Virus record (IMG/VR): IMGVR_UViG_3300027887_000463
Span: 9,371 to 73,370 of that record
DNA from: a virus
Length of the DNA stretch: 64,000 nucleotides
Direction: 5' to 3' (one strand)
Shown here: positions 1-64,000 of the stretch, piece after piece
How the letters are laid out: every line of letters begins with the position of its first letter
How positions within the stretch are numbered: position 1 is the first letter of the stretch
Position numbers and translations under genes: made by a program
The notes under the pieces: model-generated
Told to the model about the DNA's origin: nothing
What the model saw: the letters and a program-made list of their open reading frames with translations, nothing else
The model's database searches: none

Positions 1-2
1 GT

Positions 3-293
3 AGTCCGGATTCGATAAGGGATAGACTACTTGTTTCGGCCAAAAGTTATAAGAACACTATAGAGTATCTACGATTCTTTATTGGAATCAAGGCAGCATT
101 ACTGGATAGAACTGACGCAAACAGTGTTAATGATTTTAATGATACTCTACGAAAACTAACAGAGTTAGAATCTCCTGGAGCGAAGAAAACCAAGATGAAG
201 ACTCCAGATGATGTTAGAAACATCATGAAAGATTTTGACCAGAGCTTTAAAAAAATAAAAGACAAGCTAAAAAACTTTAAGAGAGCTGACTGA
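3..293 (+). CDS. 3' end of a hypothetical protein, open at the left window edge
   Basis: The frame is open from the window edge to TGA at 291-293, and that stop overlaps the next ATG (TGATG). The tail reads ...RKLTELESPGAKKTKMKTPDDVRNIMKDFDQSFKKIKDKLKNFKRAD. Track ORF 47..265 (-) is its antisense shadow. Confidence 0.5.
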   Translation, partial: SPDSIRDRLLVSAKSYKNTIEYLRFFIGIKAALLDRTDANSVNDFNDTLRKLTELESPGAKKTKMKTPDDVRNIMKDFDQSFKKIKDKLKNFKRAD

Positions 294-3200
294 TGCCCGA
301 CGAGACCATAAATTATAAAGTTAATGTCGATACGAGTTCCTTAGCTGATCAACTACAACAAATAAAGAATCAGGTTGATCAGGCTATGGCGACATACACC
401 TTTTCAGCTACACTCCCCGACCCCACTCCAAGAGCTTATGCTTTTCCTTCTCAAGGTTTCACTGCCCAGATTGCTGGTATTGGGGCTGAAGCTGGAGGGC
501 TGGCATTAGATACTGGGCAAAACGTTGCTGGTGGAATGACGGGCGCGATGCAGCAAGCTCGAAGTTTCATAGATACAGCCCGCCTAGGATTTCAAAAGTT
601 CACCAACGATGTTCAGAACGTTATGTTAACAACGTCTGCTGGACTCGACTCAGTTATGCCTCGTCCGCAATTCTCTCCAGGAACAGAATATCGTCCAAAC
701 TTTTCACAAATGGGGCCCTTCCGATCAGGCTTTGAATCTCTGACTGGCTGGGGTTATAACCCAAACATGTCCATGACGCCAGGTCGTTATAGAGAATATG
801 CTCTGAACAATATGTCCGATCAGGTTGTAGAGCTTGGTAAGGGTGCTCTAGAAATGGGAGCTATGGCTACAGGTGTAGGCGGAGCAGTCGCCGGGGCTTT
901 AGGAGCAACGGGTTTGGCAGCAGCCGGATTAACGCTAGCCGTTCCAGCAGCAGCCGCTTATTTAGGGTCGGAGGCTTTTCTCGCTACTGGCGGTTATGAT
1001 GTTCGCCCAGCTTTACAGGCACGGGCTTTTGTACGAGATGCTTCATGGAGATTTCTATCCGGACGTTTCAATGATCAAGCAGCAAGTGAAATAGGAATGC
1101 AGGTAGCAACTGCAGCCCGTTCTGAGAATCTTGTCGGAATGCGAATGACTCAGGGCGAGGCGATGGGAATAGTACAACAAGCAATTGATACTGGTGGATT
1201 TGATACAGTGCGCACTGCCGATGAATTTAAACAACGGGCAAAGACGTATATCGAAAGTACTAAGTATGTTATGCAACAGCTGGGTACTACGATGAATGAA
1301 GCCGTTGGGTTTATGAAGGATTGGATGAATCAGGGGCTGGTTACCGACACCCAATCAGCGCGTACATTTAGTACTGGACAAGCAGCGATGGCATATCGTG
1401 CTGGATATACACCAAACGAACTTCATGCTTTTGGAATGCAATCGGCTGAGATGGTACGTGGCACTGGTATTATGATGGGAGCTGGATATTTATCTGGGCA
1501 AATGGCACTCTCCGGAGTTAAAGCCGGAATGACAGCAGGCGCCTTTACTCCCGAGATGATTAATCAAATGGGTGGGGCAGAAAATGCGGCAGCCACTATT
1601 AACAGAATGGGTTTTGCTTTTGGAATGAGTACTCCCGGATTAACATACTTTGCTGCACGAGATCTTATGGGCGAGGGCGCAGGAGCAATGGATCCCCGCT
1701 CAGCAATTGGTGCTGCAACAACTAGAATTCGTACACTTCAAGATTATATGAATTTCCGAGGTGGACAAGCTCGAATGTCTTCTCAAGTTGGTTCTGAAGT
1801 TCTCTTTGGAACACAGGTCGGTCAATATATGAATATGTTTAAAATGACCGGGCAGGAATTGAATGAAGATTCCTGGAGAACCTTTATGGAAGCTCAGGGA
1901 GTTGGTGGGTCGGAAGCTGATCTAATGTTCGGAAGAATCAGAGAGGCGCAACTTAATGTAGGTGCAACACGAATGCGGGATGCAATGGGAGAAGCTACAC
2001 GTCGAGCCAATCAGGGACGTCCAGATGTATTTAGTGTTGCTTTGGATAAGGTAGATCAGGTAGCGGCTGAAGTATTTCGTACCCGAGAAATTGGTCAGGC
2101 AGCCACAGATGCAGCAAACTGGATTTCGCGTACAGGAAGGGATATCTCTCGTGGCTGGCAGGCATTAACAGTTGTTGGTTATCAGGCACCTACGGAACTA
2201 GGGGAAGTAACAACTGCCCCAGCAGCAATCAGGGCTGTTATGGCCCAACGGGCAGGAGAGTTTGGTGTACGCCCCGGAATGACTCCAGAACAAATATTAG
2301 CCCTGCCACTAACTACTGGAACCACCCCAATGACACAGCAGATGGGAGCGGTAGCTGCTGGGATAAACCAAACGTTTCAGTCAGAGGAGACCGGTAAGTT
2401 CTTAGATACGAGAAGACAAGTAAATGCTGCAATCGAAGCTATGCAGGGTTCAAAATTAGCAACCGATCTTCGCACTTCTACAGCAGTTTTAGAGGGTAAA
2501 GATTTCAATGTAAATATGCAGACAGCGATACGTGAATGGGAAACATTACCCGAAGAACAAAAAAGAGTTATAGGAAATGTAGATAGATTTACTATCCTAC
2601 GAACTGGTTTAGATAAAACATCTGTACAAAGTGGTGCACGAGATATTATAAAAGGATGGGCAAGTTTTAGACCTGGTGTTGGAACTCAATCACGTTGGGA
2701 AGATATTCAAAAACGTGGAACGGCTTTGGAAGCTGCCATATCTAAAGACTATCAATATATAAAATCGAGTGCAGAGTCACACGATATGTGGGGTAATAAA
2801 ACCACTACCTATGAGTATGGCAATAGTCTTAAAGAGGGGTTAGAATTAGTAGAAGGAGTAGCTCCAGATCAATCCAGATTAATAGCGGGAGTTTCTGAGT
2901 ATAATAAATATATGCAACTGCCCGGTGGTAAAGAGGCTCTTCTTGGTTTATATGCAGATCGATATAAAGCAAAATTAGGTATAACATATCAAGAGGCACA
3001 ACAAAAGGCTGAGGCATTTATACCAGAATTAGCAAAAACAGCGGGACGAGCAGACGTTCAAACATTTATGGGTGAAGCATTGGTTTCTAAGATGCTTGGA
3101 GTACAAGACCCGGGTATGCGAGAGCAGCTTGGAAAGACATTGGGTATAAGCGGCCCTCTCACAGAAGGTAATATTATTGGAGCATTTTTTGCAGCCGAAG

Positions 3201-3505
3201 CAAAAGGTAAGTTACCAGCGCTATTGAAAGAAGTGGAAGCCCAAGTTCCATTATCAGGAGAAGTAGCAACCAAGTCTGTAACAACAAAACAACAATGGGA
3301 TATGATGGCTGCGGCAAAACAAGTAGATGTAGATTTGAAATCTGTTGCCAGAAGCATGAATATAGATCTAACAAGTTCTACACCACAAGATGTACAAAAT
3401 CAGGTAAGCAATAAACTTCTTATAACAGAATTACGAAAGCTTACAAATGTTATGGGTAATAGGAGTGGTCCGGCGCTTCCAGTATATATAACGGGCGGTC
3501 GATAA
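293..3505 (+). CDS. large tail/virion structural protein, tape-measure-like (tentative)
   Basis: 1070 aa and G/A/M-rich, with a hydrophobic Gly/Ala segment (MGAMATGVGGAVAGALGATGLAAAGLTLAVPAAAAYLG). It lies immediately upstream of baseplate-type genes, and its stop is coupled to the next start (TAATG at 3503-3507). Confidence 0.45.
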   Translation: MPDETINYKVNVDTSSLADQLQQIKNQVDQAMATYTFSATLPDPTPRAYAFPSQGFTAQIAGIGAEAGGLALDTGQNVAGGMTGAMQQARSFIDTARLGFQKFTNDVQNVMLTTSAGLDSVMPRPQFSPGTEYRPNFSQMGPFRSGFESLTGWGYNPNMSMTPGRYREYALNNMSDQVVELGKGALEMGAMATGVGGAVAGALGATGLAAAGLTLAVPAAAAYLGSEAFLATGGYDVRPALQARAFVRDASWRFLSGRFNDQAASEIGMQVATAARSENLVGMRMTQGEAMGIVQQAIDTGGFDTVRTADEFKQRAKTYIESTKYVMQQLGTTMNEAVGFMKDWMNQGLVTDTQSARTFSTGQAAMAYRAGYTPNELHAFGMQSAEMVRGTGIMMGAGYLSGQMALSGVKAGMTAGAFTPEMINQMGGAENAAATINRMGFAFGMSTPGLTYFAARDLMGEGAGAMDPRSAIGAATTRIRTLQDYMNFRGGQARMSSQVGSEVLFGTQVGQYMNMFKMTGQELNEDSWRTFMEAQGVGGSEADLMFGRIREAQLNVGATRMRDAMGEATRRANQGRPDVFSVALDKVDQVAAEVFRTREIGQAATDAANWISRTGRDISRGWQALTVVGYQAPTELGEVTTAPAAIRAVMAQRAGEFGVRPGMTPEQILALPLTTGTTPMTQQMGAVAAGINQTFQSEETGKFLDTRRQVNAAIEAMQGSKLATDLRTSTAVLEGKDFNVNMQTAIREWETLPEEQKRVIGNVDRFTILRTGLDKTSVQSGARDIIKGWASFRPGVGTQSRWEDIQKRGTALEAAISKDYQYIKSSAESHDMWGNKTTTYEYGNSLKEGLELVEGVAPDQSRLIAGVSEYNKYMQLPGGKEALLGLYADRYKAKLGITYQEAQQKAEAFIPELAKTAGRADVQTFMGEALVSKMLGVQDPGMREQLGKTLGISGPLTEGNIIGAFFAAEAKGKLPALLKEVEAQVPLSGEVATKSVTTKQQWDMMAAAKQVDVDLKSVARSMNIDLTSSTPQDVQNQVSNKLLITELRKLTNVMGNRSGPALPVYITGGR

Positions 3506-5454
3506 TGAGAACAAAAAATATAGTATGTAAAGTTTATTTAGAAGGCGTTAATGTCTCTTTCAATTCTATTCAAATTGCGGAGCAGGTAGGAGCACCTCCA
3601 AGAGCGGTTGTGAGTTTTCCCGCAGATAGTGCGGCCTTAACTCTTCTTCCTAAAACCGTTATTCATATATACTATGAAGATGATATTGGTATTGACCGGT
3701 TAATTTTTATGGGTGAGTTAGCGGGTAGCGGCATTTCATTTACTCCAGATAAACGAGCTATCAATTTAACTTTTACAGCCTTCTCTCAGAACTGGTATAC
3801 CAATGTTATCCTTCCTATGGACTTGAAGGTTCGGACTATGGCATCTAATGCTCTATATGTTCAAGTAAACCAGGCAGGGGATAAGGCTGAAGCCTCTACT
3901 CTAAAATTTACCGACTTAAAGGGTCTCGGATTTTTAGATGAAATACTATCGAAATTAGAGAATGGTGGAGACACATTGCCCACTATCATACAAAAACTAG
4001 TTAATACATTTGGTGAGGGTTTTGAGGGAGTCTACTGGCAAGCTGTGGCAAAAGCTTTTGGATTTAATAGTATGGTTGCGATTGACGGTGTAGGTAAGCC
4101 GGCTACATGGCCGATTCGAAAGATACAAGAACTGCTAATTACTGTAGCCGTTATGCAACATATCAAGGGATTAGCCCAGGGCGTTTCTGCGGGTACAGAT
4201 ATACATACATTATTTTCAACAATACTGGAATCTTGTGGCTTTTGTTATTCAGAAGTTGCGGCACCCACAGATTTAGGAAATACCCGTGCGCATATTCTAG
4301 TAAAACCAAAGACTCATTTCTTCCCGCCTATTAGACATAATGTTGTTATAGATGATGAGATAGTACAGTTGAGTTTTACTAGAGACTTTGATAGAGAGCC
4401 TACACGTTTAGTAGGACAAACAGTTCCATTCTTTCTACCCACCAACGATATAAATACAACTATTGTGAGTGTGGTAGTTCCCAATAATGTTAGATTGGCT
4501 CAAGCATTGGAGGGAGATAAACCACTTAATTCTACAGAAGTTTCGAACGATCAATTTAAAAATCTAAAAATGTTTGGCCTCTCAAGAGAAGAACAATGTC
4601 GTGGTGTTGTTTTAAGCGAACATCAAGATACTTCTTTTATTGAAAATTCTTACTTAATAGCTCTGATGAAAGATGCGGGGGAGAACAGTGATTATGATTC
4701 TCTCAGCGATGAGAAACGAAAAGAAGTCAACGGTAAATTTGGAGATTATGTTACCGGTGGCGGACAGATGAATGAGTCCGAGACTTACCACATGAATATC
4801 GCCACAACAATGTATTATGATAAACGACATCAGGCAAGAACCATACAAGTGAATTCGCCTTATAGTCCATATAGAATGGTAGATTTTCCTGGAGTTATTA
4901 TAAGTAAATACTTCCCCTCTAATGTTCCCGGTATAGTGGGTAATCTTGATTCCGTGTCCTCGGTTATTTCAGCTGATGGAGAGGCTTCGCAGACTCTAGT
5001 TTATTCTCATTGTAGATTTGTCGATGCCAATGTTTCGGGCACATCTGATTTCTATGGTTTCCTAGATGATGATATGGGTAATCCCGTTCCGTGGTATGCT
5101 GAATATGTTACCCAGGGAAACATTAACTCCTTCTATGAACAATTCACTGGACAAAAGAATTCGGCTGTTATTGCACAAGGGGGAAAGGCTGCGACAGCTG
5201 TTTATAGAGCAGTTCAAGATATAAAGGCTGAAGTTAATAAACCAGAGAACCAAAGAAATCGTGCAGAGTTTATACGAAGAAAAACTAGTCGTCCTTTAGT
5301 CACAAGACCTATGATTCAAAAATTATTTCCTAACACAAGTGTAAGAAAACTAGCTTCCGAAAAGAATAGCCCGGTCACAAGTATAACGCCGGCTCCTTAT
5401 CTAGAAGAACGTAGGAAAAGAGTATATGCTGTATTTAAAGTTAAACAGGGATAA
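3505..5454 (+). CDS. hypothetical protein (tail/baseplate module)
   Basis: 649-aa ORF whose start is coupled to the upstream stop. No motif recognised. Placement between the tape-measure-like gene and the baseplate genes suggests a hub or distal-tail protein. Confidence 0.5.
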   Translation: MRTKNIVCKVYLEGVNVSFNSIQIAEQVGAPPRAVVSFPADSAALTLLPKTVIHIYYEDDIGIDRLIFMGELAGSGISFTPDKRAINLTFTAFSQNWYTNVILPMDLKVRTMASNALYVQVNQAGDKAEASTLKFTDLKGLGFLDEILSKLENGGDTLPTIIQKLVNTFGEGFEGVYWQAVAKAFGFNSMVAIDGVGKPATWPIRKIQELLITVAVMQHIKGLAQGVSAGTDIHTLFSTILESCGFCYSEVAAPTDLGNTRAHILVKPKTHFFPPIRHNVVIDDEIVQLSFTRDFDREPTRLVGQTVPFFLPTNDINTTIVSVVVPNNVRLAQALEGDKPLNSTEVSNDQFKNLKMFGLSREEQCRGVVLSEHQDTSFIENSYLIALMKDAGENSDYDSLSDEKRKEVNGKFGDYVTGGGQMNESETYHMNIATTMYYDKRHQARTIQVNSPYSPYRMVDFPGVIISKYFPSNVPGIVGNLDSVSSVISADGEASQTLVYSHCRFVDANVSGTSDFYGFLDDDMGNPVPWYAEYVTQGNINSFYEQFTGQKNSAVIAQGGKAATAVYRAVQDIKAEVNKPENQRNRAEFIRRKTSRPLVTRPMIQKLFPNTSVRKLASEKNSPVTSITPAPYLEERRKRVYAVFKVKQG

Positions 5455-5457
5455 GAA

Positions 5458-6432
5458 ATGCCAAACACATCGATTAATGTATCAACCAACCCAATAGCTA
5501 CGGCATACTCGCCAGCATTGGCTGCTAAAGATTTACATAGGGTAGTAAATAATTCCGCCTTGATGGGATCCTATATACCAGACAATCTAGCTTTAGCAAA
5601 GCAGTATTTCCCCACAGTAGATTCGTTAGGGCTTGGAACTCTCTTGAACTTAGATAAGGGAACCATCTTTCCATTCAAAGATAACTCTCTGGCTATCACC
5701 GATATTGAGGTTCCAACTACTATCCTTGTGCTATCCAAAGGTTCTGGACAAATACAGCTACAAACAAATCGATTTATTCTTCAATCCATTTCTAAACCTA
5801 GCCAGGAAAGATTCCAGATCATAGAAACCTTTGGAGATCCGGCAGTGTATTTCTATGGGGATAGGACTAAGGTATATACCCTGCAGGGTTTACTGGTGGA
5901 TGCTGAAGATCCGATGCAAATAGATAACACCGGGACGGGTACTCCTGAACAACAAAGGGCAAAGGGAAAGTATTACTGGGCAACAGCCTTTCAAGATCTG
6001 TATGAGAATCATTTACGCGGCACAATTCTAACACAACGAGGCCAAATTGCCGCCATCTATGTAAACAATTGGTTTATAAAGGGGTATCCCGTTCAGTTAG
6101 TTATTAACAAAGAGTCGGCAAATACTCCCCAATTAGCCTCATTCCAAATGACTTGGGTTATAGAAAAAGAAACTCTTCTGTCAGCTACAAACGCTGAATG
6201 GTTATATCGAAATAATACCCTTAAAGGTGAGGCTGCCCAGGCACTGAATGGTTACTTAGATGCTCTTGTAAAGTATGATGGGGCTTATTCAGCGTGGCAA
6301 AAAGAAAGTAAAGGAGTTCCAGATGTTACTCCGCTTAGCCAGGAAAAAGATCGAGCCGCCGCAGCAGTTAAGGATGCTCTGAAAACTCTAGAAGCTGCAA
6401 TAGTAAAGGAAGCTTTGATAAATAAAAAGTAA
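5458..6432 (+). CDS. hypothetical protein (tail/baseplate module)
   Basis: 324-aa ORF starting 3 nt after the previous stop, with AGGGA upstream of the ATG. No motif recognised. Confidence 0.5.
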   Translation: MPNTSINVSTNPIATAYSPALAAKDLHRVVNNSALMGSYIPDNLALAKQYFPTVDSLGLGTLLNLDKGTIFPFKDNSLAITDIEVPTTILVLSKGSGQIQLQTNRFILQSISKPSQERFQIIETFGDPAVYFYGDRTKVYTLQGLLVDAEDPMQIDNTGTGTPEQQRAKGKYYWATAFQDLYENHLRGTILTQRGQIAAIYVNNWFIKGYPVQLVINKESANTPQLASFQMTWVIEKETLLSATNAEWLYRNNTLKGEAAQALNGYLDALVKYDGAYSAWQKESKGVPDVTPLSQEKDRAAAAVKDALKTLEAAIVKEALINKK

Positions 6433-6434
6433 TG

Positions 6435-6463
6435 TTGATTTTCGTGTATAATCTACGTATAAT
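6435..6463 (+). promoter_or_regulatory. sigma70-like promoter TTGATT-17 nt-TATAAT
   Basis: TTGATT at 6435-6440, a 17-nt spacer, then TATAAT at 6458-6463. The sigma-factor ATG (6469) lies 6 nt after the -10 element and no Shine-Dalgarno sequence lies between them. Confidence 0.5.
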
Positions 6464-6468
6464 AGACT

Positions 6469-7182
6469 ATGACTGACAAACAAGAAGAACTGAATCTGTG
6501 GAAGAAGTGGAGAAAAACGGGGGATCCTAGCTATATGAATTCCCTAATCAACTCATTAAACCCCTATCTACAGTCCCATGTAAATAAGTTTTCGGCGGTA
6601 CCAATCCCACGTACCGCTTTAGAGAGTCAAGCAAAGCTATTGGCCTTGAAAGCCCTACAGACATATGATCCAAAGAAGGGTACTCAAATCAATACGCATC
6701 TTGGACATGAACTAAAGCACTTAAATAGATACGTGATTGAGTATCAGAATGTCGGTAAGATACCAGAGAATCGTGGCATAGCTATATCTAAATTTCAAAA
6801 CATTAAGTCAAATTTGACGGAAGATCTCAGTCGAGAACCTACCGTTATAGAACTGGCAGATGCCTTGCAATGGTCCCCTGCCGAAGTCGAGCGGATGCAA
6901 AATGAACTAAGAAGTGATATACTTATCACTCAAGGAAAAGAAGAAGCCTTTTTTGATACCACATACAATCCTTCCGATCGAGACAGGGATATAGTTGAGT
7001 TTGTCTATTATCAGTCCTCCCCTGAAGAAAAGAAAGTCCTAGAATATACATTTGGGATGGGAGGAAATCCCAAATTATCGACTGGAGAAATCGCTATGCG
7101 ATTAAATAAAACTCCAGCCGAAATAGGTAGCATGCGTAAAAGATTAGCGTTAACAATAAAAGACGCGGCAAGTAATTACTAA
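6469..7182 (+). CDS. RNA polymerase sigma factor (sigma-70 family, group 3/4-like)
   Basis: Region-2-like block ESQAKLLALKALQTYDPKKGTQINTHLGHELKHLNRYV. Region-4-like HTH block SPEEKKVLEYTFGMGGNPKLSTGEIAMRLNKTPAEIGSMRKRLALTIKDA. At 237 aa the size fits a small sigma factor. Confidence 0.7.
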   Translation: MTDKQEELNLWKKWRKTGDPSYMNSLINSLNPYLQSHVNKFSAVPIPRTALESQAKLLALKALQTYDPKKGTQINTHLGHELKHLNRYVIEYQNVGKIPENRGIAISKFQNIKSNLTEDLSREPTVIELADALQWSPAEVERMQNELRSDILITQGKEEAFFDTTYNPSDRDRDIVEFVYYQSSPEEKKVLEYTFGMGGNPKLSTGEIAMRLNKTPAEIGSMRKRLALTIKDAASNY

Positions 7183-8993
7183 TGGATCCCTGTAGCATAA
7201 CAAAGAAAGCCCTCGATGCCAAAGCAGCATTGGGCATGGATTTAAGTAACCTTCAACAAAAATTTGATTTGTTAGCAAAGCAGGCTAATAAGCAAATGGA
7301 TTTGTTAGGGATACCTATTCTTAACCAACTCATGAGTAATTTCTCCCAGGTCGTAAACTCAACTCTGGCAGGAGTAGTGGGTCAAATGACAAAGCAGTTG
7401 GCTATGTCCATTAATGAGGGGCTCGATCTAGTGGCCGGCGTGCTTGCTACATTAACAATGATAGCTTCTGCAGGTACGCAAGTACAATTGCTGTTTATAT
7501 CGCAATTACGAAGAGAGCTTACGGTACGTATAATGATGTACAGATTGATGCTATATCATTATAGAAATATTCTTAGGGTATTGAAACTCTTACAGGCGCC
7601 ACGTTCTATATCATATAAAAAACTTTTAGCCGCCCTATCATATGTAAGAAAAGCTGAGGCGTTGTTTGAAAAAGCCGTAATTGCAGAGGCTACAAAGGAA
7701 GGGCTTCCGGCAAGATATAGTTATAAATCTATAAAAGGAGCGTTTCAGAATATAGATTCTGCAACTAAATTATTAACAGCTGATGCTAGTGTTGGTGGTA
7801 AAGAATTGGGATATACCCTTTCTGTTGCAATAACTGGAAGAAAGATTCCAAAGAAACGTTGGGAATATCTAGGACAAACTTTAGCAAAAGACTTATTATT
7901 CAAATCTATTGCCCAATCGTTGTCTTATATTGAATATTTGACGTGGAATTATATGCGAATAGCATCCTTAATCCCTATTCCCTTTGAAGCGGTAGATGCA
8001 ATATTTCAACCAAACAACTATACCCAACAATTTTTAACAGCAAACAATACCACCGCTCCTGGAGTTCAAACATTTAACCAGACAGATGAGGATGCTGCGT
8101 TAGAACGTTTTAGAAATGCTCTTATAAAAGAAGAAAATGAAACACTAGTAAAGACGGCTTCGGATGTTGTAGCATCCTTAGATTTATTGAAGGGGATAAT
8201 ACCGACTAATATAATTATCAATAGCTTAGTAGACACCATCATTAACTATCCAACATTTAATTCAGAATTAAAGGTGGCAACGGCAACACTCATTACATCT
8301 ATATTACCGCTTAAAGAGATAACAACAAATGTTCGTACAGGTATGGAGGATTCGTTAGCGAAGCAGGACAGCGAATTAGTATTAGCTGCCAAAGAAGGTA
8401 TCTGGACCACACAATTAAATTCAATTTTAATTCTTAAGGATGGTATTCTTCCTGCCTTAGAGGGGCAAGCCCGATTAGATCAGGATGCCTATAATTTAGA
8501 AACCTTTGTTAAATATCTAGAAGCAAACCAAGGAATATTTGTAATTGCGGATGCCGTACCAAAATTTATTGCTCAGAGCTTAGAAATTTTACGGGCACCG
8601 TTCAGTTCACGTAGTTTAGAAGAATCAGTTGTTCTGGTAACTTTTATCAACAGACAGTTGGAAAAAGCTGTGCAGGTGGATAGGGCGGTATTAGCAAAAA
8701 TGACTGGAATATCCGAGCCATTATCTCAGTTTACAGAACTCTTAAAAATGGCGTCGGAATTACCACCGCCGATGTCGACTGTAGCAAATGCTTTGAGAAC
8801 TGGACAGGCTCAGCAGGTATTAGGATTTATTACGGCACTTTCTCTTGGAACAATTGATACAATAAAAGATCTCTTCAACCCCAATTGCCCAGAGGTAAAA
8901 GTTAAAGAAGAAAAAGAGTTGTCGCTGTTTGACCAAAAACAAAAAGAAATTGATTCCTTTAATGGAATACCGGTAAGTAACTTATTTGGATAA
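7182..8993 (+). CDS. hypothetical protein (structural module, largely helical)
   Basis: 603-aa ORF with a TAATG overlap to the sigma gene. No motif recognised. Confidence 0.5.
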   Translation: MDPCSITKKALDAKAALGMDLSNLQQKFDLLAKQANKQMDLLGIPILNQLMSNFSQVVNSTLAGVVGQMTKQLAMSINEGLDLVAGVLATLTMIASAGTQVQLLFISQLRRELTVRIMMYRLMLYHYRNILRVLKLLQAPRSISYKKLLAALSYVRKAEALFEKAVIAEATKEGLPARYSYKSIKGAFQNIDSATKLLTADASVGGKELGYTLSVAITGRKIPKKRWEYLGQTLAKDLLFKSIAQSLSYIEYLTWNYMRIASLIPIPFEAVDAIFQPNNYTQQFLTANNTTAPGVQTFNQTDEDAALERFRNALIKEENETLVKTASDVVASLDLLKGIIPTNIIINSLVDTIINYPTFNSELKVATATLITSILPLKEITTNVRTGMEDSLAKQDSELVLAAKEGIWTTQLNSILILKDGILPALEGQARLDQDAYNLETFVKYLEANQGIFVIADAVPKFIAQSLEILRAPFSSRSLEESVVLVTFINRQLEKAVQVDRAVLAKMTGISEPLSQFTELLKMASELPPPMSTVANALRTGQAQQVLGFITALSLGTIDTIKDLFNPNCPEVKVKEEKELSLFDQKQKEIDSFNGIPVSNLFG

Positions 8994-9437
8994 ATGACTA
9001 TGAGATCATTACAAGTATATCAGCCTAGCTCAGAGACAGGCTTATTGGAGATGAAGTTTCCTTCATCAATCCCTTCTGAAGTCAGTGGGGTTCAAACTCT
9101 GTTACAGAACATTGCCTTATTCCTAAAGACCACCCCTGGATCTGATTCTTTTGATCCTGAACGTGGTACTATATTGGGCGATCAGGCTGCGATGGCTAAA
9201 TCGTTTACCAATATGGATCAGGTTCGGGTATCGGTATCCGATGCAGTTGACCGTACACAATTATACATACTTACACAGCAACAAAAGCAGCGGGAAGCTG
9301 GACAATATATAGGCCCGGATGCCACACTTACAAAGCTGGAAGTCAACAATATTTATCAAGGAGACGATCCTACTTCCATTTTTGTGGAAATTTTAGTATA
9401 TACAGAGGGTAACAAACAATACTTCCTAACGGTATAA
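8994..9437 (+). CDS. baseplate wedge protein, GpW/gp25-like
   Basis: 147 aa. The segment FLKTTPGSDSFDPERGTILGD resembles the GpW/gp25 signature (T.pGe...P.fGs). It lies directly upstream of a J-like gene, as in P2/T4-type baseplate operons. Confidence 0.5.
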   Translation: MTMRSLQVYQPSSETGLLEMKFPSSIPSEVSGVQTLLQNIALFLKTTPGSDSFDPERGTILGDQAAMAKSFTNMDQVRVSVSDAVDRTQLYILTQQQKQREAGQYIGPDATLTKLEVNNIYQGDDPTSIFVEILVYTEGNKQYFLTV

Positions 9438-9440
9438 AAC

Positions 9441-12404
9441 ATGACTATAAAAGAATATATAATTGATAGATTGCTCGAGTTTGACCCCACACTGGACACC
9501 AGTGATAACTCGGCATTAGTGGACTTACTAGTTAATCCTGGATCGGCTATGCTCGATCCTGTCATTGCACAACTAAACTTTCTATTAACTAATTTAGGTT
9601 TAGCTAGTCCAGAGACTATAGATGAATCTGAATTCGATTCGATTGCAGCTAACTTTCTAAAATCTAGAAAGCAAGGAGCTAAAGCTGTTGGGGTCGTAGA
9701 ACTTTTTTACAACAATCCTATCAATTTAGATATACCACAAGGAACTACCTTCACAAGTTCGACGGGAGTAGTGTTTGAAACTACACAAGCTATCCATATA
9801 CCTCTATCCAGCATGGCAGGTAACACATGGAATTTTCCTCGTTATTCGACTGGACCTATTCCGGTATCTGCTCAAGAGTTTGGAGTGATAGGTTCCATAC
9901 CTCCTAATGATATAAAGAGTACAAATCTCGTTCCCGCGCCTGCTCTTGTTACAAACCCATCAGCCTTTAGTGGAGGGGCAGATAAGGAAACCAATACAGA
10001 CTTTGCTGCACGCCTAATTGATGAGACTCTTACAGCAGCTCTAGGAAGCTCAGCGAGTATCAAAGCTAATTTAAGCCCTGCCTATCCTACAATCGAATCT
10101 GTAAAAACACGGGGAATGAATGATGTTGAGATGCTCAGGGACTTAGTATATTCGGGCATTCAAGTTTATAGTAACTATTATAACGTAGATTTCTACGGAA
10201 AAATTTCAGGGCTTAATGAACCACCATTCCCGCAAAGCATAGCCTATTGGAACGTGTTCTATGATGATCCAAATACATCAGGACTTATTCCAGATCTTCC
10301 TATCGTCACTGAGTTTACAGATCAATTTACCACCGGCCAATACGGGGGTATCTATGATCTTAACGATGCACTTAAAACAACCGTACAAACCACAATAGTT
10401 TTAGAAGATGACTTCCAGGCTCCTACGCTAGATCCGGCATGGATTCTATCGGATTCGGTTACTGGGCTGGGTATATTAAAAGATGCTAATGAATTTTTAC
10501 TAACGACCGTAAGCGGTACACAAATGCTAAGGCTGGGCAATAGATTATCACCAGATGACGCAGACGCCCAGGCATTGGTATCCATCTCTCAAGCGCAACT
10601 CTATAATATATTAAATATGTTAAAGAGCTTCAATCGTTTTGGTAAGTGGTTATGGAGAAGCAGTATATTTGATTTACAAATTAGACAGTTCCAAGCTTAT
10701 AATGACTTGATAGATTTTATTCAAGCAGATGATGATAAAGATAATAACATGTTAAGTCCGGAGGAACGTCAGGTTTGGAATATTATACGAAGTTTATCTG
10801 ATGCAGCACTTCTGGAAAAGACACATAATTTCTATCCGCTTGCTACAAGAACACTGGCTAAGCATGCTGGAGTAACTATAACAGGGAGATTTCAAACAGA
10901 CGACACTTCAACGGATGGACGTCTTTCATATGTTACCGTTCTTCGTGATCCGGACTCAATAGATCCAACTAATGGTTATGGATTTGCCTGGATGAAGAAT
11001 GATGCTAGTAATAGTATCTTTAATGTGTATCTTGTAGATAATAGTACTCTATCTAATGATCTGTTTGTAAGTACGACCACCATAGTATTACCACAAGGAG
11101 AAAACCAATTTAAAGCTGCGGCTAAGGTTGATATAAAAGCAGATAAACTCTACAGATTTAAACTGGTTATTGGCGATGATTATTCCATGTCTCTAAAGAT
11201 ATGGTTGAATGGCTCAGCCGAACCCGGTATTCCAACTCTCAGTACAGGAGCCCCGCAAAACGTTACAGCCGATGGATCTCATATCGGATTTGGTGTAATG
11301 GGAACACAAAACGGACAATGGTTCTATGATGATCTTCTGGTGGAGAACAATGCTGGGGTTCATACCGCGCTTCTGTATAGACTGAAAGCGGATCCGGCGG
11401 AGTTTCCAAATGGATCTCTAGCACGAGTTAATCATTATGGTTATGCTTACGACGGAACTACCTATGGCCTATCCGCCTTTATCAAACACTTCAATGGTTC
11501 TGTTTGGGAATGGGTTGAAATAGGTACCAATACAAGTACCAATGTTAGTGATCGAGAAGTAACCAGACTCGCATACGATTTTACTATGAATACAGATTAT
11601 CGGGATACTGATAACTTTATAGATGTATTAATCACTTCTACCGAAGCACAAACCACCGTAACTGAGGCTACATCGTACTATGTAAATTTAGAAACAGGTA
11701 TACCATCAGGAGTACATACAGGGGGATGTGCAGATATCTACATTAATGATCCAGGCTCAATCTTAGTGGCAGAGCAAACACTTAATAATGTGACTGGGAA
11801 TATTTTACTAGATACATCTAATGGCTTTATGGGACCTCTACATACTATCGTAGATGTTCAGACTGCGTTGATCGGGGATTCACTGACCGAGAATACAGAT
11901 TGGACATTAATAACGACGAATGCCGCCACCGCCTATTCGGTTCAAGAATATCCTTATCTAGCCTTTAGCCCTGATTTAGCTAACACAAAGGTAAAAATTA
12001 TTTATCGGTATTATGCATATGGGCAGGATGTACAGAATAGAGTATCCTCAGACCAATACAGATATTCAGGAGCAAGTAATTTGTCTAAGATAATGCCCCC
12101 ATGTGTGGTACGTATTAATAACCTTCGTTATAGAGGCAACCTCTCCGTAGGAGATGCGCAGCTAGCAATCGCAAATTATGTGAATACCCAACCAGAAAAG
12201 GTAACTCGTAACGAAATTATAAATGCATTATACACAGCAGGAGTTTCTTTTGTAGACCTGACTAATGTCGATATCGAAATCATACTACATAACTATAAAA
12301 GAGAAACACAAGATCCGGAACAGCTGGTTAGTGAATATATTAAACCAGATCTGTCCGCATTCTTTACCGACTCTTATGAAATGACCGGAGTTATAAAACT
12401 ATAA
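9441..12404 (+). CDS. baseplate J/gp6-like protein with extra domains
   Basis: 987 aa. The call rests on position after the W-like gene and a J-like N-terminus (IIDRLLEFDPTLDTSDNSALVDLLVNPGSAMLDPV). An internal lectin/LamG-like stretch is FKLVIGDDYSMSLKIWLNGS...GQWFYDDLLVEN. Confidence 0.4.
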   Translation: MTIKEYIIDRLLEFDPTLDTSDNSALVDLLVNPGSAMLDPVIAQLNFLLTNLGLASPETIDESEFDSIAANFLKSRKQGAKAVGVVELFYNNPINLDIPQGTTFTSSTGVVFETTQAIHIPLSSMAGNTWNFPRYSTGPIPVSAQEFGVIGSIPPNDIKSTNLVPAPALVTNPSAFSGGADKETNTDFAARLIDETLTAALGSSASIKANLSPAYPTIESVKTRGMNDVEMLRDLVYSGIQVYSNYYNVDFYGKISGLNEPPFPQSIAYWNVFYDDPNTSGLIPDLPIVTEFTDQFTTGQYGGIYDLNDALKTTVQTTIVLEDDFQAPTLDPAWILSDSVTGLGILKDANEFLLTTVSGTQMLRLGNRLSPDDADAQALVSISQAQLYNILNMLKSFNRFGKWLWRSSIFDLQIRQFQAYNDLIDFIQADDDKDNNMLSPEERQVWNIIRSLSDAALLEKTHNFYPLATRTLAKHAGVTITGRFQTDDTSTDGRLSYVTVLRDPDSIDPTNGYGFAWMKNDASNSIFNVYLVDNSTLSNDLFVSTTTIVLPQGENQFKAAAKVDIKADKLYRFKLVIGDDYSMSLKIWLNGSAEPGIPTLSTGAPQNVTADGSHIGFGVMGTQNGQWFYDDLLVENNAGVHTALLYRLKADPAEFPNGSLARVNHYGYAYDGTTYGLSAFIKHFNGSVWEWVEIGTNTSTNVSDREVTRLAYDFTMNTDYRDTDNFIDVLITSTEAQTTVTEATSYYVNLETGIPSGVHTGGCADIYINDPGSILVAEQTLNNVTGNILLDTSNGFMGPLHTIVDVQTALIGDSLTENTDWTLITTNAATAYSVQEYPYLAFSPDLANTKVKIIYRYYAYGQDVQNRVSSDQYRYSGASNLSKIMPPCVVRINNLRYRGNLSVGDAQLAIANYVNTQPEKVTRNEIINALYTAGVSFVDLTNVDIEIILHNYKRETQDPEQLVSEYIKPDLSAFFTDSYEMTGVIKL

Positions 12405-13831
12405 TGATTCCCCAGATAACACAGATATGGGATTACATAGGATCAGCGTGGAATAATTTCCAGGATAAAGAACTCGTAGAGAATTTCTGGGCTGCGCTAG
12501 CTAGTGGTAATCAATATGTTTTTAGCCATGTTTCAAATGTACAGTTCAGTCGTACAATAGACTATATGTATCCTACATTTGATTATGGTCCTGAGACTTT
12601 TATTATAGTATATTCTGGACTAACAACCGATTTAACGGTTAGTCCTATTGTAAACGGACAAGAGCAGGTATTAAATGGTGGTTTTGAAACAAATACTTCA
12701 GGCTGGATATCATATGGATCTGTCCCCTTTGTTCGATCAAATACATATGCACATACTGGAACCTGGTCAATTAAATTACCGGCTAATAATTCTTCAGCAG
12801 GTGCTAAATATAGTTTTGGAGGAAGCCAATTACCATCTTCCACGCTTACTGCGTGGTTTAAATTAGGATCTCTTCCGTCTACAGGTCAAGCCGGCTCGAT
12901 AGGACTTCTGGCGGTTGATGAAAACGATATGATAGTTGCGATGTCATTGGCAGCTGTGAATACAACTGCTTGGCAGAAGGTGACTATATATAGTCAGTTG
13001 CCAAACATTCGCGGATTAATTGTGTACAGTTTAACTGCCGTAGACGTTTATGTAGATGATGTATCGTTGCAAAGAACTGGATATTTTGAATATGCTCTTC
13101 CAGAATATACTTACTCTGTACCAACCATTACGTATAAATATACTTATAATGGGGTTGTATATACGGGAACATATACCGAGAATGTTGACTACCTCATTTC
13201 GTCGGAACTGAACTCGCTAATTTGGATAGGTACGATTATTCCCGATCGGCGATATTCAGATAAAAGAGTTTTAATAGGGACTGCCGACCACGTATATAGA
13301 ATCAATCCCGTACTAGGCGATGTGTGGTCTCGCCAATGTGGCTTCAAGATACAGACGATGTATCCTAGTTATGGTTCTTTCGGACAAGAAAAATACACAC
13401 ATCTGAAGCAATTGATTTGGTCATTAGATTTTTATCAGCAACAGGCTCCTAGTATATATACACTAAGAAATGCTTATGGAATTGCTAGGGGACTTCCTTT
13501 TGCGTATGAATCTGGAATTATGAGTTATACAACAGTAGGTGGGCTCTATAATGTAACTATAGGTGGAGATACTTTTATATTCCCCTCTGGAGTAAGGCCC
13601 GGCCCTATTGGTTATTACGACAAGTTTGAAGTACTAGCAAGTGGTTTAGAACTATATGATTATATTAGCAATCCGTCATTAATAAATACCTACACAAACC
13701 CGTATACGCGCAGATCTACTTTAATCTACGATCTTGATGCAAGTTTATCGGGAATATCCTTCTCACAGGATTTTCTGGACACTTATATGGCAAAAATTAT
13801 CCCAGAACAAATACAATATCTAACAATATAA
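12404..13831 (+). CDS. baseplate/tail-fibre protein with CBM4/9-like carbohydrate-binding motif
   Basis: 475 aa. VLNGGFETNTSGWISYGSVPFVRSNTYAHTGTWSIKL is the typical GGFE...W...G opening of CBM_4_9-type modules. ATGA overlap with the upstream gene. Confidence 0.45.
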   Translation: MIPQITQIWDYIGSAWNNFQDKELVENFWAALASGNQYVFSHVSNVQFSRTIDYMYPTFDYGPETFIIVYSGLTTDLTVSPIVNGQEQVLNGGFETNTSGWISYGSVPFVRSNTYAHTGTWSIKLPANNSSAGAKYSFGGSQLPSSTLTAWFKLGSLPSTGQAGSIGLLAVDENDMIVAMSLAAVNTTAWQKVTIYSQLPNIRGLIVYSLTAVDVYVDDVSLQRTGYFEYALPEYTYSVPTITYKYTYNGVVYTGTYTENVDYLISSELNSLIWIGTIIPDRRYSDKRVLIGTADHVYRINPVLGDVWSRQCGFKIQTMYPSYGSFGQEKYTHLKQLIWSLDFYQQQAPSIYTLRNAYGIARGLPFAYESGIMSYTTVGGLYNVTIGGDTFIFPSGVRPGPIGYYDKFEVLASGLELYDYISNPSLINTYTNPYTRRSTLIYDLDASLSGISFSQDFLDTYMAKIIPEQIQYLTI

Positions 13832-13841
13832 TGGACTAATC

Positions 13842-16331
13842 ATGGAACGAGTAATAGTAAATGAAGGTACCAAAGTCAATCTGTATGATCTCTTCGAAGA
13901 TCTGCAGGACTATTCGCAAACTAACTTTTTAAGAGTAATCGATCTGCTGATAGAGACTTATGGAGTAAATGCCGATTATCTTCAATCAGGGATACCGGCC
14001 TCGGACACTACTTTAAAAGTAACAACGAGTGCAGGAACGTATGTTAATATAGCTCCTGGAGAAGCACTTACTTCCGGATTACATTATATACGTATCTCTG
14101 CTCCCACAACTTTTTCAACCGTTGGGTTAAGCGTGGGGGATCATAAGCTTTGGCTTATGCATCAATATTCTGAGTCCGATCCTGTCGATGTTATGAGCGG
14201 CTTTGCCATAGGCTTGCTCGGAGGATCACAAAGAAATTCTCGTAAACATGATTCGTATGCTTTTGCCTGGGATATGGTTACAACGACTAGCGGGGTTCTA
14301 CTAGCAAACGTAGCCATTATAGGAGGAGCCTTAGTTGATGAAGTTGAAGATGAACGACACGCTAACATATTAAAGTTTAAAACTAATGTAATTCCAGTGG
14401 ACGTAGTGAGAAAGACAGAAACCGCCGTACAGGAAGTACAAGGTGGTTTTTGGGCAGCGTCTCTTGCAGCTGTCGGGGTTTCCTACTTAGATAAATTTAC
14501 TATCACTACAGGAACTGGTATTCACACGTTATCTGGAAATGAAGCAACTCTGTTAAAAGCTAGATCCCACGATCAGAATACTGATACATATACAACGGCT
14601 TCGAACTTTTATGTTGGCGGACCTGCCGGAACAGGATCACTTGTATTAACAATTCCAGATGAGCCCATGCTTCCTCAAAATCTACGGATAGTAGATATAT
14701 CTCCGGTTACTCTAAGCGACTACAGGGACAAAGCATATGAAGAAAGCCGAATGCCCCTTGAAGTTAAGGTGGGTTTGATTTCTCATGAGGCTGCTGTAAC
14801 TATGAAGTGGAATTGGGACGAGGTATTGATGATTGGCGCACCTGGCCCGAACACTGCTCTTATTGCCCTTAACCCTGGTCCAGATAGGGAAGTGCTGGCA
14901 GATGAATTAATCGGTTATCACTTCTGGCATCCTACTGGATATGATTATGTTATCACAGATAATGGAGCATCATATTCTGTAACAGGACAATATGCTACAC
15001 AAATAACTGTACAACCTTATGGACATTCTGTTGGTCTTGAAACACTACCACTAATTTATACAGGAACTTCGGCCAAAGCTTGGGTCCATAGTAACGCAGA
15101 TTCCTATGATATAGTTGCCATTCCGGTAACGAAGTCTGATGATGAAGTACTAGAGGAGCGTTATGAAGCAAGAATTATCTCAGCCAATGGAACTCCAATT
15201 AGTTTAAAGACTATGGAGAATTATTTCCTTGGAGAAAATATTAGAATAAATATTCGAGCAAATAACCTATCAAGACATTCGGGGTGGGCTATAATGCCCC
15301 CGGGATCATTTACTAAACCATCCCCATGGCTATCACCAGTTACTTATAGATCACCGTTACTAGTAAAGATCCCAGACATCTCTTCAGTAGGAGCATCTAT
15401 TTCTGCGGCGGGATCTTCAACTGGCTTTGTAATAAACATAAATGGATGGTCATTAGCCACAGATTTCGAATTAGTTTGGTCTGCTGATCAGAATGGTGCA
15501 GATTTCAATAACCCAAGGGCAGAACGGAGAATTACAAGCGCACGAAAAGTAGATATCACTACATCGATGACTATAAGATACTATGTAAAGGTTCGCCCAC
15601 TTATTTCTGGACAATCGGTTGCCCCCGCATTAGCGACTGATGTTATGTCTGGTTCAGGAGGACAGAAACCGGTAATCTATACCTTCGGTCCAACACAAGT
15701 TAATCTTAAAACATACTCCGGAACAATCGGTGGATATAATGTTGGACCAGAAGCCTGGAGCCTTACTAGTATGTATAGTCCTGCTGGAAGTGTTGTTGTG
15801 TCCGGCTATATTAATTCCTCATTACAGGGGGAGACTCTAACCGTAGGAGTTACAGATTATAATATTGACGATACGATGGGGAGTTATTTCCTATGTCTTA
15901 GTGATATGAATGGAAACTTTGTAAGTGCAGGACTTGCTGGACAAGCATACACAATTGGCGTATCTAAGTTTGCTAGAGAGTTGCATACATGGACTGGCCC
16001 AGGATTTGATTTTGTAATAACTGAAATTGAGGTTAATCAATTTGCTAAACCAGGATCCAATGTATATGCCACATCTCCGGTATTAAGGGTATATCCATTA
16101 GCTATGGAATCAGAATACGATAGTGTTGTTCTGAGTTCTCCAGGATCTGCCCGCTATCTACAATCAACAGATATTTTAGTTACACAGAACTGGGGAAATC
16201 GGATTGTTCGTATAGATCTCTATGATCCGAGTGGCAGTACCGATGCCAACAAGGTAGGATTTACAGGAGCAATTACATTATCCTATAGAGCAATAACTCC
16301 ATCTGATGAGTATAGTGGATTAAACCGATAA
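13842..16331 (+). CDS. hypothetical tail-fibre/baseplate structural protein
   Basis: 829-aa ORF in the fibre gene run. It is S/T/G-rich, as beta-rich fibre proteins are. No specific motif. Confidence 0.4.
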   Translation: MERVIVNEGTKVNLYDLFEDLQDYSQTNFLRVIDLLIETYGVNADYLQSGIPASDTTLKVTTSAGTYVNIAPGEALTSGLHYIRISAPTTFSTVGLSVGDHKLWLMHQYSESDPVDVMSGFAIGLLGGSQRNSRKHDSYAFAWDMVTTTSGVLLANVAIIGGALVDEVEDERHANILKFKTNVIPVDVVRKTETAVQEVQGGFWAASLAAVGVSYLDKFTITTGTGIHTLSGNEATLLKARSHDQNTDTYTTASNFYVGGPAGTGSLVLTIPDEPMLPQNLRIVDISPVTLSDYRDKAYEESRMPLEVKVGLISHEAAVTMKWNWDEVLMIGAPGPNTALIALNPGPDREVLADELIGYHFWHPTGYDYVITDNGASYSVTGQYATQITVQPYGHSVGLETLPLIYTGTSAKAWVHSNADSYDIVAIPVTKSDDEVLEERYEARIISANGTPISLKTMENYFLGENIRINIRANNLSRHSGWAIMPPGSFTKPSPWLSPVTYRSPLLVKIPDISSVGASISAAGSSTGFVININGWSLATDFELVWSADQNGADFNNPRAERRITSARKVDITTSMTIRYYVKVRPLISGQSVAPALATDVMSGSGGQKPVIYTFGPTQVNLKTYSGTIGGYNVGPEAWSLTSMYSPAGSVVVSGYINSSLQGETLTVGVTDYNIDDTMGSYFLCLSDMNGNFVSAGLAGQAYTIGVSKFARELHTWTGPGFDFVITEIEVNQFAKPGSNVYATSPVLRVYPLAMESEYDSVVLSSPGSARYLQSTDILVTQNWGNRIVRIDLYDPSGSTDANKVGFTGAITLSYRAITPSDEYSGLNR

Positions 16332-16340
16332 GGATAGAAC

Positions 16341-17564
16341 ATGTTAGATAATCTAACAATAGCACAACCTAATGTAGATAGAATAACAATTCTAAATTCA
16401 GGTATTGTTACTCTTATAGAGGATCTTTATAGAGAAGACCTTGTTCTGGGACGTAGTCGTATCAAAGCTACCTTCTCATCATTACAAGTGTCGGGACTTA
16501 TTGAGCGGCTATACTATGAGGTTTATGATGGGAATCTTGAAGCAGATAATGTTATCGAGTTTGATATGGTTCCCTCTGGAACAGAGTCTGTAGAAATTGC
16601 AGGAGTAACTTATACGTTTGTAGCATCGGGTCTATTAATTTCCCCCAATGATGTTCCGCTAAGAAACACGGCACTAGGTTGTGCCATTGCGTTGTATCGA
16701 GTTATAAACAAAAACGGAATCCCTGGAGCTGATTATGTCCTCTCAGGACAAAATGTACATCCATATGTATCTGGACTTCTTGCTGATAATCCTTTGTATC
16801 TTCAGATAAATACCTCAGGAATTATTGGAAATACCTACACGATATATAAAAATTATGATTCCACCGCACTGGGAGTTTATAGTGTTAGGTTTAGTAAAGG
16901 TAAAGACCAAGAGGTGAAAAATCCTTTATGGTTTGACTACGTGGCTTATTCTGGAACTAACGGAACCACTTATCTTTGTGATGTTCCTTCTTCAGATTAT
17001 GGTTTAACTTATTATGTTCGACTGTATTTTGCAAATTCTAGCGGACTTCAGGCACTTAATGTCTTACAAGAACCTTCTGATTATTGGCGATATACGCCGC
17101 CCTTCTTCGGCCGAACTTCTCTACCATATTATGCTGAAGTATCTGGATTAGTTGGTTCAGATCTTGTACAAGGAAAGATTCCTTCAATTCATGAGCTTGT
17201 AATAAAGTGGGATGATATGCATGTTTATTCCGGACTTAATGTAAAATTAGCATACCCGCTTACTACAGGAACCCCTACCCAATCAACGGATTCATATGAC
17301 CTGGTTGAATTAGGGCAAAAATTTTCGTATATTATATTTGTGTTCAAATCATCGGCAGGGTCTTCACCACAACGAAGCTGGCCGAGACCTACCGATGCGA
17401 ATGGCACCTGGTATTATGCCGGCAGAACAGATGATACCTCTGCTCGAGTATTTATGCCAATAGGATCCACATATTCAATTTGGGTAGGATTTGGAAACGC
17501 AGATACACTGAGAACTTCAGGCCTACCAATAGACATTGTACACCCCGACATTTACATAGAGTAA
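16341..17564 (+). CDS. hypothetical tail-fibre-associated protein
   Basis: 407-aa ORF with AAGGA upstream of the ATG. It lies immediately upstream of the giant fibre gene. Confidence 0.4.
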   Translation: MLDNLTIAQPNVDRITILNSGIVTLIEDLYREDLVLGRSRIKATFSSLQVSGLIERLYYEVYDGNLEADNVIEFDMVPSGTESVEIAGVTYTFVASGLLISPNDVPLRNTALGCAIALYRVINKNGIPGADYVLSGQNVHPYVSGLLADNPLYLQINTSGIIGNTYTIYKNYDSTALGVYSVRFSKGKDQEVKNPLWFDYVAYSGTNGTTYLCDVPSSDYGLTYYVRLYFANSSGLQALNVLQEPSDYWRYTPPFFGRTSLPYYAEVSGLVGSDLVQGKIPSIHELVIKWDDMHVYSGLNVKLAYPLTTGTPTQSTDSYDLVELGQKFSYIIFVFKSSAGSSPQRSWPRPTDANGTWYYAGRTDDTSARVFMPIGSTYSIWVGFGNADTLRTSGLPIDIVHPDIYIE

Positions 17565-17565
17565 T

Positions 17566-20500
17566 ATGGCTTCTTTCTTATTAAAGAGAACAACAGATAG
17601 CATAGCCTACGGAACCAAAGTTAAAAACGGTAGGTATGTAGTAGGTGCTTATGTTGTCTTATACAACTCCACAACTTCTACCCTTATCGGTCAAACACAG
17701 ACCGATAAATATGGCCGTTGGTACATCATCATTAATACCTCCACACCCGACCCAGGAATCTACCAAGTACGTTTCTACGGTTCCGGATTAATTTCCGCCG
17801 AACCACCTGATGGAGATTGGGAATTTGTTGAGATCGTTGATACCACAGCCGCACAACAGGGCGCTGTTACCTATCGCGGAATCTGGAAAGTTGGAACTCA
17901 GTATTACGGGAGTGCTATATACCATGAAGCTGTTAAAGCTCCTGATGGAAAATATTATTATTCTATAGCTGACAGTCTTGGGGTTCAACCGCCGAACGCT
18001 GGATCCTGGACATATTTCTCCGATCAATTTGCCTCCGTTGCAACCGACCTTCTTTTAGCACAAGATGTTGCTGTAGGAAGAACTATAACTCTTGGTACTG
18101 CTCTTGAAGATGGTGGTGCTGGTGGTATTCTACAAACTGCAGGAGTAACCGGGCTACGTTCTGGTACCGGGGGATTCTACGTTAAAGGTTCTGGACTCAG
18201 TGAACTACGTATAGGTACAGTTGATGGGGCCAACTTAGTAAGTGGCCTTCTATGGGATGGTCCTAATAATATCTTTGAAATTCGTTCCAAGAATTTCTCT
18301 ATAGATCAATATGGAAATGTTACAATCACTGGGCTAATTACTGCCACCTCTGGTCTCATAGGCGGATGGACGATTGGACCAACCTCACTCTATTCAAATA
18401 GTGGTGCTGGTGTTGGTATGTCTTCAGGCGATTGGCCCTTCTATGCCGGAGATACAAATCCCGCTAATGCTGAGTTTAGAGTAAGTAATGCTGGAGCTCT
18501 TTATGCTTCAAATGCTACTATTAGCGGTTCGATTTCTGCAAGTTCTGGGGTTATAGGCGGATGGATTATCGGACCAACATATTTATATTCAACTAATGTT
18601 GGCCTGGCCCCGTATGATTATCCCGTTTTTGCTGGAGCTGATTATAGTTCCCGTGCCTCTGCTCCTTTTAGAGTTAATACAGCTGGCTCTATATACAGCA
18701 TCTCCGGTATTATCGGAGGATGGGCTCTTGATACCAACACACTAACTGCACTTACTAACGGACAGATTCGTACAGGATCTTCTGGAACATATATAACTCT
18801 TGATAGAAATTATCTTCAAAGCTCTACTTATATATCCGGTAATCAAGGATTCAGAATAACATCTTCTACTGCAGATGCTGAGTTTAATAACATTGTAGCT
18901 CGTGGAACTTTCCGAGCATCCGTATTTGCCATTGATGAAGTAAATGCAACTGGCGGAACCATGATGGTTACCGACGCTGCTGAGGTTGTTAGTGGTCTTA
19001 CCACTCCCAACGATCTTAGTACAACTTGGTATTTATGTGCTAGAAAAACCTACACAAACCAAGCAGCCATGTTTGGTGGTCCTGGTACGGCTACGGGCTA
19101 TGTTATAAGACTTAAGTTTGCCGATCAGGCGGTTAACGGAGTTACAGATATTTGGGCTACACGCACCTCAGCTGCAGCTGTAGATGGAGGAACATATTGG
19201 AGATTTACCGTTCAGAATGCTACAGTTAATTCCCAAAATAAGAATATTTATAAAGGTACTGCTGCAGTTGGTTATGGAACTTCTACATCTAAAAAAATAA
19301 TCCTAACCAGTGATTTGGGTGGATCCGCTGTAACTCCTTATATAGATATGTTCACTACAGGATCATCGCCCTGGAATGGTGTAACCACAAATCTTCGTCT
19401 TGGAAATCTTACCGGAATTACCGATCCATCTTATGGAACACTTCCTTCTGGAACTTATGGCCTCTATGCTGATAATGCTTATCTTAAGGGAGCTATTGTA
19501 GCTGCTTCTGGTCTTATTGGTGGATGGAATATTGGAAGTAATTATCTCTACTCTACTGCTGGTAACGGTGAAGGTTTAGCTCCTCTTGATTATCCTTTCT
19601 TTGCTGGAGCACAATATGCATCACGAGCATCGGCTCCCTTTAGAGTTAATACCACAGGAGCTATATATAGTGTATCTGGAATTATTGGTGGATGGAATCT
19701 TACACCTTCACAAATATTTGCACGTTCTCTAGTTGGTAGTGGTATGGTCAGTATGTATGGATTCCAGGCAAGCTCCGATTGGTGGTATGGGGGTTTTGAA
19801 TTAAAAGATTGGGCTACTTGGAGAACCGGAAATAAAGCACGTTACCACGGTTTCTTTGGAATGTCGGATAATGGATCGCCTCCAACTAAACCCGAGATTG
19901 TATTCTATGTAGGAGCTACTACAAATACTTCTCCCCGGTCTGACGCAGCTTTTTATATTGATATGGATGGAGGCATGAGGTTTGGTGGAACTCAAACCCA
20001 GCCTGGAATGACTTGGGATCCGAACACGAATGAATTGACTCTCAGTGGAATAATCACAGCAACTCAAGGAAAGATCGGCGGTTGGAATATAGGAGCGACC
20101 TCTCTTTATGCAGGAACCGGATCGTCTACTGTTGGATTAGCATCCTCGGGAGGCTATGCTATATATGCGGGCTCTGCTACTCCAAGTGCAGCTCCTTTTA
20201 GAGTTGATCCTGCTGGAAATGTTTGGGCAACTGCAGGATTCATTGGAGGGGATGACTCCTCCACAGGATGGGAAATTACTACCGGATCAATAGCAACAAC
20301 ATTAAATGGTGGTGAAATGTTTTTATCCACCGTAAATTTAGAACGCGCATATGCATCAATTCTAGGAATCGATAATTATTTTGCTGGTCTTTGGACTTAT
20401 TATACTGGACCAATCATACCCGGATCTCATGAAGCATATAGTTCGGTAAATGCTTCTACTACATCCAATGTGCCTGTTATATTTGCTGGAGCTGATACTA

Positions 20501-23500
20501 AATATCCTGTTATCGGTACTTCTTCTATTCCTTTTTATGTTGATGCCTACGGAAATTTCTATACAAAAATCACAGAGTATTTACAAACAGCTTATGAAAC
20601 AACCTCTATTTCCGGATTAACCTTAAGCCCAACTACACCAAAGAATATGCGAATCGAGTCGCTGATACCTCGTTCTTTCAATGAGAGTGGTTCAGGAGGA
20701 GGTTTAGTTTATGAGAGCTCGACTGGAGAATATAAATCGTTTACTTATACTAGTGCAAGTGTTACTTGGGGTGGTTTTGACTTTATTTATACATTATTAA
20801 ATTGTACTAGCGATGTTGGAAATATTGTTGTTCCAGTCGGTGGACGCATATTCGCACGCCGTTCCGTTACAACTATTAACGATGGTGGAGCGTTTTCTCT
20901 TTCAACCTATGGCCCAAGAGGTGTTTATATAGGAGGTACTAATGGTAGCAGTATTCCATTATTAAGAGTTGAACAATACGATAGCGATGCGGGAACTGAT
21001 TATCAAAGCCGTGCTGTTGAAATATATCATTACTCAAAATTCCATGGAAGTACACAACCACACTATGCACAATGGATTATTGGCGGAGGTTATGGTTCAT
21101 ATAGAGGATTATCGGTTTATGCGGATTCCACGGGATGGACTCCTACTGCAAGCGGGCAAGATACTATCCGTGGAGTGGAAGCAGATACATATGCCGAAAC
21201 AACGGCTGGATCAAATTATGCGTTGGCAGGAGTGGCTCAGGGCGGAATAGTTGCAGTGGGTATATATGCATCCGCCACTGGTGGTGGGTCTTTAGGTTCG
21301 TACGCCGGTATTTTTGCTAATGCTCCTACTCGCTTTGATAAACAATTACAAATAGCTGAGATTTCTTCCCCTACAACACCTGGAACGGGTTATGGATATC
21401 TTTATGCTAAATCCGATAATCTTATTTACTGGAAGAGCGATGCCGGAATTGAATACGATCTTACTGGAGCATCCTCTGCTTCTGGAATCACTTCCATTAA
21501 CACCCTTACCTCAACCGCTCAAACACTTGTTGTAGGAACAGCGGGTACCGGATTTAATATAGTTTCCACGGGTAGTACCCACACATTTAATCTTCCATTT
21601 GCAGGCATATCCACTAGCGGAATTGTGTCGACTGGAGTTCAAACCTTTAGCGGGCAAAAAACATTTAACAATAATGTTCATATAAATGGAAATTTAGTTT
21701 TTGATGGTACCTACACAATTTATCCTCAGGATGCCACTGTTGCAAATGATTTAACAATAATGGGTGGGGTGGGCTCCGGCTCCGGTGCGAGTGGTGGAAT
21801 ACTTTATTTAATGGGTGGTGAGGGTAATGGTATAGGCGACACCGGTATTGTGTCGATGGCCTATAACGGAACTAGTCTCGGAGGCGTTGTTATTGGTAGT
21901 AATGTGCTTACTGCCGGATATTTACTTGACGTATATGGTGATATACGTGGCTATAATATAAATGCAATAACAGCACTTAAACTTAATGGCGCTGATATTA
22001 ATACAGCAGGAACTCTTTCCAATGTTGCATATCTGAATCAAGCAAATCGGTTTACTGCGCGACAAGGCATATTCTCCGTAGCCCCACAACTTGTAGTTTC
22101 TGGATTGACTAACAGTGAGATTGAGGTACGTTCTACTTCTGGCGGCCCGGCGTCTATAAGCTTTTATAATGGAACAGATTTTTGGCAATTTGGTCATGCC
22201 ACTACGGTTGGATATTATCTATTTCAATATAATTCATCGACCAAGATGTCAATTAACTCGGCCGGACAAATGACTATAAACCGGATAGGTACTCCCACAC
22301 CTTTAGCAACTCTTGATGTTAACGGAAATGCCTACATAGCCACAGGACTTGATGTTCCCGAGGGTCCGGTTCACATAGGCGCCGCTGTAGGAGCTTTCAC
22401 CGCATCAGGAATAACCTTCGACAAGGCTAATCAATCACAGCTAGTTAATGTGTGGGGTATCGATGCTGCCAACTCGACAACATCAAATCCTGGATATTGG
22501 GGAATTTATTCGGTAGATGCTAATGGAAACGCCTCTCAATCATATGATATTCGCGCAACACATGACATTGCAATTAAATATGATACCGATAATACACATT
22601 CAGGAACATTTAAAGTATGGCGAGGAAATACTCTTGGTGGAGGAACCGGAGTATTTACACTTGATGCTACAGGACAAGCAACTTTAGTAAGTGGATTAAC
22701 CTTAGGTACATATTTACAACTTCCAGAAATCTCTGCTCCAACAACCCCATCCTCTGGATTCGGATTGCTCTATGCCAAATCAGATAGCAAGCTCTGGTTT
22801 AAGAGTGATACGGGGCAAGAATATAATCTTACTGCATCTGGGGTAACAGGACCAGCAGGTTCTAATTCATATGTTCAGTATAACGATAATGGTATTTTTG
22901 GAGGAACATCTAATTTCGAATGGGTAAACGCTAGTAACTCGTTGCTCATCACGGGTTCAATGCAAATTAGTAAGGCTACCTCAGGAACAATTTGGGCATT
23001 GAATAGCTTTACAAATGGTTTAGGACGAGTGTTGGAATTAGAAAATTCGTATGCAACAGTGGCGATAGAAGGTGGGCCGCGACAATATTTTCGAGCTACT
23101 CTTACAGGCGAAGGAGGAAACGAAAGCTTTGATCTTTCGGCTATCGCAGGAATTGTTGAAAATGGAGATGCTTTTGATACATATCAAGGTGCTCTGGCCT
23201 TCTATTATTTTGGAGGAGAGGGGACTGCTGTAACTGAAGGAGCACGTCTTGGATCTGATGGTATGTTTAATATGTGGAAAAATGCCAGTGTCTCCGGACT
23301 CATACGAATAAAAGAAATAAATGCTCCAACTACCCCTCCATCAACATATGGTTATTTATATGCAGGAACAGATAGCAAGTTATACTGGGCAAATGATCTT
23401 GGTACTACATACGATCTTACTGCCTCCGGAACTAGTGGTGGAGGTATTTCCTCTGTCGGTTCTCCCGCGGCAACCCAAGTAGCATATTGGGCTTCATCAA

Positions 23501-26500
23501 CAGCCCTAAGCGGTCATATAGGCTTTACTTATCTTCCCGGAACAAGTGCTCTGTCCGTAAGCGGTCTTATTGCTCTTGGATCCATTCCATCTTCAACAGG
23601 TATTCTGAGAATTCCAAATAACAATTCCATAGGATGGAGAAATGCTGCCAATTCAGGTGATTATACACTAGCTCTAAACAGTTCTAATTTATTTGCCTTC
23701 TCAAATAGTTTAACTGTTACGGGGGGTACTACAATTTCTACTACCCACACAGTTACTCAATCTACAATTACCGGCAATACTCCCGCATTCGATGGTTCGG
23801 CAACATGGAATAACTCCGCCGTGACTTTCCGGGGTATTGAGTTTGCAATAACAACGGGAGGTGCGGGGTATCAAACTACTTCTACACTTCTTCGGTTAAG
23901 AACAGATTCAGGCGATCGATTCTATGTCCAAGCCAATGGAGCAACACTTATTGGTTTGGCCGGGTCAGATTTAACAATTAACAATTCAACCGTCTATGCT
24001 ACTGGAGCAACCGTTTATACTGGCGATAACCTGCATGTGGGTGTATCAGATGGTCAAGCGGGGATAACTTTTCATGGAGCAAGCTCTGCAAATAAATGGG
24101 GTTTTTATAAACTTACCAGTACCTATGACTTTGTACTTTATAATTATACAAGTACTAGAAACGTCTTAAGATTTGCCGAAGCAGCAGGAAATCTAACTAC
24201 CCTATACGCCAACATGGTGATTGAGGGTACAACCGGATTCAACGCTAATGGCGAAACTGCACAGCTAAGTATTGGCGATACTAACCATTATGCTAAAGCA
24301 GTGTATGGTTCTGGACTTGCTTATGTAACCGCTACAAATGAAGACTTTACATACTTTGCTGGATCCACCTTCATATATCGTTTAGGTGGAACAGGTCTTC
24401 TCACTATTAAAGAATTAACAGCTCCTACAACAACAGCTTTGTCAGGATATGGATATCTCTATGCCAATACTGCTGATGGAAAATTGTATTGGAAAGATGA
24501 TGCTGGTACAGTATATGATCTAACTCTGGGAAGTTCGCTTCCTGCTGACAATATAACAGGATTAGGCGCTTCGAATCGAGTAGCTTATTTTACTGGAAAT
24601 TATACCATTTCTGGAAATAATAATTTCACTTACAACGGAAGTACCATTTCTGTAAGCGGTCTACTCGATTATAATTATACTACGGCTGATACTCATTGGA
24701 ATTTGGGAACACGTGCTCTTACTCTTCATGGTACGGGCGGGGCCGATGTTGGTTATACACAAATCGCAATGTATGGCGATTCAACTGGTGAGCGTCCAGG
24801 ATTCGTTATGGGCAGATTGGGGCCTGAATTTTACATTAATGTTGTTAACACAACTAACAGAGTCTTTTCAAACTCCTTCGCTGGACTAACTACGATGATC
24901 AGTGTTAGCGGCCTGGCCCTTGGTACACAGTCTGGTAATGCGGACCTAATGGTATTTGGACAAAAAGTAGGTATCAATAGAACTCCAACCGCGTATGCAT
25001 TGGAAGTAGATGGGGATATTAATCTAGAGGCGGGCCATATACTGCGCTATGCGGGAACAGATGCATTTGCTGGATATACTCCTACTTCTAGAACACTAAC
25101 GCTTACTCCTGGAGCGGGAATTGGCATTGCTCCTGGAGGAGCACAAGATCTTTCAGCTAATCGATCTTGGACAGTAACAGTATCTGGTACAATCGGGGCG
25201 ACTGCAACATGGAATGGTCAGGTTATATCTTCAACATATCTTGATGCAAATATAGCTTATAAAAATGCTAGCGCTAATATAACAGCCGATTGGATTTTTG
25301 ATGGCTCAACTTATCAGGGTATAACTGTTGGAGGGGAATCAGAAAACGGTGTTGTTAGATTTAAAACCGTAGGATCATATGGAACACTAACGTCTCTTGA
25401 CCTAGCTTCAGATTATACCTGGTATCTTCCAAATGCAAGCGGAGTTATTGCTCTCACTAAGGATCTTAACGCTTATTCTCCAGCAACTAGAACACTTACA
25501 TTAGTTCCGGGAGGAGGGGTTGGAATAACTCCTGGAGGAGCACAAGATCTTTCAGCTAATCGATCTTGGACCTTAACTGCGTCTGGAATAACTGTACTTC
25601 AAGGAGGTACGGGGGCCACAACACTAACTGGATGGGTCTATGGCAACGGCAGTAGTGCCATGACCGCCACAACAACCCCAACATTTGGGGCGGGAAGTAC
25701 TTGGAATGGTAACGCTATCTCGAGTACATATCTTGATGCTAATATAGCTTATAAGAATGCTGCCAATACATTCTCTCTGTCCCAAACAATTTCTGCAGAT
25801 CTTATTTTCTCCGGAGCCAATCGTACTATTTACTCGCTCGATGCTGCTACGGCAAGTGCGCTATATATAAGAGCAGGCTCATCATCAACTTCAGGCGGTG
25901 CTGGTGCTAATCTCTTTGTATGCGGCGGCCCAGGTAATGGGGCTGGAACTGATGGTAATGTTCTTCTTGCTTGGGATGGAGGCAGTATAGGTGCCGTAGC
26001 CATTGGACAAGGAACTGTTACAGCCACTTATTTACTGGACGTAGCTGGTTCTATCCGATCAAGTTCAAGTATTAATGCCGTAACATCATTCTTATTAAAT
26101 GGCGCTAGTCTTAATACGGGTGGAACTTTATCCAATGTTGCTTATAAAGATGCCACCAACCTCTTTACAGGAGCAATGAATGGCTTTTCTCAGACAGTAT
26201 CTGTTAGCGGACTATTAGATTATAACTATACAGCAGCAGACACTCGATGGAATCTTGGAACACGTGCTGTAGTTATAATAGGTACAGGTGGTTCAGATGT
26301 TGGTTATAATCAATTACAATTATTAGGAGGGTCAACTGGAGAGCGTCCGGGCCTTTCTATAGGACGTGCCGTAGGAGAATTAGGTATTTCTATAGCTAAT
26401 CAAACTAATAGAATCTTCTTAAACAGTGCTGCAGGTATTGCAACATTCTTTGATACTACCGGTATTCTCCTTGGTACGCAATCTGGAAATGCTGATCTGG

Positions 26501-27291
26501 CAATCGTTGGACAAAAAGTTGGTATTAATAAAACTCCAGTGACATATGCTCTTGAGGTCGATGGCGATGTAGACTTGGATAGTACTCACGTATATAGATT
26601 GGCTGGGGCGGATATTAATACGGCTGGCACATTAACTAATGTAGCGTATGAAAATCAGGCAAATACCTTTACTCAAAATAATCTATTCAATGGAACGGTT
26701 AATACCTTCTCCAGCAACGTTGTAGTCAGCGGAACATTGACAGCAAGAGCTACCAAGAATTATTTTGGTACCGCAAATTCTACTATATCCGTTAATGGTA
26801 TGTCGGTATATGGGTCTGGAAATACACGTGTAGTTGTTGAAGCTACGTCTGGTAATGCTGAAATTAATTTAGTACAAAGCACCAATACCTGGGCTATTTA
26901 TACTGGAGCAGGTTCTCTATTCTTCTACAATGGAGGAAATAGGGTTGAAATAGATACCTCTGGAAATGCTATCTTTGCCGGAGATGTTACAGCAAATGGT
27001 TCTCCATCCGATATGGTGTTGAAGATGAACATCAAGGATATGAAGCCTGCTCTGGATAAGATTCTGTCTATGCGACCCGTTGAATTTGACTGGAATCCAG
27101 AAAAGATTGAACGAAGAAAAGGACATGATGTGGGTCTTATTGCCCAAGAGGTTGAGAAGATTGCTCCAGAGTTGGTAACAACTGGGCAGGATGGTATCAA
27201 GAGAATTCATTACGATAAGGCAATACCACTTCTTATCGCAGCTATAAAAGAACTAAAGGATAGGTTAGACAATGTCGGTAGAGCTGAATAA
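17566..27291 (+). CDS. giant tail fibre protein with C-terminal S74 intramolecular-chaperone domain
   Basis: 3241 aa. The C-terminus SDMVLKMNIKDMKPALDKILSMRPVEFDWNPEKIERRKGHDVGLIAQEVEKIAPELVTTGQDGIKRIHYDKAIPLLIAAIKELKDRL matches the Peptidase_S74 (endosialidase-type chaperone) pattern. The upstream part consists of many fibre-type repeats. Confidence 0.8.
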   Translation: MASFLLKRTTDSIAYGTKVKNGRYVVGAYVVLYNSTTSTLIGQTQTDKYGRWYIIINTSTPDPGIYQVRFYGSGLISAEPPDGDWEFVEIVDTTAAQQGAVTYRGIWKVGTQYYGSAIYHEAVKAPDGKYYYSIADSLGVQPPNAGSWTYFSDQFASVATDLLLAQDVAVGRTITLGTALEDGGAGGILQTAGVTGLRSGTGGFYVKGSGLSELRIGTVDGANLVSGLLWDGPNNIFEIRSKNFSIDQYGNVTITGLITATSGLIGGWTIGPTSLYSNSGAGVGMSSGDWPFYAGDTNPANAEFRVSNAGALYASNATISGSISASSGVIGGWIIGPTYLYSTNVGLAPYDYPVFAGADYSSRASAPFRVNTAGSIYSISGIIGGWALDTNTLTALTNGQIRTGSSGTYITLDRNYLQSSTYISGNQGFRITSSTADAEFNNIVARGTFRASVFAIDEVNATGGTMMVTDAAEVVSGLTTPNDLSTTWYLCARKTYTNQAAMFGGPGTATGYVIRLKFADQAVNGVTDIWATRTSAAAVDGGTYWRFTVQNATVNSQNKNIYKGTAAVGYGTSTSKKIILTSDLGGSAVTPYIDMFTTGSSPWNGVTTNLRLGNLTGITDPSYGTLPSGTYGLYADNAYLKGAIVAASGLIGGWNIGSNYLYSTAGNGEGLAPLDYPFFAGAQYASRASAPFRVNTTGAIYSVSGIIGGWNLTPSQIFARSLVGSGMVSMYGFQASSDWWYGGFELKDWATWRTGNKARYHGFFGMSDNGSPPTKPEIVFYVGATTNTSPRSDAAFYIDMDGGMRFGGTQTQPGMTWDPNTNELTLSGIITATQGKIGGWNIGATSLYAGTGSSTVGLASSGGYAIYAGSATPSAAPFRVDPAGNVWATAGFIGGDDSSTGWEITTGSIATTLNGGEMFLSTVNLERAYASILGIDNYFAGLWTYYTGPIIPGSHEAYSSVNASTTSNVPVIFAGADTKYPVIGTSSIPFYVDAYGNFYTKITEYLQTAYETTSISGLTLSPTTPKNMRIESLIPRSFNESGSGGGLVYESSTGEYKSFTYTSASVTWGGFDFIYTLLNCTSDVGNIVVPVGGRIFARRSVTTINDGGAFSLSTYGPRGVYIGGTNGSSIPLLRVEQYDSDAGTDYQSRAVEIYHYSKFHGSTQPHYAQWIIGGGYGSYRGLSVYADSTGWTPTASGQDTIRGVEADTYAETTAGSNYALAGVAQGGIVAVGIYASATGGGSLGSYAGIFANAPTRFDKQLQIAEISSPTTPGTGYGYLYAKSDNLIYWKSDAGIEYDLTGASSASGITSINTLTSTAQTLVVGTAGTGFNIVSTGSTHTFNLPFAGISTSGIVSTGVQTFSGQKTFNNNVHINGNLVFDGTYTIYPQDATVANDLTIMGGVGSGSGASGGILYLMGGEGNGIGDTGIVSMAYNGTSLGGVVIGSNVLTAGYLLDVYGDIRGYNINAITALKLNGADINTAGTLSNVAYLNQANRFTARQGIFSVAPQLVVSGLTNSEIEVRSTSGGPASISFYNGTDFWQFGHATTVGYYLFQYNSSTKMSINSAGQMTINRIGTPTPLATLDVNGNAYIATGLDVPEGPVHIGAAVGAFTASGITFDKANQSQLVNVWGIDAANSTTSNPGYWGIYSVDANGNASQSYDIRATHDIAIKYDTDNTHSGTFKVWRGNTLGGGTGVFTLDATGQATLVSGLTLGTYLQLPEISAPTTPSSGFGLLYAKSDSKLWFKSDTGQEYNLTASGVTGPAGSNSYVQYNDNGIFGGTSNFEWVNASNSLLITGSMQISKATSGTIWALNSFTNGLGRVLELENSYATVAIEGGPRQYFRATLTGEGGNESFDLSAIAGIVENGDAFDTYQGALAFYYFGGEGTAVTEGARLGSDGMFNMWKNASVSGLIRIKEINAPTTPPSTYGYLYAGTDSKLYWANDLGTTYDLTASGTSGGGISSVGSPAATQVAYWASSTALSGHIGFTYLPGTSALSVSGLIALGSIPSSTGILRIPNNNSIGWRNAANSGDYTLALNSSNLFAFSNSLTVTGGTTISTTHTVTQSTITGNTPAFDGSATWNNSAVTFRGIEFAITTGGAGYQTTSTLLRLRTDSGDRFYVQANGATLIGLAGSDLTINNSTVYATGATVYTGDNLHVGVSDGQAGITFHGASSANKWGFYKLTSTYDFVLYNYTSTRNVLRFAEAAGNLTTLYANMVIEGTTGFNANGETAQLSIGDTNHYAKAVYGSGLAYVTATNEDFTYFAGSTFIYRLGGTGLLTIKELTAPTTTALSGYGYLYANTADGKLYWKDDAGTVYDLTLGSSLPADNITGLGASNRVAYFTGNYTISGNNNFTYNGSTISVSGLLDYNYTTADTHWNLGTRALTLHGTGGADVGYTQIAMYGDSTGERPGFVMGRLGPEFYINVVNTTNRVFSNSFAGLTTMISVSGLALGTQSGNADLMVFGQKVGINRTPTAYALEVDGDINLEAGHILRYAGTDAFAGYTPTSRTLTLTPGAGIGIAPGGAQDLSANRSWTVTVSGTIGATATWNGQVISSTYLDANIAYKNASANITADWIFDGSTYQGITVGGESENGVVRFKTVGSYGTLTSLDLASDYTWYLPNASGVIALTKDLNAYSPATRTLTLVPGGGVGITPGGAQDLSANRSWTLTASGITVLQGGTGATTLTGWVYGNGSSAMTATTTPTFGAGSTWNGNAISSTYLDANIAYKNAANTFSLSQTISADLIFSGANRTIYSLDAATASALYIRAGSSSTSGGAGANLFVCGGPGNGAGTDGNVLLAWDGGSIGAVAIGQGTVTATYLLDVAGSIRSSSSINAVTSFLLNGASLNTGGTLSNVAYKDATNLFTGAMNGFSQTVSVSGLLDYNYTAADTRWNLGTRAVVIIGTGGSDVGYNQLQLLGGSTGERPGLSIGRAVGELGISIANQTNRIFLNSAAGIATFFDTTGILLGTQSGNADLAIVGQKVGINKTPVTYALEVDGDVDLDSTHVYRLAGADINTAGTLTNVAYENQANTFTQNNLFNGTVNTFSSNVVVSGTLTARATKNYFGTANSTISVNGMSVYGSGNTRVVVEATSGNAEINLVQSTNTWAIYTGAGSLFFYNGGNRVEIDTSGNAIFAGDVTANGSPSDMVLKMNIKDMKPALDKILSMRPVEFDWNPEKIERRKGHDVGLIAQEVEKIAPELVTTGQDGIKRIHYDKAIPLLIAAIKELKDRLDNVGRAE
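18345..20260 (+). repeat. degenerate intragenic repeats (SGxIGGW...LYS / APFRVN..G.IY) in the fibre gene; coordinates approximate
   Basis: Copies seen in the translation are SGLIGGWTIGPTSLYS, SGVIGGWIIGPTYLYS, SGIIGGWALDTNTL, SGLIGGWNIGSNYLYS, SGIIGGWNLTPSQIF and QGKIGGWNIGATSLYA. They are interleaved with APFRVNTAGSIYS, APFRVNTTGAIYS and APFRVDPAGNVWA. Confidence 0.7.
21355..24525 (+). repeat. four dispersed copies of a ~36-aa motif within the fibre gene; coordinates approximate
   Basis: The four copies are EISSPTTPGTGYGYLYAKSDNLIYWKSDAGIEYDLT, EISAPTTPSSGFGLLYAKSDSKLWFKSDTGQEYNLT, EINAPTTPPSTYGYLYAGTDSKLYWANDLGTTYDLT and ELTAPTTTALSGYGYLYANTADGKLYWKDDAGTVYDLT. Confidence 0.75.
25132..25570 (+). 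repeat. 40-bp perfect direct repeat marking a larger segmental duplication inside the fibre gene
   Basis: cctggaggagcacaagatctttcagctaatcgatcttgga occurs at 25132-25171 and again at 25531-25570. Larger diverged duplicated blocks are ~24650-25060 vs ~26197-26610 (VSVSGLLDYNYT...ALEVDGD) and ~21750-22060 vs ~25860-26170 (...YLLDV.G.IR...GTLSNVAY). Confidence 0.85.
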
Positions 27292-27820
27292 TAACTTTGA
27301 TTCGAGTACTAAGGAAGGTATCCGTATGACATCGGACGTAGAGTTCTTTAGAGATTCCGCGAATGTCCTCAGAACTCCCGATAATCTTACAATAGATCTG
27401 GATATCTATCAAGATGATGTTGTGTATCCATATGTATCATATAGTTTTGTTACAGGACTAACTACAATTACTATTAAAGTTAGAAGATTTGATGCCGCTG
27501 ATTCGGCAAATAACTATCATCACGTTCATTGGTGGATTAGTAGTTCTTCGTATGGAGCGCCTGCCACATTGCCAAACTATGGTTCAGGTCATACATTAGC
27601 ATTGACCTCGGGAACACGAACGTCGGGAACTGCACTTCCCATTACTTTAAATACAACGAATACCGGGCTACAAACACACATTACTACAAGCAACGAAATT
27701 ATTACTCTAACAATAACCGCTACCGATGGTGGGACTGGAAATCAAGCTACAGGTTATATTATGACAGAAGTACAGGGCGTATTATACTCGACTTTATTCT
27801 ATTATGACGACTCCGTATAA
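27272..27820 (+). CDS. fibre-associated paralog family protein, copy 1
   Basis: 182 aa. It shares EG(I/L)(Q/R)(M/I)TSDVE(F/L)(F/Y)R..ANV..TPD...I..DIYQDDVVYPY, H.HWW.S.S..G.P and a C-terminal EVQG..Y block with the ORFs at 28223 and 28729. It overlaps the fibre gene end by 20 nt. Confidence 0.6.
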   Translation: MSVELNNNFDSSTKEGIRMTSDVEFFRDSANVLRTPDNLTIDLDIYQDDVVYPYVSYSFVTGLTTITIKVRRFDAADSANNYHHVHWWISSSSYGAPATLPNYGSGHTLALTSGTRTSGTALPITLNTTNTGLQTHITTSNEIITLTITATDGGTGNQATGYIMTEVQGVLYSTLFYYDDSV

Positions 27821-28232
27821 AAATATATTAGAAAAGCTTCAACAAGACGGCATACGCTTTGCCCTTACCGGAAGCTATATCATTCGCGATCTCGTTGAAG
27901 GACCACGAAAGGATCTGGATATTGTAGTTCATCCAGACGACGAAGAGAAGCTTGTTCAAACTGGGCTGGGAATACACGCTGTTTATGAGAGCCCAGAAAA
28001 ACTTTCCGGCCTTTTTCAAGTCAGGAAACAGTACATCATAGCTACAGAAGATGGTCCCTTAGATTGTATTATTCAGCTGTATGAGGGCTTTACATATACA
28101 GATGAAGCGGAGTTTGATATAGATCCGGATACGGGGTTTCCCTGTATGAGGCGCATGAGATTATATGATCTCTATATAACAAGATCTAAGGGTAAGAAGT
28201 TTAAAGATAGGGCTAAATTGATATGTCCGTAA
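27804..28232 (+). CDS. minimal nucleotidyltransferase-fold protein (tentative)
   Basis: 142 aa. LTGSYIIRDLVEGPRKDLDIVV fits the pol-beta-type NTase signature G-S-x(12)-D-x-D, with a downstream acidic residue (LDCII). It interrupts the paralog array. Confidence 0.4.
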   Translation: MTTPYKNILEKLQQDGIRFALTGSYIIRDLVEGPRKDLDIVVHPDDEEKLVQTGLGIHAVYESPEKLSGLFQVRKQYIIATEDGPLDCIIQLYEGFTYTDEAEFDIDPDTGFPCMRRMRLYDLYITRSKGKKFKDRAKLICP

Positions 28233-28741
28233 TACTGTCAAATGACCTGGGAGGAAGCACGTTAGAAGGCATTCAGATGACTTCTGATGTTGAGTTGTAT
28301 AGAAGCACCGCCAATGTGGGAAGAACCCCGGATAATTTTTCCATTGCCACCGATATCTATCAAGATGATGTCGTGTATCCCTATCTAACAGTCGGGGGAA
28401 GTGATAGCACACGAACTATCACCATCAAATGTCGAAAATTTAATGGTTCCGACTCTGCCAACAATAGAATGGTTGTTCACTGGTGGACAAGTACAAGTGC
28501 GTATGGAACTCCGGGATTTCTGGCGGGAGACCTTGGCTTCACCCCAAGTTTAACAGCAGGTACAAGCCTTACAACTCTCAGTTTATCAGCATTGAATACA
28601 ACGCTTACTGATTCAAACGAAACTATTACAGTATCTATAACAAGCTCAAACAATGATAATCAACAAACCTTTTATTTTATGGCTGAGGTACAGGGCATTG
28701 TCTATGGAACAAGCACAACTATTTTTATTTGGGTAGCCTAA
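28223..28741 (+). CDS. fibre-associated paralog family protein, copy 2
   Basis: 172 aa. Paralog of 27272 and 28729, with the same conserved N-terminal half and the AEVQGIVYGTS tail. Confidence 0.6.
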   Translation: MSVILSNDLGGSTLEGIQMTSDVELYRSTANVGRTPDNFSIATDIYQDDVVYPYLTVGGSDSTRTITIKCRKFNGSDSANNRMVVHWWTSTSAYGTPGFLAGDLGFTPSLTAGTSLTTLSLSALNTTLTDSNETITVSITSSNNDNQQTFYFMAEVQGIVYGTSTTIFIWVA

Positions 28742-29265
28742 TGTCACTTATACTATCAAATAATCTTGGGGGAAGTACGCTGGAAGGACTACAAATCACC
28801 TCTGATGTGGAGTTCTATCGAAGCGCGGCTAATGTCCTTCATACTCCAGACAGTCTATCCATTGACTCCGATATATATCAGGACGATGTTGTATATCCAT
28901 ATCTTCTTGTCGGGGGTACACAGCAATCCAGAACTTTCACTATTAAAGTTAGAAAGTTTGATGGAAATGATAGTGCTAATACAAGACACCAGGTCCACTG
29001 GTGGACTAGTACCTCGTCCTGGGGTGCTCCAAGTATTCTTACAGGAGGTTCTGGTATTTCAATAGCCATTACCACCGGAACAAATCATGGAACGGTAAGT
29101 GGAAGTGCTTTGAATACATCCTGGACCGATAGTAATGAAACGATTGTCATTACCGTAACTACATCGAATACTTCAGGCTCCTCAACATTGTATTTCCATG
29201 CTGAGGTTCAGGGAATAGCCTATCAAACGAGTGGAACCGTATATACAGTAGCATCGAGCGCTTAA
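28729..29265 (+). CDS. fibre-associated paralog family protein, copy 3
   Basis: 178 aa. Paralog of 27272 and 28223. It overlaps copy 2 by 13 nt. Confidence 0.6.
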   Translation: MGSLMSLILSNNLGGSTLEGLQITSDVEFYRSAANVLHTPDSLSIDSDIYQDDVVYPYLLVGGTQQSRTFTIKVRKFDGNDSANTRHQVHWWTSTSSWGAPSILTGGSGISIAITTGTNHGTVSGSALNTSWTDSNETIVITVTTSNTSGSSTLYFHAEVQGIAYQTSGTVYTVASSA

Positions 29266-29266
29266 T

Positions 29267-30187
29267 ATGAAAATATATCTTCAACATATAACACCACATT
29301 GGATGAGCGGGGTAGTAACTCACAAACAGGATCTTCATGACGTTCTCGGAAGACGTGGCCATCAAATGGTTCACTCTATTGAGGAGCCGCACGACATAGC
29401 GTTTATTTACAATAACAAACCATCGAACATGGCCCCATCGCTCTTCCATCTTCACAACTATAATATACGGTCATATTATGAACAGCTGAAACCATATAAC
29501 TATTATAGTGTGAATAGCCAGTTTCAGAAACAACATTTCTATCTCATGGATGGGTTTGATCCTGACAAGGTATTCGTTCTTCCCAACTTTGTGGATGAAC
29601 GTAAATATACCCCCACGCATTGTACACAAAGGGAGAATAGTATTGTCCTCCTTGGCCGCGTACAGGAAGAGAACTTTGATCGTATTCGTACCTCGATCAT
29701 GGCTATGCAGTATCTCCCCGACTATACTCTTGATATTGTAGGTTGGGTGTTCGATTCAGGAAGAGACTTTGTGAACAACCTTATCACGGAGACGGGTGTG
29801 AAGAACGTCCGGGTCCTGGGCGAGTTGAGGGATATGGAGAAAATCGAGTGTATATGCTCCCATCAAATAGGGATAGGTGTGGGCAGGGCTATGATGGAGA
29901 TGACGCTCCTGGGGCTTCCTGTGCTCGTTTACGGGCACTCCTGGGGAGGTTGGATGACTCCTGAGCTTATCAATAAGCTTAGATTTGACAACTTTTCGAC
30001 TCGATCCCTGGCTAAAATTCCAGACACGGAAATGGTGGAGAGAATACTCACCTCCATAAAAGATCCCCGAGGCCTCAATAGGGCAGTAGCGTTTGAGGAG
30101 TTTGGCCTTATGAACAACGTCTGGAAATATGAAAAGGCATTTGAGGAAGTGCGGAAATTAATAGGAGGAAACGATGGCATTCAATAA
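29267..30187 (+). CDS. glycosyltransferase, GT-B (group 1)-like (tentative)
   Basis: 306 aa. The stretch LLGRVQEENFDRI...YTLDIVGWVFDSG...VRVLGEL...GIGVGRAMMEMTLLGLPVLVY resembles the C-terminal half of group-1 glycosyltransferases. Nt 29740-29960 is visibly GC-richer than the flanks. Confidence 0.4.
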   Translation: MKIYLQHITPHWMSGVVTHKQDLHDVLGRRGHQMVHSIEEPHDIAFIYNNKPSNMAPSLFHLHNYNIRSYYEQLKPYNYYSVNSQFQKQHFYLMDGFDPDKVFVLPNFVDERKYTPTHCTQRENSIVLLGRVQEENFDRIRTSIMAMQYLPDYTLDIVGWVFDSGRDFVNNLITETGVKNVRVLGELRDMEKIECICSHQIGIGVGRAMMEMTLLGLPVLVYGHSWGGWMTPELINKLRFDNFSTRSLAKIPDTEMVERILTSIKDPRGLNRAVAFEEFGLMNNVWKYEKAFEEVRKLIGGNDGIQ

Positions 30188-30419
30188 AGAAAGCGCCCTT
30201 ATCCCGTCCGGAATCGGCGCATTTACGGTGAGTATTGTAACGCAAAACGGGGTGGATCCGGCCGAAGTAACAGGACACATTGAAATTCTTGGCGGAGACG
30301 GTAATGTTATGCGCACTCTCCACCTGGGGCTAATACCCCATCTTACGGGTGGTCAAATCTCCACAATACAGACGTTTATGGACAATTTGCGGAGTAAGGC
30401 CATAAACGAGATACTTTAG
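30174..30419 (+). CDS. hypothetical protein
   Basis: 81-aa ORF with a strong SD (AGGAGGAAACGATG). It is GC-richer than its surroundings. Confidence 0.5.
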   Translation: MAFNKESALIPSGIGAFTVSIVTQNGVDPAEVTGHIEILGGDGNVMRTLHLGLIPHLTGGQISTIQTFMDNLRSKAINEIL

Positions 30420-30422
30420 TGC

Positions 30423-30451
30423 TTGATACTTTTATATTTTTTTAGTATAAT
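30423..30451 (+). promoter_or_regulatory. sigma70-like promoter TTGATA-17 nt-TATAAT
   Basis: TTGATA at 30423-30428, a 17-nt spacer, then a consensus TATAAT at 30446-30451. It sits in a 61-nt AT-rich gap upstream of the ORF at 30481. Confidence 0.55.
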
Positions 30452-30480
30452 AAGATACCAATTAACCAATACAGGTAACC

Positions 30481-30870
30481 ATGAAATACTTTCAAATTTT
30501 AGAGGTCAAAAATGCGCTCACTGAATTAGGCAAAGAGCGTCTTCCAATTGCATATGAAGTAGCAAAGAACATTCGTCTATGTAATAAGGTCATTGAAGAA
30601 ACAGCTGAATTATCAAGAGAAATGTTTGAAAAATTTGCGGATAAGGATAAGGATGGCAAGCCAGTTCAGGTGCCAGATGAAAACAATCAGGGTCAGATGA
30701 CCATGAAGATTACAGATCCAGCAAATCTACTTTCATATCAAGAGGAAATCGGAAAGATCTTAAACGCAGATCATGATATGGAATTTGTCAAGATTCCCAA
30801 GGTTCGTATTCAAAGTGAAAAATTAACGGCAACAACCATCGTACCGTTAATTGATATTGTTATCGAATAA
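30481..30870 (+). CDS. hypothetical protein
   Basis: 129-aa ORF downstream of the promoter at 30423. No motif recognised. Confidence 0.55.
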   Translation: MKYFQILEVKNALTELGKERLPIAYEVAKNIRLCNKVIEETAELSREMFEKFADKDKDGKPVQVPDENNQGQMTMKITDPANLLSYQEEIGKILNADHDMEFVKIPKVRIQSEKLTATTIVPLIDIVIE

Positions 30871-30881
30871 GGGTAATTGAA

Positions 30882-31649
30882 ATGGTAAAGGGAAAGAAAA
30901 GAGCAGGTAAGCGAACATCGCCCCCAGTAGGTTTTGGATGTGACGAAGTTGAACAATACCTGGATAGAGCTATTGAAGAAGTTAAAAAAGAAATATTGCC
31001 TAAAATCACTGCGATCGACCAGCGGGATAAAGAACAGTATGAAAATGCCAGAGACTATCTAACCAAATCTTTCGAGAGTTTAGTAGAACGCAATGCCAAA
31101 GTAGAGCATACAATTACTCATGTAGGCAAAGAGTTAGAAGAAATTTATGAGGATCGAAAGAAGATGGTCGCAGAATTAACTGATATGTTCCATAATTTAA
31201 CTGGTGTTCTGCATAAACATATTACAGATGAGACCGCAGAATTTAAGGAGATTAGTGTTAGACAAGAAGCCATGAAGGATACTATAACTACTGTTCAGGA
31301 TACACTTAATACTGTATCCGCAAATGGTAACAAGGGTCTTCATGCTTCCTTAAAAGATTTGTATAATAAGAATAACGAAGTTCATACAGAAATTGTGGGA
31401 TTAAAAGATGATATCAAATCCTTTAGAGATCTGGTACAACCAGAACTTGATCGTAAGGCTTGGTGGATCTCCACAAAGAAAATGATGAAAACTTCTGCGC
31501 TATTTAAGATGTTAACAACCAAGGGTGGGATAGTTATTTTTATTTTTATCGGATGGCTATTAGCTAACATTATTCTTCATCCATTCGGTATTAATTTAGG
31601 ACTAGCAACACTCTTAAATCTATTAGGGTATGCGGTAGGGCCACAGTAA
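30882..31649 (+). CDS. coiled-coil protein with C-terminal membrane anchor
   Basis: 255 aa. It has a long K/E-rich helical region followed by hydrophobic GGIVIFIFIGWLLANIILHPFGINLGLATLLNLLGYAV. Confidence 0.5.
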   Translation: MVKGKKRAGKRTSPPVGFGCDEVEQYLDRAIEEVKKEILPKITAIDQRDKEQYENARDYLTKSFESLVERNAKVEHTITHVGKELEEIYEDRKKMVAELTDMFHNLTGVLHKHITDETAEFKEISVRQEAMKDTITTVQDTLNTVSANGNKGLHASLKDLYNKNNEVHTEIVGLKDDIKSFRDLVQPELDRKAWWISTKKMMKTSALFKMLTTKGGIVIFIFIGWLLANIILHPFGINLGLATLLNLLGYAVGPQ

Positions 31650-31659
31650 GGTATAAACT

Positions 31660-32043
31660 ATGAGCAAGGTTGGACAATGGATTGGTACACAGTGGACCTG
31701 GTTTAAATTGATCTTTGCAGATGACGACGAGCGTGCTTCTGTACACGATGCTCCGACCATGAAGAATTTTATCTTGTTTATTCTTCTAATATTATTCTGT
31801 ATAGCATACATAAAAGTTATTTACTTAACAGAATTTACTGTAAAGGCTGATATAAAAGATCCTAATAAAACAACAGTAGTAGTACAAGTTCCAGACATCC
31901 CCTCAGGATGGTCTACCGTTTTCATGGTTGGCTTGGGAGCTATGGCTGCCTTATCAGGAGCCAAGAAGATAGCCGAATTTAAATACACTGCCACCAATGG
32001 AGCCGGGGATGGAATGCCAGATGAAAAAACTAAAACACCGTAA
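31660..32043 (+). CDS. small membrane protein
   Basis: 127 aa with hydrophobic segments FILFILLILFCIAYIKVIYL and WSTVFMVGLGAMAALSGA. Confidence 0.5.
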   Translation: MSKVGQWIGTQWTWFKLIFADDDERASVHDAPTMKNFILFILLILFCIAYIKVIYLTEFTVKADIKDPNKTTVVVQVPDIPSGWSTVFMVGLGAMAALSGAKKIAEFKYTATNGAGDGMPDEKTKTP

Positions 32044-32117
32044 AAGGTATAATGCCGAAAGCCTAAAGCGGGTAAATTTAAGTCAATAGAATAACAAACT
32101 GTTTAAAGGAAGGAACA

Positions 32118-33179
32118 ATGAAAAAGTTTGCAGGGATATCATATGACGTCACAGATCTTTTATCCGATGGGAGAATAGAGTATCTCGTTTCTCTTACGAA
32201 GAATGATCCTGATGACCTAATTAAGAATGCCCACATCCCATCAAAGGATGAAGTTGAAGCCATGCCATCCGAGGACTTCGCGGTAGTTCTCTATCATGGT
32301 CAAACGGGATTCTTGAAAAAATTCGCATGCCATGATAAGTATGTTACAAAACTTAACCTAAAGATTCTTCAAGACACACACCAGCATTACCCCGACGAGA
32401 TTTCAAAGACCGCCGCATTCTATTTAGCGAAAGCTGCAAAGCACTTTCGTCTAGAAGTACCGGAAGGTTTAAGGAAGCTCGCTGAAGGTAAACACGTTAC
32501 AAATATTGTAGATCTTGATGAAATCGACCGCACACAATGGCACAAAAAACATGCCTCTCAAATCAAGATTGCTGAACCAAAAGAGTTCGCTCTCCCAGAC
32601 TCGAGAAAATACCCCATCGATACAGATACTCTTACCAAAACTGCTGTCCAATACTTTGAGAAAAATGCTATGAAGTTGTCTCCAAAAGACGCCATGACAT
32701 ATGCACTCAATGTGAAGAAAGCGGCTAAGAGGTTTAGTATTGATACTGAGGGCACTCGTATTGAGAAGTATGCTTCTCTGACGGCATCACGTTTTAATGA
32801 TGATTATAGAGAACATATTCGTTCAAGAAAAATATGGGTTACCGAAGATAACCGAGAAGTTTATGATGAATTAGCACAACGTGCAGAAGAACTGGGCGTT
32901 ATAAAAACTGCCGAAGTTCTTGAGCAAGTCGATAGAAAGTTCGGAGTATTTCATGAATGGGGACATGATGTTGTTGATCCCTATTTGTCAGTTCTCGGAA
33001 TTAAGAAAGAAGCCGCATGTTCACATAAAGGAAAGAAGATTAAAGCCTCTATGCTGAAGAAAGCTGCTGAAGGAATTGTGGATCCTACTACTCTTAGAGA
33101 GTTAGAAGGGCCTGAAGCGATCGATATATTCGAATCGCTACCAACACCTATTAAAGACAAGATTGCCAAAAATATATAA
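32118..33179 (+). CDS. hypothetical protein
   Basis: 353-aa ORF with SD AAGGAAGG upstream of the ATG. No motif recognised. Confidence 0.55.
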   Translation: MKKFAGISYDVTDLLSDGRIEYLVSLTKNDPDDLIKNAHIPSKDEVEAMPSEDFAVVLYHGQTGFLKKFACHDKYVTKLNLKILQDTHQHYPDEISKTAAFYLAKAAKHFRLEVPEGLRKLAEGKHVTNIVDLDEIDRTQWHKKHASQIKIAEPKEFALPDSRKYPIDTDTLTKTAVQYFEKNAMKLSPKDAMTYALNVKKAAKRFSIDTEGTRIEKYASLTASRFNDDYREHIRSRKIWVTEDNREVYDELAQRAEELGVIKTAEVLEQVDRKFGVFHEWGHDVVDPYLSVLGIKKEAACSHKGKKIKASMLKKAAEGIVDPTTLRELEGPEAIDIFESLPTPIKDKIAKNI

Positions 33180-33685
33180 TGCTGAATCCAGAACTTAAAG
33201 CTCTTATAACGAGCCAAGAAGATATCCTCGAACCAGAAACAATTAGACAGTTCGAACCTGACATGAGCGAAGAGGACGTCAATCAAGTATTGGCGTTAGC
33301 TACTCTTCATAAGTCTCGTGTATTTTGGGAAAACTATAACTCCTTCGAGGATATTGTACAAGCACTCAACGGGATGGTTCCAAATCCCACAGTGCTTCAA
33401 GGTACAACACCAGAACAAATTTGGTATGCTCTGGAGATTGCGCATGAGTTACTCCCCGAACGTGAATTCGCTCCTGAAGTATTGAAATACATTGAGTTCA
33501 TGTTTAATGAGAATGGAGTATTTATTTATCCGTCATATCTCCCGATCGATAACCCTTATTTTTCTAGGGCTGTTTACCTTGCTGAGAATGGTCCGTTTCC
33601 CCTCGGAGAAACTACTGAGGAGATACAAGCCGCTCAATACTTAGCTATACAAGAATATCTAAAGGCCAAGAACCAGGAGAAGTAA
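33179..33685 (+). CDS. hypothetical protein
   Basis: 168-aa ORF with a TAATG overlap to the upstream gene. Confidence 0.55.
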   Translation: MLNPELKALITSQEDILEPETIRQFEPDMSEEDVNQVLALATLHKSRVFWENYNSFEDIVQALNGMVPNPTVLQGTTPEQIWYALEIAHELLPEREFAPEVLKYIEFMFNENGVFIYPSYLPIDNPYFSRAVYLAENGPFPLGETTEEIQAAQYLAIQEYLKAKNQEK

Positions 33686-33686
33686 A

Positions 33687-35675
33687 ATGCCATCCTTACC
33701 ATATGACGGTACTGCTATAACAGCATCAGATGCTACCATAGCTACCTACTCAAGATTACAATACCCAAATCCGTTTTTCGATCTTTCAAGACATTACTTT
33801 CCGAAGACCGTTAAAACGCTTTTCAAGTATTGTCGTATCTTTTTCTATCAGAATGAGTTCATTCATAATGTTATTACAAAGTTAGCAGAGTATCCAGTCA
33901 CCGATTTTCTCTATGAAGGTCTGGACGATAAAGAGGTTCGTAATAACTATAAAGAACTCATCGATCATCATCTCAATTTAAAATCATTCCTTATTGAAGT
34001 CGGATTAGACTACTTTACATACGGTAACTGTATTGTTTCTGCCAATATGAAATTCAAACGGTTTCTACAGTGCCCCGCGTGTAATGAAATGCAGCCGGCA
34101 GAAAATGTAACATTTAAATGGGTTAACTATACCTTCCAGGGCAAATGCGAAAAATGCGGTGCCCAGAGTGTTACGTTTAAAATGGTTGATAAGTATCTTA
34201 AAAGCCCAAGATTCCTTAAATTCATTCGTTGGGCACCAGAAAACATCAACATAGATTATGATGATCTTACAGGAGAAGCACGTTACTTCTATACAATGAA
34301 TGATAAAACGAACAAAGCTATTCGTGAAGGAAAGCCTGAAATTCTTGTTCGCGTTCCGAAGATATTCATTGATGCTATAAAGAGCAATAAGAAAATTGAA
34401 CTGGATCCACACAATCTTTTCCATCTAAAGAGACCCACCCTGGCAGAAGAAGATCAGGGTTGGGGTAAACCGCTTCTACTTCCCACCATGAAGATGCTGT
34501 GGTATATGCAGACACTTCGTAGAGGAAACGAAGCTATCGTAGCAGACCATTTAATCCCTAATAGGGCAGTATTCCCATCAGCACAAGGTAACTTAGACCC
34601 ATTCACACAGTTGAACATGGGACAGTGGCGTTCCAATGTAGAGGATCAGATTCTTAAGTGGAGGCGTGATCCTAATGCCATTGGCATATTCCCTATTCCA
34701 ATTGGTTATCAATCACTTGGTGGAGATGCTCGTGTTCTAATGGTAACACCCGAACTAAAGTACCTAGAAGAATCTATTATCAATGCACTCGGCGTGCCTA
34801 TCGAATTTATCAAAGGTGGTTCGACATGGACTAGCTCTTCGGTATCCCTGCGTATTGTAGAAAATCACTTCCTTACCTACAGAGAAGAGCTTGATAAATT
34901 CATCAATTATTTTATTGTACCAAAGATAAGATACTTCTTAGGATATCCGCCTGTGGTCCTCAGATTAAAGAAATTTAAGATGATGGATGATGCACAGACC
35001 AAGGAAATTCTACTTCAAATGGCTCAGTTAGGCAAGATATCTGATACAACGCTACATGCAGAACTAGGCCTGGATTCGCAAGAAGAGATGCAGAATAAGC
35101 GTCAAGAAGCAAAGGTTCAAACAGATGTACAAACACAATTAATGCTAGCCCAAGCCGATGCCCAGGGCAAGGCTGCTGTACAAGGCGCTCGCTATCAAAT
35201 GCGTGCCCAGTATGAAGCGATGGAAGAAAATGCCCGGCTTAAAGAACATAAATTCTCGGCAGAATTGGTTCAAGAATTACAGCTTACAGATGTGGACCCC
35301 TCAGACTTCCTAGAGAAGCAGTCTATAATGATGGATGGTCTGGAGCCGGAGAAGCAACAGCAACTTCTTATGATCTATCAAACTAAGGCTCCTATCGCTT
35401 TTGGATTCTTAATGAAACGTTTACAGGGGCTTGCAGGAGTAGATCCAGCCGCTGTTGCTCAGCAACAGATGGAAATGGAAGGTATGAAACAGCAAGATAA
35501 GATGCAACAGAAACAACATGACCGTGATATGGAAAGATCTAAGGTCGATGAAAAGAAAGCTAAATCTGACCATGAACGCAAGGTAGAAGGTGCCGCTGTT
35601 GATATGGCAAAGAAAGAACATGCTGCTCAGTTACAAAAAGATAATCCAAAAGAGGAAAAGAAGGAGAAGAAATAA
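33687..35675 (+). CDS. portal-like protein (tentative) with inserted zinc ribbon
   Basis: 662 aa. INALGVPIEFIKGG resembles the portal motif (a.GvP.ellg). It also has a long Q/K/E-rich C-terminal tail. CPACNEMQ...CEKCG forms a CxxC...CxxC ribbon. No terminase or major capsid gene lies adjacent in the window. Confidence 0.4.
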   Translation: MPSLPYDGTAITASDATIATYSRLQYPNPFFDLSRHYFPKTVKTLFKYCRIFFYQNEFIHNVITKLAEYPVTDFLYEGLDDKEVRNNYKELIDHHLNLKSFLIEVGLDYFTYGNCIVSANMKFKRFLQCPACNEMQPAENVTFKWVNYTFQGKCEKCGAQSVTFKMVDKYLKSPRFLKFIRWAPENINIDYDDLTGEARYFYTMNDKTNKAIREGKPEILVRVPKIFIDAIKSNKKIELDPHNLFHLKRPTLAEEDQGWGKPLLLPTMKMLWYMQTLRRGNEAIVADHLIPNRAVFPSAQGNLDPFTQLNMGQWRSNVEDQILKWRRDPNAIGIFPIPIGYQSLGGDARVLMVTPELKYLEESIINALGVPIEFIKGGSTWTSSSVSLRIVENHFLTYREELDKFINYFIVPKIRYFLGYPPVVLRLKKFKMMDDAQTKEILLQMAQLGKISDTTLHAELGLDSQEEMQNKRQEAKVQTDVQTQLMLAQADAQGKAAVQGARYQMRAQYEAMEENARLKEHKFSAELVQELQLTDVDPSDFLEKQSIMMDGLEPEKQQQLLMIYQTKAPIAFGFLMKRLQGLAGVDPAAVAQQQMEMEGMKQQDKMQQKQHDRDMERSKVDEKKAKSDHERKVEGAAVDMAKKEHAAQLQKDNPKEEKKEKK

Positions 35676-35878
35676 TGGAAAAATATGGGGTATTAAAAGA
35701 GATTGAAGTACAAGGGGTACGCTTCTCCGTTCCTCTGAACGCAACTGAAGAAGAGATAGTAAAAGAAGCTTCTCGTCATGGAGTAGAGATGGAGAAAATA
35801 GCATACTGGAAGGAGATTACCGATGGAGGAGAGAAAAGTAGCCACGTTCGATCTGAGCAACATCCAGGAGAAAACTGA
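35675..35878 (+). CDS. hypothetical small protein
   Basis: 67-aa ORF with a TAATG overlap to the upstream gene. Its last ~18 codons overlap the alternative ORF at 35823. Confidence 0.4.
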   Translation: MEKYGVLKEIEVQGVRFSVPLNATEEEIVKEASRHGVEMEKIAYWKEITDGGEKSSHVRSEQHPGEN

Positions 35879-35984
35879 GTATGAACGGATCCTCAATAAG
35901 TATTCGATCATCAAAGAAGAGTTCGGATATATGAGAGATGGGACACCTAAGGTGACTGTCTGGTATGTTGTGGAAGATGAGTAA
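35823..35984 (+). CDS. candidate 53-aa ORF, below the track cutoff
   Basis: AAGGAG-7 nt-ATG at 35823. Product MEERKVATFDLSNIQEKTEYERILNKYSIIKEEFGYMRDGTPKVTVWYVVEDE. It ends 6 nt before the terminator hairpin. Confidence 0.3.
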   Translation: MEERKVATFDLSNIQEKTEYERILNKYSIIKEEFGYMRDGTPKVTVWYVVEDE

Positions 35985-35990
35985 TAAAAA

Positions 35991-36010
35991 AGGGCCTGAT
36001 TTCAGGCCCT
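35991..36010. terminator. bidirectional rho-independent terminator between convergent blocks
   Basis: AGGGCCTG-ATTT-CAGGCCCT hairpin flanked by an A-run on the 5' side and TTTCTTTTT on the 3' side. The + strand and - strand gene blocks converge here. Confidence 0.7.
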
Positions 36011-36016
36011 TTCTTT

Positions 36017-36394
36017 TTAGGAGATTGGTTTTTTATTATTTGGCAGATAATGAATAACCGTTGAGAGATATAGAACTATAGGAATTACATACCAGAACCA
36101 CATTAATGAGGATGTGTATATTATAAACAATAAAGCATAGCTCGCTATTCGAGCGCTAATAAGATGTAATAAACTAGTTAGACCCACCTCAGGCAACATT
36201 GTATATTGTAGAAGAAGCTGTCCAACAAAAGAATCATATTCAAATTCCTTCTCACCAATCAATTTTTTAAATAGTACGATAGCTATAACTAGTTCCGTTA
36301 CTATGCCAGTAATACATGCGGTTAGAAGATCCAGACGTATTACATAAGCTACAAGAGCTAATATGCCACTATATGGAATCCGTATCTTAAGCAT
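36017..36394 (-). CDS. multi-pass membrane protein
   Basis: 125 aa with several hydrophobic helices (ILALVAYVIRLDLL..., ASYALLFIIYTSSLMWFWYVIPIVLYL). It overlaps the upstream glycosyltransferase stop. Confidence 0.5.
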   Translation of the reverse strand: MLKIRIPYSGILALVAYVIRLDLLTACITGIVTELVIAIVLFKKLIGEKEFEYDSFVGQLLLQYTMLPEVGLTSLLHLISARIASYALLFIIYTSSLMWFWYVIPIVLYLSTVIHYLPNNKKPIS

Positions 36395-37685
36395 ACTCCT
36401 TCAGCCATCCAACCATTTTCTCGCGCTTATCTTCCCATAGAAAGTTTTTATAGACACGATCAATGGCCGCCTCATTGGCGACTCGTTTTTTACCGTTGGC
36501 CACCCACTTTTGATATTCTTTTTCGAGTGCTTCGACAAATAGTCTGGTGTCTACTAGTGGTCGCATATGACCATTATCCATAGCGATATTAATGTGGGCA
36601 CGATTAGGAATAATGTGTCCTGTATCTCCAAGCATTTCCGGAATAGCAGAATTCTTGGGAGCTATAGATGTAGTTCCTACTGCAGCTGACTCAATGAGAG
36701 AAAGGCCTACTCCTTCTCCAAGCGTTGTACTTAGATTCACATCAGCGATATTATAAAGAATATTGAGCTCTTCATCTGTAATAGGATTAGCATAAACATT
36801 GCCAGCAAAAGCAGCAATGACCTTATTAACATCAGAATTCTCAAACCCGGCATTCATCATATGTGCTTGTAGGATATTTGCTCTGCCAGGACCCATCATA
36901 CGCTCTTGTGTATTACAGTGAAGATATAACATAACATCTTCGTGCCCCGGATGTTCCTCAATAGCATCGGAGGTTGGACAATCATTAAGATCACAATGAG
37001 GTCTACTTGCTAGATAGGTATTTCCGCACTTACATACTTTATATCCTTTGGAGAATAGGGCCCATGCCCGTAAAGCACCTGGTAGGTGTTTACGTGGTTG
37101 GAATCTATTGTTAGAGATTGCTAGGAATTTTTCATCCCATCCCTTATCTTTCCTTAATTGATATGTAGCTGCGGCAGGAAGCGGGAAAAATACATCTGTA
37201 TTTACTCCATGATATAAATGATCAATATGAACTTTTTCTAGTTCCGGAATAGCTTCTTTAATAACACGAACGCCCCATTCAGTGTAAGTAATTAGCTTAT
37301 TGAGTTGGAGTAACGTATTGCCCCAAGTTCTAGATACCGGGGTACCGTCGATAGGAAAATAAGCTACGATAGGAACCTTATCGTTCCACTTTTTGATAGT
37401 AGGAAGAATAAAATCGATGTTGAAAACATCTTGGAAGAGAAGGATAACATCTGGATTCCAGTCAGGTAGTACTCGATGCATGCGGTCGAGTCCTAGAAGA
37501 TCTTGGAGATCAACAGGATAGATAAAATACTTCGATGTATCATATCTATGGATACCGTAATAGTTAACACCAAGGATGGCTACTTCGAAGTCTTTGTGGA
37601 GATCTCTAAAAAGGTTTTCGGCAACTATACCGAAGCCCGTTTTTACAGTTGGTGAGTCGCACCAGATCAGTAATCTTTTTTTCAC
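36387..37685 (-). CDS. glycosyltransferase family 1 (GT-B)
   Basis: 432 aa. LSTTLGEGVGLSLIESAAVGTTSIAPKNSAIPEMLGD matches the E-G-F/V-G-L...E-A/S-x-A-x-G motif of group-1 glycosyltransferases. GTG start. Confidence 0.6.
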   Translation of the reverse strand: MKKRLLIWCDSPTVKTGFGIVAENLFRDLHKDFEVAILGVNYYGIHRYDTSKYFIYPVDLQDLLGLDRMHRVLPDWNPDVILLFQDVFNIDFILPTIKKWNDKVPIVAYFPIDGTPVSRTWGNTLLQLNKLITYTEWGVRVIKEAIPELEKVHIDHLYHGVNTDVFFPLPAAATYQLRKDKGWDEKFLAISNNRFQPRKHLPGALRAWALFSKGYKVCKCGNTYLASRPHCDLNDCPTSDAIEEHPGHEDVMLYLHCNTQERMMGPGRANILQAHMMNAGFENSDVNKVIAAFAGNVYANPITDEELNILYNIADVNLSTTLGEGVGLSLIESAAVGTTSIAPKNSAIPEMLGDTGHIIPNRAHINIAMDNGHMRPLVDTRLFVEALEKEYQKWVANGKKRVANEAAIDRVYKNFLWEDKREKMVGWLKEYA

Positions 37686-37718
37686 ACGTGTGTATTGGTT
37701 AGTGATTTTGACACCCTT

Positions 37719-37747
37719 AGTATACGAAAAAAATCTGACAAAATCAA
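37719..37747 (-). promoter_or_regulatory. sigma70-like promoter TTGATT-17 nt-TATACT (- strand)
   Basis: The reverse complement reads TTGATT (37747-37742), a 17-nt spacer, then TATACT (37724-37719). This is 33 nt upstream of the glycosyltransferase start. Confidence 0.45.
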
Positions 37748-37820
37748 GTTTTGGCCCGGAAAAAGTCGATTTGGCAACATTTAATTTCCGATTTTTTTAG
37801 GCCTATTTAGCGCCCTTAAG

Positions 37821-37853
37821 GTAAAAAAAATAAAAGGGGGATTTCTCCCCCTT
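37821..37853 (-). terminator. rho-independent terminator of the lipoprotein gene
   Basis: On the - strand, hairpin AAGGGGGA-GAAA-TCCCCCTT (plus-strand coordinates 37834-37853) is followed by TTTTATTTTTTTT. Confidence 0.7.
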
Positions 37854-37855
37854 AT

Positions 37856-38206
37856 CTATTGCCACGAAGTTGACACAGACACGACACACGTATCGATTGG
37901 CTGATCTCGGCGCCATTGGATCATATCCTCTTCACCTGGCCAAAGGTCCTCACCTTCGAGGGTAACGGTTGTATCTGCATAGCCAAGAAAGAAGGTTACC
38001 CGAACATTTGGGGCTACGGCATCTCCGACGTTCTTATATCGAACGTAGCAACCCCAGTTCAGACCATCCTGGAACACCTCACCCGAATTCCACGTCCCGT
38101 CGTCAGTGATCAGCAGAATGGGGCCGAGTTCATCGGAAGCTTCCGTACCGAGATCAGAACAACCGACCACGAACAGAGCGAGCACAAACAACACGACGTA
38201 TTTCAT
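37856..38206 (-). CDS. lipoprotein (moron-like)
   Basis: 116 aa. The signal peptide with lipobox is MKYVVLFVLALFVVG-C. The gene is visibly GC-richer than its neighbours and has its own promoter-like region and terminator. Confidence 0.7.
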   Translation of the reverse strand: MKYVVLFVLALFVVGCSDLGTEASDELGPILLITDDGTWNSGEVFQDGLNWGCYVRYKNVGDAVAPNVRVTFFLGYADTTVTLEGEDLWPGEEDMIQWRRDQPIDTCVVSVSTSWQ

Positions 38207-38219
38207 TGTTTCCCCTTTT

Positions 38220-38327
38220 CTAGTAGTTTCTGTATCTCCACCACCAACCGGTGAATTTGTCCCACTTATCGAACAGCCACCACCAGAGCCTTAACATACG
38301 AATTTGAATGAACCAAGGGAATTGCAT
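38220..38327 (-). CDS. candidate 35-aa Trp-rich peptide, below the track cutoff
   Basis: AGGAG-4 nt-ATG. Product MQFPWFIQIRMLRLWWWLFDKWDKFTGWWWRYRNY, with 9 Trp in 35 residues. It ends 13 nt upstream of the lipoprotein ATG. Confidence 0.3.
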   Translation of the reverse strand: MQFPWFIQIRMLRLWWWLFDKWDKFTGWWWRYRNY

Positions 38328-38390
38328 AGGTCTCCTATTGGTTGGTCATTATCTTATACCATATTGAGAGGGTAAAAAAATGCAAGACGA

Positions 38391-46265: not shown

Positions 46266-46294
46266 TTGACTTTTAATTGCTTTTTTCGTATCAT
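46266..46294 (+). promoter_or_regulatory. sigma70-like promoter TTGACT-17 nt-TATCAT of the RNAP gene
   Basis: TTGACT at 46266-46271, a 17-nt spacer, TATCAT at 46289-46294, then AAAAAGGTG and the ATG at 46314. The track ORF start (TTG at 46266) is the -35 element itself. Confidence 0.6.
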
Positions 46295-46313
46295 AGACAA
46301 AAAGGTGTACTAC

Positions 46314-49300
46314 ATGGTAAATAAGCTAGATCCAGGTCTCCAGTCTAAGAACATCCAAGAAGCTATAGCAAATGTGATTAAATCACAGTTTCCTATTCAG
46401 GGTCGATATCAAACCTTGGAGCTTGTTGGGCCCCTAACAATTCAAGATGATTTAGATGATCAAGATTTTCCTGCTCAGCGTGAAGCCAAGCTCAGCGGAA
46501 GATCCTGGCAAGTTCCTGTGTACGGAACTTTCCGCCTCACTGATAATAAAACTGGAAATGTTATTGATGAAGCTAAGGATATAAAGGTCGCCAATATTCC
46601 TAAGCTTACGGATCGTTTCTCCATGCTCATCGAAGGTAATGAATATACTACGATGAATCAATTTCGTCTCAAGCCAGGAATTTATACTCGTAAAAAAGCT
46701 AACGACGAAATGGAGTCTCAATTTAATCTTGCCGTAGGTTATAACTTCAAAATGATGATGGATCCGGCAGATGGTATCTTCTATTTATATATTGGAAACC
46801 AGAAGTTCCACCTGTATACCCTGCTTCGTGCTTTTGGCGCCTCAGAAAACGAGATGATTAAATCCTGGGGCAATGCTCTGTTTGATAAAAACAAAAATGC
46901 TGGCCTCAACGAAGAGGGAAAAGAAATACCTCTGATGTGGGAGAAGTTGAAGAGACAAAAACTTCCATACGAAGAAGCTCTCAATGCTTTAAAGGATTAT
47001 TTCGATAAGACCAGAATTGATGTTGATACCACAGAAATTACCCTTGGTCGTGGAGTAGATCGTGTTACTCCAGATGCATTACTTCTTACTTCATCTAAAC
47101 TCTTACGTGTTCTACGTGGAGACGAGCCAGAAGATGAGCGCGATAGCCTAGTCTTCAAAGATCTCTATACCGTCGATGATCTTGTTCAAAAACATATCGA
47201 GAAGCGTGCTCCGAATATTCAAAAGAATCTTTTAGCCAGAACAGACCATAAGCAATCAATAAGAGAAATCATCTCACCAGATACTTATACCAAAGATATT
47301 AAGTCTTTTTTCACGCAAGGTGACTTAAGTAACCCATCCCCACAGACTAACCCCGTCGAGATGTTGGGCGAGTGGCGGAAGACTACTATCACAGGCACGG
47401 GTGGTATTCAGAGTTCACATGCCATCACCTTCAAAACTCGTGACATTCACCCAACACACTTGGGTTTTGTTGATCCTCTTAATACTCCAGAGTCGGGTAA
47501 AGTAGGTGTAACCCTTCCTCTAGCTATGCATGTTGAGAAACATGGAAAAGATATTAAGACACGATTGGTTACTCCAGAAGGAAAAGATATATTTGCCACA
47601 CCAGTAGAATTCTACAAAATGAAGGTCGGATTTCCAGATCAGCATGTTGAGGGTAAAGCTAAAGGCACCATGATTAAGGCGATGTATCGTGGGCAATCTG
47701 TGGTTCTTCCTGCCAAAGATATTGATGCATATATTCTTGACCCAACAAGTATGTTTGCTTGGACAACTAACCTTGTTCCATTCTTAGGACATAACTCGGG
47801 TAACCGCGCCCTCGTGGCCGCTAAAATGGTAACTCAAAGTGTCCCATTGAAAGCTCCAGAAACTCCTCTGGTAAAAGTTGTTGGACAAACCGGAGAAACG
47901 CTTGATTCAGTATTAGGCACGTTCTTAAAACCTAAGGTTCCTAAAGGATTTGGAACAGCCACTGTAATGAAGATCGATGATGACTACATTCATATAAGAA
48001 ATGAAAAGGGCGATCGTCATAAAGTTGGTTTATACAAAGACTTCCCGCTAAATCAAGAATCTTTTATTAATTCACGAGTTCTAGTTGATATCGGGCAGAA
48101 AGTCAAGGAGGGTGAACCTCTAGCGGATACTAACTTTTCAGACAAGAGTGGAAACTTTGCTCCTGGTGTAAATGTCAATGTTGCATATATGCCTTGGCAT
48201 GGATATAACTACGAGGACGGTATTGTTGTTACAGATTCTCTTTCCAAACGTTTTACATCAACTGTAATGTTGAAAAAGAATCTGCAGGTAGGGAAGGATA
48301 GTATTCTAGACCTAAAGAAATTTGTTTCATATTATCCTAAAGAATTGACGGTTGCCAACATTGAGAAAATGGATGATACAGGAGTAATAAAGGAGGGCGT
48401 TCGTATTGAGCCCGGTGAAACACTTATTGCTCATCTAAGCAAAATGGATCTAACGGATACACAAAAGATCCTAAAAAATATGAATCGTGTATTATCCAAT
48501 CCTTATCGTAATCAATCTCTTACCTGGGATGGAGAAAATCCAGGTGTTGTAACCCACGTTAGAAAAGTAGGAAATACTTATCAAATTCATGTGAAGGAAG
48601 AGCAACCACTCAAGGTTGGGGATAAGCTAGCCGCTCGGTATGGGGATAAAGGTATTGTTACGAAGATCATTTCAGATTCCGAAGCACCCCATACCAAAGA
48701 TGGAAATCGTATAGATATGATGGTTAATATTCATGGTGTAGTAGGCCGTATGAATATGGGGCAGCTACTTGAAGCAGCTGCTGGTCGAATCGCTATGAAG
48801 ACAGGCAAGCCTTTCTTAGTAAAGAACTTTGCTGACCGAGATTATCTATCTGATATTATGGCTGAAATGAAGAAGTTAAAACTTGAACCTAATGAGACGC
48901 TTCTGGATGGAGCAACGGGTAAGCCATTTGAAAAACCAGTCTTCTGGGGCAATAAGCATTATCTAAAGCTGATGCATGTAGTTGATCATAAGTACAAAGC
49001 TCGTGGAATCCCCGGATCTTATGATGCAAATGAGCAACCCGTCCATGGCGAGGTCGGAGGACAATCAGTTGATCCTCTACAGATGTATTCGTATCTTGCG
49101 CACGGTGCACGAGAGAATCTATATGAATTTACCGCGGTGAAAGGTCAGAAGAATGACGAGTATTGGCGTGCGCTACAGCTCGGTCTTCCGCCTCCTCCAC
49201 CCCAAAGAAACTTTGTCTTTGATAAGTTCATTAATTATATCAAGGCAGCTGGGGTTAATGTTGAGAAGAATGGAACTCGGTTTAAACTATTCCCAGCCAC

Positions 49301-52300
49301 CTCAGATGATATGTTAAAATGGTCTGCTGGCGAGCTTACAGATCCTGGTCATATGTTACGTGGAAAAGATCTTAGTGAAATTAAGGGTGGTTTATACGAC
49401 CCGAAATTAACGGGAGGGCTGCGAGGTACTAACTGGACCCACTTCAAACTAGAAGAGCCGATCCCCAATCCATTATATGAAAATGCAGTTAAGTCAATCT
49501 TAGGGCTAAATACACCTGCATTTGAACGTATCATCAATGAAGATGATAAAGATTCAAAGATGAAAGGTAACCAGCGTATAGCCAAAATGCTTTCGGATAT
49601 TGATATAGATGAAGAATTAGCCAAAGCTAAGGACGCCCTAAAGACAGCTGGACCTACACAAGTTAACACTTTGAACAAAAGGATTCGTTTCCTATCAGTG
49701 TTGAAGGAGCGTAATTTACGTCCTGAAAAAGCATATATGATGGAATTGATACCAGTACTTCCTCCAATTTATAGGCCAGTTTATCCATTACCTTCCGGAG
49801 ATACACAGAATTCTCCAATTAATTATCACTATCGTGACGTAGCTGTGTTGAATCAGTCTATAAAAGATATAAAAGCACAAGGTCATTTGATAGATGAGTT
49901 GGAACAGAACAGAAAGAATAGATCTGACTTATACAAATCTGTAAAAGCTTTAATGGGATTAGCAGAGCCCATCACCTTTACTACTCGTCAATATGAAGGA
50001 CTTCTTGGAACTCTTGCCGGAGATTCTCCAAAGCAAGGATTCATTCAGAACAAGTCCTGGTCGAAACGTCAAGATTTATCGGCTCGGTCCACGATCACAG
50101 TGGAACCTTCGCTCGGTATCGATCAAGTTGGATTGCCTGACGTCATGTTGAAAGATCTCTTTAAACCGTTTGTTATGAGAGAAATTGTACGCCAAGGTTA
50201 CAAACCAACTGAAGCCTTAGAACAGATAAAAACCTGGACTCCTGTAGCGGAACAAGCTCTGAATAATGCTATTAAACAGCGGCCCGTTATGCTTAACCGG
50301 GCACCATCTCTTCATAAGCATTCAGTACAGGCATTCTGGCCACAGAGATTTGAAGGACAAAGTATTCGTGTAAGTCCATTGACAGCAAAAGGATTTAACT
50401 TTGACTTTGATGGCGACACCATGTCAGTACACGTTCCTGTGTCTGAAAAAGCTGTGGAAGAAGCTAAAGGCATGCTGCCAACAAAGAATCTCTACAAAGC
50501 CGGCGATCGTCAGCATATGATTAATATTGAACAGGATTACCAGCTTGGTCTTTATTATTTATCACAGCTCGGAGCAGATACTGGAAAACGATTTTCTTCT
50601 ATTAGCAAGGCAATAAAGGAAGTTAAGGATCGTAATACTACCTTTACTTTAGATGGTAAAAAGATGAGTATCGGACAATGGGAAATTAACGACCCACTTC
50701 CTGATGCTTTGAAAGATTATACGCGACTCATGGATTCAAAAGCCGTCAAAGGTTTAGTAGATACATTATTTATGAAATATCCCGGTTATCTTGGAACTGT
50801 TATTGATACCTGGAAGGAGCTCGGAAGAAACTACGCAGTTCAAAGAGGTAGTACCGTGTCCATTACAGATATGGTCGTTGATCGCAGTTACAGGGATAAG
50901 ATCTTAAAAGATTATGAAGCTAAAATTAAGCCTGGTATGGATAAATATGAAGTCTCAAAGATCTATGGTGATGCTAAAGCTGAGATGGAAGAGGCTCAAG
51001 AAAAGCTTCTAAAGGGGAAGAACAACTTTTATGATATGTTACAAGCTGGAAGTACTTCGAAGAAGGGTCAGGTTACACAGATCCTTTCCATGCCGGGCAT
51101 TATGATGGACGTTCACGGAGAGCCAATTCCACATCCTGTAAAGAAATCTTGGTCAGAAGGTCTTGATACATTTGATTATTGGAACCAGTCTTATGGTGCC
51201 CGTAAAGGTGTTGTGGATCGTTCCGTTAATACTCAAGATTCTGGAGCTTTAAATAAAGAACTTCTATTTACTACTAAGAGTTTATTAGTTATTGAAGAAG
51301 ATTGTGGAACTCCAGAGGGTATTATATTAGATACTGATTCCAAAGAAGTTATGGATCGATTTCTTTCAAGTGATGTTCCGGGCGTTGGTAAGAGAAATGA
51401 TCTTGTTACAAATGAGCGTATGTTAAAAGCGAAAACAAAGAAAATAGAAAAACTTCCAGTACGATCATCTCTCACCTGTGAAGCTGAGGGCGGAGTTTGT
51501 CAGAAATGTTATGGCCTTATGGCAAACGGACAACTTGCTCGTATAGGAGAAAATGTAGGAGTTATTGACTCTGAGGCTGTTACTGAACGTTCTACTCAAT
51601 TACAAATGCAGACTTTCCATACTGGGGGTGTTGCAGGCGGAGGGGCAGCAGTAACATTAGGGTTCCCTAGATTGGAAGAGCTCTTGTATGTTCCACAGAA
51701 GATTCGAGACGCAGCGGTTCTTTCGCGAGAAGATGGTATTGTTACTCAAATTACAGAGAATCCAGCAGGAGGAAAAAATCTCTTCATTGGTCGTAGTGAG
51801 TACTATATTCCAAGAGAGAGACGTCTAGACGTTTCCGTCGGCTCTCGAGTAAAACGTGGTGATCGTTTAACAGATGGTTCCATTAAGCCACAGGAATTGT
51901 CGGAATTAAAAGAGCATCTTACAGCCCAGCAATATATAGCAGATGAAATCAATAAGATTTATGAGAATAAATTTGCAAGGAAAACTTTTGAAACCGTTTT
52001 ACGTGGTGTAGCAAATAATGCCGAAATAACAAATATTCCTGAAGAAGTAGAAGCAAGTGCTAATTTTATGCGGGGCGATACAGTACCGATAACTCGTGTA
52101 AAGAAATTAAATAGAGAGCTACTTGCTGAAGGAAAACCACAGATAGAATATAAGCCATTCTTTAAATCTATCTCTGTACTCCCATTACATAGTGACGATT
52201 GGCTAAGTAGATTAACAACAAACAGATTAAAACAAACTATCCAAGAGGCAGCTTCTATGGGTATGGAGAGCGATGTTAAGGGCACAGACCCGATGTCTGC

Positions 52301-52361
52301 TTATCTATATGGACTTGATTTTGGAAAAGATGTTGATCCAACAAAGAAGAAATTCTATTAA
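46314..52361 (+). CDS. fused beta-beta' multisubunit-type DNA-dependent RNA polymerase (single chain)
   Basis: The beta blocks come first: RDIHPTHLGFVDPLNTPESGKVG, LVPFLGHNSGNRALVAAKM, MPWHGYNYEDGIVV, RYGDKGIVTKI...GRMNMGQLLE and KLMHVVDHKYKARG. The beta' blocks follow: VLPPIYRPV, KRQDLSARSTITV, NRAPSLHKHSVQAF, NFDFDGDTMSVHVP, YGARKGVVDRSVNTQDSGALNKEL and TQLQMQTFHTGG. Confidence 0.9.
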   Translation: MVNKLDPGLQSKNIQEAIANVIKSQFPIQGRYQTLELVGPLTIQDDLDDQDFPAQREAKLSGRSWQVPVYGTFRLTDNKTGNVIDEAKDIKVANIPKLTDRFSMLIEGNEYTTMNQFRLKPGIYTRKKANDEMESQFNLAVGYNFKMMMDPADGIFYLYIGNQKFHLYTLLRAFGASENEMIKSWGNALFDKNKNAGLNEEGKEIPLMWEKLKRQKLPYEEALNALKDYFDKTRIDVDTTEITLGRGVDRVTPDALLLTSSKLLRVLRGDEPEDERDSLVFKDLYTVDDLVQKHIEKRAPNIQKNLLARTDHKQSIREIISPDTYTKDIKSFFTQGDLSNPSPQTNPVEMLGEWRKTTITGTGGIQSSHAITFKTRDIHPTHLGFVDPLNTPESGKVGVTLPLAMHVEKHGKDIKTRLVTPEGKDIFATPVEFYKMKVGFPDQHVEGKAKGTMIKAMYRGQSVVLPAKDIDAYILDPTSMFAWTTNLVPFLGHNSGNRALVAAKMVTQSVPLKAPETPLVKVVGQTGETLDSVLGTFLKPKVPKGFGTATVMKIDDDYIHIRNEKGDRHKVGLYKDFPLNQESFINSRVLVDIGQKVKEGEPLADTNFSDKSGNFAPGVNVNVAYMPWHGYNYEDGIVVTDSLSKRFTSTVMLKKNLQVGKDSILDLKKFVSYYPKELTVANIEKMDDTGVIKEGVRIEPGETLIAHLSKMDLTDTQKILKNMNRVLSNPYRNQSLTWDGENPGVVTHVRKVGNTYQIHVKEEQPLKVGDKLAARYGDKGIVTKIISDSEAPHTKDGNRIDMMVNIHGVVGRMNMGQLLEAAAGRIAMKTGKPFLVKNFADRDYLSDIMAEMKKLKLEPNETLLDGATGKPFEKPVFWGNKHYLKLMHVVDHKYKARGIPGSYDANEQPVHGEVGGQSVDPLQMYSYLAHGARENLYEFTAVKGQKNDEYWRALQLGLPPPPPQRNFVFDKFINYIKAAGVNVEKNGTRFKLFPATSDDMLKWSAGELTDPGHMLRGKDLSEIKGGLYDPKLTGGLRGTNWTHFKLEEPIPNPLYENAVKSILGLNTPAFERIINEDDKDSKMKGNQRIAKMLSDIDIDEELAKAKDALKTAGPTQVNTLNKRIRFLSVLKERNLRPEKAYMMELIPVLPPIYRPVYPLPSGDTQNSPINYHYRDVAVLNQSIKDIKAQGHLIDELEQNRKNRSDLYKSVKALMGLAEPITFTTRQYEGLLGTLAGDSPKQGFIQNKSWSKRQDLSARSTITVEPSLGIDQVGLPDVMLKDLFKPFVMREIVRQGYKPTEALEQIKTWTPVAEQALNNAIKQRPVMLNRAPSLHKHSVQAFWPQRFEGQSIRVSPLTAKGFNFDFDGDTMSVHVPVSEKAVEEAKGMLPTKNLYKAGDRQHMINIEQDYQLGLYYLSQLGADTGKRFSSISKAIKEVKDRNTTFTLDGKKMSIGQWEINDPLPDALKDYTRLMDSKAVKGLVDTLFMKYPGYLGTVIDTWKELGRNYAVQRGSTVSITDMVVDRSYRDKILKDYEAKIKPGMDKYEVSKIYGDAKAEMEEAQEKLLKGKNNFYDMLQAGSTSKKGQVTQILSMPGIMMDVHGEPIPHPVKKSWSEGLDTFDYWNQSYGARKGVVDRSVNTQDSGALNKELLFTTKSLLVIEEDCGTPEGIILDTDSKEVMDRFLSSDVPGVGKRNDLVTNERMLKAKTKKIEKLPVRSSLTCEAEGGVCQKCYGLMANGQLARIGENVGVIDSEAVTERSTQLQMQTFHTGGVAGGGAAVTLGFPRLEELLYVPQKIRDAAVLSREDGIVTQITENPAGGKNLFIGRSEYYIPRERRLDVSVGSRVKRGDRLTDGSIKPQELSELKEHLTAQQYIADEINKIYENKFARKTFETVLRGVANNAEITNIPEEVEASANFMRGDTVPITRVKKLNRELLAEGKPQIEYKPFFKSISVLPLHSDDWLSRLTTNRLKQTIQEAASMGMESDVKGTDPMSAYLYGLDFGKDVDPTKKKFY

Positions 52362-52372
52362 GGTAAAAAAAT

Positions 52373-52398
52373 AAAAGGGGAGTTTCGGCTCCCCTTTT
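52373..52398. terminator. bidirectional rho-independent terminator
   Basis: AAAAGGGGAG-TTTCGG-CTCCCCTTTT forms a 10-bp stem with A/T runs on both sides. It lies between the RNAP stop (52361) and the convergent - strand gene (52405). Confidence 0.75.
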
Positions 52399-52404
52399 AC
52401 TTTA

Positions 52405-52770
52405 CTACTCCAGCGGCTCGCCCATCCCAAATGATCCTACCCACAGCCTTTCTCCTCCACCAAAAGACATCTCGAAGCAATCCGAGTGTACCTTCTTTAG
52501 AAGAGCCGACATCTCCCAGCCGTATACAAGAATAAGATGCTTCACGTGCTTCATCGCATCTGCACTTGTTTTACCCGCAATTACATCTTCTACGGTGACT
52601 GTGAAATAGTCTGCCTGGGCTGCTTCATTGGGAATCGTAGCAAACGCCTCAAGATCAGGATTCGTAATTAGAATCTGACCTTTGGATGGAGAAACTGTAT
52701 AAATCTCTCCATAAGGCGTTCTACTATACATGCCCAGCGGCTGATTATTGAAATCAACTAAATAGATCAT
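52405..52770 (-). CDS. hypothetical protein
   Basis: 121-aa ORF with an ATGA overlap to the upstream gene. Confidence 0.5.
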   Translation of the reverse strand: MIYLVDFNNQPLGMYSRTPYGEIYTVSPSKGQILITNPDLEAFATIPNEAAQADYFTVTVEDVIAGKTSADAMKHVKHLILVYGWEMSALLKKVHSDCFEMSFGGGERLWVGSFGMGEPLE

Positions 52771-53732
52771 TCTCCGAGTTTCACTGCACTCCAGATGGTT
52801 TCGAAGGAAAGGGCTGTTCCCTTCTTCGGACCAATTGTCTGAACCTTGAGGTTCTTCCAGCTGGCATCACCATCTGCTTTACGTTCCTGTGTGTTGAGTT
52901 CCTTTACGTTAGGATACGTATAGGGCTCAAGCTGTTCATTGTAAAGATTGGAGTTTACAATTGTGACATAGTGCTTCACGGAATTATAAACTTTTCTCAT
53001 TAACACAACACGAACAGCACCAGGATTGGTCTGGAAGTATAGCTGGGCGATAAGATCATCGCTTCCATAGCGATCTGACTCGATGAGGATCAAAGCAGAA
53101 AGATCGTTATGAAAAATCACATCATACTTGAGATTTGGATAGTTTCGTTCGACTGCTTCCATTTCTCCAATATGTGTATGCCAGTAGTCTTCCTGATCTG
53201 TCAGATAATGCCAGCAGGATTCGGTCCTTGGCTTTCCAGGAAGATCCTTAAATGGAAAAGGAAATTCATTGAGAAAGTTATTCAAAAGCCTTGGACGTTG
53301 CTGTTTAACGAAGGTGTACTTGTCCGCAGTCCACTCCGAAAGCTCCCCAATCAATGCGGAAAGCTTGGTGCCAGAAATCAGCACGTCTTGACGAGTTTCT
53401 GATTCCAGCAAAACTGCAGCCAGAGAATCGTCGGGAGTGATGTCATAAATCGGACGATACAACACGGGCGGTTCCCATTTGGGGTTGTGAGTCATAAATG
53501 AGAACGCCTGGCCAGCGATTGACATCAAACTGGCACGCTCTTCCGGCTTGTGCAATCTCTGCACACCGAAAGTTACTGCCTTGAGCGTGGGATAGAAACG
53601 AAATTGAGGAAACCCATCCTTTGTCAAGGTTCCGGCATTCGTAATATTCAGCCCGATAATGGCAGTATTTGGAGCGACCTGTATATTGGTCAACTCGCTG
53701 TTATCCTTGGCATTGAGAAATATAACTTTCAT
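52767..53732 (-). CDS. hypothetical protein
   Basis: 321-aa ORF with SD AAGGAG upstream of the ATG. Confidence 0.55.
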   Translation of the reverse strand: MKVIFLNAKDNSELTNIQVAPNTAIIGLNITNAGTLTKDGFPQFRFYPTLKAVTFGVQRLHKPEERASLMSIAGQAFSFMTHNPKWEPPVLYRPIYDITPDDSLAAVLLESETRQDVLISGTKLSALIGELSEWTADKYTFVKQQRPRLLNNFLNEFPFPFKDLPGKPRTESCWHYLTDQEDYWHTHIGEMEAVERNYPNLKYDVIFHNDLSALILIESDRYGSDDLIAQLYFQTNPGAVRVVLMRKVYNSVKHYVTIVNSNLYNEQLEPYTYPNVKELNTQERKADGDASWKNLKVQTIGPKKGTALSFETIWSAVKLGE

Positions 53733-53767
53733 GTGAGAAAGCTCCTTTGTAAGATTTATGAAAAGCT

Positions 53768-53789
53768 ATGGCGGGAATAGTCCCGCCAT
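53768..53789 (-). terminator. terminator-like hairpin after the Clp gene
   Basis: ATGGCGGGA-ATAG-TCCCGCCAT forms a 9-bp stem. On the - strand it is followed by AGCTTTTC, a weak U-tract. Confidence 0.45.
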
Positions 53790-53791
53790 TA

Positions 53792-55960
53792 TTATTTGTT
53801 CACAACGACAACCTTTCCGTCGACCAGTTGAACTTCAAATGACCTTGCATCTGGATTCTCCAGAAGAAGATCTGCCATCTTTGATTCAACTTCCTTTTCA
53901 ATCAATCGACGCATTGGTCGAGCACCATATTCCGTAGAGTAGCCCTTTTCCAAGAACCAGTCTTCGGCTTCTGGTGTAAAGCTCATCGTAAACCGTTCGT
54001 TGATATCGTTTACCATAAGCTTCATGATCTGTCTCATACTGTCCTTATCGAGACGATTAAAGGTAACAATCTCGTCAAGGCGGTTGAGAAACTCCGGCTT
54101 GAAAAAGCTCTTCAACGCCGCCTTAAGATTCTTCTTCATATCATCATCTGCTGATGTTTCAGAGAATCCAAGGTTACGTTTTCCGGCGCTCTCAACACCG
54201 ATGTTTGACGTGATAATGATAATAGTATTTTTGAAACTGACAACCCTCCCTTGAGAATCAGTCAGAATACCATCATCAAAAATCTGAAGAAGCACATTGA
54301 ATACATCCGGATGCGCTTTCTCTATCTCATCAAACAATACAACTGAATACGGCTTCTTACGAACTTTCTCTGTAAGCTTTCCACCGCTATCATCGTATCC
54401 GATGTATCCCGGAGGAGCTCCGATAAGCGAAGAGATGGTGAACCGATCAAAGAATTCACTCATATCCAAACGAATCATTGCCTGTTCCGAATCAAACAGA
54501 TATCTAGCCAACTGTCTGGCCATCTCTGTTTTTCCAACCCCAGTAGGTCCAATGAAGAGGAAGGTGCTTGGGCGTTTATCGCTTTTGACACCGGTGCGTT
54601 TCCGTTTAATTGAGTTGGATACAGCTTGAATAGCATCTGGCTGTCCAACCAATCTTCCAGAAAGATCGGTATCAATGTGCTTTAACTTTTCCCGTTCCGA
54701 CTTATTGAGATTGGTGATAGGAACACCGGTTGTCTTCGAAACTACTCCTCGAATGATATCATTGTCGACCTGGACTGTGCCAGCGAGTTTTGCGACTGCC
54801 GCAGCTTCATCCAAAACGTCAATGGCTTTATCAGGAAGGAAACGATCCTGAATATAGCGTTCGGTGAGTTCAATAATGGTTGGAATAGCTTCCTGTGGAA
54901 TTTCCACCCCGTGATAAAGTTCATAGACATATTTGATTTGGCCGAGAATCTGTGCGGTTTCCTCCAGGGTTGGTTGCTCAATCATCACCTTCTGAAATCT
55001 CCGCTCCAACGCTCCATCCTTCTCGACATGCTTGCGAAATTCATTGGCAGTAGTTGCGCCAATGCATTTAATGTATCCACGTGATAGTGCCGGCTTGATG
55101 ATGTTTGCAGCATCACCAGTTCCCTCAGTACCTCCCGTACCCATAAGGGAATGCATCTCATCGATAAACAGAATGATATCAGGATTCTTCATCAGTTCCT
55201 TGATAATCATCTGCATCCTCTGCTCGAATTGTCCCCTGTACTGCGTTCCCGCAATAATGGAGTTGATGTCAAGTGAAAGGATTCTTTTGTTGAGAAGCAT
55301 TTTGGGAACATTACCCGCAGCGACGCGCATTGCCAGACCTTCGACAATAGCGGTCTTTCCCACGCCTGGCTCACCGATCAACGCAGGGTTGTTCTTCTTC
55401 CTGCGTGCTAGGATCTCGATGACACGTGAGATTTCGGATTCGCGTCCGATGACCGGATCTAACTTATTCTCCTGAGCCAGAATCGTCAGATCCATCGAAA
55501 AAGCATTTAGTGCCGGAGTGTTTTGTGAACTTGTCCGATCACTTGATACCTTTTTCTTTGGTTCTCCGACTTCAGTGTAGCCAACTTCATTGAGCATCTT
55601 GGACGCTACACTGTCTGGTGTACGATAGAGACTGTGAACTAAAGCATCTGCTTCTATTGTTCCGGTTATCGATATGAACTTGGCGAAGTTCAGAATATAA
55701 CGCATCGAATTCGAAACTTTCGGAAGAGGGTTCGTTACTGCAATATCCCTCTGTATTACACGGAATCGATCCGACAAGAGTGTACGAAGTTTACCAATGT
55801 TTGCCCCATTCTTGTTTAAAAGCGTAAGGCCTTCGTTATCACCTTGCTCCACGATTGCAAAAAGTAAGACTTCACTGGAAATTGTATCTTGGTTAAGCTC
55901 CGTCGCTTTCTTTCGAGCTAATCCAAAGATTTCCTCTGTCTTTGTTGAATACTGATTCAT
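53792..55960 (-). CDS. ClpA/ClpC-type two-ring AAA+ unfoldase
   Basis: It has a Clp_N-like N-domain. NBD1 carries GEPGVGKTAIVEGLA and ILFIDEMHSLMG. NBD2 carries FIGPTGVGKTEMARQLA, VVLFDEIEKAHPDVFNVLLQIFDDG and GARPMRRLIE. There is no long ClpB-type middle domain. I set the start at the ATG at 55960 (AAAAGGAG-6 nt-ATG), not the track start at 56017. Confidence 0.85.
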   Translation of the reverse strand: MNQYSTKTEEIFGLARKKATELNQDTISSEVLLFAIVEQGDNEGLTLLNKNGANIGKLRTLLSDRFRVIQRDIAVTNPLPKVSNSMRYILNFAKFISITGTIEADALVHSLYRTPDSVASKMLNEVGYTEVGEPKKKVSSDRTSSQNTPALNAFSMDLTILAQENKLDPVIGRESEISRVIEILARRKKNNPALIGEPGVGKTAIVEGLAMRVAAGNVPKMLLNKRILSLDINSIIAGTQYRGQFEQRMQMIIKELMKNPDIILFIDEMHSLMGTGGTEGTGDAANIIKPALSRGYIKCIGATTANEFRKHVEKDGALERRFQKVMIEQPTLEETAQILGQIKYVYELYHGVEIPQEAIPTIIELTERYIQDRFLPDKAIDVLDEAAAVAKLAGTVQVDNDIIRGVVSKTTGVPITNLNKSEREKLKHIDTDLSGRLVGQPDAIQAVSNSIKRKRTGVKSDKRPSTFLFIGPTGVGKTEMARQLARYLFDSEQAMIRLDMSEFFDRFTISSLIGAPPGYIGYDDSGGKLTEKVRKKPYSVVLFDEIEKAHPDVFNVLLQIFDDGILTDSQGRVVSFKNTIIIITSNIGVESAGKRNLGFSETSADDDMKKNLKAALKSFFKPEFLNRLDEIVTFNRLDKDSMRQIMKLMVNDINERFTMSFTPEAEDWFLEKGYSTEYGARPMRRLIEKEVESKMADLLLENPDARSFEVQLVDGKVVVVNK

Positions 55961-56361
55961 AGTACTCCTTTTGTGAATAAAATTTGGAAGGCTGCGATCC
56001 GCAATCCTTGATAACATACCGTCCGATTATTAGGCCATCGGGGCCTATTATCATTCCTACTATTCCATACTGCTACCTGATCACGAAACGTAACCCTGGA
56101 ATGGGAAATGCATTCCGCGATTGGGATGACAACCTTCCCTTGAAAGGGATAACCTGGCCAGGACTAGAGCTTCTCCACAGCCCCTTTGCTAGGGTAGGGC
56201 CGTGTGTCTGAAAAGTACAGATACCCCTCCCCAGGTCCTTTGCCTGGGCGTTAGGGCTCATCAAAAGTCGAAGCGACTTTCTATAGCTTGATAGCTTCTT
56301 CAAACCAAATTGGCCGAAGAATCCTCATGCGCCCACCTCTACTCGTAGCCAAGCTCCCTAA
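55961..56361 (-). other. long GC-enriched, hairpin-rich intergenic leader (candidate structured RNA)
   Basis: About 400 nt without a credible ORF in an otherwise gap-free genome. Several 6-bp-stem hairpins are present (for example TAGGCC-ATCGG-GGCCTA at 56031-56047, GGAATG..CATTCC ~56098-56116 and CCCAGG..CCTGGG ~56230-56248). Confidence 0.3.
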
Positions 56362-56529
56362 TTACTTCTTATCCTCAAGCTTCTTCAGAATCTTCATCCG
56401 CTCTTTTGTTGCGCCCGAGTCTTTTCCCAGTTTTCCGTCCAGACGATTCAGTCGGTCTGAAAGGGTCAACTTCTCGTACAATTCCTGGCGGACCTTCGCT
56501 TCTTCCTGCTTCTGTTTCCGGCTTTTCAT
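56362..56529 (-). CDS. candidate 55-aa coiled-coil protein in an alternative frame of the phosphatase tail
   Basis: GAGGT-8 nt-ATG at 56529. Product MKSRKQKQEEAKVRQELYEKLTLSDRLNRLDGKLGKDSGATKERMKILKKLEDKK. It looks more protein-like than the overlapping phosphatase tail (…PETEAGRSEGPPGIVREVDPFRPTESSGRK…). Confidence 0.35.
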   Translation of the reverse strand: MKSRKQKQEEAKVRQELYEKLTLSDRLNRLDGKLGKDSGATKERMKILKKLEDKK

Positions 56530-57226
56530 ATGATATTACCTCGACTTGATTTCCGTCTAGTTTAACAACTTGTTTTGTGAATTGAAGGCAGTCGATATCC
56601 CAATTGGAACCTTTTTGTTTTATCTTTGTGACCGGTGTATGGCCAAAGATCTGGGTTAATCCTTCCACGGGATTGAAGTCAACAGCAAAGTCAGACCAAA
56701 ATATACCTGCGTTTTGATCCACTCCCCCACGACTCATTCCAATGTTATATACTAACCCATCATCTACAGATCTCCAGGATTCTTGTAAAAAGAATTCAAT
56801 CAAATCAATGAAATCTTCTCTCTCATAGAGATCGGGGGTAGTTTCGAATGCCTCTCGAAGAAGCTGTGAATTAAGCCCTGCGTGTGTGATGAGTACCTTA
56901 TTTTCCTTATCCAGAATAAAAGGTTTCATCAGTTTCCACATACGGCTTTTTAATGCTATGATTTTTGCGTCGAAACTTGATGCATATCCCGAACACCGCA
57001 TACGCCTCATGAGATACGATAGCTCATGATTACCAAAAACACATTCAGTGGTTCCTCGTTCAATATCATTTAGAACCAACTCTAGAAGCTTGAACTGTTC
57101 TGTTCGTGAAAAGTAAAAGGAATCGAGCAGATCTCCAGTTAAAATCAGCTTCTCTTTTGTTGAACTCTTTACTTCGTGATAGAAGTTGATCTCACCATGG
57201 AGATCTCCGATTACGATTGCTTTCAT
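56375..57226 (-). CDS. calcineurin-like metallophosphoesterase (lambda Ser/Thr phosphatase type)
   Basis: Motifs IGDLHGE, TGDLLDS, FGNHE, ITHAGL and IFGHTP occur in the canonical order. The last ~48 codons may not be genuine (see the ORF at 56362). Confidence 0.75.
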   Translation of the reverse strand: MKAIVIGDLHGEINFYHEVKSSTKEKLILTGDLLDSFYFSRTEQFKLLELVLNDIERGTTECVFGNHELSYLMRRMRCSGYASSFDAKIIALKSRMWKLMKPFILDKENKVLITHAGLNSQLLREAFETTPDLYEREDFIDLIEFFLQESWRSVDDGLVYNIGMSRGGVDQNAGIFWSDFAVDFNPVEGLTQIFGHTPVTKIKQKGSNWDIDCLQFTKQVVKLDGNQVEVISYEKPETEAGRSEGPPGIVREVDPFRPTESSGRKTGKRLGRNKRADEDSEEA

Positions 57227-57711
57227 CGATTAAAATAATCCTCGTTGTGCCACTCTGGTGGTTTTCTGTTTGTCCATCTTTTGTCTATGTGCTTTTTTCC
57301 ATAAAAATAATACTTTCTATAAGCCCAAATGGTGTTGCCAAATTTATATTCATCTGGCATACATTTTGGAGGAGAGGAAAATCCTATAATCGGTATATCT
57401 TTTGGAAGGCGCTGAAGAAGCCACATAGGCTCGCTTGTTTTATGATGCTTACCATATCTGTGGTTGTATTCGGATAATAGCCACTGCCCATACTCCAGCA
57501 ACCACTGGTAATTTTGGCCAGAAGTTCGCGCCCATATGGCACACGGATGATTTTTATGTGTCGGTTGGTACATCCCCCGTTTCCACGAACCCAGTTCAGA
57601 ATGTGCAGTGCTGAGCAGCTGTGCAGTCTCTAAAATCATCTTTACTACATGCTTATCACACAGCATTGCTGCACATGTTTTAGGATCTCGTGCAAGGTAG
57701 AAAATGTTCAT
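57223..57711 (-). CDS. conserved hypothetical protein (MNIFYL..DP...AA....DKHVVKM.LE.AQ.L family)
   Basis: 162-aa ORF. I recall the N-terminal pattern as recurrent in phage and giant-virus proteins, but I cannot assign a function. Confidence 0.5.
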   Translation of the reverse strand: MNIFYLARDPKTCAAMLCDKHVVKMILETAQLLSTAHSELGSWKRGMYQPTHKNHPCAIWARTSGQNYQWLLEYGQWLLSEYNHRYGKHHKTSEPMWLLQRLPKDIPIIGFSSPPKCMPDEYKFGNTIWAYRKYYFYGKKHIDKRWTNRKPPEWHNEDYFNR

Positions 57712-57718
57712 CTAATTC

Positions 57719-58036
57719 TTATACCTTAAATGGGCCATCTCCATTGTTGGCATCTCCCTCAAACATCTCTCCAGAGAACTCTTCTCCGGGAGCGGCGCCC
57801 TGCATTTCCGGACTTACTTCGGCAGCCTTAAGCTCGGCTTCGATGAATTTCTGCATATCTCCGCCCAGTTTTCCTTCGGGATCCTTTTCTGTTAGAATCG
57901 AGCAGAAAGCATCGACAATTTCTGCAGGAATAATTGGAGGACATAGAACCATTGGAGAGGCTTCTAAGGCAGCTTCGGGGTTACCCCACGCAACCATACG
58001 AACATCCCCATCTGTTACAACAAAATATTTATCCAT
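57719..58036 (-). CDS. hypothetical acidic protein
   Basis: 105-aa ORF, rich in D/E. It lies directly downstream of the terminator hairpin at 58045. Confidence 0.5.
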   Translation of the reverse strand: MDKYFVVTDGDVRMVAWGNPEAALEASPMVLCPPIIPAEIVDAFCSILTEKDPEGKLGGDMQKFIEAELKAAEVSPEMQGAAPGEEFSGEMFEGDANNGDGPFKV

Positions 58037-58044
58037 GTAAATAA

Positions 58045-58066
58045 AAGGGCACGGTTAGGTGCCCTT
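58045..58066 (-). terminator. rho-independent terminator overlapping the Pnkp-like stop codon
   Basis: AAGGGCAC-GGTTAG-GTGCCCTT. On the - strand it is followed by TTTTATTTAC. The TAA stop (58055-58057) sits in the loop. Confidence 0.6.
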
Positions 58067-60223
58067 CTCCTTGTAATACATATTTCTCAATGTGATGATA
58101 TCTCGTGATAGCTCTTCTTCAGTTCTGGTTTTGAGCCAGGCATAGAAGTAGTTGGCTTCGGGCGTAACCAATCCCGAGAGATTCACCTGTCGTCTTGCAC
58201 GAACAGCATCCTTCACTACACGCATATGTTTCCAGAAGTTGTAGTAAGGGAGCTTAAGCTTCATCATAAAGCCATTGGAATCCTCAAAGACAAATCCCTC
58301 GATATCCGAGGTAGTTGCCGTTTCACATTCCTTATAGAATTGAAGAAGCTCTTCCTTCGAGTTCAGAGTCTTATACAATTGCTTCGAGCGATGTGGCATA
58401 TTCAGTGAATGGGCAAATGCCAGCATCTCCTGATATGGCAACTTCTCGTAGTCAAGTGTTCTCCGCACTGCATCCAGAAGAACTAATCCCTGTCTGTCGG
58501 GATATGCAATGATATGAGGATCGGTATCTTGATCAACTACTTCGAAGACAAGAGTGACGTTGTGTCCCTTGAGAATTGCTTTGAGATAATCCGGATCTAC
58601 GTTTGTGGTTAATGCCCACACACGCTTGAAGATGTCCGGATAGATTCCCTCAACAGAACTCTTGGAAAGGAAGAGAACCTGATCGGAAGCAGTATCATAA
58701 CCGACCATACCCAGGAATCCATTATACTTCTCGTACACATGGACAGGATATTGAAGGTTAACCGTTTCAATCTTAGTCTCATCTCTTTCGTTCACATTGA
58801 AAAACTTATTATATGAACGAGCCACAATTTCATTTGTCACCGTATTGACGAACAGTCCTCTGGCTTTTACTGTCATTCCATCCCAAATCTTCTTGTAGAA
58901 CGCACCACGGTTGAAGTTAAACGAGGAGATATCTCCGAACTTGCGCTCATTGATGTGTCTGCTCTTCCTTAAATCCTCCACGAACGAGGAAGGACCGAGA
59001 GTGGTTTCCACTTTTATATTTTTTGGACGAAATACAGTATTCGGAATCTCCCATGTCTTGATCTCCAAAGAATCACGATAGAGAGTAACAGCCCGAAGAT
59101 TTCCTCCGAACTCAATGTTACCCTGCAGATTATAATACTTTGGGTTGATCTTTATAGGCGATTCCGTAACGTTTCTATGGCCAGATATCTGGATGGCATC
59201 CGGCGGAGAATTCTTCTCCCACGATTCAGCAACCTCCAGCATATCTTCATAGCGTCCCACACCTTTGATAAATTGTTCGGTAGCAATTGTGATGAGGTCT
59301 TCAGGGAGCTTAGAGATGCCTCCGTGGGTTACCAGAACGAGCTGATTTCCCAAACGGAAATATGCAACCTGAGCAAACTTCCTACACAACTGCCGTACGG
59401 ATCCCTTATCCAAAGCTGCGGACTCGAGTTCTCTTTTGGTTTGGAAAAGGAATTCATTGGAACGAATCTTTTCCTCTTCCTGGTTGGCCCAGTATCTCAA
59501 CCACCGCTCGTGATTCCCCTCCAGAAGAAGTATATTAGGCTTTTCATAATTCTCGATAAGCCAACGTACCACCTCGGTATTCTGAATCCCACGATCGATA
59601 AAATCACCAACAAAGATGTAATAGTGATTTTCGTGATAGCCAACTGCATCGAACCACACTTTCAGCGGTTCATAACATCCGTGAATATCTCCGATAATGT
59701 GCACCTGTTCATATTCAAATGCAAGCGGTGCATAATCAAAGACGCCCATATAGTCAGCCGGCTTGACAACCTGGACATAACCAGGAACCGGTTGACTCTT
59801 TAGTCGAGCTTCGATATTATCGAGCACAAATTCCGGAACCCACTTATATTCCGGACGGGTCTTATTCTGAAGTTTGCATTGTTCCAGAGGAACATCGGAG
59901 AAGTCGATACAATAGATACGGTATCGATACTCTCCTGCCAACTTCTTATACTTGGCAAAATCGCTGGCCTTGGAGTGAGTAGCATCAATGAACACCAGTT
60001 CTCCGCGTTCCATGCGAGTTTCCAACATTTCGAATAGAAGTCCCCAAACCTTTCGGTCATTCTCCGGGCTAATCGCGTACACTCCCTTAGGAGTAAGTAC
60101 CGGCGCCTGGAGTTGGAGACGAATGTCATCAGCGCACAATGTGTAAGGGCGCAGGCCTTCCTGTTCGAGCCAGGTAGACTTTCCGCATCCGACATTACCG
60201 CGGAGAAGATAGAGGTGTCTCAT
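58055..60223 (-). CDS. polynucleotide kinase-phosphatase with C-terminal ligase-like domain (Pnkp-like RNA repair enzyme)
   Basis: The N-terminal P-loop is RGNVGCGKST. The central metallophosphatase has IGDIHGC, VGDFIDRG, EGNHE, VTHGGI and SGHRN. The C-terminal part carries the nucleotidyltransferase motif I-like YEKYNGFLG. This order matches bacterial Pnkp. Confidence 0.65.
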   Translation of the reverse strand: MRHLYLLRGNVGCGKSTWLEQEGLRPYTLCADDIRLQLQAPVLTPKGVYAISPENDRKVWGLLFEMLETRMERGELVFIDATHSKASDFAKYKKLAGEYRYRIYCIDFSDVPLEQCKLQNKTRPEYKWVPEFVLDNIEARLKSQPVPGYVQVVKPADYMGVFDYAPLAFEYEQVHIIGDIHGCYEPLKVWFDAVGYHENHYYIFVGDFIDRGIQNTEVVRWLIENYEKPNILLLEGNHERWLRYWANQEEEKIRSNEFLFQTKRELESAALDKGSVRQLCRKFAQVAYFRLGNQLVLVTHGGISKLPEDLITIATEQFIKGVGRYEDMLEVAESWEKNSPPDAIQISGHRNVTESPIKINPKYYNLQGNIEFGGNLRAVTLYRDSLEIKTWEIPNTVFRPKNIKVETTLGPSSFVEDLRKSRHINERKFGDISSFNFNRGAFYKKIWDGMTVKARGLFVNTVTNEIVARSYNKFFNVNERDETKIETVNLQYPVHVYEKYNGFLGMVGYDTASDQVLFLSKSSVEGIYPDIFKRVWALTTNVDPDYLKAILKGHNVTLVFEVVDQDTDPHIIAYPDRQGLVLLDAVRRTLDYEKLPYQEMLAFAHSLNMPHRSKQLYKTLNSKEELLQFYKECETATTSDIEGFVFEDSNGFMMKLKLPYYNFWKHMRVVKDAVRARRQVNLSGLVTPEANYFYAWLKTRTEEELSRDIITLRNMYYKEKGT

Positions 60224-60690
60224 TATGACTTCCTTAACATAGTTAAGATTTGATTTCCTTCTCGTTTTGGAGTATCCATTGCGAAATGGGTTAGTTCTGC
60301 TTTTATTTTTTCGAGTAATTCAAATCCCTGTTCGGGACGAGTTATTTCTCGACCATGAAAGCGAACTATCAAACGAATAGGATGTCCCTTTTCGAGTAGT
60401 TCATTGATATGCCGAGCTTTTGTTTGAAGATCATGGTCGGCAATATTAATATTGAATCGAAACTCTTTTAGATCTGGCGCAGGTTTCGTCTTATGCGCTT
60501 TTTTCTGTTGATACTGAAACTTCTCAAAGTCTTGAATCTTGCAGACACCGCGCCCAACTTCTACAAGATCCAAACTCCTTGTATGTGCTAATTTTATAGC
60601 CTCGGTCGTAGCTAGAGTTCCGAGATTATTTCCGTTCTCGTCAATAACAAGAACGGGAGTGTCCGTGATCTGATTATTTACACGGTTCAA
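60223..60690 (-). CDS. infC: translation initiation factor IF-3 homolog
   Basis: 155 aa and collinear with bacterial IF3. The N-domain reads VLVIDENGNNLGTLATTEAIKLAHTRSLDLVEV...VCKIQDFEKFQYQQKK. After a basic linker the C-domain reads KEFRFNINIADHDLQTKARHINELLEKGHPIRLIVRFHGRE. Confidence 0.8.
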   Translation of the reverse strand: MNRVNNQITDTPVLVIDENGNNLGTLATTEAIKLAHTRSLDLVEVGRGVCKIQDFEKFQYQQKKAHKTKPAPDLKEFRFNINIADHDLQTKARHINELLEKGHPIRLIVRFHGREITRPEQGFELLEKIKAELTHFAMDTPKREGNQILTMLRKS

Positions 60691-61051
60691 GTTCGATCTT
60701 CTCCAATGATTGGATATTTGTGTATGCGTAAAAGGTACCTAGTTTGGTACCCGTATCTTTGAAACATAGTTTAATCTTTACACTATGCGCAGATTCATAG
60801 AACGGCATTGTATACCCCAGTAACTCTAGCTGAGTTCCCGCAGGTAGAAGCAGTTGTCCGTTTCTAGGTATTCCGTATTGACCTCTGTGTACATTGGGAT
60901 CTGGAGTGAACATATTTCCAGCAAAAGTACTCACTCGCTTCTGTGCGTAACTTGTGGAGAGTTCTATTGAGACCAACTGGTCTTTTATTACAATAAACTC
61001 TCGCTTACCCTCAAAAAAATTGAATCTCATTTTAAAGACCAATCTAACCAT
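60674..61051 (-). CDS. hypothetical protein
   Basis: 125-aa ORF that overlaps both neighbours. Confidence 0.5.
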   Translation of the reverse strand: MVRLVFKMRFNFFEGKREFIVIKDQLVSIELSTSYAQKRVSTFAGNMFTPDPNVHRGQYGIPRNGQLLLPAGTQLELLGYTMPFYESAHSVKIKLCFKDTGTKLGTFYAYTNIQSLEKIELEPCK

Positions 61052-62025
61052 TTCGGATTACGTACATACCAGTTGACTGTTTTGCTGAGACATTCTTCAA
61101 ATTCCATTGGAATCTTCCAGCCCATATTTTCCATCTTGGTTCCGTCCAGAGCATAGCGTAAGTCATGTCCTGGCCTCGATGAATGAAAGTCAACTAGTTC
61201 GTATTTTAGTTCTTTCCCAAGGATGACGGCAATATCATGTGCCATATCCAAGTTACTAACCTCTTTTTCTCCTACAATATTAAACTTATCACCATTGTCT
61301 GTATGAGAGTTCAGAAGAAAGTGAATAGCTGATGCAACATTTCTTGCATGGATATAAAATCGTGAGCCAGATTTTGTTCGTTCTGGATTAGAGTGTATTT
61401 CAATAGTTCGTCCAGCAAGAATATCAATAATACATTTGGGTATGAATTTTTCTGGGTGTTGTCGTTCTCCAAAAACATTCATTGTGTGGGTGATGATGAT
61501 GGGAAGTTTGTAGGTATTTTCATACGCTATACAAAGCTCTTCTCCGCCCGCTTTAGTAGCTGCATAAGGATTTTTTGCATTGTAGCGATCCCATTCCTTA
61601 AAAGCTATACCTTCGGGTGCCGGTCCAAAAACCTCATCTGTAGAAAAGTAAATCATTTTCTCTAGATGCCGTAGATTTCGAGCAAACTCTAAAATCTCTA
61701 AGGTCCCCACTACGTTTGAATAAACAAAGCGTCGTGGTTCGGTTATTGAGTTATCTACGTGTGTCTCTGCACCCAGATGTAGAATGTAATTTACATCGCC
61801 GATTTCATTGAGTAGCCCCTCATTTATGGGCTTCGTAAAATCCGCAGTAAAGGTAGTTACACGCTTATCATCATACACGTTAATATCGCGTAACCGATTG
61901 AATCCATGTGAAGCATATGTTAATTTATCGAATACGACTATGCTCCAGTCAGTATTTTTCAGAAAATGTTCTACGATGTGGTGCCCGATGAAACCAGCAC
62001 CACCCGTAATTAAGATTATTGGCAT
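61027..62025 (-). CDS. NAD-dependent sugar-nucleotide dehydratase/epimerase (dTDP-glucose 4,6-dehydratase-like SDR)
   Basis: ILITGGAGFIGHH (Rossmann GxxGxxG), DKLTYASH, HLGAETHVDNSI, FSTDEVFG and YAATKAGGE (the YxxxK catalytic motif) occur in RmlB-like order. Confidence 0.7.
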   Translation of the reverse strand: MPIILITGGAGFIGHHIVEHFLKNTDWSIVVFDKLTYASHGFNRLRDINVYDDKRVTTFTADFTKPINEGLLNEIGDVNYILHLGAETHVDNSITEPRRFVYSNVVGTLEILEFARNLRHLEKMIYFSTDEVFGPAPEGIAFKEWDRYNAKNPYAATKAGGEELCIAYENTYKLPIIITHTMNVFGERQHPEKFIPKCIIDILAGRTIEIHSNPERTKSGSRFYIHARNVASAIHFLLNSHTDNGDKFNIVGEKEVSNLDMAHDIAVILGKELKYELVDFHSSRPGHDLRYALDGTKMENMGWKIPMEFEECLSKTVNWYVRNPKWLDWSLK

Positions 62026-62369
62026 AGATTAAGAAGAAGGCCCTGTTCGTCTTCATCCGCATTGCGGCATATAGCGCCTTCAAAAACCCTCATGTTAAAA
62101 GTTTTGGGACGAACATTTAATTCCGGTCTCGGCCCATTGTAATCGAATCGTTCAAGGAGAGCTGCGAGATTTATACGAATCTGCATACGCACTGCCAGAC
62201 GTTTCGTAGCACGAGCTTCTCCCTCTAAATATATACGGTATTTACTCAACGTCTTGTGGCGTTGCATTTCACTCATAAGCCTCACTTCATCCGCAATATG
62301 GTTAAAATAAGGCTGTAAAATTTCATTGACCACCTTGACTGATGGTTCAATGGCAGGCAACTTTGTCAT
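62016..62369 (-). CDS. hypothetical protein
   Basis: 117-aa ORF that overlaps the downstream SDR gene by 10 nt. Confidence 0.5.
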   Translation of the reverse strand: MTKLPAIEPSVKVVNEILQPYFNHIADEVRLMSEMQRHKTLSKYRIYLEGEARATKRLAVRMQIRINLAALLERFDYNGPRPELNVRPKTFNMRVFEGAICRNADEDEQGLLLNLCQ

Positions 62370-62407
62370 AGAAATTCTCCTTTGTTACTTTCTTATACCA
62401 TGAAAGT

Positions 62408-62437
62408 AAAAAAAATGAGGGGGAGTTTATCTCCCCC
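62408..62437 (-). terminator. rho-independent terminator of the SPFH gene
   Basis: On the - strand, hairpin GGGGGAG-ATAAA-CTCCCCC (plus-strand coordinates 62419-62437) is followed by TCATTTTTTTT. Confidence 0.65.
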
Positions 62438-62443
62438 ACATTA

Positions 62444-63637
62444 CTACTTCTTTGGAATTGAAAGGTCGAGTGCCAAATCCTTGGCGGTCTTGACTGAGAG
62501 CATATCAATCAAAGCCGTTGCGGAATTATAGCTACCCTTACCAGCACCGCTTCCCTCAAAAATCACATCAGGAACCCACTTCTGTTTGCCAATGTTTTCG
62601 GCAAAAGCAGTCATGACCGCCTGATAGGTTTCCAACTTCTGGGTCAAGGCACCATCAGCAATAATGATCTTACGCTTGTATTCAGCATCAGCTTCAGCTT
62701 CGAGAATTCTCTTCTGCTTATACTGACCGGCTGTTTTGGTTTCAAGCGTAGCAACTTCCAGCTTCTGCTGGGCTTCTGTTACCATCTTGGCCTTGATTAC
62801 TTCCTGTTCCCATTTGGCTTTTGCGGCTTCTGCACGACCATTCTGTTCCGCGGTAATCGCTTGCTGTTCAGCTTCGCGAGCCTTTGCGGAGGCAGTTTGA
62901 ATCTGCATAATTGCCTGTTGCTGAGCCTGGATCTGCTTCTCAACGTTTTCGTCGTAGCCAACGTTATTGATCGAAAGGTTGAAAGTCTTTACTCCAAAAA
63001 CTGCAAGAGGAGATTCATCCTGCCGTTCAAAGGTGCCATCCTTACCTTTCAATACGTCAACAACCGTGAGAGTACGTGGAGAACCAGATAGAGGATCCTT
63101 ATCTTGAACCTGATATGAACGGGTCTTATAAACCCCATTCTCGATCTGGTCTTCGATAAAACGGATTAACTCATTCCGGCGTTCAGCATAAGACTCTTTT
63201 GACGACATAAGAGGGCCAGTCATATAGACTGATTTCTCTACGATCGTTCGTACGAGTTGCTGCTCAATGGCCTGCTGGCTTCCATACTTGGTATGAAGCA
63301 TAACCAAATGCTGTTCATCCACAGGCATTTCCCACGCAATTGATCCAGAGACACTGCCATGACCACCATCATTGAATCGAACTGAGATGGCCTGATTCAT
63401 TTCTGTTCCCTGATCATCTTTTTCTGAGAACCAGAATTGGGATCGCTTTTGATACTTGGTGACTTTGCCGAAACCCTGCCACTTGAAATTTCCAGGAGTC
63501 ATGTGCCAGGTGAGATCTCCCGAAAGAGACTGAACCACCATGATCTCGTCGGCGTCGTTACTTTCGAAAATGTTGAAACTTGCAAAGATCAGAACGATCG
63601 CAAGAATGGCAACGGCTCCGAGGCCGAAGATCTTGCG
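62444..63637 (-). CDS. SPFH/band-7 (prohibitin-like) membrane protein; 5' end unresolved or truncated at the junction
   Basis: An N-terminal TM helix ([23 protein letters not shown]) is followed by an SPFH-like core and a long A/E/Q/K coiled coil. No start codon lies upstream of the TM helix before the sequence turns into GC-rich foreign DNA. The track's 518-aa ORF is a read-through artefact. Confidence 0.6.
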
Positions 63638-63670
63638 ACCCGCGTCGAGCTCGGCGGGCGGCGGTTCCTG

Positions 63671-64000
63671 CGCCGTTCCGGCCGCGGCGCGTTCGTCACA
63701 CGCCTTGCCGACGGCCGGCCGCTCGGCGTGATCAACGCGATGGGCCGGGTCTTCATGCCGCCGGTCGACAATCCGTTCGAGGCGGTCGCCGCCGCCGTCG
63801 ATCGCCTGTCGCGCGAATCCCGCGTCATCGTCGTCGACATGCACGCGGAAGCCACGGCCGAGAAGATCGCGATGGGCTGGCACCTCGATGGCCGCGCGGC
63901 CGCGCTGGTCGGCACGCACACCCACGTGCAGACCGCCGACGCCCGCATCCTTCCAGGCGGCACGGCGTACATCACCGATGTCGGCATGACCGGGCCGCAC
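63671..64000 (+). CDS. internal fragment of a YmdB-like metallophosphoesterase (2',3'-cyclic-nucleotide phosphodiesterase family), bacterial, truncated at both ends
   Basis: The + frame reads ...[18 protein letters not shown]...[57 protein letters not shown]. This matches the YmdB signature DFHAEATSEK...[24 protein letters not shown]. The DNA is very GC-rich, unlike the rest of the window. Confidence 0.7.

Follow-up and report, generated by a model that had tools for sequence, protein, structure and literature searches.

An open reading frame on the minus strand of an uncultured phage genome, at 58055..60223 of the 64-kb window (the whole stretch of DNA analyzed here), raises the question of how an enzyme resembling bacterial Pnkp could repair RNA without Hen1. 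A sequence-only reading had described its product as a trifunctional kinase-phosphatase-ligase with the architecture of bacterial Pnkp, had seen no Hen1 nearby and had proposed an anti-defense role in tRNA repair. The ligase of bacterial Pnkp (Rnl4) depends on the N-domain of Hen1, and a missing Hen1 would be a puzzle because the bacterial Pnkp architecture is assumed.

Domains and active sites of the 722-residue protein

The ORF begins with ATG and encodes 722 amino acids, at the position that had been given for it. Three Pfam domains are matched in the order kinase, Metallophos and ligase, namely AAA_33 (residues 4-141, E 6.6e-15), Metallophos (residues 174-354, E 3e-16) and RNA_lig_T4_1 (residues 453-661, E 2e-41, 142.6 bits for a cutoff of 28.3, with the whole profile covered); no 2H domain was found with Pfam. 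The protein also matches PHROG 8238 ("RNA ligase") over its full length, residues 1-720 aligning with positions 1-733 of the 737 of the profile (E 2.8e-210). An AF2 model was obtained with high confidence (mean pLDDT 91.8), and profile annotation together with structure prediction, the check that had been suggested, does place a ligase domain at the C-terminus. Each of the three active sites is intact, the catalytic-motif residues being at least 97% conserved in the query and 120 homologs, and the trifunctional description is thus borne out.

The N-terminal polynucleotide 5'-kinase domain (residues ~1-150, 59774..60223, minus strand) contains the P-loop G9-x4-G14-K15-S16-T17, encoded at 60173-60199, and the acceptor-binding motif D32-x-x-R35. 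It is followed by a binuclear metallophosphoesterase domain (residues ~165-400, 59024..59731, minus strand) in which all five motifs announced for the phosphatase were located: GDIHG (178-182), GDFIDRG (206-212), GNHE (236-239), H300 and GH (348-349). The closest structural relatives of both modules are those of Clostridium thermocellum Pnkp (CthPnkp). Position 181, in the GDxHG motif, is a histidine as in wild-type CthPnkp; an aspartate occurs there in 0 of 121 homologs and is also absent from the enzymes of phages Twort (GDVHS) and Goe11 and of Phascolarctobacterium. A His-to-Asp switch in this motif, which would signal an enzyme restricted to cyclic phosphodiesterase activity, was thus not found in these enzymes.

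The remainder of the protein is formed by an RNA ligase adenylyltransferase domain (residues ~412-658, 58250..58990, minus strand) and a helical C-domain (residues 659-722, 58058..58249, minus strand). The lysine motif EKYNGFLG, to which attention had been drawn, is intact at residues 498-505 (encoded at 58709-58732) and provides motif I, K499-Y-N501-G502. Motif III corresponds to E561 followed by D568-P569-H570, motif IV to E642-G643 and motif V to K655/K657, while R455, K473 and F474 are residues of an Rnl1-type N-subdomain. K499, E561, E642, K655, K657, R455, K473 and F474 are all invariant or nearly so in the query and 120 homologs, and K665-x-x-R668 and R713 are invariant in the C-domain.

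The clade of the ligase domain and the missing Hen1

Comparison of profiles with the PDB places the ligase closest to the ligase domain of fungal Trl1 (Trl1-LIG, E 3e-28 to 7e-18) and next to T4 Rnl1 (E 6.6e-11). When the ligase domain alone was used in a single-sequence search at E <= 10, Trl1-LIG was the only ligase recovered, and the Rnl4 ligase of Pnkp is not among the matches listed in any sequence or fold search. The NCBIfam model TIGR04075 (bacter_Pnkp) scores 60.7 bits for a cutoff of 750 and aligns with residues 6-381 only, leaving the ligase uncovered. The equivalog model of T4 RnlA, TIGR02308, stays at 29.8 for a cutoff of 242, and the tRNA-binding C-domain of the T4 type could not be aligned with the 722-residue protein. 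What is present is an all-helical C-domain on an Rnl1-like adenylyltransferase, as in the Rnl6 clade, and this C-domain is homologous to that of Trl1-LIG (Rnl6). The ligase domain belongs therefore to a clade other than Rnl4. In the literature searched, papers speaking of "Rnl6" name fungal enzymes alone.

Trl1-LIG and T4 Rnl1 are autonomous ligases, each with its own C-domain. The kind of ligase domain thus accounts for the absence of Hen1, and the description as bacterial Pnkp has to be limited to the kinase and phosphatase halves. The absence itself was confirmed in the approximately 50 ORFs of the window and in sampled loci of relatives. None of these ORFs, compared with Pfam at E <= 0.01, matched Hen1 or any methyltransferase, nor Tpt1, 2H-CPD, RtcB or RlaP, and a tblastn search of the window with E. 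coli KptA returned noise only. We also sampled 160 loci encoding the family (80 viral and 80 bacterial, from 73 lineages, 38 of them viral), where no Hen1-type gene appeared among the recurrent or top neighbor clusters, the bacterial clusters being without Pfam annotation. Likewise, no RNA methyltransferase was present in three close relatives or among the annotated genes that flank the enzyme in Twort and Goe11; the methylases that recur at the 80 viral loci are of the DNA classes N6_N4, Dam and C5.

One could still assume a Pnkp-type enzyme that requires a Hen1-like 2'-O-methyltransferase, encoded elsewhere or replaced by another protein. The domain order shared with bacterial Pnkp and the structural proximity of the healing modules to those of CthPnkp would fit with this idea, and the phage genome was viewed over 64 kb alone, so that a partner may lie elsewhere. 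However, the TIGR04075 score, the lack of Rnl4 among the listed matches, the complete C-domain owned by the ligase and the lack of an RNA methyltransferase in the window, in the relatives and in the neighbor clusters largely refute it, and we regard it as extremely unlikely.

Genomic setting and family

The phage behind the window is large and uncultured and encodes a fused beta/beta' RNA polymerase. No near-identical DNA was found in cultured phages; the exact 722-residue protein recurs in three metagenome assemblies. Within the window, the ligase gene belongs to an early or metabolic block, outside the tail genes. The same window carries a reverse transcriptase gene and giant tail-fiber genes; a diversity-generating retroelement was considered around the former and rejected, as no template/variable repeat pair was found.

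Immediately upstream lies a gene for a homolog of translation initiation factor IF3 (60223..60690, minus strand, 155 amino acids, with IF3_N and IF3_C), the stop codon of which overlaps the ligase start codon (TAATG). This gene pair is conserved in relatives at 74% and 52% identity, and the translational coupling suggests a module that would keep translation going during infection. At the other end, the stop codon TAA (58055-58057) sits inside the loop (58053-58058) of a hairpin at 58043..58068 (minus strand), whose 10-bp stem pairs 58059-58068 with 58043-58052 around 6 nt and is followed by a U-rich tail. The fold of 66 nt has a dG of -17.1 kcal/mol (z = -3.25, equalled by 2 of 200 shuffles), and the 74%-identical relative L003 keeps both the hairpin and the position of the stop within the loop, though the loop sequence differs. 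The position of the stop codon in the loop, as reported by the sequence-only reading, is therefore correct. Its identification as a terminator is less secure: a consensus terminator scan did not call it, because the T-run is partly paired within the stem, and the next co-directional gene begins just 18 nt past the stop codon. We thus consider the hairpin as a candidate terminator, at which termination may be incomplete, or else as a candidate attenuator or RNA-stability element. The downstream gene (57719..58036, minus strand) encodes a small acidic protein of 105 amino acids (pI 4.05) without any Pfam match; it is conserved beside the ligase in the closest relative, and is 63% identical to a 94-residue ORF in L003 (E 3e-44).

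The query is a further copy of a common phage "RNA ligase" family already annotated in databases, and its architecture is fairly ordinary rather than rare. PHROG 8238 members occur in 153 cultured phage genomes, 101 of them from Staphylococcus phages, in at least 414 IMG/VR contigs and in at least 458 bacterial species. They include ORF008 of Staphylococcus phage Twort, gp147 of Brochothrix phage A9 and proteins of the SPbeta-like Bacillus phages Goe11 and Goe12. The phage members are 36-45% identical to the query over the whole protein, with diagnostic residues alike; the query copy differs in that it resides in an unrelated large phage and is translationally coupled to IF3. Members of the family also stand alone in bacterial chromosomes, at a distance from phage genes. 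The searchable literature, which did not include Burroughs and Aravind (2016, NAR 44:8525), the likeliest earlier description, contains no functional or biochemical work on it.

At the sampled loci, tRNA genes lie within 10 kb of the enzyme in half of the viral lineages (19/38), a Thg1-like gene in 7/38, a MazF/PemK RNase in 7/38 and RlaP in 1/38. A universal partner gene was sought by neighbor clustering at the 80 viral and 80 bacterial loci and none emerged, the best cluster being a DNA methylase (12 of 38 lineages). In one bacterial lineage, Phascolarctobacterium, the enzyme lies in an operon RlaP - WCX regulator - KptA - Thg1-like - kinase/phosphatase/ligase, with KptA (Pfam 2e-42) two genes upstream of the enzyme. 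This is the single case of KptA adjacency among the 73 lineages sampled (0/38 viral), and neither the window nor any of the 80 viral loci contains Tpt1/KptA. We also considered a phage Tpt1 travelling with the ligase family, which is ruled out by the 98 KptA-positive phage records: they belong mostly to Erwinia, Dickeya, Klebsiella and Serratia jumbo phages and to phiCD211-like phages, and barely overlap the 153 ligase records. No Staphylococcus, Lactobacillus or Streptomyces phage is among the KptA matches in cultured phages, and in phiCD211 no annotated RNA ligase lies within 6 kb of kptA.

Proposed function, end chemistry and relation to known systems

We think it likely that the gene product is an autonomous "heal-and-seal" RNA repair enzyme, with 2'-OH end chemistry as the favored mode. 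From the conserved motifs we infer that the N-terminal P-loop kinase would phosphorylate the 5'-OH, while the central Mn-type metallophosphoesterase would open the cyclic phosphate and then remove it, leaving a 2'-OH,3'-OH end like wild-type C. thermocellum Pnkp. The C-terminal ligase would adenylylate itself at K499, pass AMP to the 5'-phosphate and seal the break. Hen1 would not be needed, because the ligase has its own Trl1-type C-domain and is not a Hen1-completed Pnkp (Rnl4) module. The most reasonable role for the gene is repair of RNA, presumably tRNA, by which host RNases could be countered. This agrees with the recurrent neighbors (tRNA genes, Thg1-like genes, MazF-type RNases, RlaP), which support a role in RNA repair; in the 64-kb window itself there is no tRNA gene and no nuclease target was identified. 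T4 Pnkp and Rnl1 repair tRNA-Lys cut by PrrC, and an anti-defense tRNA repair had been proposed here. Its repair part is supported by the catalytic motifs and the neighbors. A specifically anti-defense function is not, because the family also stands alone in bacterial chromosomes, and countering defense may be one of its uses.

A role outside repair would be another possibility, such as RNA processing or circularization (for example ligation of introns or tRNA fragments), action on DNA ends or tail-fiber attachment like T4 gp63 (Rnl1). It could be supported by a weaker match to PHROG 562, "RNA ligase and tail fiber protein attachment catalyst" (E 2.4e-30), by the reverse transcriptase and giant tail-fiber genes sharing the window, and by the chromosomal copies apart from phage genes. 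However, the obligatory fusion of 5'-kinase, 2',3'-phosphoesterase and ligase with conserved active sites is most simply fitted to the ends left by cyclizing RNases, the neighbors named above recur, and the gene is in the early or metabolic block and not with tail genes. We hold such a role to be very unlikely.

The nature of the ends that are sealed deserves a closer discussion. Instead of a T4-like ligation of a 2'-OH end, one could propose a yeast-like one, in which the 3'-OH,2'-PO4 end made by the metallophosphoesterase is captured, before removal of the 2'-phosphate, by a Trl1-like ligase that needs or prefers it; the 2'-PO4 at the junction would then be removed by a Tpt1/KptA of the host or element, or be tolerated. 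Trl1-LIG is the closest relative of the ligase in sequence and fold, C-domain included. In the Chaetomium LIG, N150, H227, R334 and R337 are validated 2'-PO4 ligands (PMC6379707, PMC11404444, PMC12440814), and their counterparts N501, H570, K665 and R668 are invariant or nearly so in the family. T4 Rnl1 does not have these ligands (its motif I has Asp, the His is absent and the C-domain cannot be aligned). Moreover, a 2'-phosphomonoester arises naturally as an intermediate of the Pnkp-type phosphoesterase (PMC1920235), and the Phascolarctobacterium operon associates KptA with the enzyme. On the other hand, H181 is always His and never Asp: wild-type CthPnkp fully dephosphorylates the end, which feeds T4-type ligation, whereas its H189D mutant traps the 2'-PO4 (PMC1920235). 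KptA adjacency is restricted to one lineage of the 73 sampled and to no viral one of the 38, and the cultured phages with KptA matches do not include those of Staphylococcus, Lactobacillus or Streptomyces. The phosphatase domain also retains R211 and H238, residues associated with monoesterase activity in CthPnkp mutagenesis. Some activities of Tpt1 enzymes are unrelated to 2'-PO4 junctions. Finally, K665 is a Lys where Trl1 has Arg, and the His-Arg-Arg triad is not a universal marker because plant Trl1 requires the 2'-PO4 without these arginines (PMC12440814). Altogether, we favor T4-like ligation and consider the yeast-like route rather unlikely, although N501, H570, K665 and R668, as judged from the alignment, would be left unexplained by a purely T4-type 2'-OH chemistry. 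It is unlikely, though worth stating, that the family represents Trl1-type (Rnl6) ligases of prokaryotes, in which a transient 2'-phosphate from the enzyme's own Pnkp-type phosphoesterase licenses sealing.

A single polypeptide undoing the cut of any RNase that forms a cyclic phosphate would be a broad counter-defense, possible targets being anticodon nucleases, HEPN, Cas13, Csm6 or MazF-type effectors. Many gut bacteria encode a member of the family, as do such well-known phages as the Twort-like ones of Staphylococcus and the SPbeta-like ones of Bacillus. In structure, the family's sealing domain stands close to the fungal tRNA ligase, which is currently an antifungal target and which the literature searched treats as a fungal clade, and the query keeps the residues of the 2'-phosphate pocket. 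End specificity bears on the origin of the eukaryotic tRNA ligase and on the substrates of bacterial Tpt1/KptA. If the Trl1-type reading were true, bacteria and the viruses that infect them would use tRNA ligation chemistry of the yeast style, and RNA junctions with a 2'-PO4 would arise naturally for the bacterial Tpt1/KptA enzymes, which so far lack a substrate. The family would then be a prokaryotic or phage relative of the tRNA splicing ligase of eukaryotes, possibly its ancestor.

The comparison with fungal Trl1-LIG ("Rnl6"; PDB 6n0t, 6n67, 8rbj, 9qw7) shows the KxNG motif I and a C-terminal I-x-L-R motif in both, His570 aligning with His227 and K665-x-x-R668 with R334-x-x-R337 of the 2'-PO4 pocket. 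A Lys replaces R334 in the query, and its C-domain is shorter (~64 residues versus ~80). Trl1 is arranged as ligase (N-terminal), GTP-dependent kinase and 2H cyclic phosphodiesterase, whereas the query has kinase, metallophosphoesterase and ligase, with healing domains from unrelated families; a Tpt1 partner was not found at the 80 viral loci of the query family. With the bacterial Pnkp of the Pnkp-Hen1 system of C. thermocellum, the query shares the domain order and the GDxHG histidine, but its ligase module is not Rnl4, no Hen1 gene is nearby and a need for the Hen1 N-domain is not expected. With T4 Pnkp and Rnl1 it shares the logic of a 5'-kinase, a 2',3'-phosphatase and an ATP-dependent ligase, the phage setting and the RNA_lig_T4_1 domain, R455, K473 and F474 corresponding to T4 R54, K75 and F76. 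T4 splits these functions over two proteins where the query uses one polypeptide, its phosphatase is a DxDxT acylphosphatase instead of a metallophosphoesterase, and its motif I is KEDG instead of KxNG. The end chemistry of T4 Pnkp and Rnl1 (2'-OH,3'-OH) is nevertheless the likeliest for the query.

Domains, motifs and structural relatives of the enzyme

We confirmed that the ORF at 58055..60223 (- strand) starts with ATG and encodes 722 amino acids. A Pfam search of this protein returned three domains, each above its gathering score: a P-loop kinase (AAA_33, residues 4-141), a metallophosphoesterase (Metallophos, residues 174-354) and an RNA ligase (RNA_lig_T4_1, residues 453-661, E 2e-41, full profile covered). 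The sequence-only reading of a trifunctional kinase, phosphatase and ligase is thus upheld, as are the five metallophosphoesterase motifs that it mentioned (GDIHG, GDFIDRG, GNHE, H300 and GH349) and the EKYNGFLG motif, which spans residues 498-505 with K499 as its lysine. When the protein was aligned with 120 homologs, the canonical catalytic residues of all three domains were invariant or nearly so.

Each module was then considered separately by searching the family profile against PDB sequences. The kinase matches that of Clostridium thermocellum Pnkp (CthPnkp; E ~5e-12). For the phosphatase, the matches are lambda-phosphatase and catalytic subunits of the PP2A type, and searching with the 722-aa protein as a single sequence also brought up the phosphatase domain of CthPnkp (4j6o). 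The LIG domains of the fungal tRNA ligase Trl1 match the ligase (3e-28 to 7e-18) from position 430 of the profile to position 725, reaching the C-terminus, and T4 Rnl1 matches it more weakly (6.6e-11, positions 451-671). A search with the ligase region as a single sequence gave Trl1-LIG as its sole match in solved structures, even at E <= 10. Structure comparison ranked Trl1-LIG 6n0t at the top (score 29.4, 2.5 Å, 307 aligned residues), followed by Candida glabrata LIG 9qw7 (26.4, 2.8 Å, 299), the CthPnkp phosphatase 4j6o (23.9, 2.8 Å, 224), T4 Rnl1 9do4 (23.4, 2.9 Å, 246), the CthPnk kinase 4gp6 (18.5, 1.9 Å, 150) and T4 Pnk 1ly1 (16.0, 2.0 Å, 135), in agreement with Foldseek. The ~60 residues by which the alignment with Trl1-LIG exceeds that with T4 Rnl1 form the helical C-domain. 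The bacterial Pnkp ligase domain (Rnl4), which depends on Hen1, was not among the matches listed in the profile, single-sequence or fold searches, and the bacterial Pnkp NCBIfam equivalog, whose cutoff is 750 bits, scored 60.7 on the kinase and phosphatase half only.

The gene in its window

The window belongs to a large tailed phage: its genes include those for baseplate J, a sigma factor, a fused beta/beta' RNA polymerase and a tail fibre of 3,241 aa. Upstream of the ligase gene, a 155-aa IF3 homolog (60223-60690, - strand; IF3_N and IF3_C) has a stop codon overlapping the ligase start (TAATG), which couples the two genes translationally; the pair is kept in the 74% and 52% identity relatives. 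Directly downstream lies a 105-aa acidic ORF (57719-58036, - strand; pI 4.05, 21 Asp+Glu), 63% identical to the same-position ORF of the closest relative. It has no family match and may act as a mimic of nucleic acid or in anti-defence. A stand-alone metallophosphoesterase (56375-57226, - strand) is found two genes downstream of the trifunctional enzyme.

The stop codon had been placed in the loop of a terminator hairpin. The hairpin itself is there: a G+C-rich stem of 10 bp (58043-58052 pairing with 58059-58068) followed by a U-rich tail, with the TAA stop codon in its 6-nt loop and a z of -3.25 against shuffles for the 66-nt fold. It is kept in the 74%-identical relative, with the stop codon in a loop of altered sequence. 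However, because the next co-directional gene begins only 18 nt past this stop codon and a consensus terminator scan did not call the site, its role as a terminator is plausible rather than established.

Several other features of the window deserve mention. The fused polymerase ORF (46266-52361, + strand; 2,031 aa) combines beta-like Rpb2 domains 3 and 6 with beta'-like Rpb1 domains 1, 2, 4 and 5, and is kept in related phages at ~2,014 aa. A 294-aa reverse transcriptase (40479-41363, - strand; RVT_1 E 4e-23) is not evidently part of a diversity-generating retroelement, since no template/variable repeat pair was found near it or elsewhere in the window. We also noted a 741-aa ClpB/ClpA-like double-AAA+ chaperone (53792-56017, - strand), a MoxR-type ATPase with a VWA-domain partner (42663-45380, - strand) and, in the tail-fibre protein (17566-27291, + strand), a C-terminal S74 intramolecular chaperone domain. 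Finally, the GC content rises abruptly from ~45% to ~71% at 63560-64000, the final ~400 bp, cutting the 5' end of an SPFH/Band_7 gene (62444 to ~63730) which in another assembly has a normal 427 aa and ordinary upstream neighbours; the window end is probably an assembly chimera.

Distribution and neighbourhoods of the family

The 722-aa protein belongs over its full length to PHROG 8238 'RNA ligase' (E 2.8e-210), and the gene is best described as a new member, of predicted activity, of a known and catalogued family. By tblastn, this family is present in 153 cultured phage genomes, full length in 113, including 101 Staphylococcus phages (Twort ORF008 among them), 18 Lactobacillus and 11 Streptomyces phages, Brochothrix A9 and SPbeta-like Bacillus phages at 44-45% identity. 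The latter label the gene 'hypothetical protein'. In Bacillus phage Goe11 (locus L006, 7001-9199), the annotated CDS begins 36 nt downstream of the homology start and thereby loses the start of the kinase P-loop, so that its start codon is probably mis-annotated. Among 8,000 candidates from the protein database, at least 2,591 match at E <= 1e-10, and 120/120 of the matches listed carry the same three Pfam domains. At least 414 IMG/VR loci and at least 458 bacterial species representatives also have the family, among the latter Lachnospiraceae, the Bacillus pumilus group, Phascolarctobacterium and Candidatus Saccharibacteria. The ligase is common to all 38 viral lineages while the backbone genes of the window occur in only 1/80 viral loci, a pattern which argues that it behaves as a mobile accessory gene.

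Recurrent neighbours were counted within 10 kb of the ligase in the 38 viral lineages. They comprise tRNA genes (19/38), Thg1-like tRNA 5'-end repair enzymes (7/38), RlaP (1/38) and methyltransferases of DNA, not of RNA. In 7 of the 38 lineages (32 loci), a PemK/MazF-type endoribonuclease gene precedes the repair enzyme by ~1 kb (for example L042 6051-6485, E 7e-35); an RNase making cyclic-phosphate ends there adjoins an enzyme repairing them, which suggests a functional pair. Stand-alone metallophosphoesterases recur too (for example L007 5733-6440), among them two clusters (7/38 and 6/38 lineages; for example L016 17502-18338), to neither of which the one in our window belongs by BLAST; others are found in Twort (NinI-like, three genes upstream) and in the 52% relative. 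In Phascolarctobacterium, the enzyme comes last in a single-strand operon (L151 5143-12199; also L154, L155 and L161) after RlaP (2e-93), a 418-aa protein, a WCX-domain regulator, a 63-aa ORF, Tpt1/KptA (2e-42) and a Thg1-like gene (1e-30). L155 is labelled E. coli with this same cassette, and so is probably a binning contaminant.

Altogether, these neighbourhoods support a function in RNA repair, probably of tRNA. The claim that Hen1 is missing nearby was borne out, as neither Hen1 nor any other methyltransferase was found within the window, nor was Tpt1, a 2H phosphoesterase, RtcB or a tRNA gene; moreover, the sampled neighbourhoods show that no Hen1-type partner belongs to the system.

End chemistry and relationship to known ligases

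The best-supported reading is that of an autonomous heal-and-seal enzyme, with predicted activities and a putative substrate and anti-defence role. The kinase would phosphorylate the 5'-OH, the metallophosphoesterase would remove the 2',3'-cyclic phosphate and the ligase would seal the break via a K499-AMP intermediate. One would then wonder which 3' end is sealed. The fungal LIG domains form the 'Rnl6' clade of the Shuman and Peschek laboratories, marked by a distinctive C-domain and by a pocket for the 2'-PO4 at the 3' end of the RNA; in Chaetomium LIG this pocket consists of Asn150 (motif I), His227, Arg334 and Arg337, and the His-Arg-Arg triad was confirmed by mutagenesis (PMC6379707, PMC11404444, PMC12440814). 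In our profile alignment these positions are occupied by N501 (121/121 sequences), H570 (121/121), K665 (120/121) and R668 (121/121), kept also in the Twort and Goe11 proteins and in one from Phascolarctobacterium. In the literature accessible to us, 'Rnl6' was found for fungal enzymes only, and we found no statement linking the ligase of this family to Trl1-LIG.

The invariance of this Trl1-type pocket would suit a yeast-type route using a 2'-PO4 end, as would the KptA-containing operon of one lineage and the fact that such phosphoesterases normally pass through a 2'-phosphomonoester intermediate (PMC1920235). We nevertheless consider this route rather unlikely, and sealing of a 2'-OH end as in T4 fairly probable. 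Indeed, the His of the GDxHG motif (H181) is retained, and Asp replaces it in 0 homologs of the alignment; in CthPnkp the wild-type His lets the end be dephosphorylated completely and joined by T4-type ligation, whereas with H189D the 2'-PO4 is trapped and repair is diverted to the yeast ligase (PMC1920235). Furthermore, Tpt1/KptA was not found in any sampled viral locus or in the phage groups carrying the family.

The proposal of a tRNA repair or counter-defence role stays plausible alongside the trifunctional assignment, but the framing as a Pnkp lacking its Hen1 is mistaken, since its ligase falls in an autonomous, Trl1-like clade. The interest of the enzyme comes chiefly from this Trl1/Rnl6 relationship and from the question of 2'-phosphate dependence that it raises. 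On the same profile, T4 Rnl1 differs from the family by an Asp in motif I (KEDG), has no match to H570 and, past motif V, offers no sequence that can be aligned. Since counterparts of the Trl1-LIG pocket residues are kept and T4 Rnl1 departs from them, the ligase module is Trl1-LIG-like, and neither T4-Rnl1-like nor Pnkp-like.

Follow-up and report, generated by a model that had tools for sequence, protein, structure and literature searches.

Does the 155-aa open reading frame at positions 60223..60690 of a 64,000-nt stretch of viral DNA (referred to here as the window) encode a true translation initiation factor IF3 that belongs to the phage, and if so, in what respects might it differ from the IF3 of a bacterial cell? 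The infC-like gene lies on the minus strand, as do all other features given by coordinates below, and the ORF listing places its first start, a TTG, at 60690-60688 and its TAA stop at 60225-60223. The initial annotation had described the product as a two-domain homolog of bacterial IF3 with a basic linker, and the ORF list, family models and predicted fold all bear this out. Both Pfam domain models score above the gathering cut-off: IF3_N (PF05198) matches aa 4-68 (60487..60681; E 8.3e-19, 68 bits vs a cut-off of 26.9), and IF3_C (PF00707), the C-terminal, ribosome-binding domain, matches aa 74-153 (60232..60471; E 6.7e-21, 74.5 bits vs 34.8). The NCBIfam infC equivalog TIGR00168 aligns aa 2-152 with model positions 5-165 of 170 at 119.6 bits (cut-off 60), PHROG 9787 ("translation initiation factor") is matched at 3.7e-29, and the top PDB sequence matches are bacterial IF3s (1.8e-23); judged by these models, the scores lie well outside chance. 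Between the IF3_N and IF3_C domains is the Lys-rich segment YQQKKAHKTKPAPDLK, the basic linker, and the RFHGRE block that had been pointed out occupies aa 110-115 (nt 60363-60346), aligned with E. coli 129-RFRGRE-134. The alignment also shows that equivalents of the IF3 core are kept (N16, I19, G31, G35, DLVEV, C65-K66, K72, Y75 and K79, followed by K94-E95, H/D106, K110, G132-R133-E134, G141 and E166-G167).

Structure prediction yields the two-domain IF3 fold with no incompatibility. The AF2 model (pLDDT 89.2) comprises an alpha/beta N-domain, a helical Lys-rich linker and a beta-alpha-beta-alpha-beta-beta C-domain; all 25 of the top 25 Foldseek matches in the PDB are IF3 or mitochondrial IF3, and the rmsd is 1.4 Å for the N-domain vs 1tif and, for the C-domain, 1.7 Å vs 1tig and 1.3 Å vs 2m71. 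With the bacterial IF3s of Geobacillus, Thermus and E. coli (PDB IDs: 5me0, 5lmn, 8jsg, 1tif, 1tig) the phage protein shares the two domains, the Lys-rich helical linker and the fold at 30-35% identity, but with its 155 aa it lacks their N-terminal tail, and it also lacks the terminal extensions of mitochondrial IF3. The original observation is confirmed: the 155-aa ORF encodes a true orthologue of bacterial IF3 that is carried by a phage.

The phage genes of the window include matches to baseplate wedge and portal PHROGs, and the window also encodes a fused β/β' RNA polymerase and giant fibre ORFs; all long repeats in the window fall within the 3241-aa fibre ORF. The IF3 gene, closely packed in a string of minus-strand genes, overlaps phage genes at both ends and lies 2.9 kb within a segment of the window to which six contigs are 100% identical; these are independent wetland-sediment contigs from different runs, on which the identical gene is found in the same synteny. 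One relative is carried on a 103.7-kb IMG/VR viral contig. The end of the window is a foreign high-GC join. Neither rpmI nor rplT neighbours the phage gene, in contrast to cellular homologs (P0023, P0028, P0045) that show infC-rpmI-rplT; a thrS-infC-rpmI-rplT context would not be expected, because the copy is a captured one. When the DNA of the region was compared with phage records, no related genome was found; the epimerase gene alone matched, with 65-70% identity to sequences of cyanophages and marine viruses. An Rfam scan of the whole window found no RNA family, hence no infC or L20-leader-like element; a tRNA search found no tRNA genes in the window and no phage initiator tRNA; and no DGR-type template/variable repeats were found near the reverse transcriptase.

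The unit of transcription that contains IF3 is likely bounded upstream by a terminator-like hairpin and T-run (62419..62437) that ends the preceding Band_7 gene, and downstream, likewise likely, by a terminator-like hairpin (53768..53789) after the gene for a ClpA/ClpB-like double-AAA+ ATPase (53792..56017; Pfam Clp_N, AAA, AAA_2 and ClpB_D2-small, PHROG 4871, and synteny). A sigma-70 promoter scan gave 23 hits where 21.5 are expected, which is background, and no promoter is claimed. The first gene past the upstream hairpin is a conserved 117-aa ORF (62016..62369), and the conserved downstream neighbour is a small acidic 105-aa ORF (57719..58036); both are always linked with IF3 in relatives, and where the ligase described below is absent the 105-aa ORF directly follows IF3. 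Immediately upstream of IF3 an ORF of 118-125 aa (60674..61051), with no family match, runs 17 nt into the IF3 gene; it is present in most relatives and missing from one (L008). This ORF and the 105-aa ORF have few homologs and no Pfam or PHROG match even at E<=1, and the AF2 model of the latter is unusable (pLDDT 54). In another relative (L012) a single small gene separates IF3 from the ClpA/B-like gene.

The initial annotation had further placed IF3 in an operon with an RNA-repair enzyme, a claim that stands as regards physical adjacency and fails as regards conservation. The IF3 stop and the ATG of the adjoining gene (58055..60223) share one base (TAATG); its 722-aa Pnkp-like product combines a P-loop kinase, a metallophosphoesterase and an Rnl1-type ligase (Pfam AAA_33, Metallophos, RNA_lig_T4_1; PHROG 8238) and is 37-45% identical to proteins of SPbeta-like and Staphylococcus Twort-like phages. 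The ligase accompanies IF3 in ~4 of 10 related lineages, adjoining it in the window, L007 and L030 and lying nearby in L033, but is absent from L008, L010/L031, L012/L028, L029 and L032. The repair enzyme is an optional neighbour of IF3, which ~6 of the 10 lineages keep without a ligase.

The start of the IF3 gene is TTG in ~6 of 10 lineages and ATG in the others, as compared with the AUU of E. coli infC, an unusual start of the type used for autoregulation. TTG is a weak start, yet it is not known as one that IF3 strongly rejects. A GGAG Shine-Dalgarno-like element (60701..60704) precedes the TTG by 10 nt, falling within the final stretch of the overlapping ORF, and a GGAG 8-10 nt upstream of the IF3 start is conserved in relatives. 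For the phage genes of the window as a whole, ~86% start with ATG, and a Shine-Dalgarno sequence of at least 4 nt precedes 19 of 44 window genes compared with 12% of control sites. There is no visible demand in the genome for relaxed proofreading: start codons and Shine-Dalgarno sequences are ordinary, and, unlike in mycoplasmas and mitochondria, no enrichment of non-AUG starts was detected.

Comparison with homologs shows that the phage protein belongs to a clade of 19 members, all metagenomic and 46-100% identical, that is monophyletic in 95.5% of 200 NJ bootstraps. The IF3s of 121Q, Atu_ph07/Phosso and the LR7565xx genomes fall outside this clade in the NJ tree; the present lineage captured its IF3 independently of the jumbo phages. 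When 185,579 species-representative genomes were scanned with the clade alignment, no close relative was found, only a Flagellimonas infC at 35%, and so the scan offers no prophage or host clue. An origin from CPR bacteria (Dojkabacteria-like) is not claimed, as the sister placement in the NJ tree has 38.5% bootstrap and may reflect long-branch attraction. Among clade IF3s pS is 0.71-0.95 vs a pN of 0.14-0.29; synonymous sites are saturated, and for this reason pN and pS rather than dN/dS are given for most pairs. These values indicate purifying selection on the clade IF3. The gene is retained, with synteny that holds in relatives down to 46% identity, while ligase, epimerase, glycosylase, phosphoesterase and the overlapping upstream ORF vary.

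The most distinctive departure of the clade from other IF3s concerns residues that inspect the codon. The intact motif 129-RFRGR-133 of E. coli is absent; in its place is RFHGR (aa 110-114; 60349..60363), in which R129, G132 and R133 are kept and the central R131 is His. This departure is compatible with membership in the family because mycoplasma IF3s, in which residue 131 is naturally P, F or Y, deviate here too (PMC11775629). The same work describes R131 as highly conserved and critical for fidelity, and reports that with E. coli R131P non-AUG codons, leaderless mRNAs and a 3GC-mutant initiator tRNA are all used more for initiation (PMC11775629). In Thermus 30S pre-initiation complexes the equivalents of R99, R131 and R168 (Arg91, Arg123 and Arg159) adjoin A+1, U+2/+4 and the anticodon stem (PMC5037330). 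In the phage protein these three positions are N80, H112 and N146. All three lack a basic residue in nine of the 19 clade members but in none of 104 cellular-like homologs; a further 8 members have exactly one, while two or three are present in 92 of the 104. At position 131 by itself, 4 of the 19 clade members have Arg and the other 15 have H, V, F, Y or L, as against R or K in 95 of 97 non-clade homologs; R99 and R168 are each individually variable among cellular IF3s in the alignment. RFHGR is read, from the sequence, as a predicted functional departure from the RFRGR inspection motif, although His at 131 may partly substitute for Arg. In the known relaxed variants (Mycoplasma P/F/Y, E. coli R131P, mitochondrial KKGK) it is likewise the central RFRGR arginine that is replaced, and the F and Y found in the clade are the residues of mycoplasmas. 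Clade-specific changes at bacterially conserved sites are G71 to E/Q/K (E in the phage protein), F117 to L and K123 to P. Two further candidates, R25 to L and R116 to E, were dropped as phage-specific changes since cellular IF3s in a thrS-infC-rpmI-rplT setting, e.g. P0028, carry them too.

Two segments are also shortened. The N-domain beta-hairpin loop has 5 residues (VEVGRGVC) vs 9 in cellular IF3, with GRG in place of P-N-A-x-P-P, and this length of 5 is found in 16 of 16 core clade members, whereas it is 8-9 in all 105 other homologs and in E. coli. The interdomain linker (aa 55-73; 60472..60528) consists of a helix (aa 55-66 by DSSP on the AF2 model) followed by KTKPAPDL, with a K-P-A-P turn, and is four residues shorter than in bacterial IF3: 14 residues intervene between the equivalents of Y75 and K94, compared with 18 in most cellular IF3s. 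This count of 14 is shared by 15 of the 16 clade members, whereas 74 of 97 other homologs have 18; short linkers (14-16 residues) also occur in 11 of the 97. Linker shortening has been found to cause wrong start-site decoding (PMC8266586).

We consider it probable that this IF3 was captured once, has been kept as a core gene, and supplements or replaces host IF3, likely with laxer proofreading. A single capture would have taken place in a lineage of tailed, RNA-polymerase-encoding sediment phages, and during infection the protein would be made from the weak TTG, by translational coupling with the ORF upstream. On the 30S subunit of the host it is predicted to bind as an ordinary IF3 does: the conserved equivalents of D106, K110, G132, R133 and E134 would place the C-domain next to the P site, at h44/h24/h45, the platform would carry the linker together with the equivalent of Y75, and the N-domain would rest on the initiator-tRNA elbow. 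In supplementing or replacing host IF3 it would keep subunits apart and recycled and let 30S initiation complexes assemble faster on phage mRNAs. Its codon-anticodon proofreading would most likely be less strict than that of host IF3; this is proposed because R99/R131/R168 are N80/H112/N146 and the linker is four residues shorter. Initiation would then be tilted toward phage cistrons that have weak Shine-Dalgarno sequences or non-AUG starts, are re-initiating, or are leaderless. The initial annotation had suggested a possible bias in the choice of start codon or leaderless mRNA, to which the loss of the codon-proximal arginines, R131 among them, lends indirect support. Only tentatively can these sequence changes be read in the stronger sense of a "loosened" IF3 that, without the three arginines and with shorter linker and hairpin, would displace host IF3, lower the proofreading barrier and shift initiation to phage messages (weak or absent Shine-Dalgarno, overlapping re-initiation, leaderless).

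The changes in question could instead be neutral drift in a plain dosage supplement, equal to host IF3 and of unchanged fidelity, that sustains its level once transcription in the host, or expression of host infC, has been shut off. Such a role would suit the equivalog-level TIGR00168 score, the passing of all IF3 models and the conserved binding core, as well as the ordinary start-codon and Shine-Dalgarno usage and the variability of R99 and R168 in cellular IF3s; the phage also brings its own RNA polymerase, which fits host shut-off. Drift does not readily account for the loss of a fidelity-critical R/K at position 131 from 15 of 19 clade members, for the fact that each cellular-like homolog has at least one of the three basic residues, or for a change that is clade-wide and persists despite strong purifying selection elsewhere in the protein, and we regard this account as rather unlikely. 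A more hostile function, in which the protein occupies the IF3 site of the 30S subunit, acts as a poor or non-releasing IF3, and blocks host initiation or sequesters subunits, perhaps with the 117-aa and 105-aa ORF products as partners, appears improbable. The changes at G71, F117 and K123, the four-residue hairpin deletion, the shorter linker and the constant linkage of the two small ORFs would all be in keeping with it, and ribosomes are an early target of other jumbo phages, as cited in PMC11895373. However, there is no sign of lost function, both domains fold normally in the model and core contacts are retained; moreover, a full block of initiation would hit phage mRNAs too, and for the neighbouring ORFs neither a fold nor a family could be recognised.

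More improbable still is a spare part for counter-defence, in a module that would mend or replace components of translation attacked by abortive-infection systems of the host; it would stand in for inactivated host IF3 and act alongside the tRNA-repair enzyme and Clp-type ATPase. IF3 does adjoin the Pnkp/Rnl1-type enzyme and shares its gene string with the ClpA/B-like ATPase, and it lies beside ClpS in 121Q and Turkey5 and beside a ClpX-like gene in Atu_ph07 and Phosso; but ~6 of 10 related lineages retain IF3 and lack the ligase, no Clp gene adjoins IF3 in the huge phages examined, and we know of no defence system that targets IF3. That the gene is host infC, brought in by misassembly or at a prophage boundary, is effectively refuted. 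The high-GC join at the end of the window would allow for it, and "phage" records that contain host DNA do exist (that of Vibrio phage Va_90-11-286_p16 carries host thrS-infC-rpmI-rplT), but the gene's position well inside the six-contig match, the overlaps on both sides, the lack of rpmI/rplT, the synteny of distant relatives and the absence of the clade from the reference genomes all speak against it.

Capture by a phage, as preferred here, adds to a known kind, since phage IF3 genes have already been reported (121Q-like phages, Atu_ph07, huge phages). Genome papers, beginning with 121Q and the "huge phage" survey, reportedly list such copies. The view that initiation factors are rare in phages and known mostly from very large ones holds in the records searched: 70 of 50,697 phage records match IF3, several of these are host DNA, and the genuine cases are jumbo or huge. 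The IF3s of these phages (Asteriusvirus 121Q, Sharanji and Turkey5; Agrobacterium Atu_ph07 and Sinorhizobium Phosso; LR756501/04/11) are likewise phage-borne and belong to PHROG 9787, but are 27-35% identical to the clade and keep R25, a 9-residue hairpin and a long linker; a convergence of all phage IF3s on the same changes was therefore dropped. Those of 121Q and LR756501 have Ser at position 131 and so lack R/K as the clade does. Their genomes measure 348-735 kb, compared with 103.7 kb for the longest contig of the present lineage and ~187 kb for its distant cultured relatives (by RNA polymerase). Phage IF3s are known from annotation only (PMC11895373).

The clade described here represents a compact 155-aa phage IF3, under purifying selection, whose differences fall on known determinants of fidelity (R131, R99, R168 and linker length). 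Several "phage IF3" database matches are host DNA, and, as far as current contigs show, capture of IF3 is not limited to phages >200 kb. If the reading of relaxed proofreading is true, it would show a virus retuning start-site selection with a modified host factor, and the clade would provide a natural series of variants at position 131 (H, V, F, Y, L or R) for studies of IF3 proofreading.

The open reading frame at 60223..60690 (minus strand; 155 aa, TTG start, TAA stop) is an intact, conserved IF3 gene encoded by a phage. The initial annotation had placed it exactly, though without its strand, and had described the protein as collinear with bacterial IF3; a PDB sequence search, in which the top matches are bacterial IF3s (Geobacillus/Thermus, 1.8e-23; E. 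coli, 3.9e-18), gives an alignment that is indeed collinear over the entire protein. The HMM search proposed in that annotation finds both domains above cut-off, with Pfam IF3_N matching aa 4-68 (68 bits vs 26.9) and IF3_C matching aa 74-153 (74.5 bits vs 34.8). The NCBIfam equivalog TIGR00168 (infC; 119.6 bits vs a cut-off of 60) and PHROG 9787 'translation initiation factor' (3.7e-29) are matched as well, so that all four IF3 models recognize the protein. The AlphaFold2 model, prepared with 95 homologs (mean pLDDT 89.2), has the topology β-β-α-β-β, linker helix, β-α-β-α-β-β, and the best 25 matches to it in a Foldseek search of the PDB are all IF3 or mitochondrial IF3. Single domains superimpose at 1.4 Å on 1tif (N-domain) and at 1.3-1.7 Å on 2m71 and 1tig (C-domain), and the two-domain fold agrees with IF3. 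Overall, the observation is confirmed and its interpretation supported.

IF3 matches occur in 70 of the 50,697 records of a phage collection, several of which contain host DNA; counts of 'phage IF3' from such collections are therefore inflated. In Vibrio phage Va_90-11-286_p16 (MK672802.1 21820-30308; locus L025), thrS-infC-rpmI-rplT lies between two integrase genes, and MT835497.1 (locus L024) is high-GC, bacterial-looking sequence. For the gene studied here contamination is dismissed, because the window also encodes a baseplate-wedge protein (PHROG 6) and a portal-like protein, the identical IF3 protein with the same neighbours is present on six contigs from separate sequencing runs (100% identical to the window up to position 63638), a 78% identical relative is found on a 103.7-kb IMG/VR viral contig, and no close relative exists in 185,579 species-representative genomes. 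Reference 30 of PMC7329831 lists five of the six contig runs under 'Wetland surface sediment Feb 2011'; the sixth, SRR404225, is missing there. The last 362 bases (63639-64000) are a foreign join at which GC rises from ~0.45 to 0.71; identity to contigs L001 and L003 is 100% only up to 63638, where L003 continues into different phage sequence. The tail carries a YmdB-like phosphoesterase fragment on the plus strand (Pfam 8.3e-45) and seems to be DNA of a high-GC bacterium joined on by chimeric assembly. The 'ORF' of 518 aa at 62444..64000 is spurious, the true Band_7/SPFH gene being ~412 aa long.

The remainder of the window includes ORFs of 1070 aa and 3241 aa, the latter a probable fibre ORF (17566-27291, plus strand) within which lie several direct repeats (70-152 nt, 69-78% identity); no tRNA genes were found in the window. 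One ORF of 2015-2031 aa (46266-52361, plus strand) encodes a fused RNA polymerase with Rpb2-like (beta) and Rpb1-like (beta') domains that is kept in all long relatives; its nearest cultured matches, at only 29% identity, are the 187-kb Vibrio phages D181, D148 and D69, where the matching region is annotated as hypothetical proteins. A 294-aa reverse transcriptase (40479-41363, minus strand; Pfam RVT_1 4e-23, PHROG 2825), for which no DGR-type template/variable repeat pair was found in the window, may belong to a DGR with a distant target, to a retron-like element or to the defence-type enzymes. At 42663-45380 (minus strand) a MoxR-type AAA+ ATPase (bpMoxR, 1.4e-46) adjoins a VWA-domain protein (PHROG 24053).

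A database search returned 203 IF3 homologs, among which the window protein falls in a phage clade of 19 metagenome-only sequences (154-170 aa, 46-100% identical); 95.5% of 200 neighbour-joining bootstraps recover the clade as monophyletic. Earlier papers describe IF3 genes from huge phages (PMC7162821), from jumbo phages of 'group 2.2', Atu_ph07 among them (PMC7824862), and from 121Q-like phages, with the remark that their function in phages is unknown (PMC11895373). The IF3s of 121Q, of Atu_ph07/Phosso and of the huge phages LR756501/04/11 lie elsewhere in the tree, so phages have acquired IF3 on several occasions, and the window gene was captured independently of these others. The neighbour-joining sister group, with a support of only 38.5%, consists of Dojkabacteria-like (CPR) cellular IF3s (homologs P0045, P0049, P0057, P0061, P0063 and P0073, and locus L034, 4616-5125) that occur in the normal thrS-infC-rpmI-rplT context. 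These have several odd states in common with the clade, namely Pro at K123, a linker of 16 residues and no basic residue at R99 or R168 (E. coli numbering, also in the comparison that follows); the resemblance may be a lead to donor or host, or may reflect long-branch attraction. Among clade members, synonymous differences have reached saturation (pS 0.71-0.95) but pN is 0.14-0.29, and the single computable dN/dS is 0.10, indicating purifying selection.

When 16 members of the clade are compared with 97 homologs from outside it, a common core emerges (N16, I19, G31, G35, A42, A46, D52-L-V-E-V, C65-K66, K72, Y75, K79, K86, K94-E95, H/D106, K110, G121, G132-R133-E134, G141 and E166-G167), upon which clade-specific changes are superimposed. 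In the N-domain hairpin, G-R-G stands in place of P-N-A-x-P-P, which leaves 5 residues where E. coli and each of the 105 other homologs have 8-9, and the linker between the Y75 and K94 equivalents, with a conserved K-P-A-P inside it, has 14 residues vs 18 in 74 of the 97 others. Further changes are G71 to E/Q/K, F117 to L, K123 to P, and loss of basic residues at R99, R131 and R168, which in the window protein are N80, H112 (motif RFHGR) and N146. Counting R or K at these three sites, the 19 clade members have none (9), one (8) or two (2) and never three, vs 0, 12, 34 and 58 of 104 cellular-like homologs with none, one, two and three. The substitutions R25 to L and R116 to E are found in cellular IF3s too and thus are not special to the clade. 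In the other phage IF3s R25 is retained and neither the hairpin nor the linker is shortened; residue 131 is Ser in those of 121Q and LR756501.

Functions have been assigned in the literature to several of the altered positions. Thermus 30S pre-initiation complexes have a hydrogen bond from Arg91 to start-codon A+1, contacts of Arg123 and Gly124 with U+2 and with the nucleotide at +4, and Arg159, in the β-hairpin, next to the anticodon stem; the conserved Tyr75 touches the platform, and fidelity drops when this tyrosine is mutated (PMC5037330). Arg91 and Arg123 are R99 and R131 in the PDB-search alignment, and Arg159 is probably R168, judging from multiple alignment and residue numbering. The RFRGR motif is highly conserved, R131 contacts +2, +3 and +4, and with R131P initiation increases from non-AUG codons, from leaderless mRNAs and with 3GC-mutant initiator tRNA; position 131 is P, F or Y in mycoplasmas, and discrimination is relaxed with the mitochondrial KKGK form (PMC11775629). 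A shorter IF3 linker leads to incorrect start-site decoding (PMC8266586), and contact of the N-domain with the tRNA elbow adds to fidelity (PMC9723500).

The gene lies in a minus-strand block that runs from one terminator-like hairpin (62437-62419) through g117 (62016..62369), an NAD-dependent sugar epimerase/dehydratase (61027-62025), g125 (60674..61051), IF3, a Pnkp-like kinase/phosphoesterase/Rnl1 ligase (722 aa, 58055..60223), g105 (57719..58036), a pyrimidine-dimer glycosylase, a metallophosphoesterase and a ClpA/B-like ATPase (53792-56017) to another (53789-53768); g117, g125 and g105 are small ORFs without family. The IF3 start, with GGAG 10 nt upstream, sits 17 nt within g125, and the IF3 stop and ligase ATG have one base in common (TAATG), so the operon with an RNA-repair enzyme described in the initial annotation is physically correct; the linkage, however, is not conserved in relatives. 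The ligase directly follows IF3 in loci L007 (78% IF3 identity) and L030 (62%) and is nearby in L033 (46%), but is absent from L012/L028 (73%), L008 (66%), L029 (64%), L010/L031 (62%) and L032 (50%), where a g105 homolog directly follows IF3. The presence of the epimerase, glycosylase, phosphoesterase and g125 likewise varies, whereas g117, IF3, g105, the Clp-like ATPase and the RNA polymerase are constant. The linkage to RNA repair is optional, and IF3, constant while the ligase comes and goes, is a core gene of the lineage with a function independent of the ligase. The epimerase, which alone in the region resembles known phages at the DNA level (65-70% to Synechococcus phage ACG-2014f and to viral contigs from marine single cells), is missing from L007, L008, L010 and L012 and is thus a mobile accessory gene. 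In the window lineage the ClpA/B-like ATPase lies one to four genes downstream of IF3 (also in L012, 6212-9493); in 121Q and Turkey5 IF3 is followed by ClpS, and in Atu_ph07 and Phosso a ClpX-like ATPase precedes IF3. Inspection of ORF N-termini at three huge-phage IF3 loci revealed no obvious Clp-like neighbour. The proximity in independent phage lineages could be coincidence or a translation/proteostasis module.

With fair confidence, the protein is predicted to bind host 30S subunits and act as IF3, in anti-association, in recycling and in speeding the assembly of initiation complexes; during infection by this phage, which has an RNA polymerase of its own as well, it would add to or take the place of host IF3. 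That the codon-inspection surface is weakened, which would relax proofreading in favour of phage cistrons, is a tentative and rather doubtful suggestion from the substitutions. Against it, His may replace Arg in part at position 131, where Arg is kept in 4/19 clade members; moreover, with ATG starts in ~86% of window gene calls and a Shine-Dalgarno sequence of at least 4 nt upstream of 19/44 genes (vs 12% at control sites), no unusual initiation signal is visible. Plus-strand structural genes (within 293-35675) mostly have weak or no Shine-Dalgarno sequences (e.g. taagg, aggat), and AAGGAG is often present in the minus-strand block around IF3 (52405-62369). Among well-supported window genes only IF3 starts with TTG, which is kept in about 6/10 lineages, a weak hint of dosage control and not evidence of infC-type autoregulation. 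It is the lineage-specific variation of the clade that makes this IF3 worth a biochemical test: if proofreading were indeed relaxed, the protein would be a natural relaxed-fidelity IF3 that retunes start-site selection.

Follow-up and report, generated by a model that had tools for sequence, protein, structure and literature searches.

An apparent phage–bacterium junction near the end of a large-phage contig is very probably an inter-genome chimera with a 39-nt filler

Metagenome assemblers that work on de Bruijn graphs produce chimeric contigs from shared k-mers or from sequencing errors, and this failure is documented (PMC7299287). At the attL and attR borders that provirus-boundary tools call, viral genes adjoin a bacterial housekeeping-type gene and the GC content changes. 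At Mu-type ends, phage DNA stands beside apparently random host sequence and interrupts a host gene. Mu-type virion DNA carries random host sequence at its ends, and each such end is a fixed phage terminus.

Here we analyze a junction that bears some likeness to all of these. It lies near the right-hand end of a 64,000-nt stretch of viral metagenomic DNA (referred to as the window; positions 9,371 to 73,370 of IMG/VR record IMGVR_UViG_3300027887_000463). Like an inter-genome chimeric contig, it joins unrelated genomes, truncates genes on both sides and shows an abrupt step in composition with locally extreme GC, and it differs from a two-part chimera of that kind by an extra 39-nt segment that makes it three-piece. 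It resembles an attL/attR border in the adjacency of viral genes to a housekeeping-type gene and in the change of GC, but the break lies inside a phage gene, the phage continues elsewhere, and the bacterial gene is an internal fragment. The interruption of a bacterial gene next to phage DNA is reminiscent of a Mu-type end; however, there is no fixed terminus at position 63638, and the phage is of an unrelated large type. Judged from sequence comparison, the junction is very probably an artefact, an inter-genome chimera formed at or near a contig end, and is unlikely to have existed in any natural molecule.

The step in composition is sharp. Large-phage DNA of ~42% GC occupies positions 1 to 63638 without any other compositional break, and the window begins, at its left end, with ordinary phage DNA. 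Sliding-window GC rises from ~0.44 to ~0.72 near 63,640. At a resolution of 200 nt, GC is 0.445-0.47 up to 63599 and 0.595 at 63500-63699, after which the values are 0.725, 0.71 and 0.705 up to position 64000. At 30 nt, the increase is from 0.43 at 63580 to 0.80 at 63640, and GC stays at 80-83% across 63640-63700. The remaining 63.4 kb has a 200-nt GC of 0.417 ± 0.044 with a maximum of 0.56, and the GC-rich tail, ~7 SD out, is the sole such segment in the window. Codon usage shows the same divide, with a GC3 of 0.48 in the phage gene at the junction and 0.91 in the bacterial gene fragment. There is no compositional amelioration between the two sides, neither in overall GC (0.42 versus 0.72) nor in GC3. 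An earlier note on this DNA had placed a step from AT-rich phage to GC-rich bacterial sequence at ~63,640 and had asked for a sliding-window plot and for a separate comparison of each side; the plot bears out the step and shows only this one, at the GC-rich tail, and the comparisons assign the left side to phage contigs and the right side to a contig from Acidobacteriota, as described below.

On the left side, the phage does not end at the junction. Positions 56332-63638 are 99.98-100% identical to independent contigs, L001-L004 and L087. L001 and L004 are Logan assemblies of SRR407549 and SRR407548, respectively; L087 is the JGI contig WSSedA2C3DRAFT_1004069, found by a targeted scan for the native sequence that spans the breakpoint. 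Sample identities were taken from the record names only, and we take 'WSSed' in the name of L087 to mean wetland sediment. Leftwards from 63638, L001 and L004 are 100% identical to the window, and to the right of this position they have nothing in common with it. L087 is 100% identical to the window over 63020-63638 and then continues into 1,561 nt of phage DNA that is identical to L001. Beyond 63638, the three contigs carry at least 1,536 nt of 42%-GC phage DNA, which encodes 15 further codons of the interrupted gene, a ribosome-binding site and at least four small genes; in L001 this continuation begins GGATTTACAACCGATCC. A further JGI contig of 30.5 kb (sample 3300075153), represented by its gene table only, has an intact Band_7 gene preceded by ten genes over 5.4 kb. 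Three DNA assemblies and one gene table thus read on past the junction for 1.5-5.4 kb or more.

The native continuation was not found anywhere else in the window. A megablast search of positions 58000-63640 against 50,697 GenBank phage records returned no match, nor did the exact phage-side 51-mer (63540-63590) in IMG/VR. The neighboring gene, which encodes a 117-aa protein on the minus strand (62016-62369), has an identical product encoded on several public contigs.

The interrupted phage gene encodes an SPFH/Band-7 protein. In the window it runs on the minus strand from 62444 to 63638 and retains codons 16-412 and the stop codon; the minus-strand ORF matches the Pfam Band_7/SPFH family (PF01145) with E=1.8e-10 and 41.6 bits (cut-off 23.6). 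The intact gene in L001, L004 and L087 encodes 412 aa and is preceded by the ribosome-binding site AAAGGAAG. Its native N-terminus reads MSPNFPSSTGSVVNP, followed by the breakpoint and then by the sequence retained in the window. The window copy lacks the first 44 nt (14 codons and 2 bases), and with them the start codon and the ribosome-binding site. Within the phage part, no canonical in-frame start is left before Met48, a residue beyond the transmembrane helix. The native protein comprises a short N-terminal tail, a transmembrane helix, the SPFH domain and a coiled-coil-like C-terminal part.

Relatives of this protein retain the architecture that the window copy has lost. The closest database relative of the intact protein, encoded by the 462-kb uncultured phage LR756500.1, aligns over the full length with 52% identity; this phage has nothing in common with the region around the break except the SPFH gene. 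Relatives in IMG/VR show 40-55% identity and are found on viral contigs of up to 424 kb, and crAss001-like phages have annotated SPFH genes whose products are 36% identical to the native protein. Of the 17 viral relatives examined, every one has both the N-terminal tail and the transmembrane helix, and none shows a GC step upstream of the SPFH gene. The absence of 15 codons and of the start signals from the window copy is due to the chimeric join and does not reflect biology.

On the right side, positions 63678 to 64000 encode, on the plus strand, an internal fragment of ymdB, a TIGR00282-type metallophosphoesterase gene, from residue ~96 of ~275 onward, cut by the end of the window. The plus strand matches the Pfam YmdB family (PF13277) with E=4e-46 and 157.8 bits (cut-off 27), although the match is confined to profile positions 93-201 of 253. 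The closest match at the protein level, P0001, shows 100% identity across the part it covers and sits on L005, a 1,209-bp JGI contig of 72% GC. Window positions 63678-64000 correspond to bases 18-340 of L005 with 322 of 323 positions identical (99.7%), and the one mismatch, at 63832, is synonymous. The piece is a gene fragment of a true member of the YmdB family, represented by P0001 on L005. The closest genomes to this fragment are all Acidobacteriota MAGs; the best match has 82% protein identity and is followed by many Vicinamibacterales at 60-65%. In the closest full-length homologue, ~95 of the ~275 residues precede the point at which the fragment starts.

L005 also shows what should stand upstream of the fragment. 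The expected ..NMSPSAP is encoded by its bases 1-17, which differ from the window at this place but agree with P0003 and L006, homologues that read ..LRPLNM[SA]..APGRG. L005 begins at the position equivalent to 63661 of the window. Both parents thus exist separately, and each is continuous across its breakpoint: the phage through 63638 in L001, L004 and L087, and the bacterium through 63678 in L005.

The ORF that crosses the junction is a product of the join. This 518-aa ORF (62444 to 64000, minus strand) fuses SPFH residues 16-412 to an antisense translation of the filler and of ymdB, the SPFH frame extending past the join into GC-rich DNA, read antisense, that is poor in stop codons. The exact 518-aa product is not on record among 153 billion gene positions. 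Several claims that the earlier note made from the letters alone agree with these results. It had described a minus-strand SPFH protein that lacks a start codon, and the intact gene in other contigs, together with Met48 as the first start kept, substantiates this. Its plus-strand internal part of a YmdB-like gene corresponds to the partial PF13277 profile match, and its estimate that roughly the first third is missing fits the ~95 of ~275 residues absent relative to the closest full-length homologue. Frame analysis likewise confirms its view of the 518-aa ORF as a chimeric read-through on the antisense strand of ymdB.

The two parents do not meet directly. Base-by-base comparison with L001, L004 and L087 places the first breakpoint at 63638/63639, between the last base in common with the native phage and the first foreign base. 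The second lies at 63677/63678, where identity to the Acidobacteriota contig L005 starts. Between them stands an orphan filler of 39 nt, CCCGCGTCGAGCTCGGCGGGCGGCGGTTCCTGCGCCGTT (63639 to 63677; ~80% GC), that matches neither the phage nor the ymdB parent. With 39 nt foreign to both parents and two breakpoints, the junction is three-piece and not the blunt one that the earlier note had described. The 28-nt core of the filler (63644-63671) has no match in JGI metagenome contigs, and to our knowledge the filler does not resemble common Illumina adapter sequences.

Two candidate origins of the filler were considered and rejected. As a diverged or frameshifted upstream part of ymdB, it reached a best local score of 28 against the 5' halves of relatives, compared with a mean of 25 and a maximum of 30 for shuffled sequence. 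A 12-mer within it, CGCCGAGCTCGA, is found again in many loci of Acidobacteriota at a distance of ~2 kb downstream of ymdB, where a small xseB-like gene uses it to encode an AELE motif. The flanking sequences match only at chance level, at 30-42 of 76 positions, and we rejected the xseB-like gene as well.

The gene content of the window points to a large phage of virulent type, neither Mu-like nor typically temperate. The structural genes include those for a baseplate J/wedge protein and a portal protein, and a repetitive ORF of 3,241 aa is also present. The window further encodes a fused beta/beta' RNA polymerase of 2,031 aa and a protein with a match to sigma-70 region 3, along with ClpB-like and MoxR/vWA proteins, a reverse transcriptase, an IF3 homologue, glycosyltransferases, a sugar dehydratase and a Pnkp-like kinase-phosphatase-RNA ligase. 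Pfam domains of integrases, recombinases or transposases were absent from 26 of the 28 ORFs of at least 200 aa (the set scanned, which leaves aside the 3,241-aa ORF and a 208-aa overlapping ORF) and from the four small genes that L001 carries past the break. The same 26 ORFs contain no DDE transposase or MuB-like domain.

We also searched for repeats and RNA genes. No att-like, target-duplication or terminal repeats were found at the junction: the interval 63300-64000 holds only short, imperfect GC-rich repeats at chance level, and the opposite phage end lies outside the window. There are no repeats of the TR/VR type near the reverse transcriptase or among the direct repeats of the whole window. 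Searches with Rfam at gathering thresholds and with ARAGORN returned nothing in the window.

Taken together, the junction shows what is expected of an inter-genome chimeric contig: parents that are separate and continuous, a join that is not reproduced elsewhere, a step in composition, and genes cut on both sides. For the join not being reproduced, the filler core was looked up in JGI metagenome contigs and the 518-aa product among gene records; the absence of the chimera from databases is by itself weak evidence. The misassembly or concatenation that the earlier note had ranked first is supported by the phage reading through in L001, L004 and L087 and by the bacterial piece standing separately in L005.

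As to its origin, we infer that the join arose where the phage contig ended: the assembler would have left the true phage path there and followed low-coverage, GC-rich community sequence. Chance sharing of short k-mers, or a chimeric read, may have led it onto this wrong path. The join would then have been made in silico, or possibly during library preparation. Behavior of this kind is suggested by three local features. The last phage 31-mer before the break has a GC content of 0.645, at the 99th percentile for this phage; sequence of this kind is the likeliest to have a short k-mer in common with GC-rich DNA from the community. This 31-mer is followed by the stretch of 80-83% GC, and short-read coverage is typically poor in stretches of such composition. 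Furthermore, L005 starts within ~20 nt of both breakpoints, which suggests that assemblies tend to break there. The 39-nt orphan is also a less typical outcome of integration than of an assembly-graph path or a chimeric read.

Other explanations can be weighed against the same observations. Two records may simply have been concatenated end to end without a spacer, in one bin or file or by scaffolding without Ns, which would make the junction a post-assembly artefact. Both sides do resemble contig ends, the phage stopping mid-gene and L005 beginning within ~20 nt, and the window contains a single such junction, very near its end. A record boundary, however, explains at most one of two breakpoints that lie 39 nt apart, and the orphan segment would still require an erroneous contig tip, so that an assembly- or read-level error is needed anyway; we consider plain concatenation unlikely. 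Within the artefact reading, roughly two thirds of the weight goes to a chimera at the assembler or read level, with the remainder for concatenation plus an erroneous tip on a contig. A real event is conceivable in the form of a very recent and rare illegitimate recombination between the 42%-GC phage and a 72%-GC Acidobacteriota chromosome with 39 nt of filler DNA, giving either a phage variant that carries acidobacterial DNA or a phage fragment inside an acidobacterial chromosome. Nature does produce non-homologous joins that contain a few tens of filler bases, near-perfect parents (100% for the phage and 99.7% for the bacterium) are also expected of a very recent event, and the window could be a rare real variant beside a wild-type population represented by the contigs that continue natively. 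Against this stand the destruction of both genes, the 30-point GC gap without amelioration, the native sequence in every other assembly of this phage, the absence of the filler core from JGI metagenome contigs and of the 518-aa product from the record, and the gene content of a large virulent-type phage. Temperate phages are reported to differ less from their hosts in GC than virulent phages do, and mostly stay near the GC of the host (PMC13015707), and the GC of the present pair is unlike that temperate pattern; a 30-point gap without amelioration makes lysogeny hard to reconcile. We hold such a recombinant to be very improbable. If true, it would tie a large uncultured phage physically to a host among the Acidobacteriota in spite of the GC mismatch of 30 points, and would imply physical contact, for example infection of that host.

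Readings in which the junction marks a regular phage end fare worse still. For a temperate phage integrated within the Acidobacteriota ymdB, with the junction as a true prophage-host attachment site, only the bare adjacency of phage and bacterial DNA can be cited. The phage reads on past this point in three DNA assemblies and one gene table, the break falls within a phage gene that is conserved, 44 nt into its coding sequence, neither an integrase nor a recombinase domain occurs in the scanned ORFs of at least 200 aa, no att-like repeat was found within 63300-64000, and the two sides differ in GC (42% versus 72%) and are separated by the 39-nt orphan. That a prophage was unlikely had already been argued from composition, and the native continuation of the phage past 63638 in other contigs, together with the 30-point gap, strengthens the argument to the point where we give this reading almost no credence. 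A Mu-like transposable phage, inserted at random in ymdB or packaged with variable host DNA at a Mu-type end, was the fallback offered by the earlier note. It would account for random host sequence at the end of virion DNA and for the truncation of a host gene, but position 63638, the supposed end, falls within the coding sequence of SPFH and is passed without interruption in other copies, no DDE transposase or MuB-like domain was detected in the scanned ORFs, and the junction has neither terminal inverted repeats nor target duplications. The large-phage gene content, with its own RNA polymerase, and the occurrence of the closest SPFH relative in a 462-kb phage also speak against it, and this fallback does not hold up; we regard its chance of being correct as negligible.

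The favored reading, an inter-genome chimera, has practical consequences. The join is, with high probability, neither a biological feature nor a prophage border. Taken at face value, it would yield a false provirus call and a false host link between a large phage and Acidobacteriota, as well as a spurious 518-aa fusion protein and an SPFH gene mis-annotated as truncated at its N-terminus. The last 362 bases of the window (63639-64000) should be trimmed and the 518-aa ORF discarded, and the truncated SPFH copy should give way to the native 412-aa protein of L001 or L087. The main value of the finding lies in sequence hygiene. A small point of method is that contig ends that fall in locally GC-extreme stretches should be compared with independent assemblies before they are read as junctions between a phage and its host.

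The assembly break within ymdB may be a recurrent one. L005, a JGI contig that represents an independent assembly of the acidobacterial ymdB gene, begins at the equivalent of window position 63661, within a stretch of 80-83% GC. This start lies about 20 nt or less from both breakpoints of the chimeric junction, which suggests a recurrent assembly break point near this position.

On the phage side of the junction, the length of the SPFH gene differs between assemblies. The same gene is listed as 427 aa in the gene table of the JGI 3300075153 contig versus 412 aa in L001 and L004, the two Logan assemblies of this phage, indicating that the gene calls chose different start codons. The intact gene occupies positions 1493-2731 of L001, and the start of the 412-aa version is preceded by a good RBS.

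The phage portion of the window encodes several further proteins. A 3,241-aa ORF (17566-27291, + strand) contains numerous diverged internal repeats, 45-152 nt long and sharing 60-78% identity, and presumably encodes a repetitive fibre or surface protein. A 294-aa reverse transcriptase is encoded at 40479-41363 on the - strand (RVT_1, E=4e-23). Since no template/variable-type direct repeats were detected in 37500-42700 or among the window-wide repeats, a diversity-generating retroelement is not evident.

With respect to transcription, a single 2,031-aa ORF (46266-52361, + strand) carries the Rpb2 domains of RNA polymerase beta fused to the Rpb1 domains of beta', and a separate 237-aa protein (6469-7182, + strand) matches sigma-70 region 3. 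Two adjoining genes span 42663-45380 on the - strand. One encodes a bpMoxR-type AAA ATPase (E=1e-46), the other a vWA-domain protein, and this phage-borne pair resembles components of MoxR-vWA ternary systems. Additionally, the phage encodes a 741-aa, double-AAA ClpB/Hsp104-like chaperone (53792-56017, - strand).

Searches of the whole window (1-64000) returned no tRNA genes in its 64 kb and no Rfam families at the gathering threshold. At the nucleotide level, region 58000-63640 gave zero matches to 50,697 GenBank phage records. This region carries, on the - strand, a complete 155-aa homologue of translation initiation factor IF3 (60223-60690) in which IF3_N and IF3_C domains are both present, and four independent contigs hold an identical copy of this gene. 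Encoded at 58055-60223 on the same strand is a 722-aa trifunctional protein in which an AAA_33 kinase and a calcineurin-like phosphoesterase are joined to a T4-type RNA ligase 1 domain. The architecture is that of a Pnkp/Rnl-like RNA-repair system, with all of its domains in one fused phage polypeptide.
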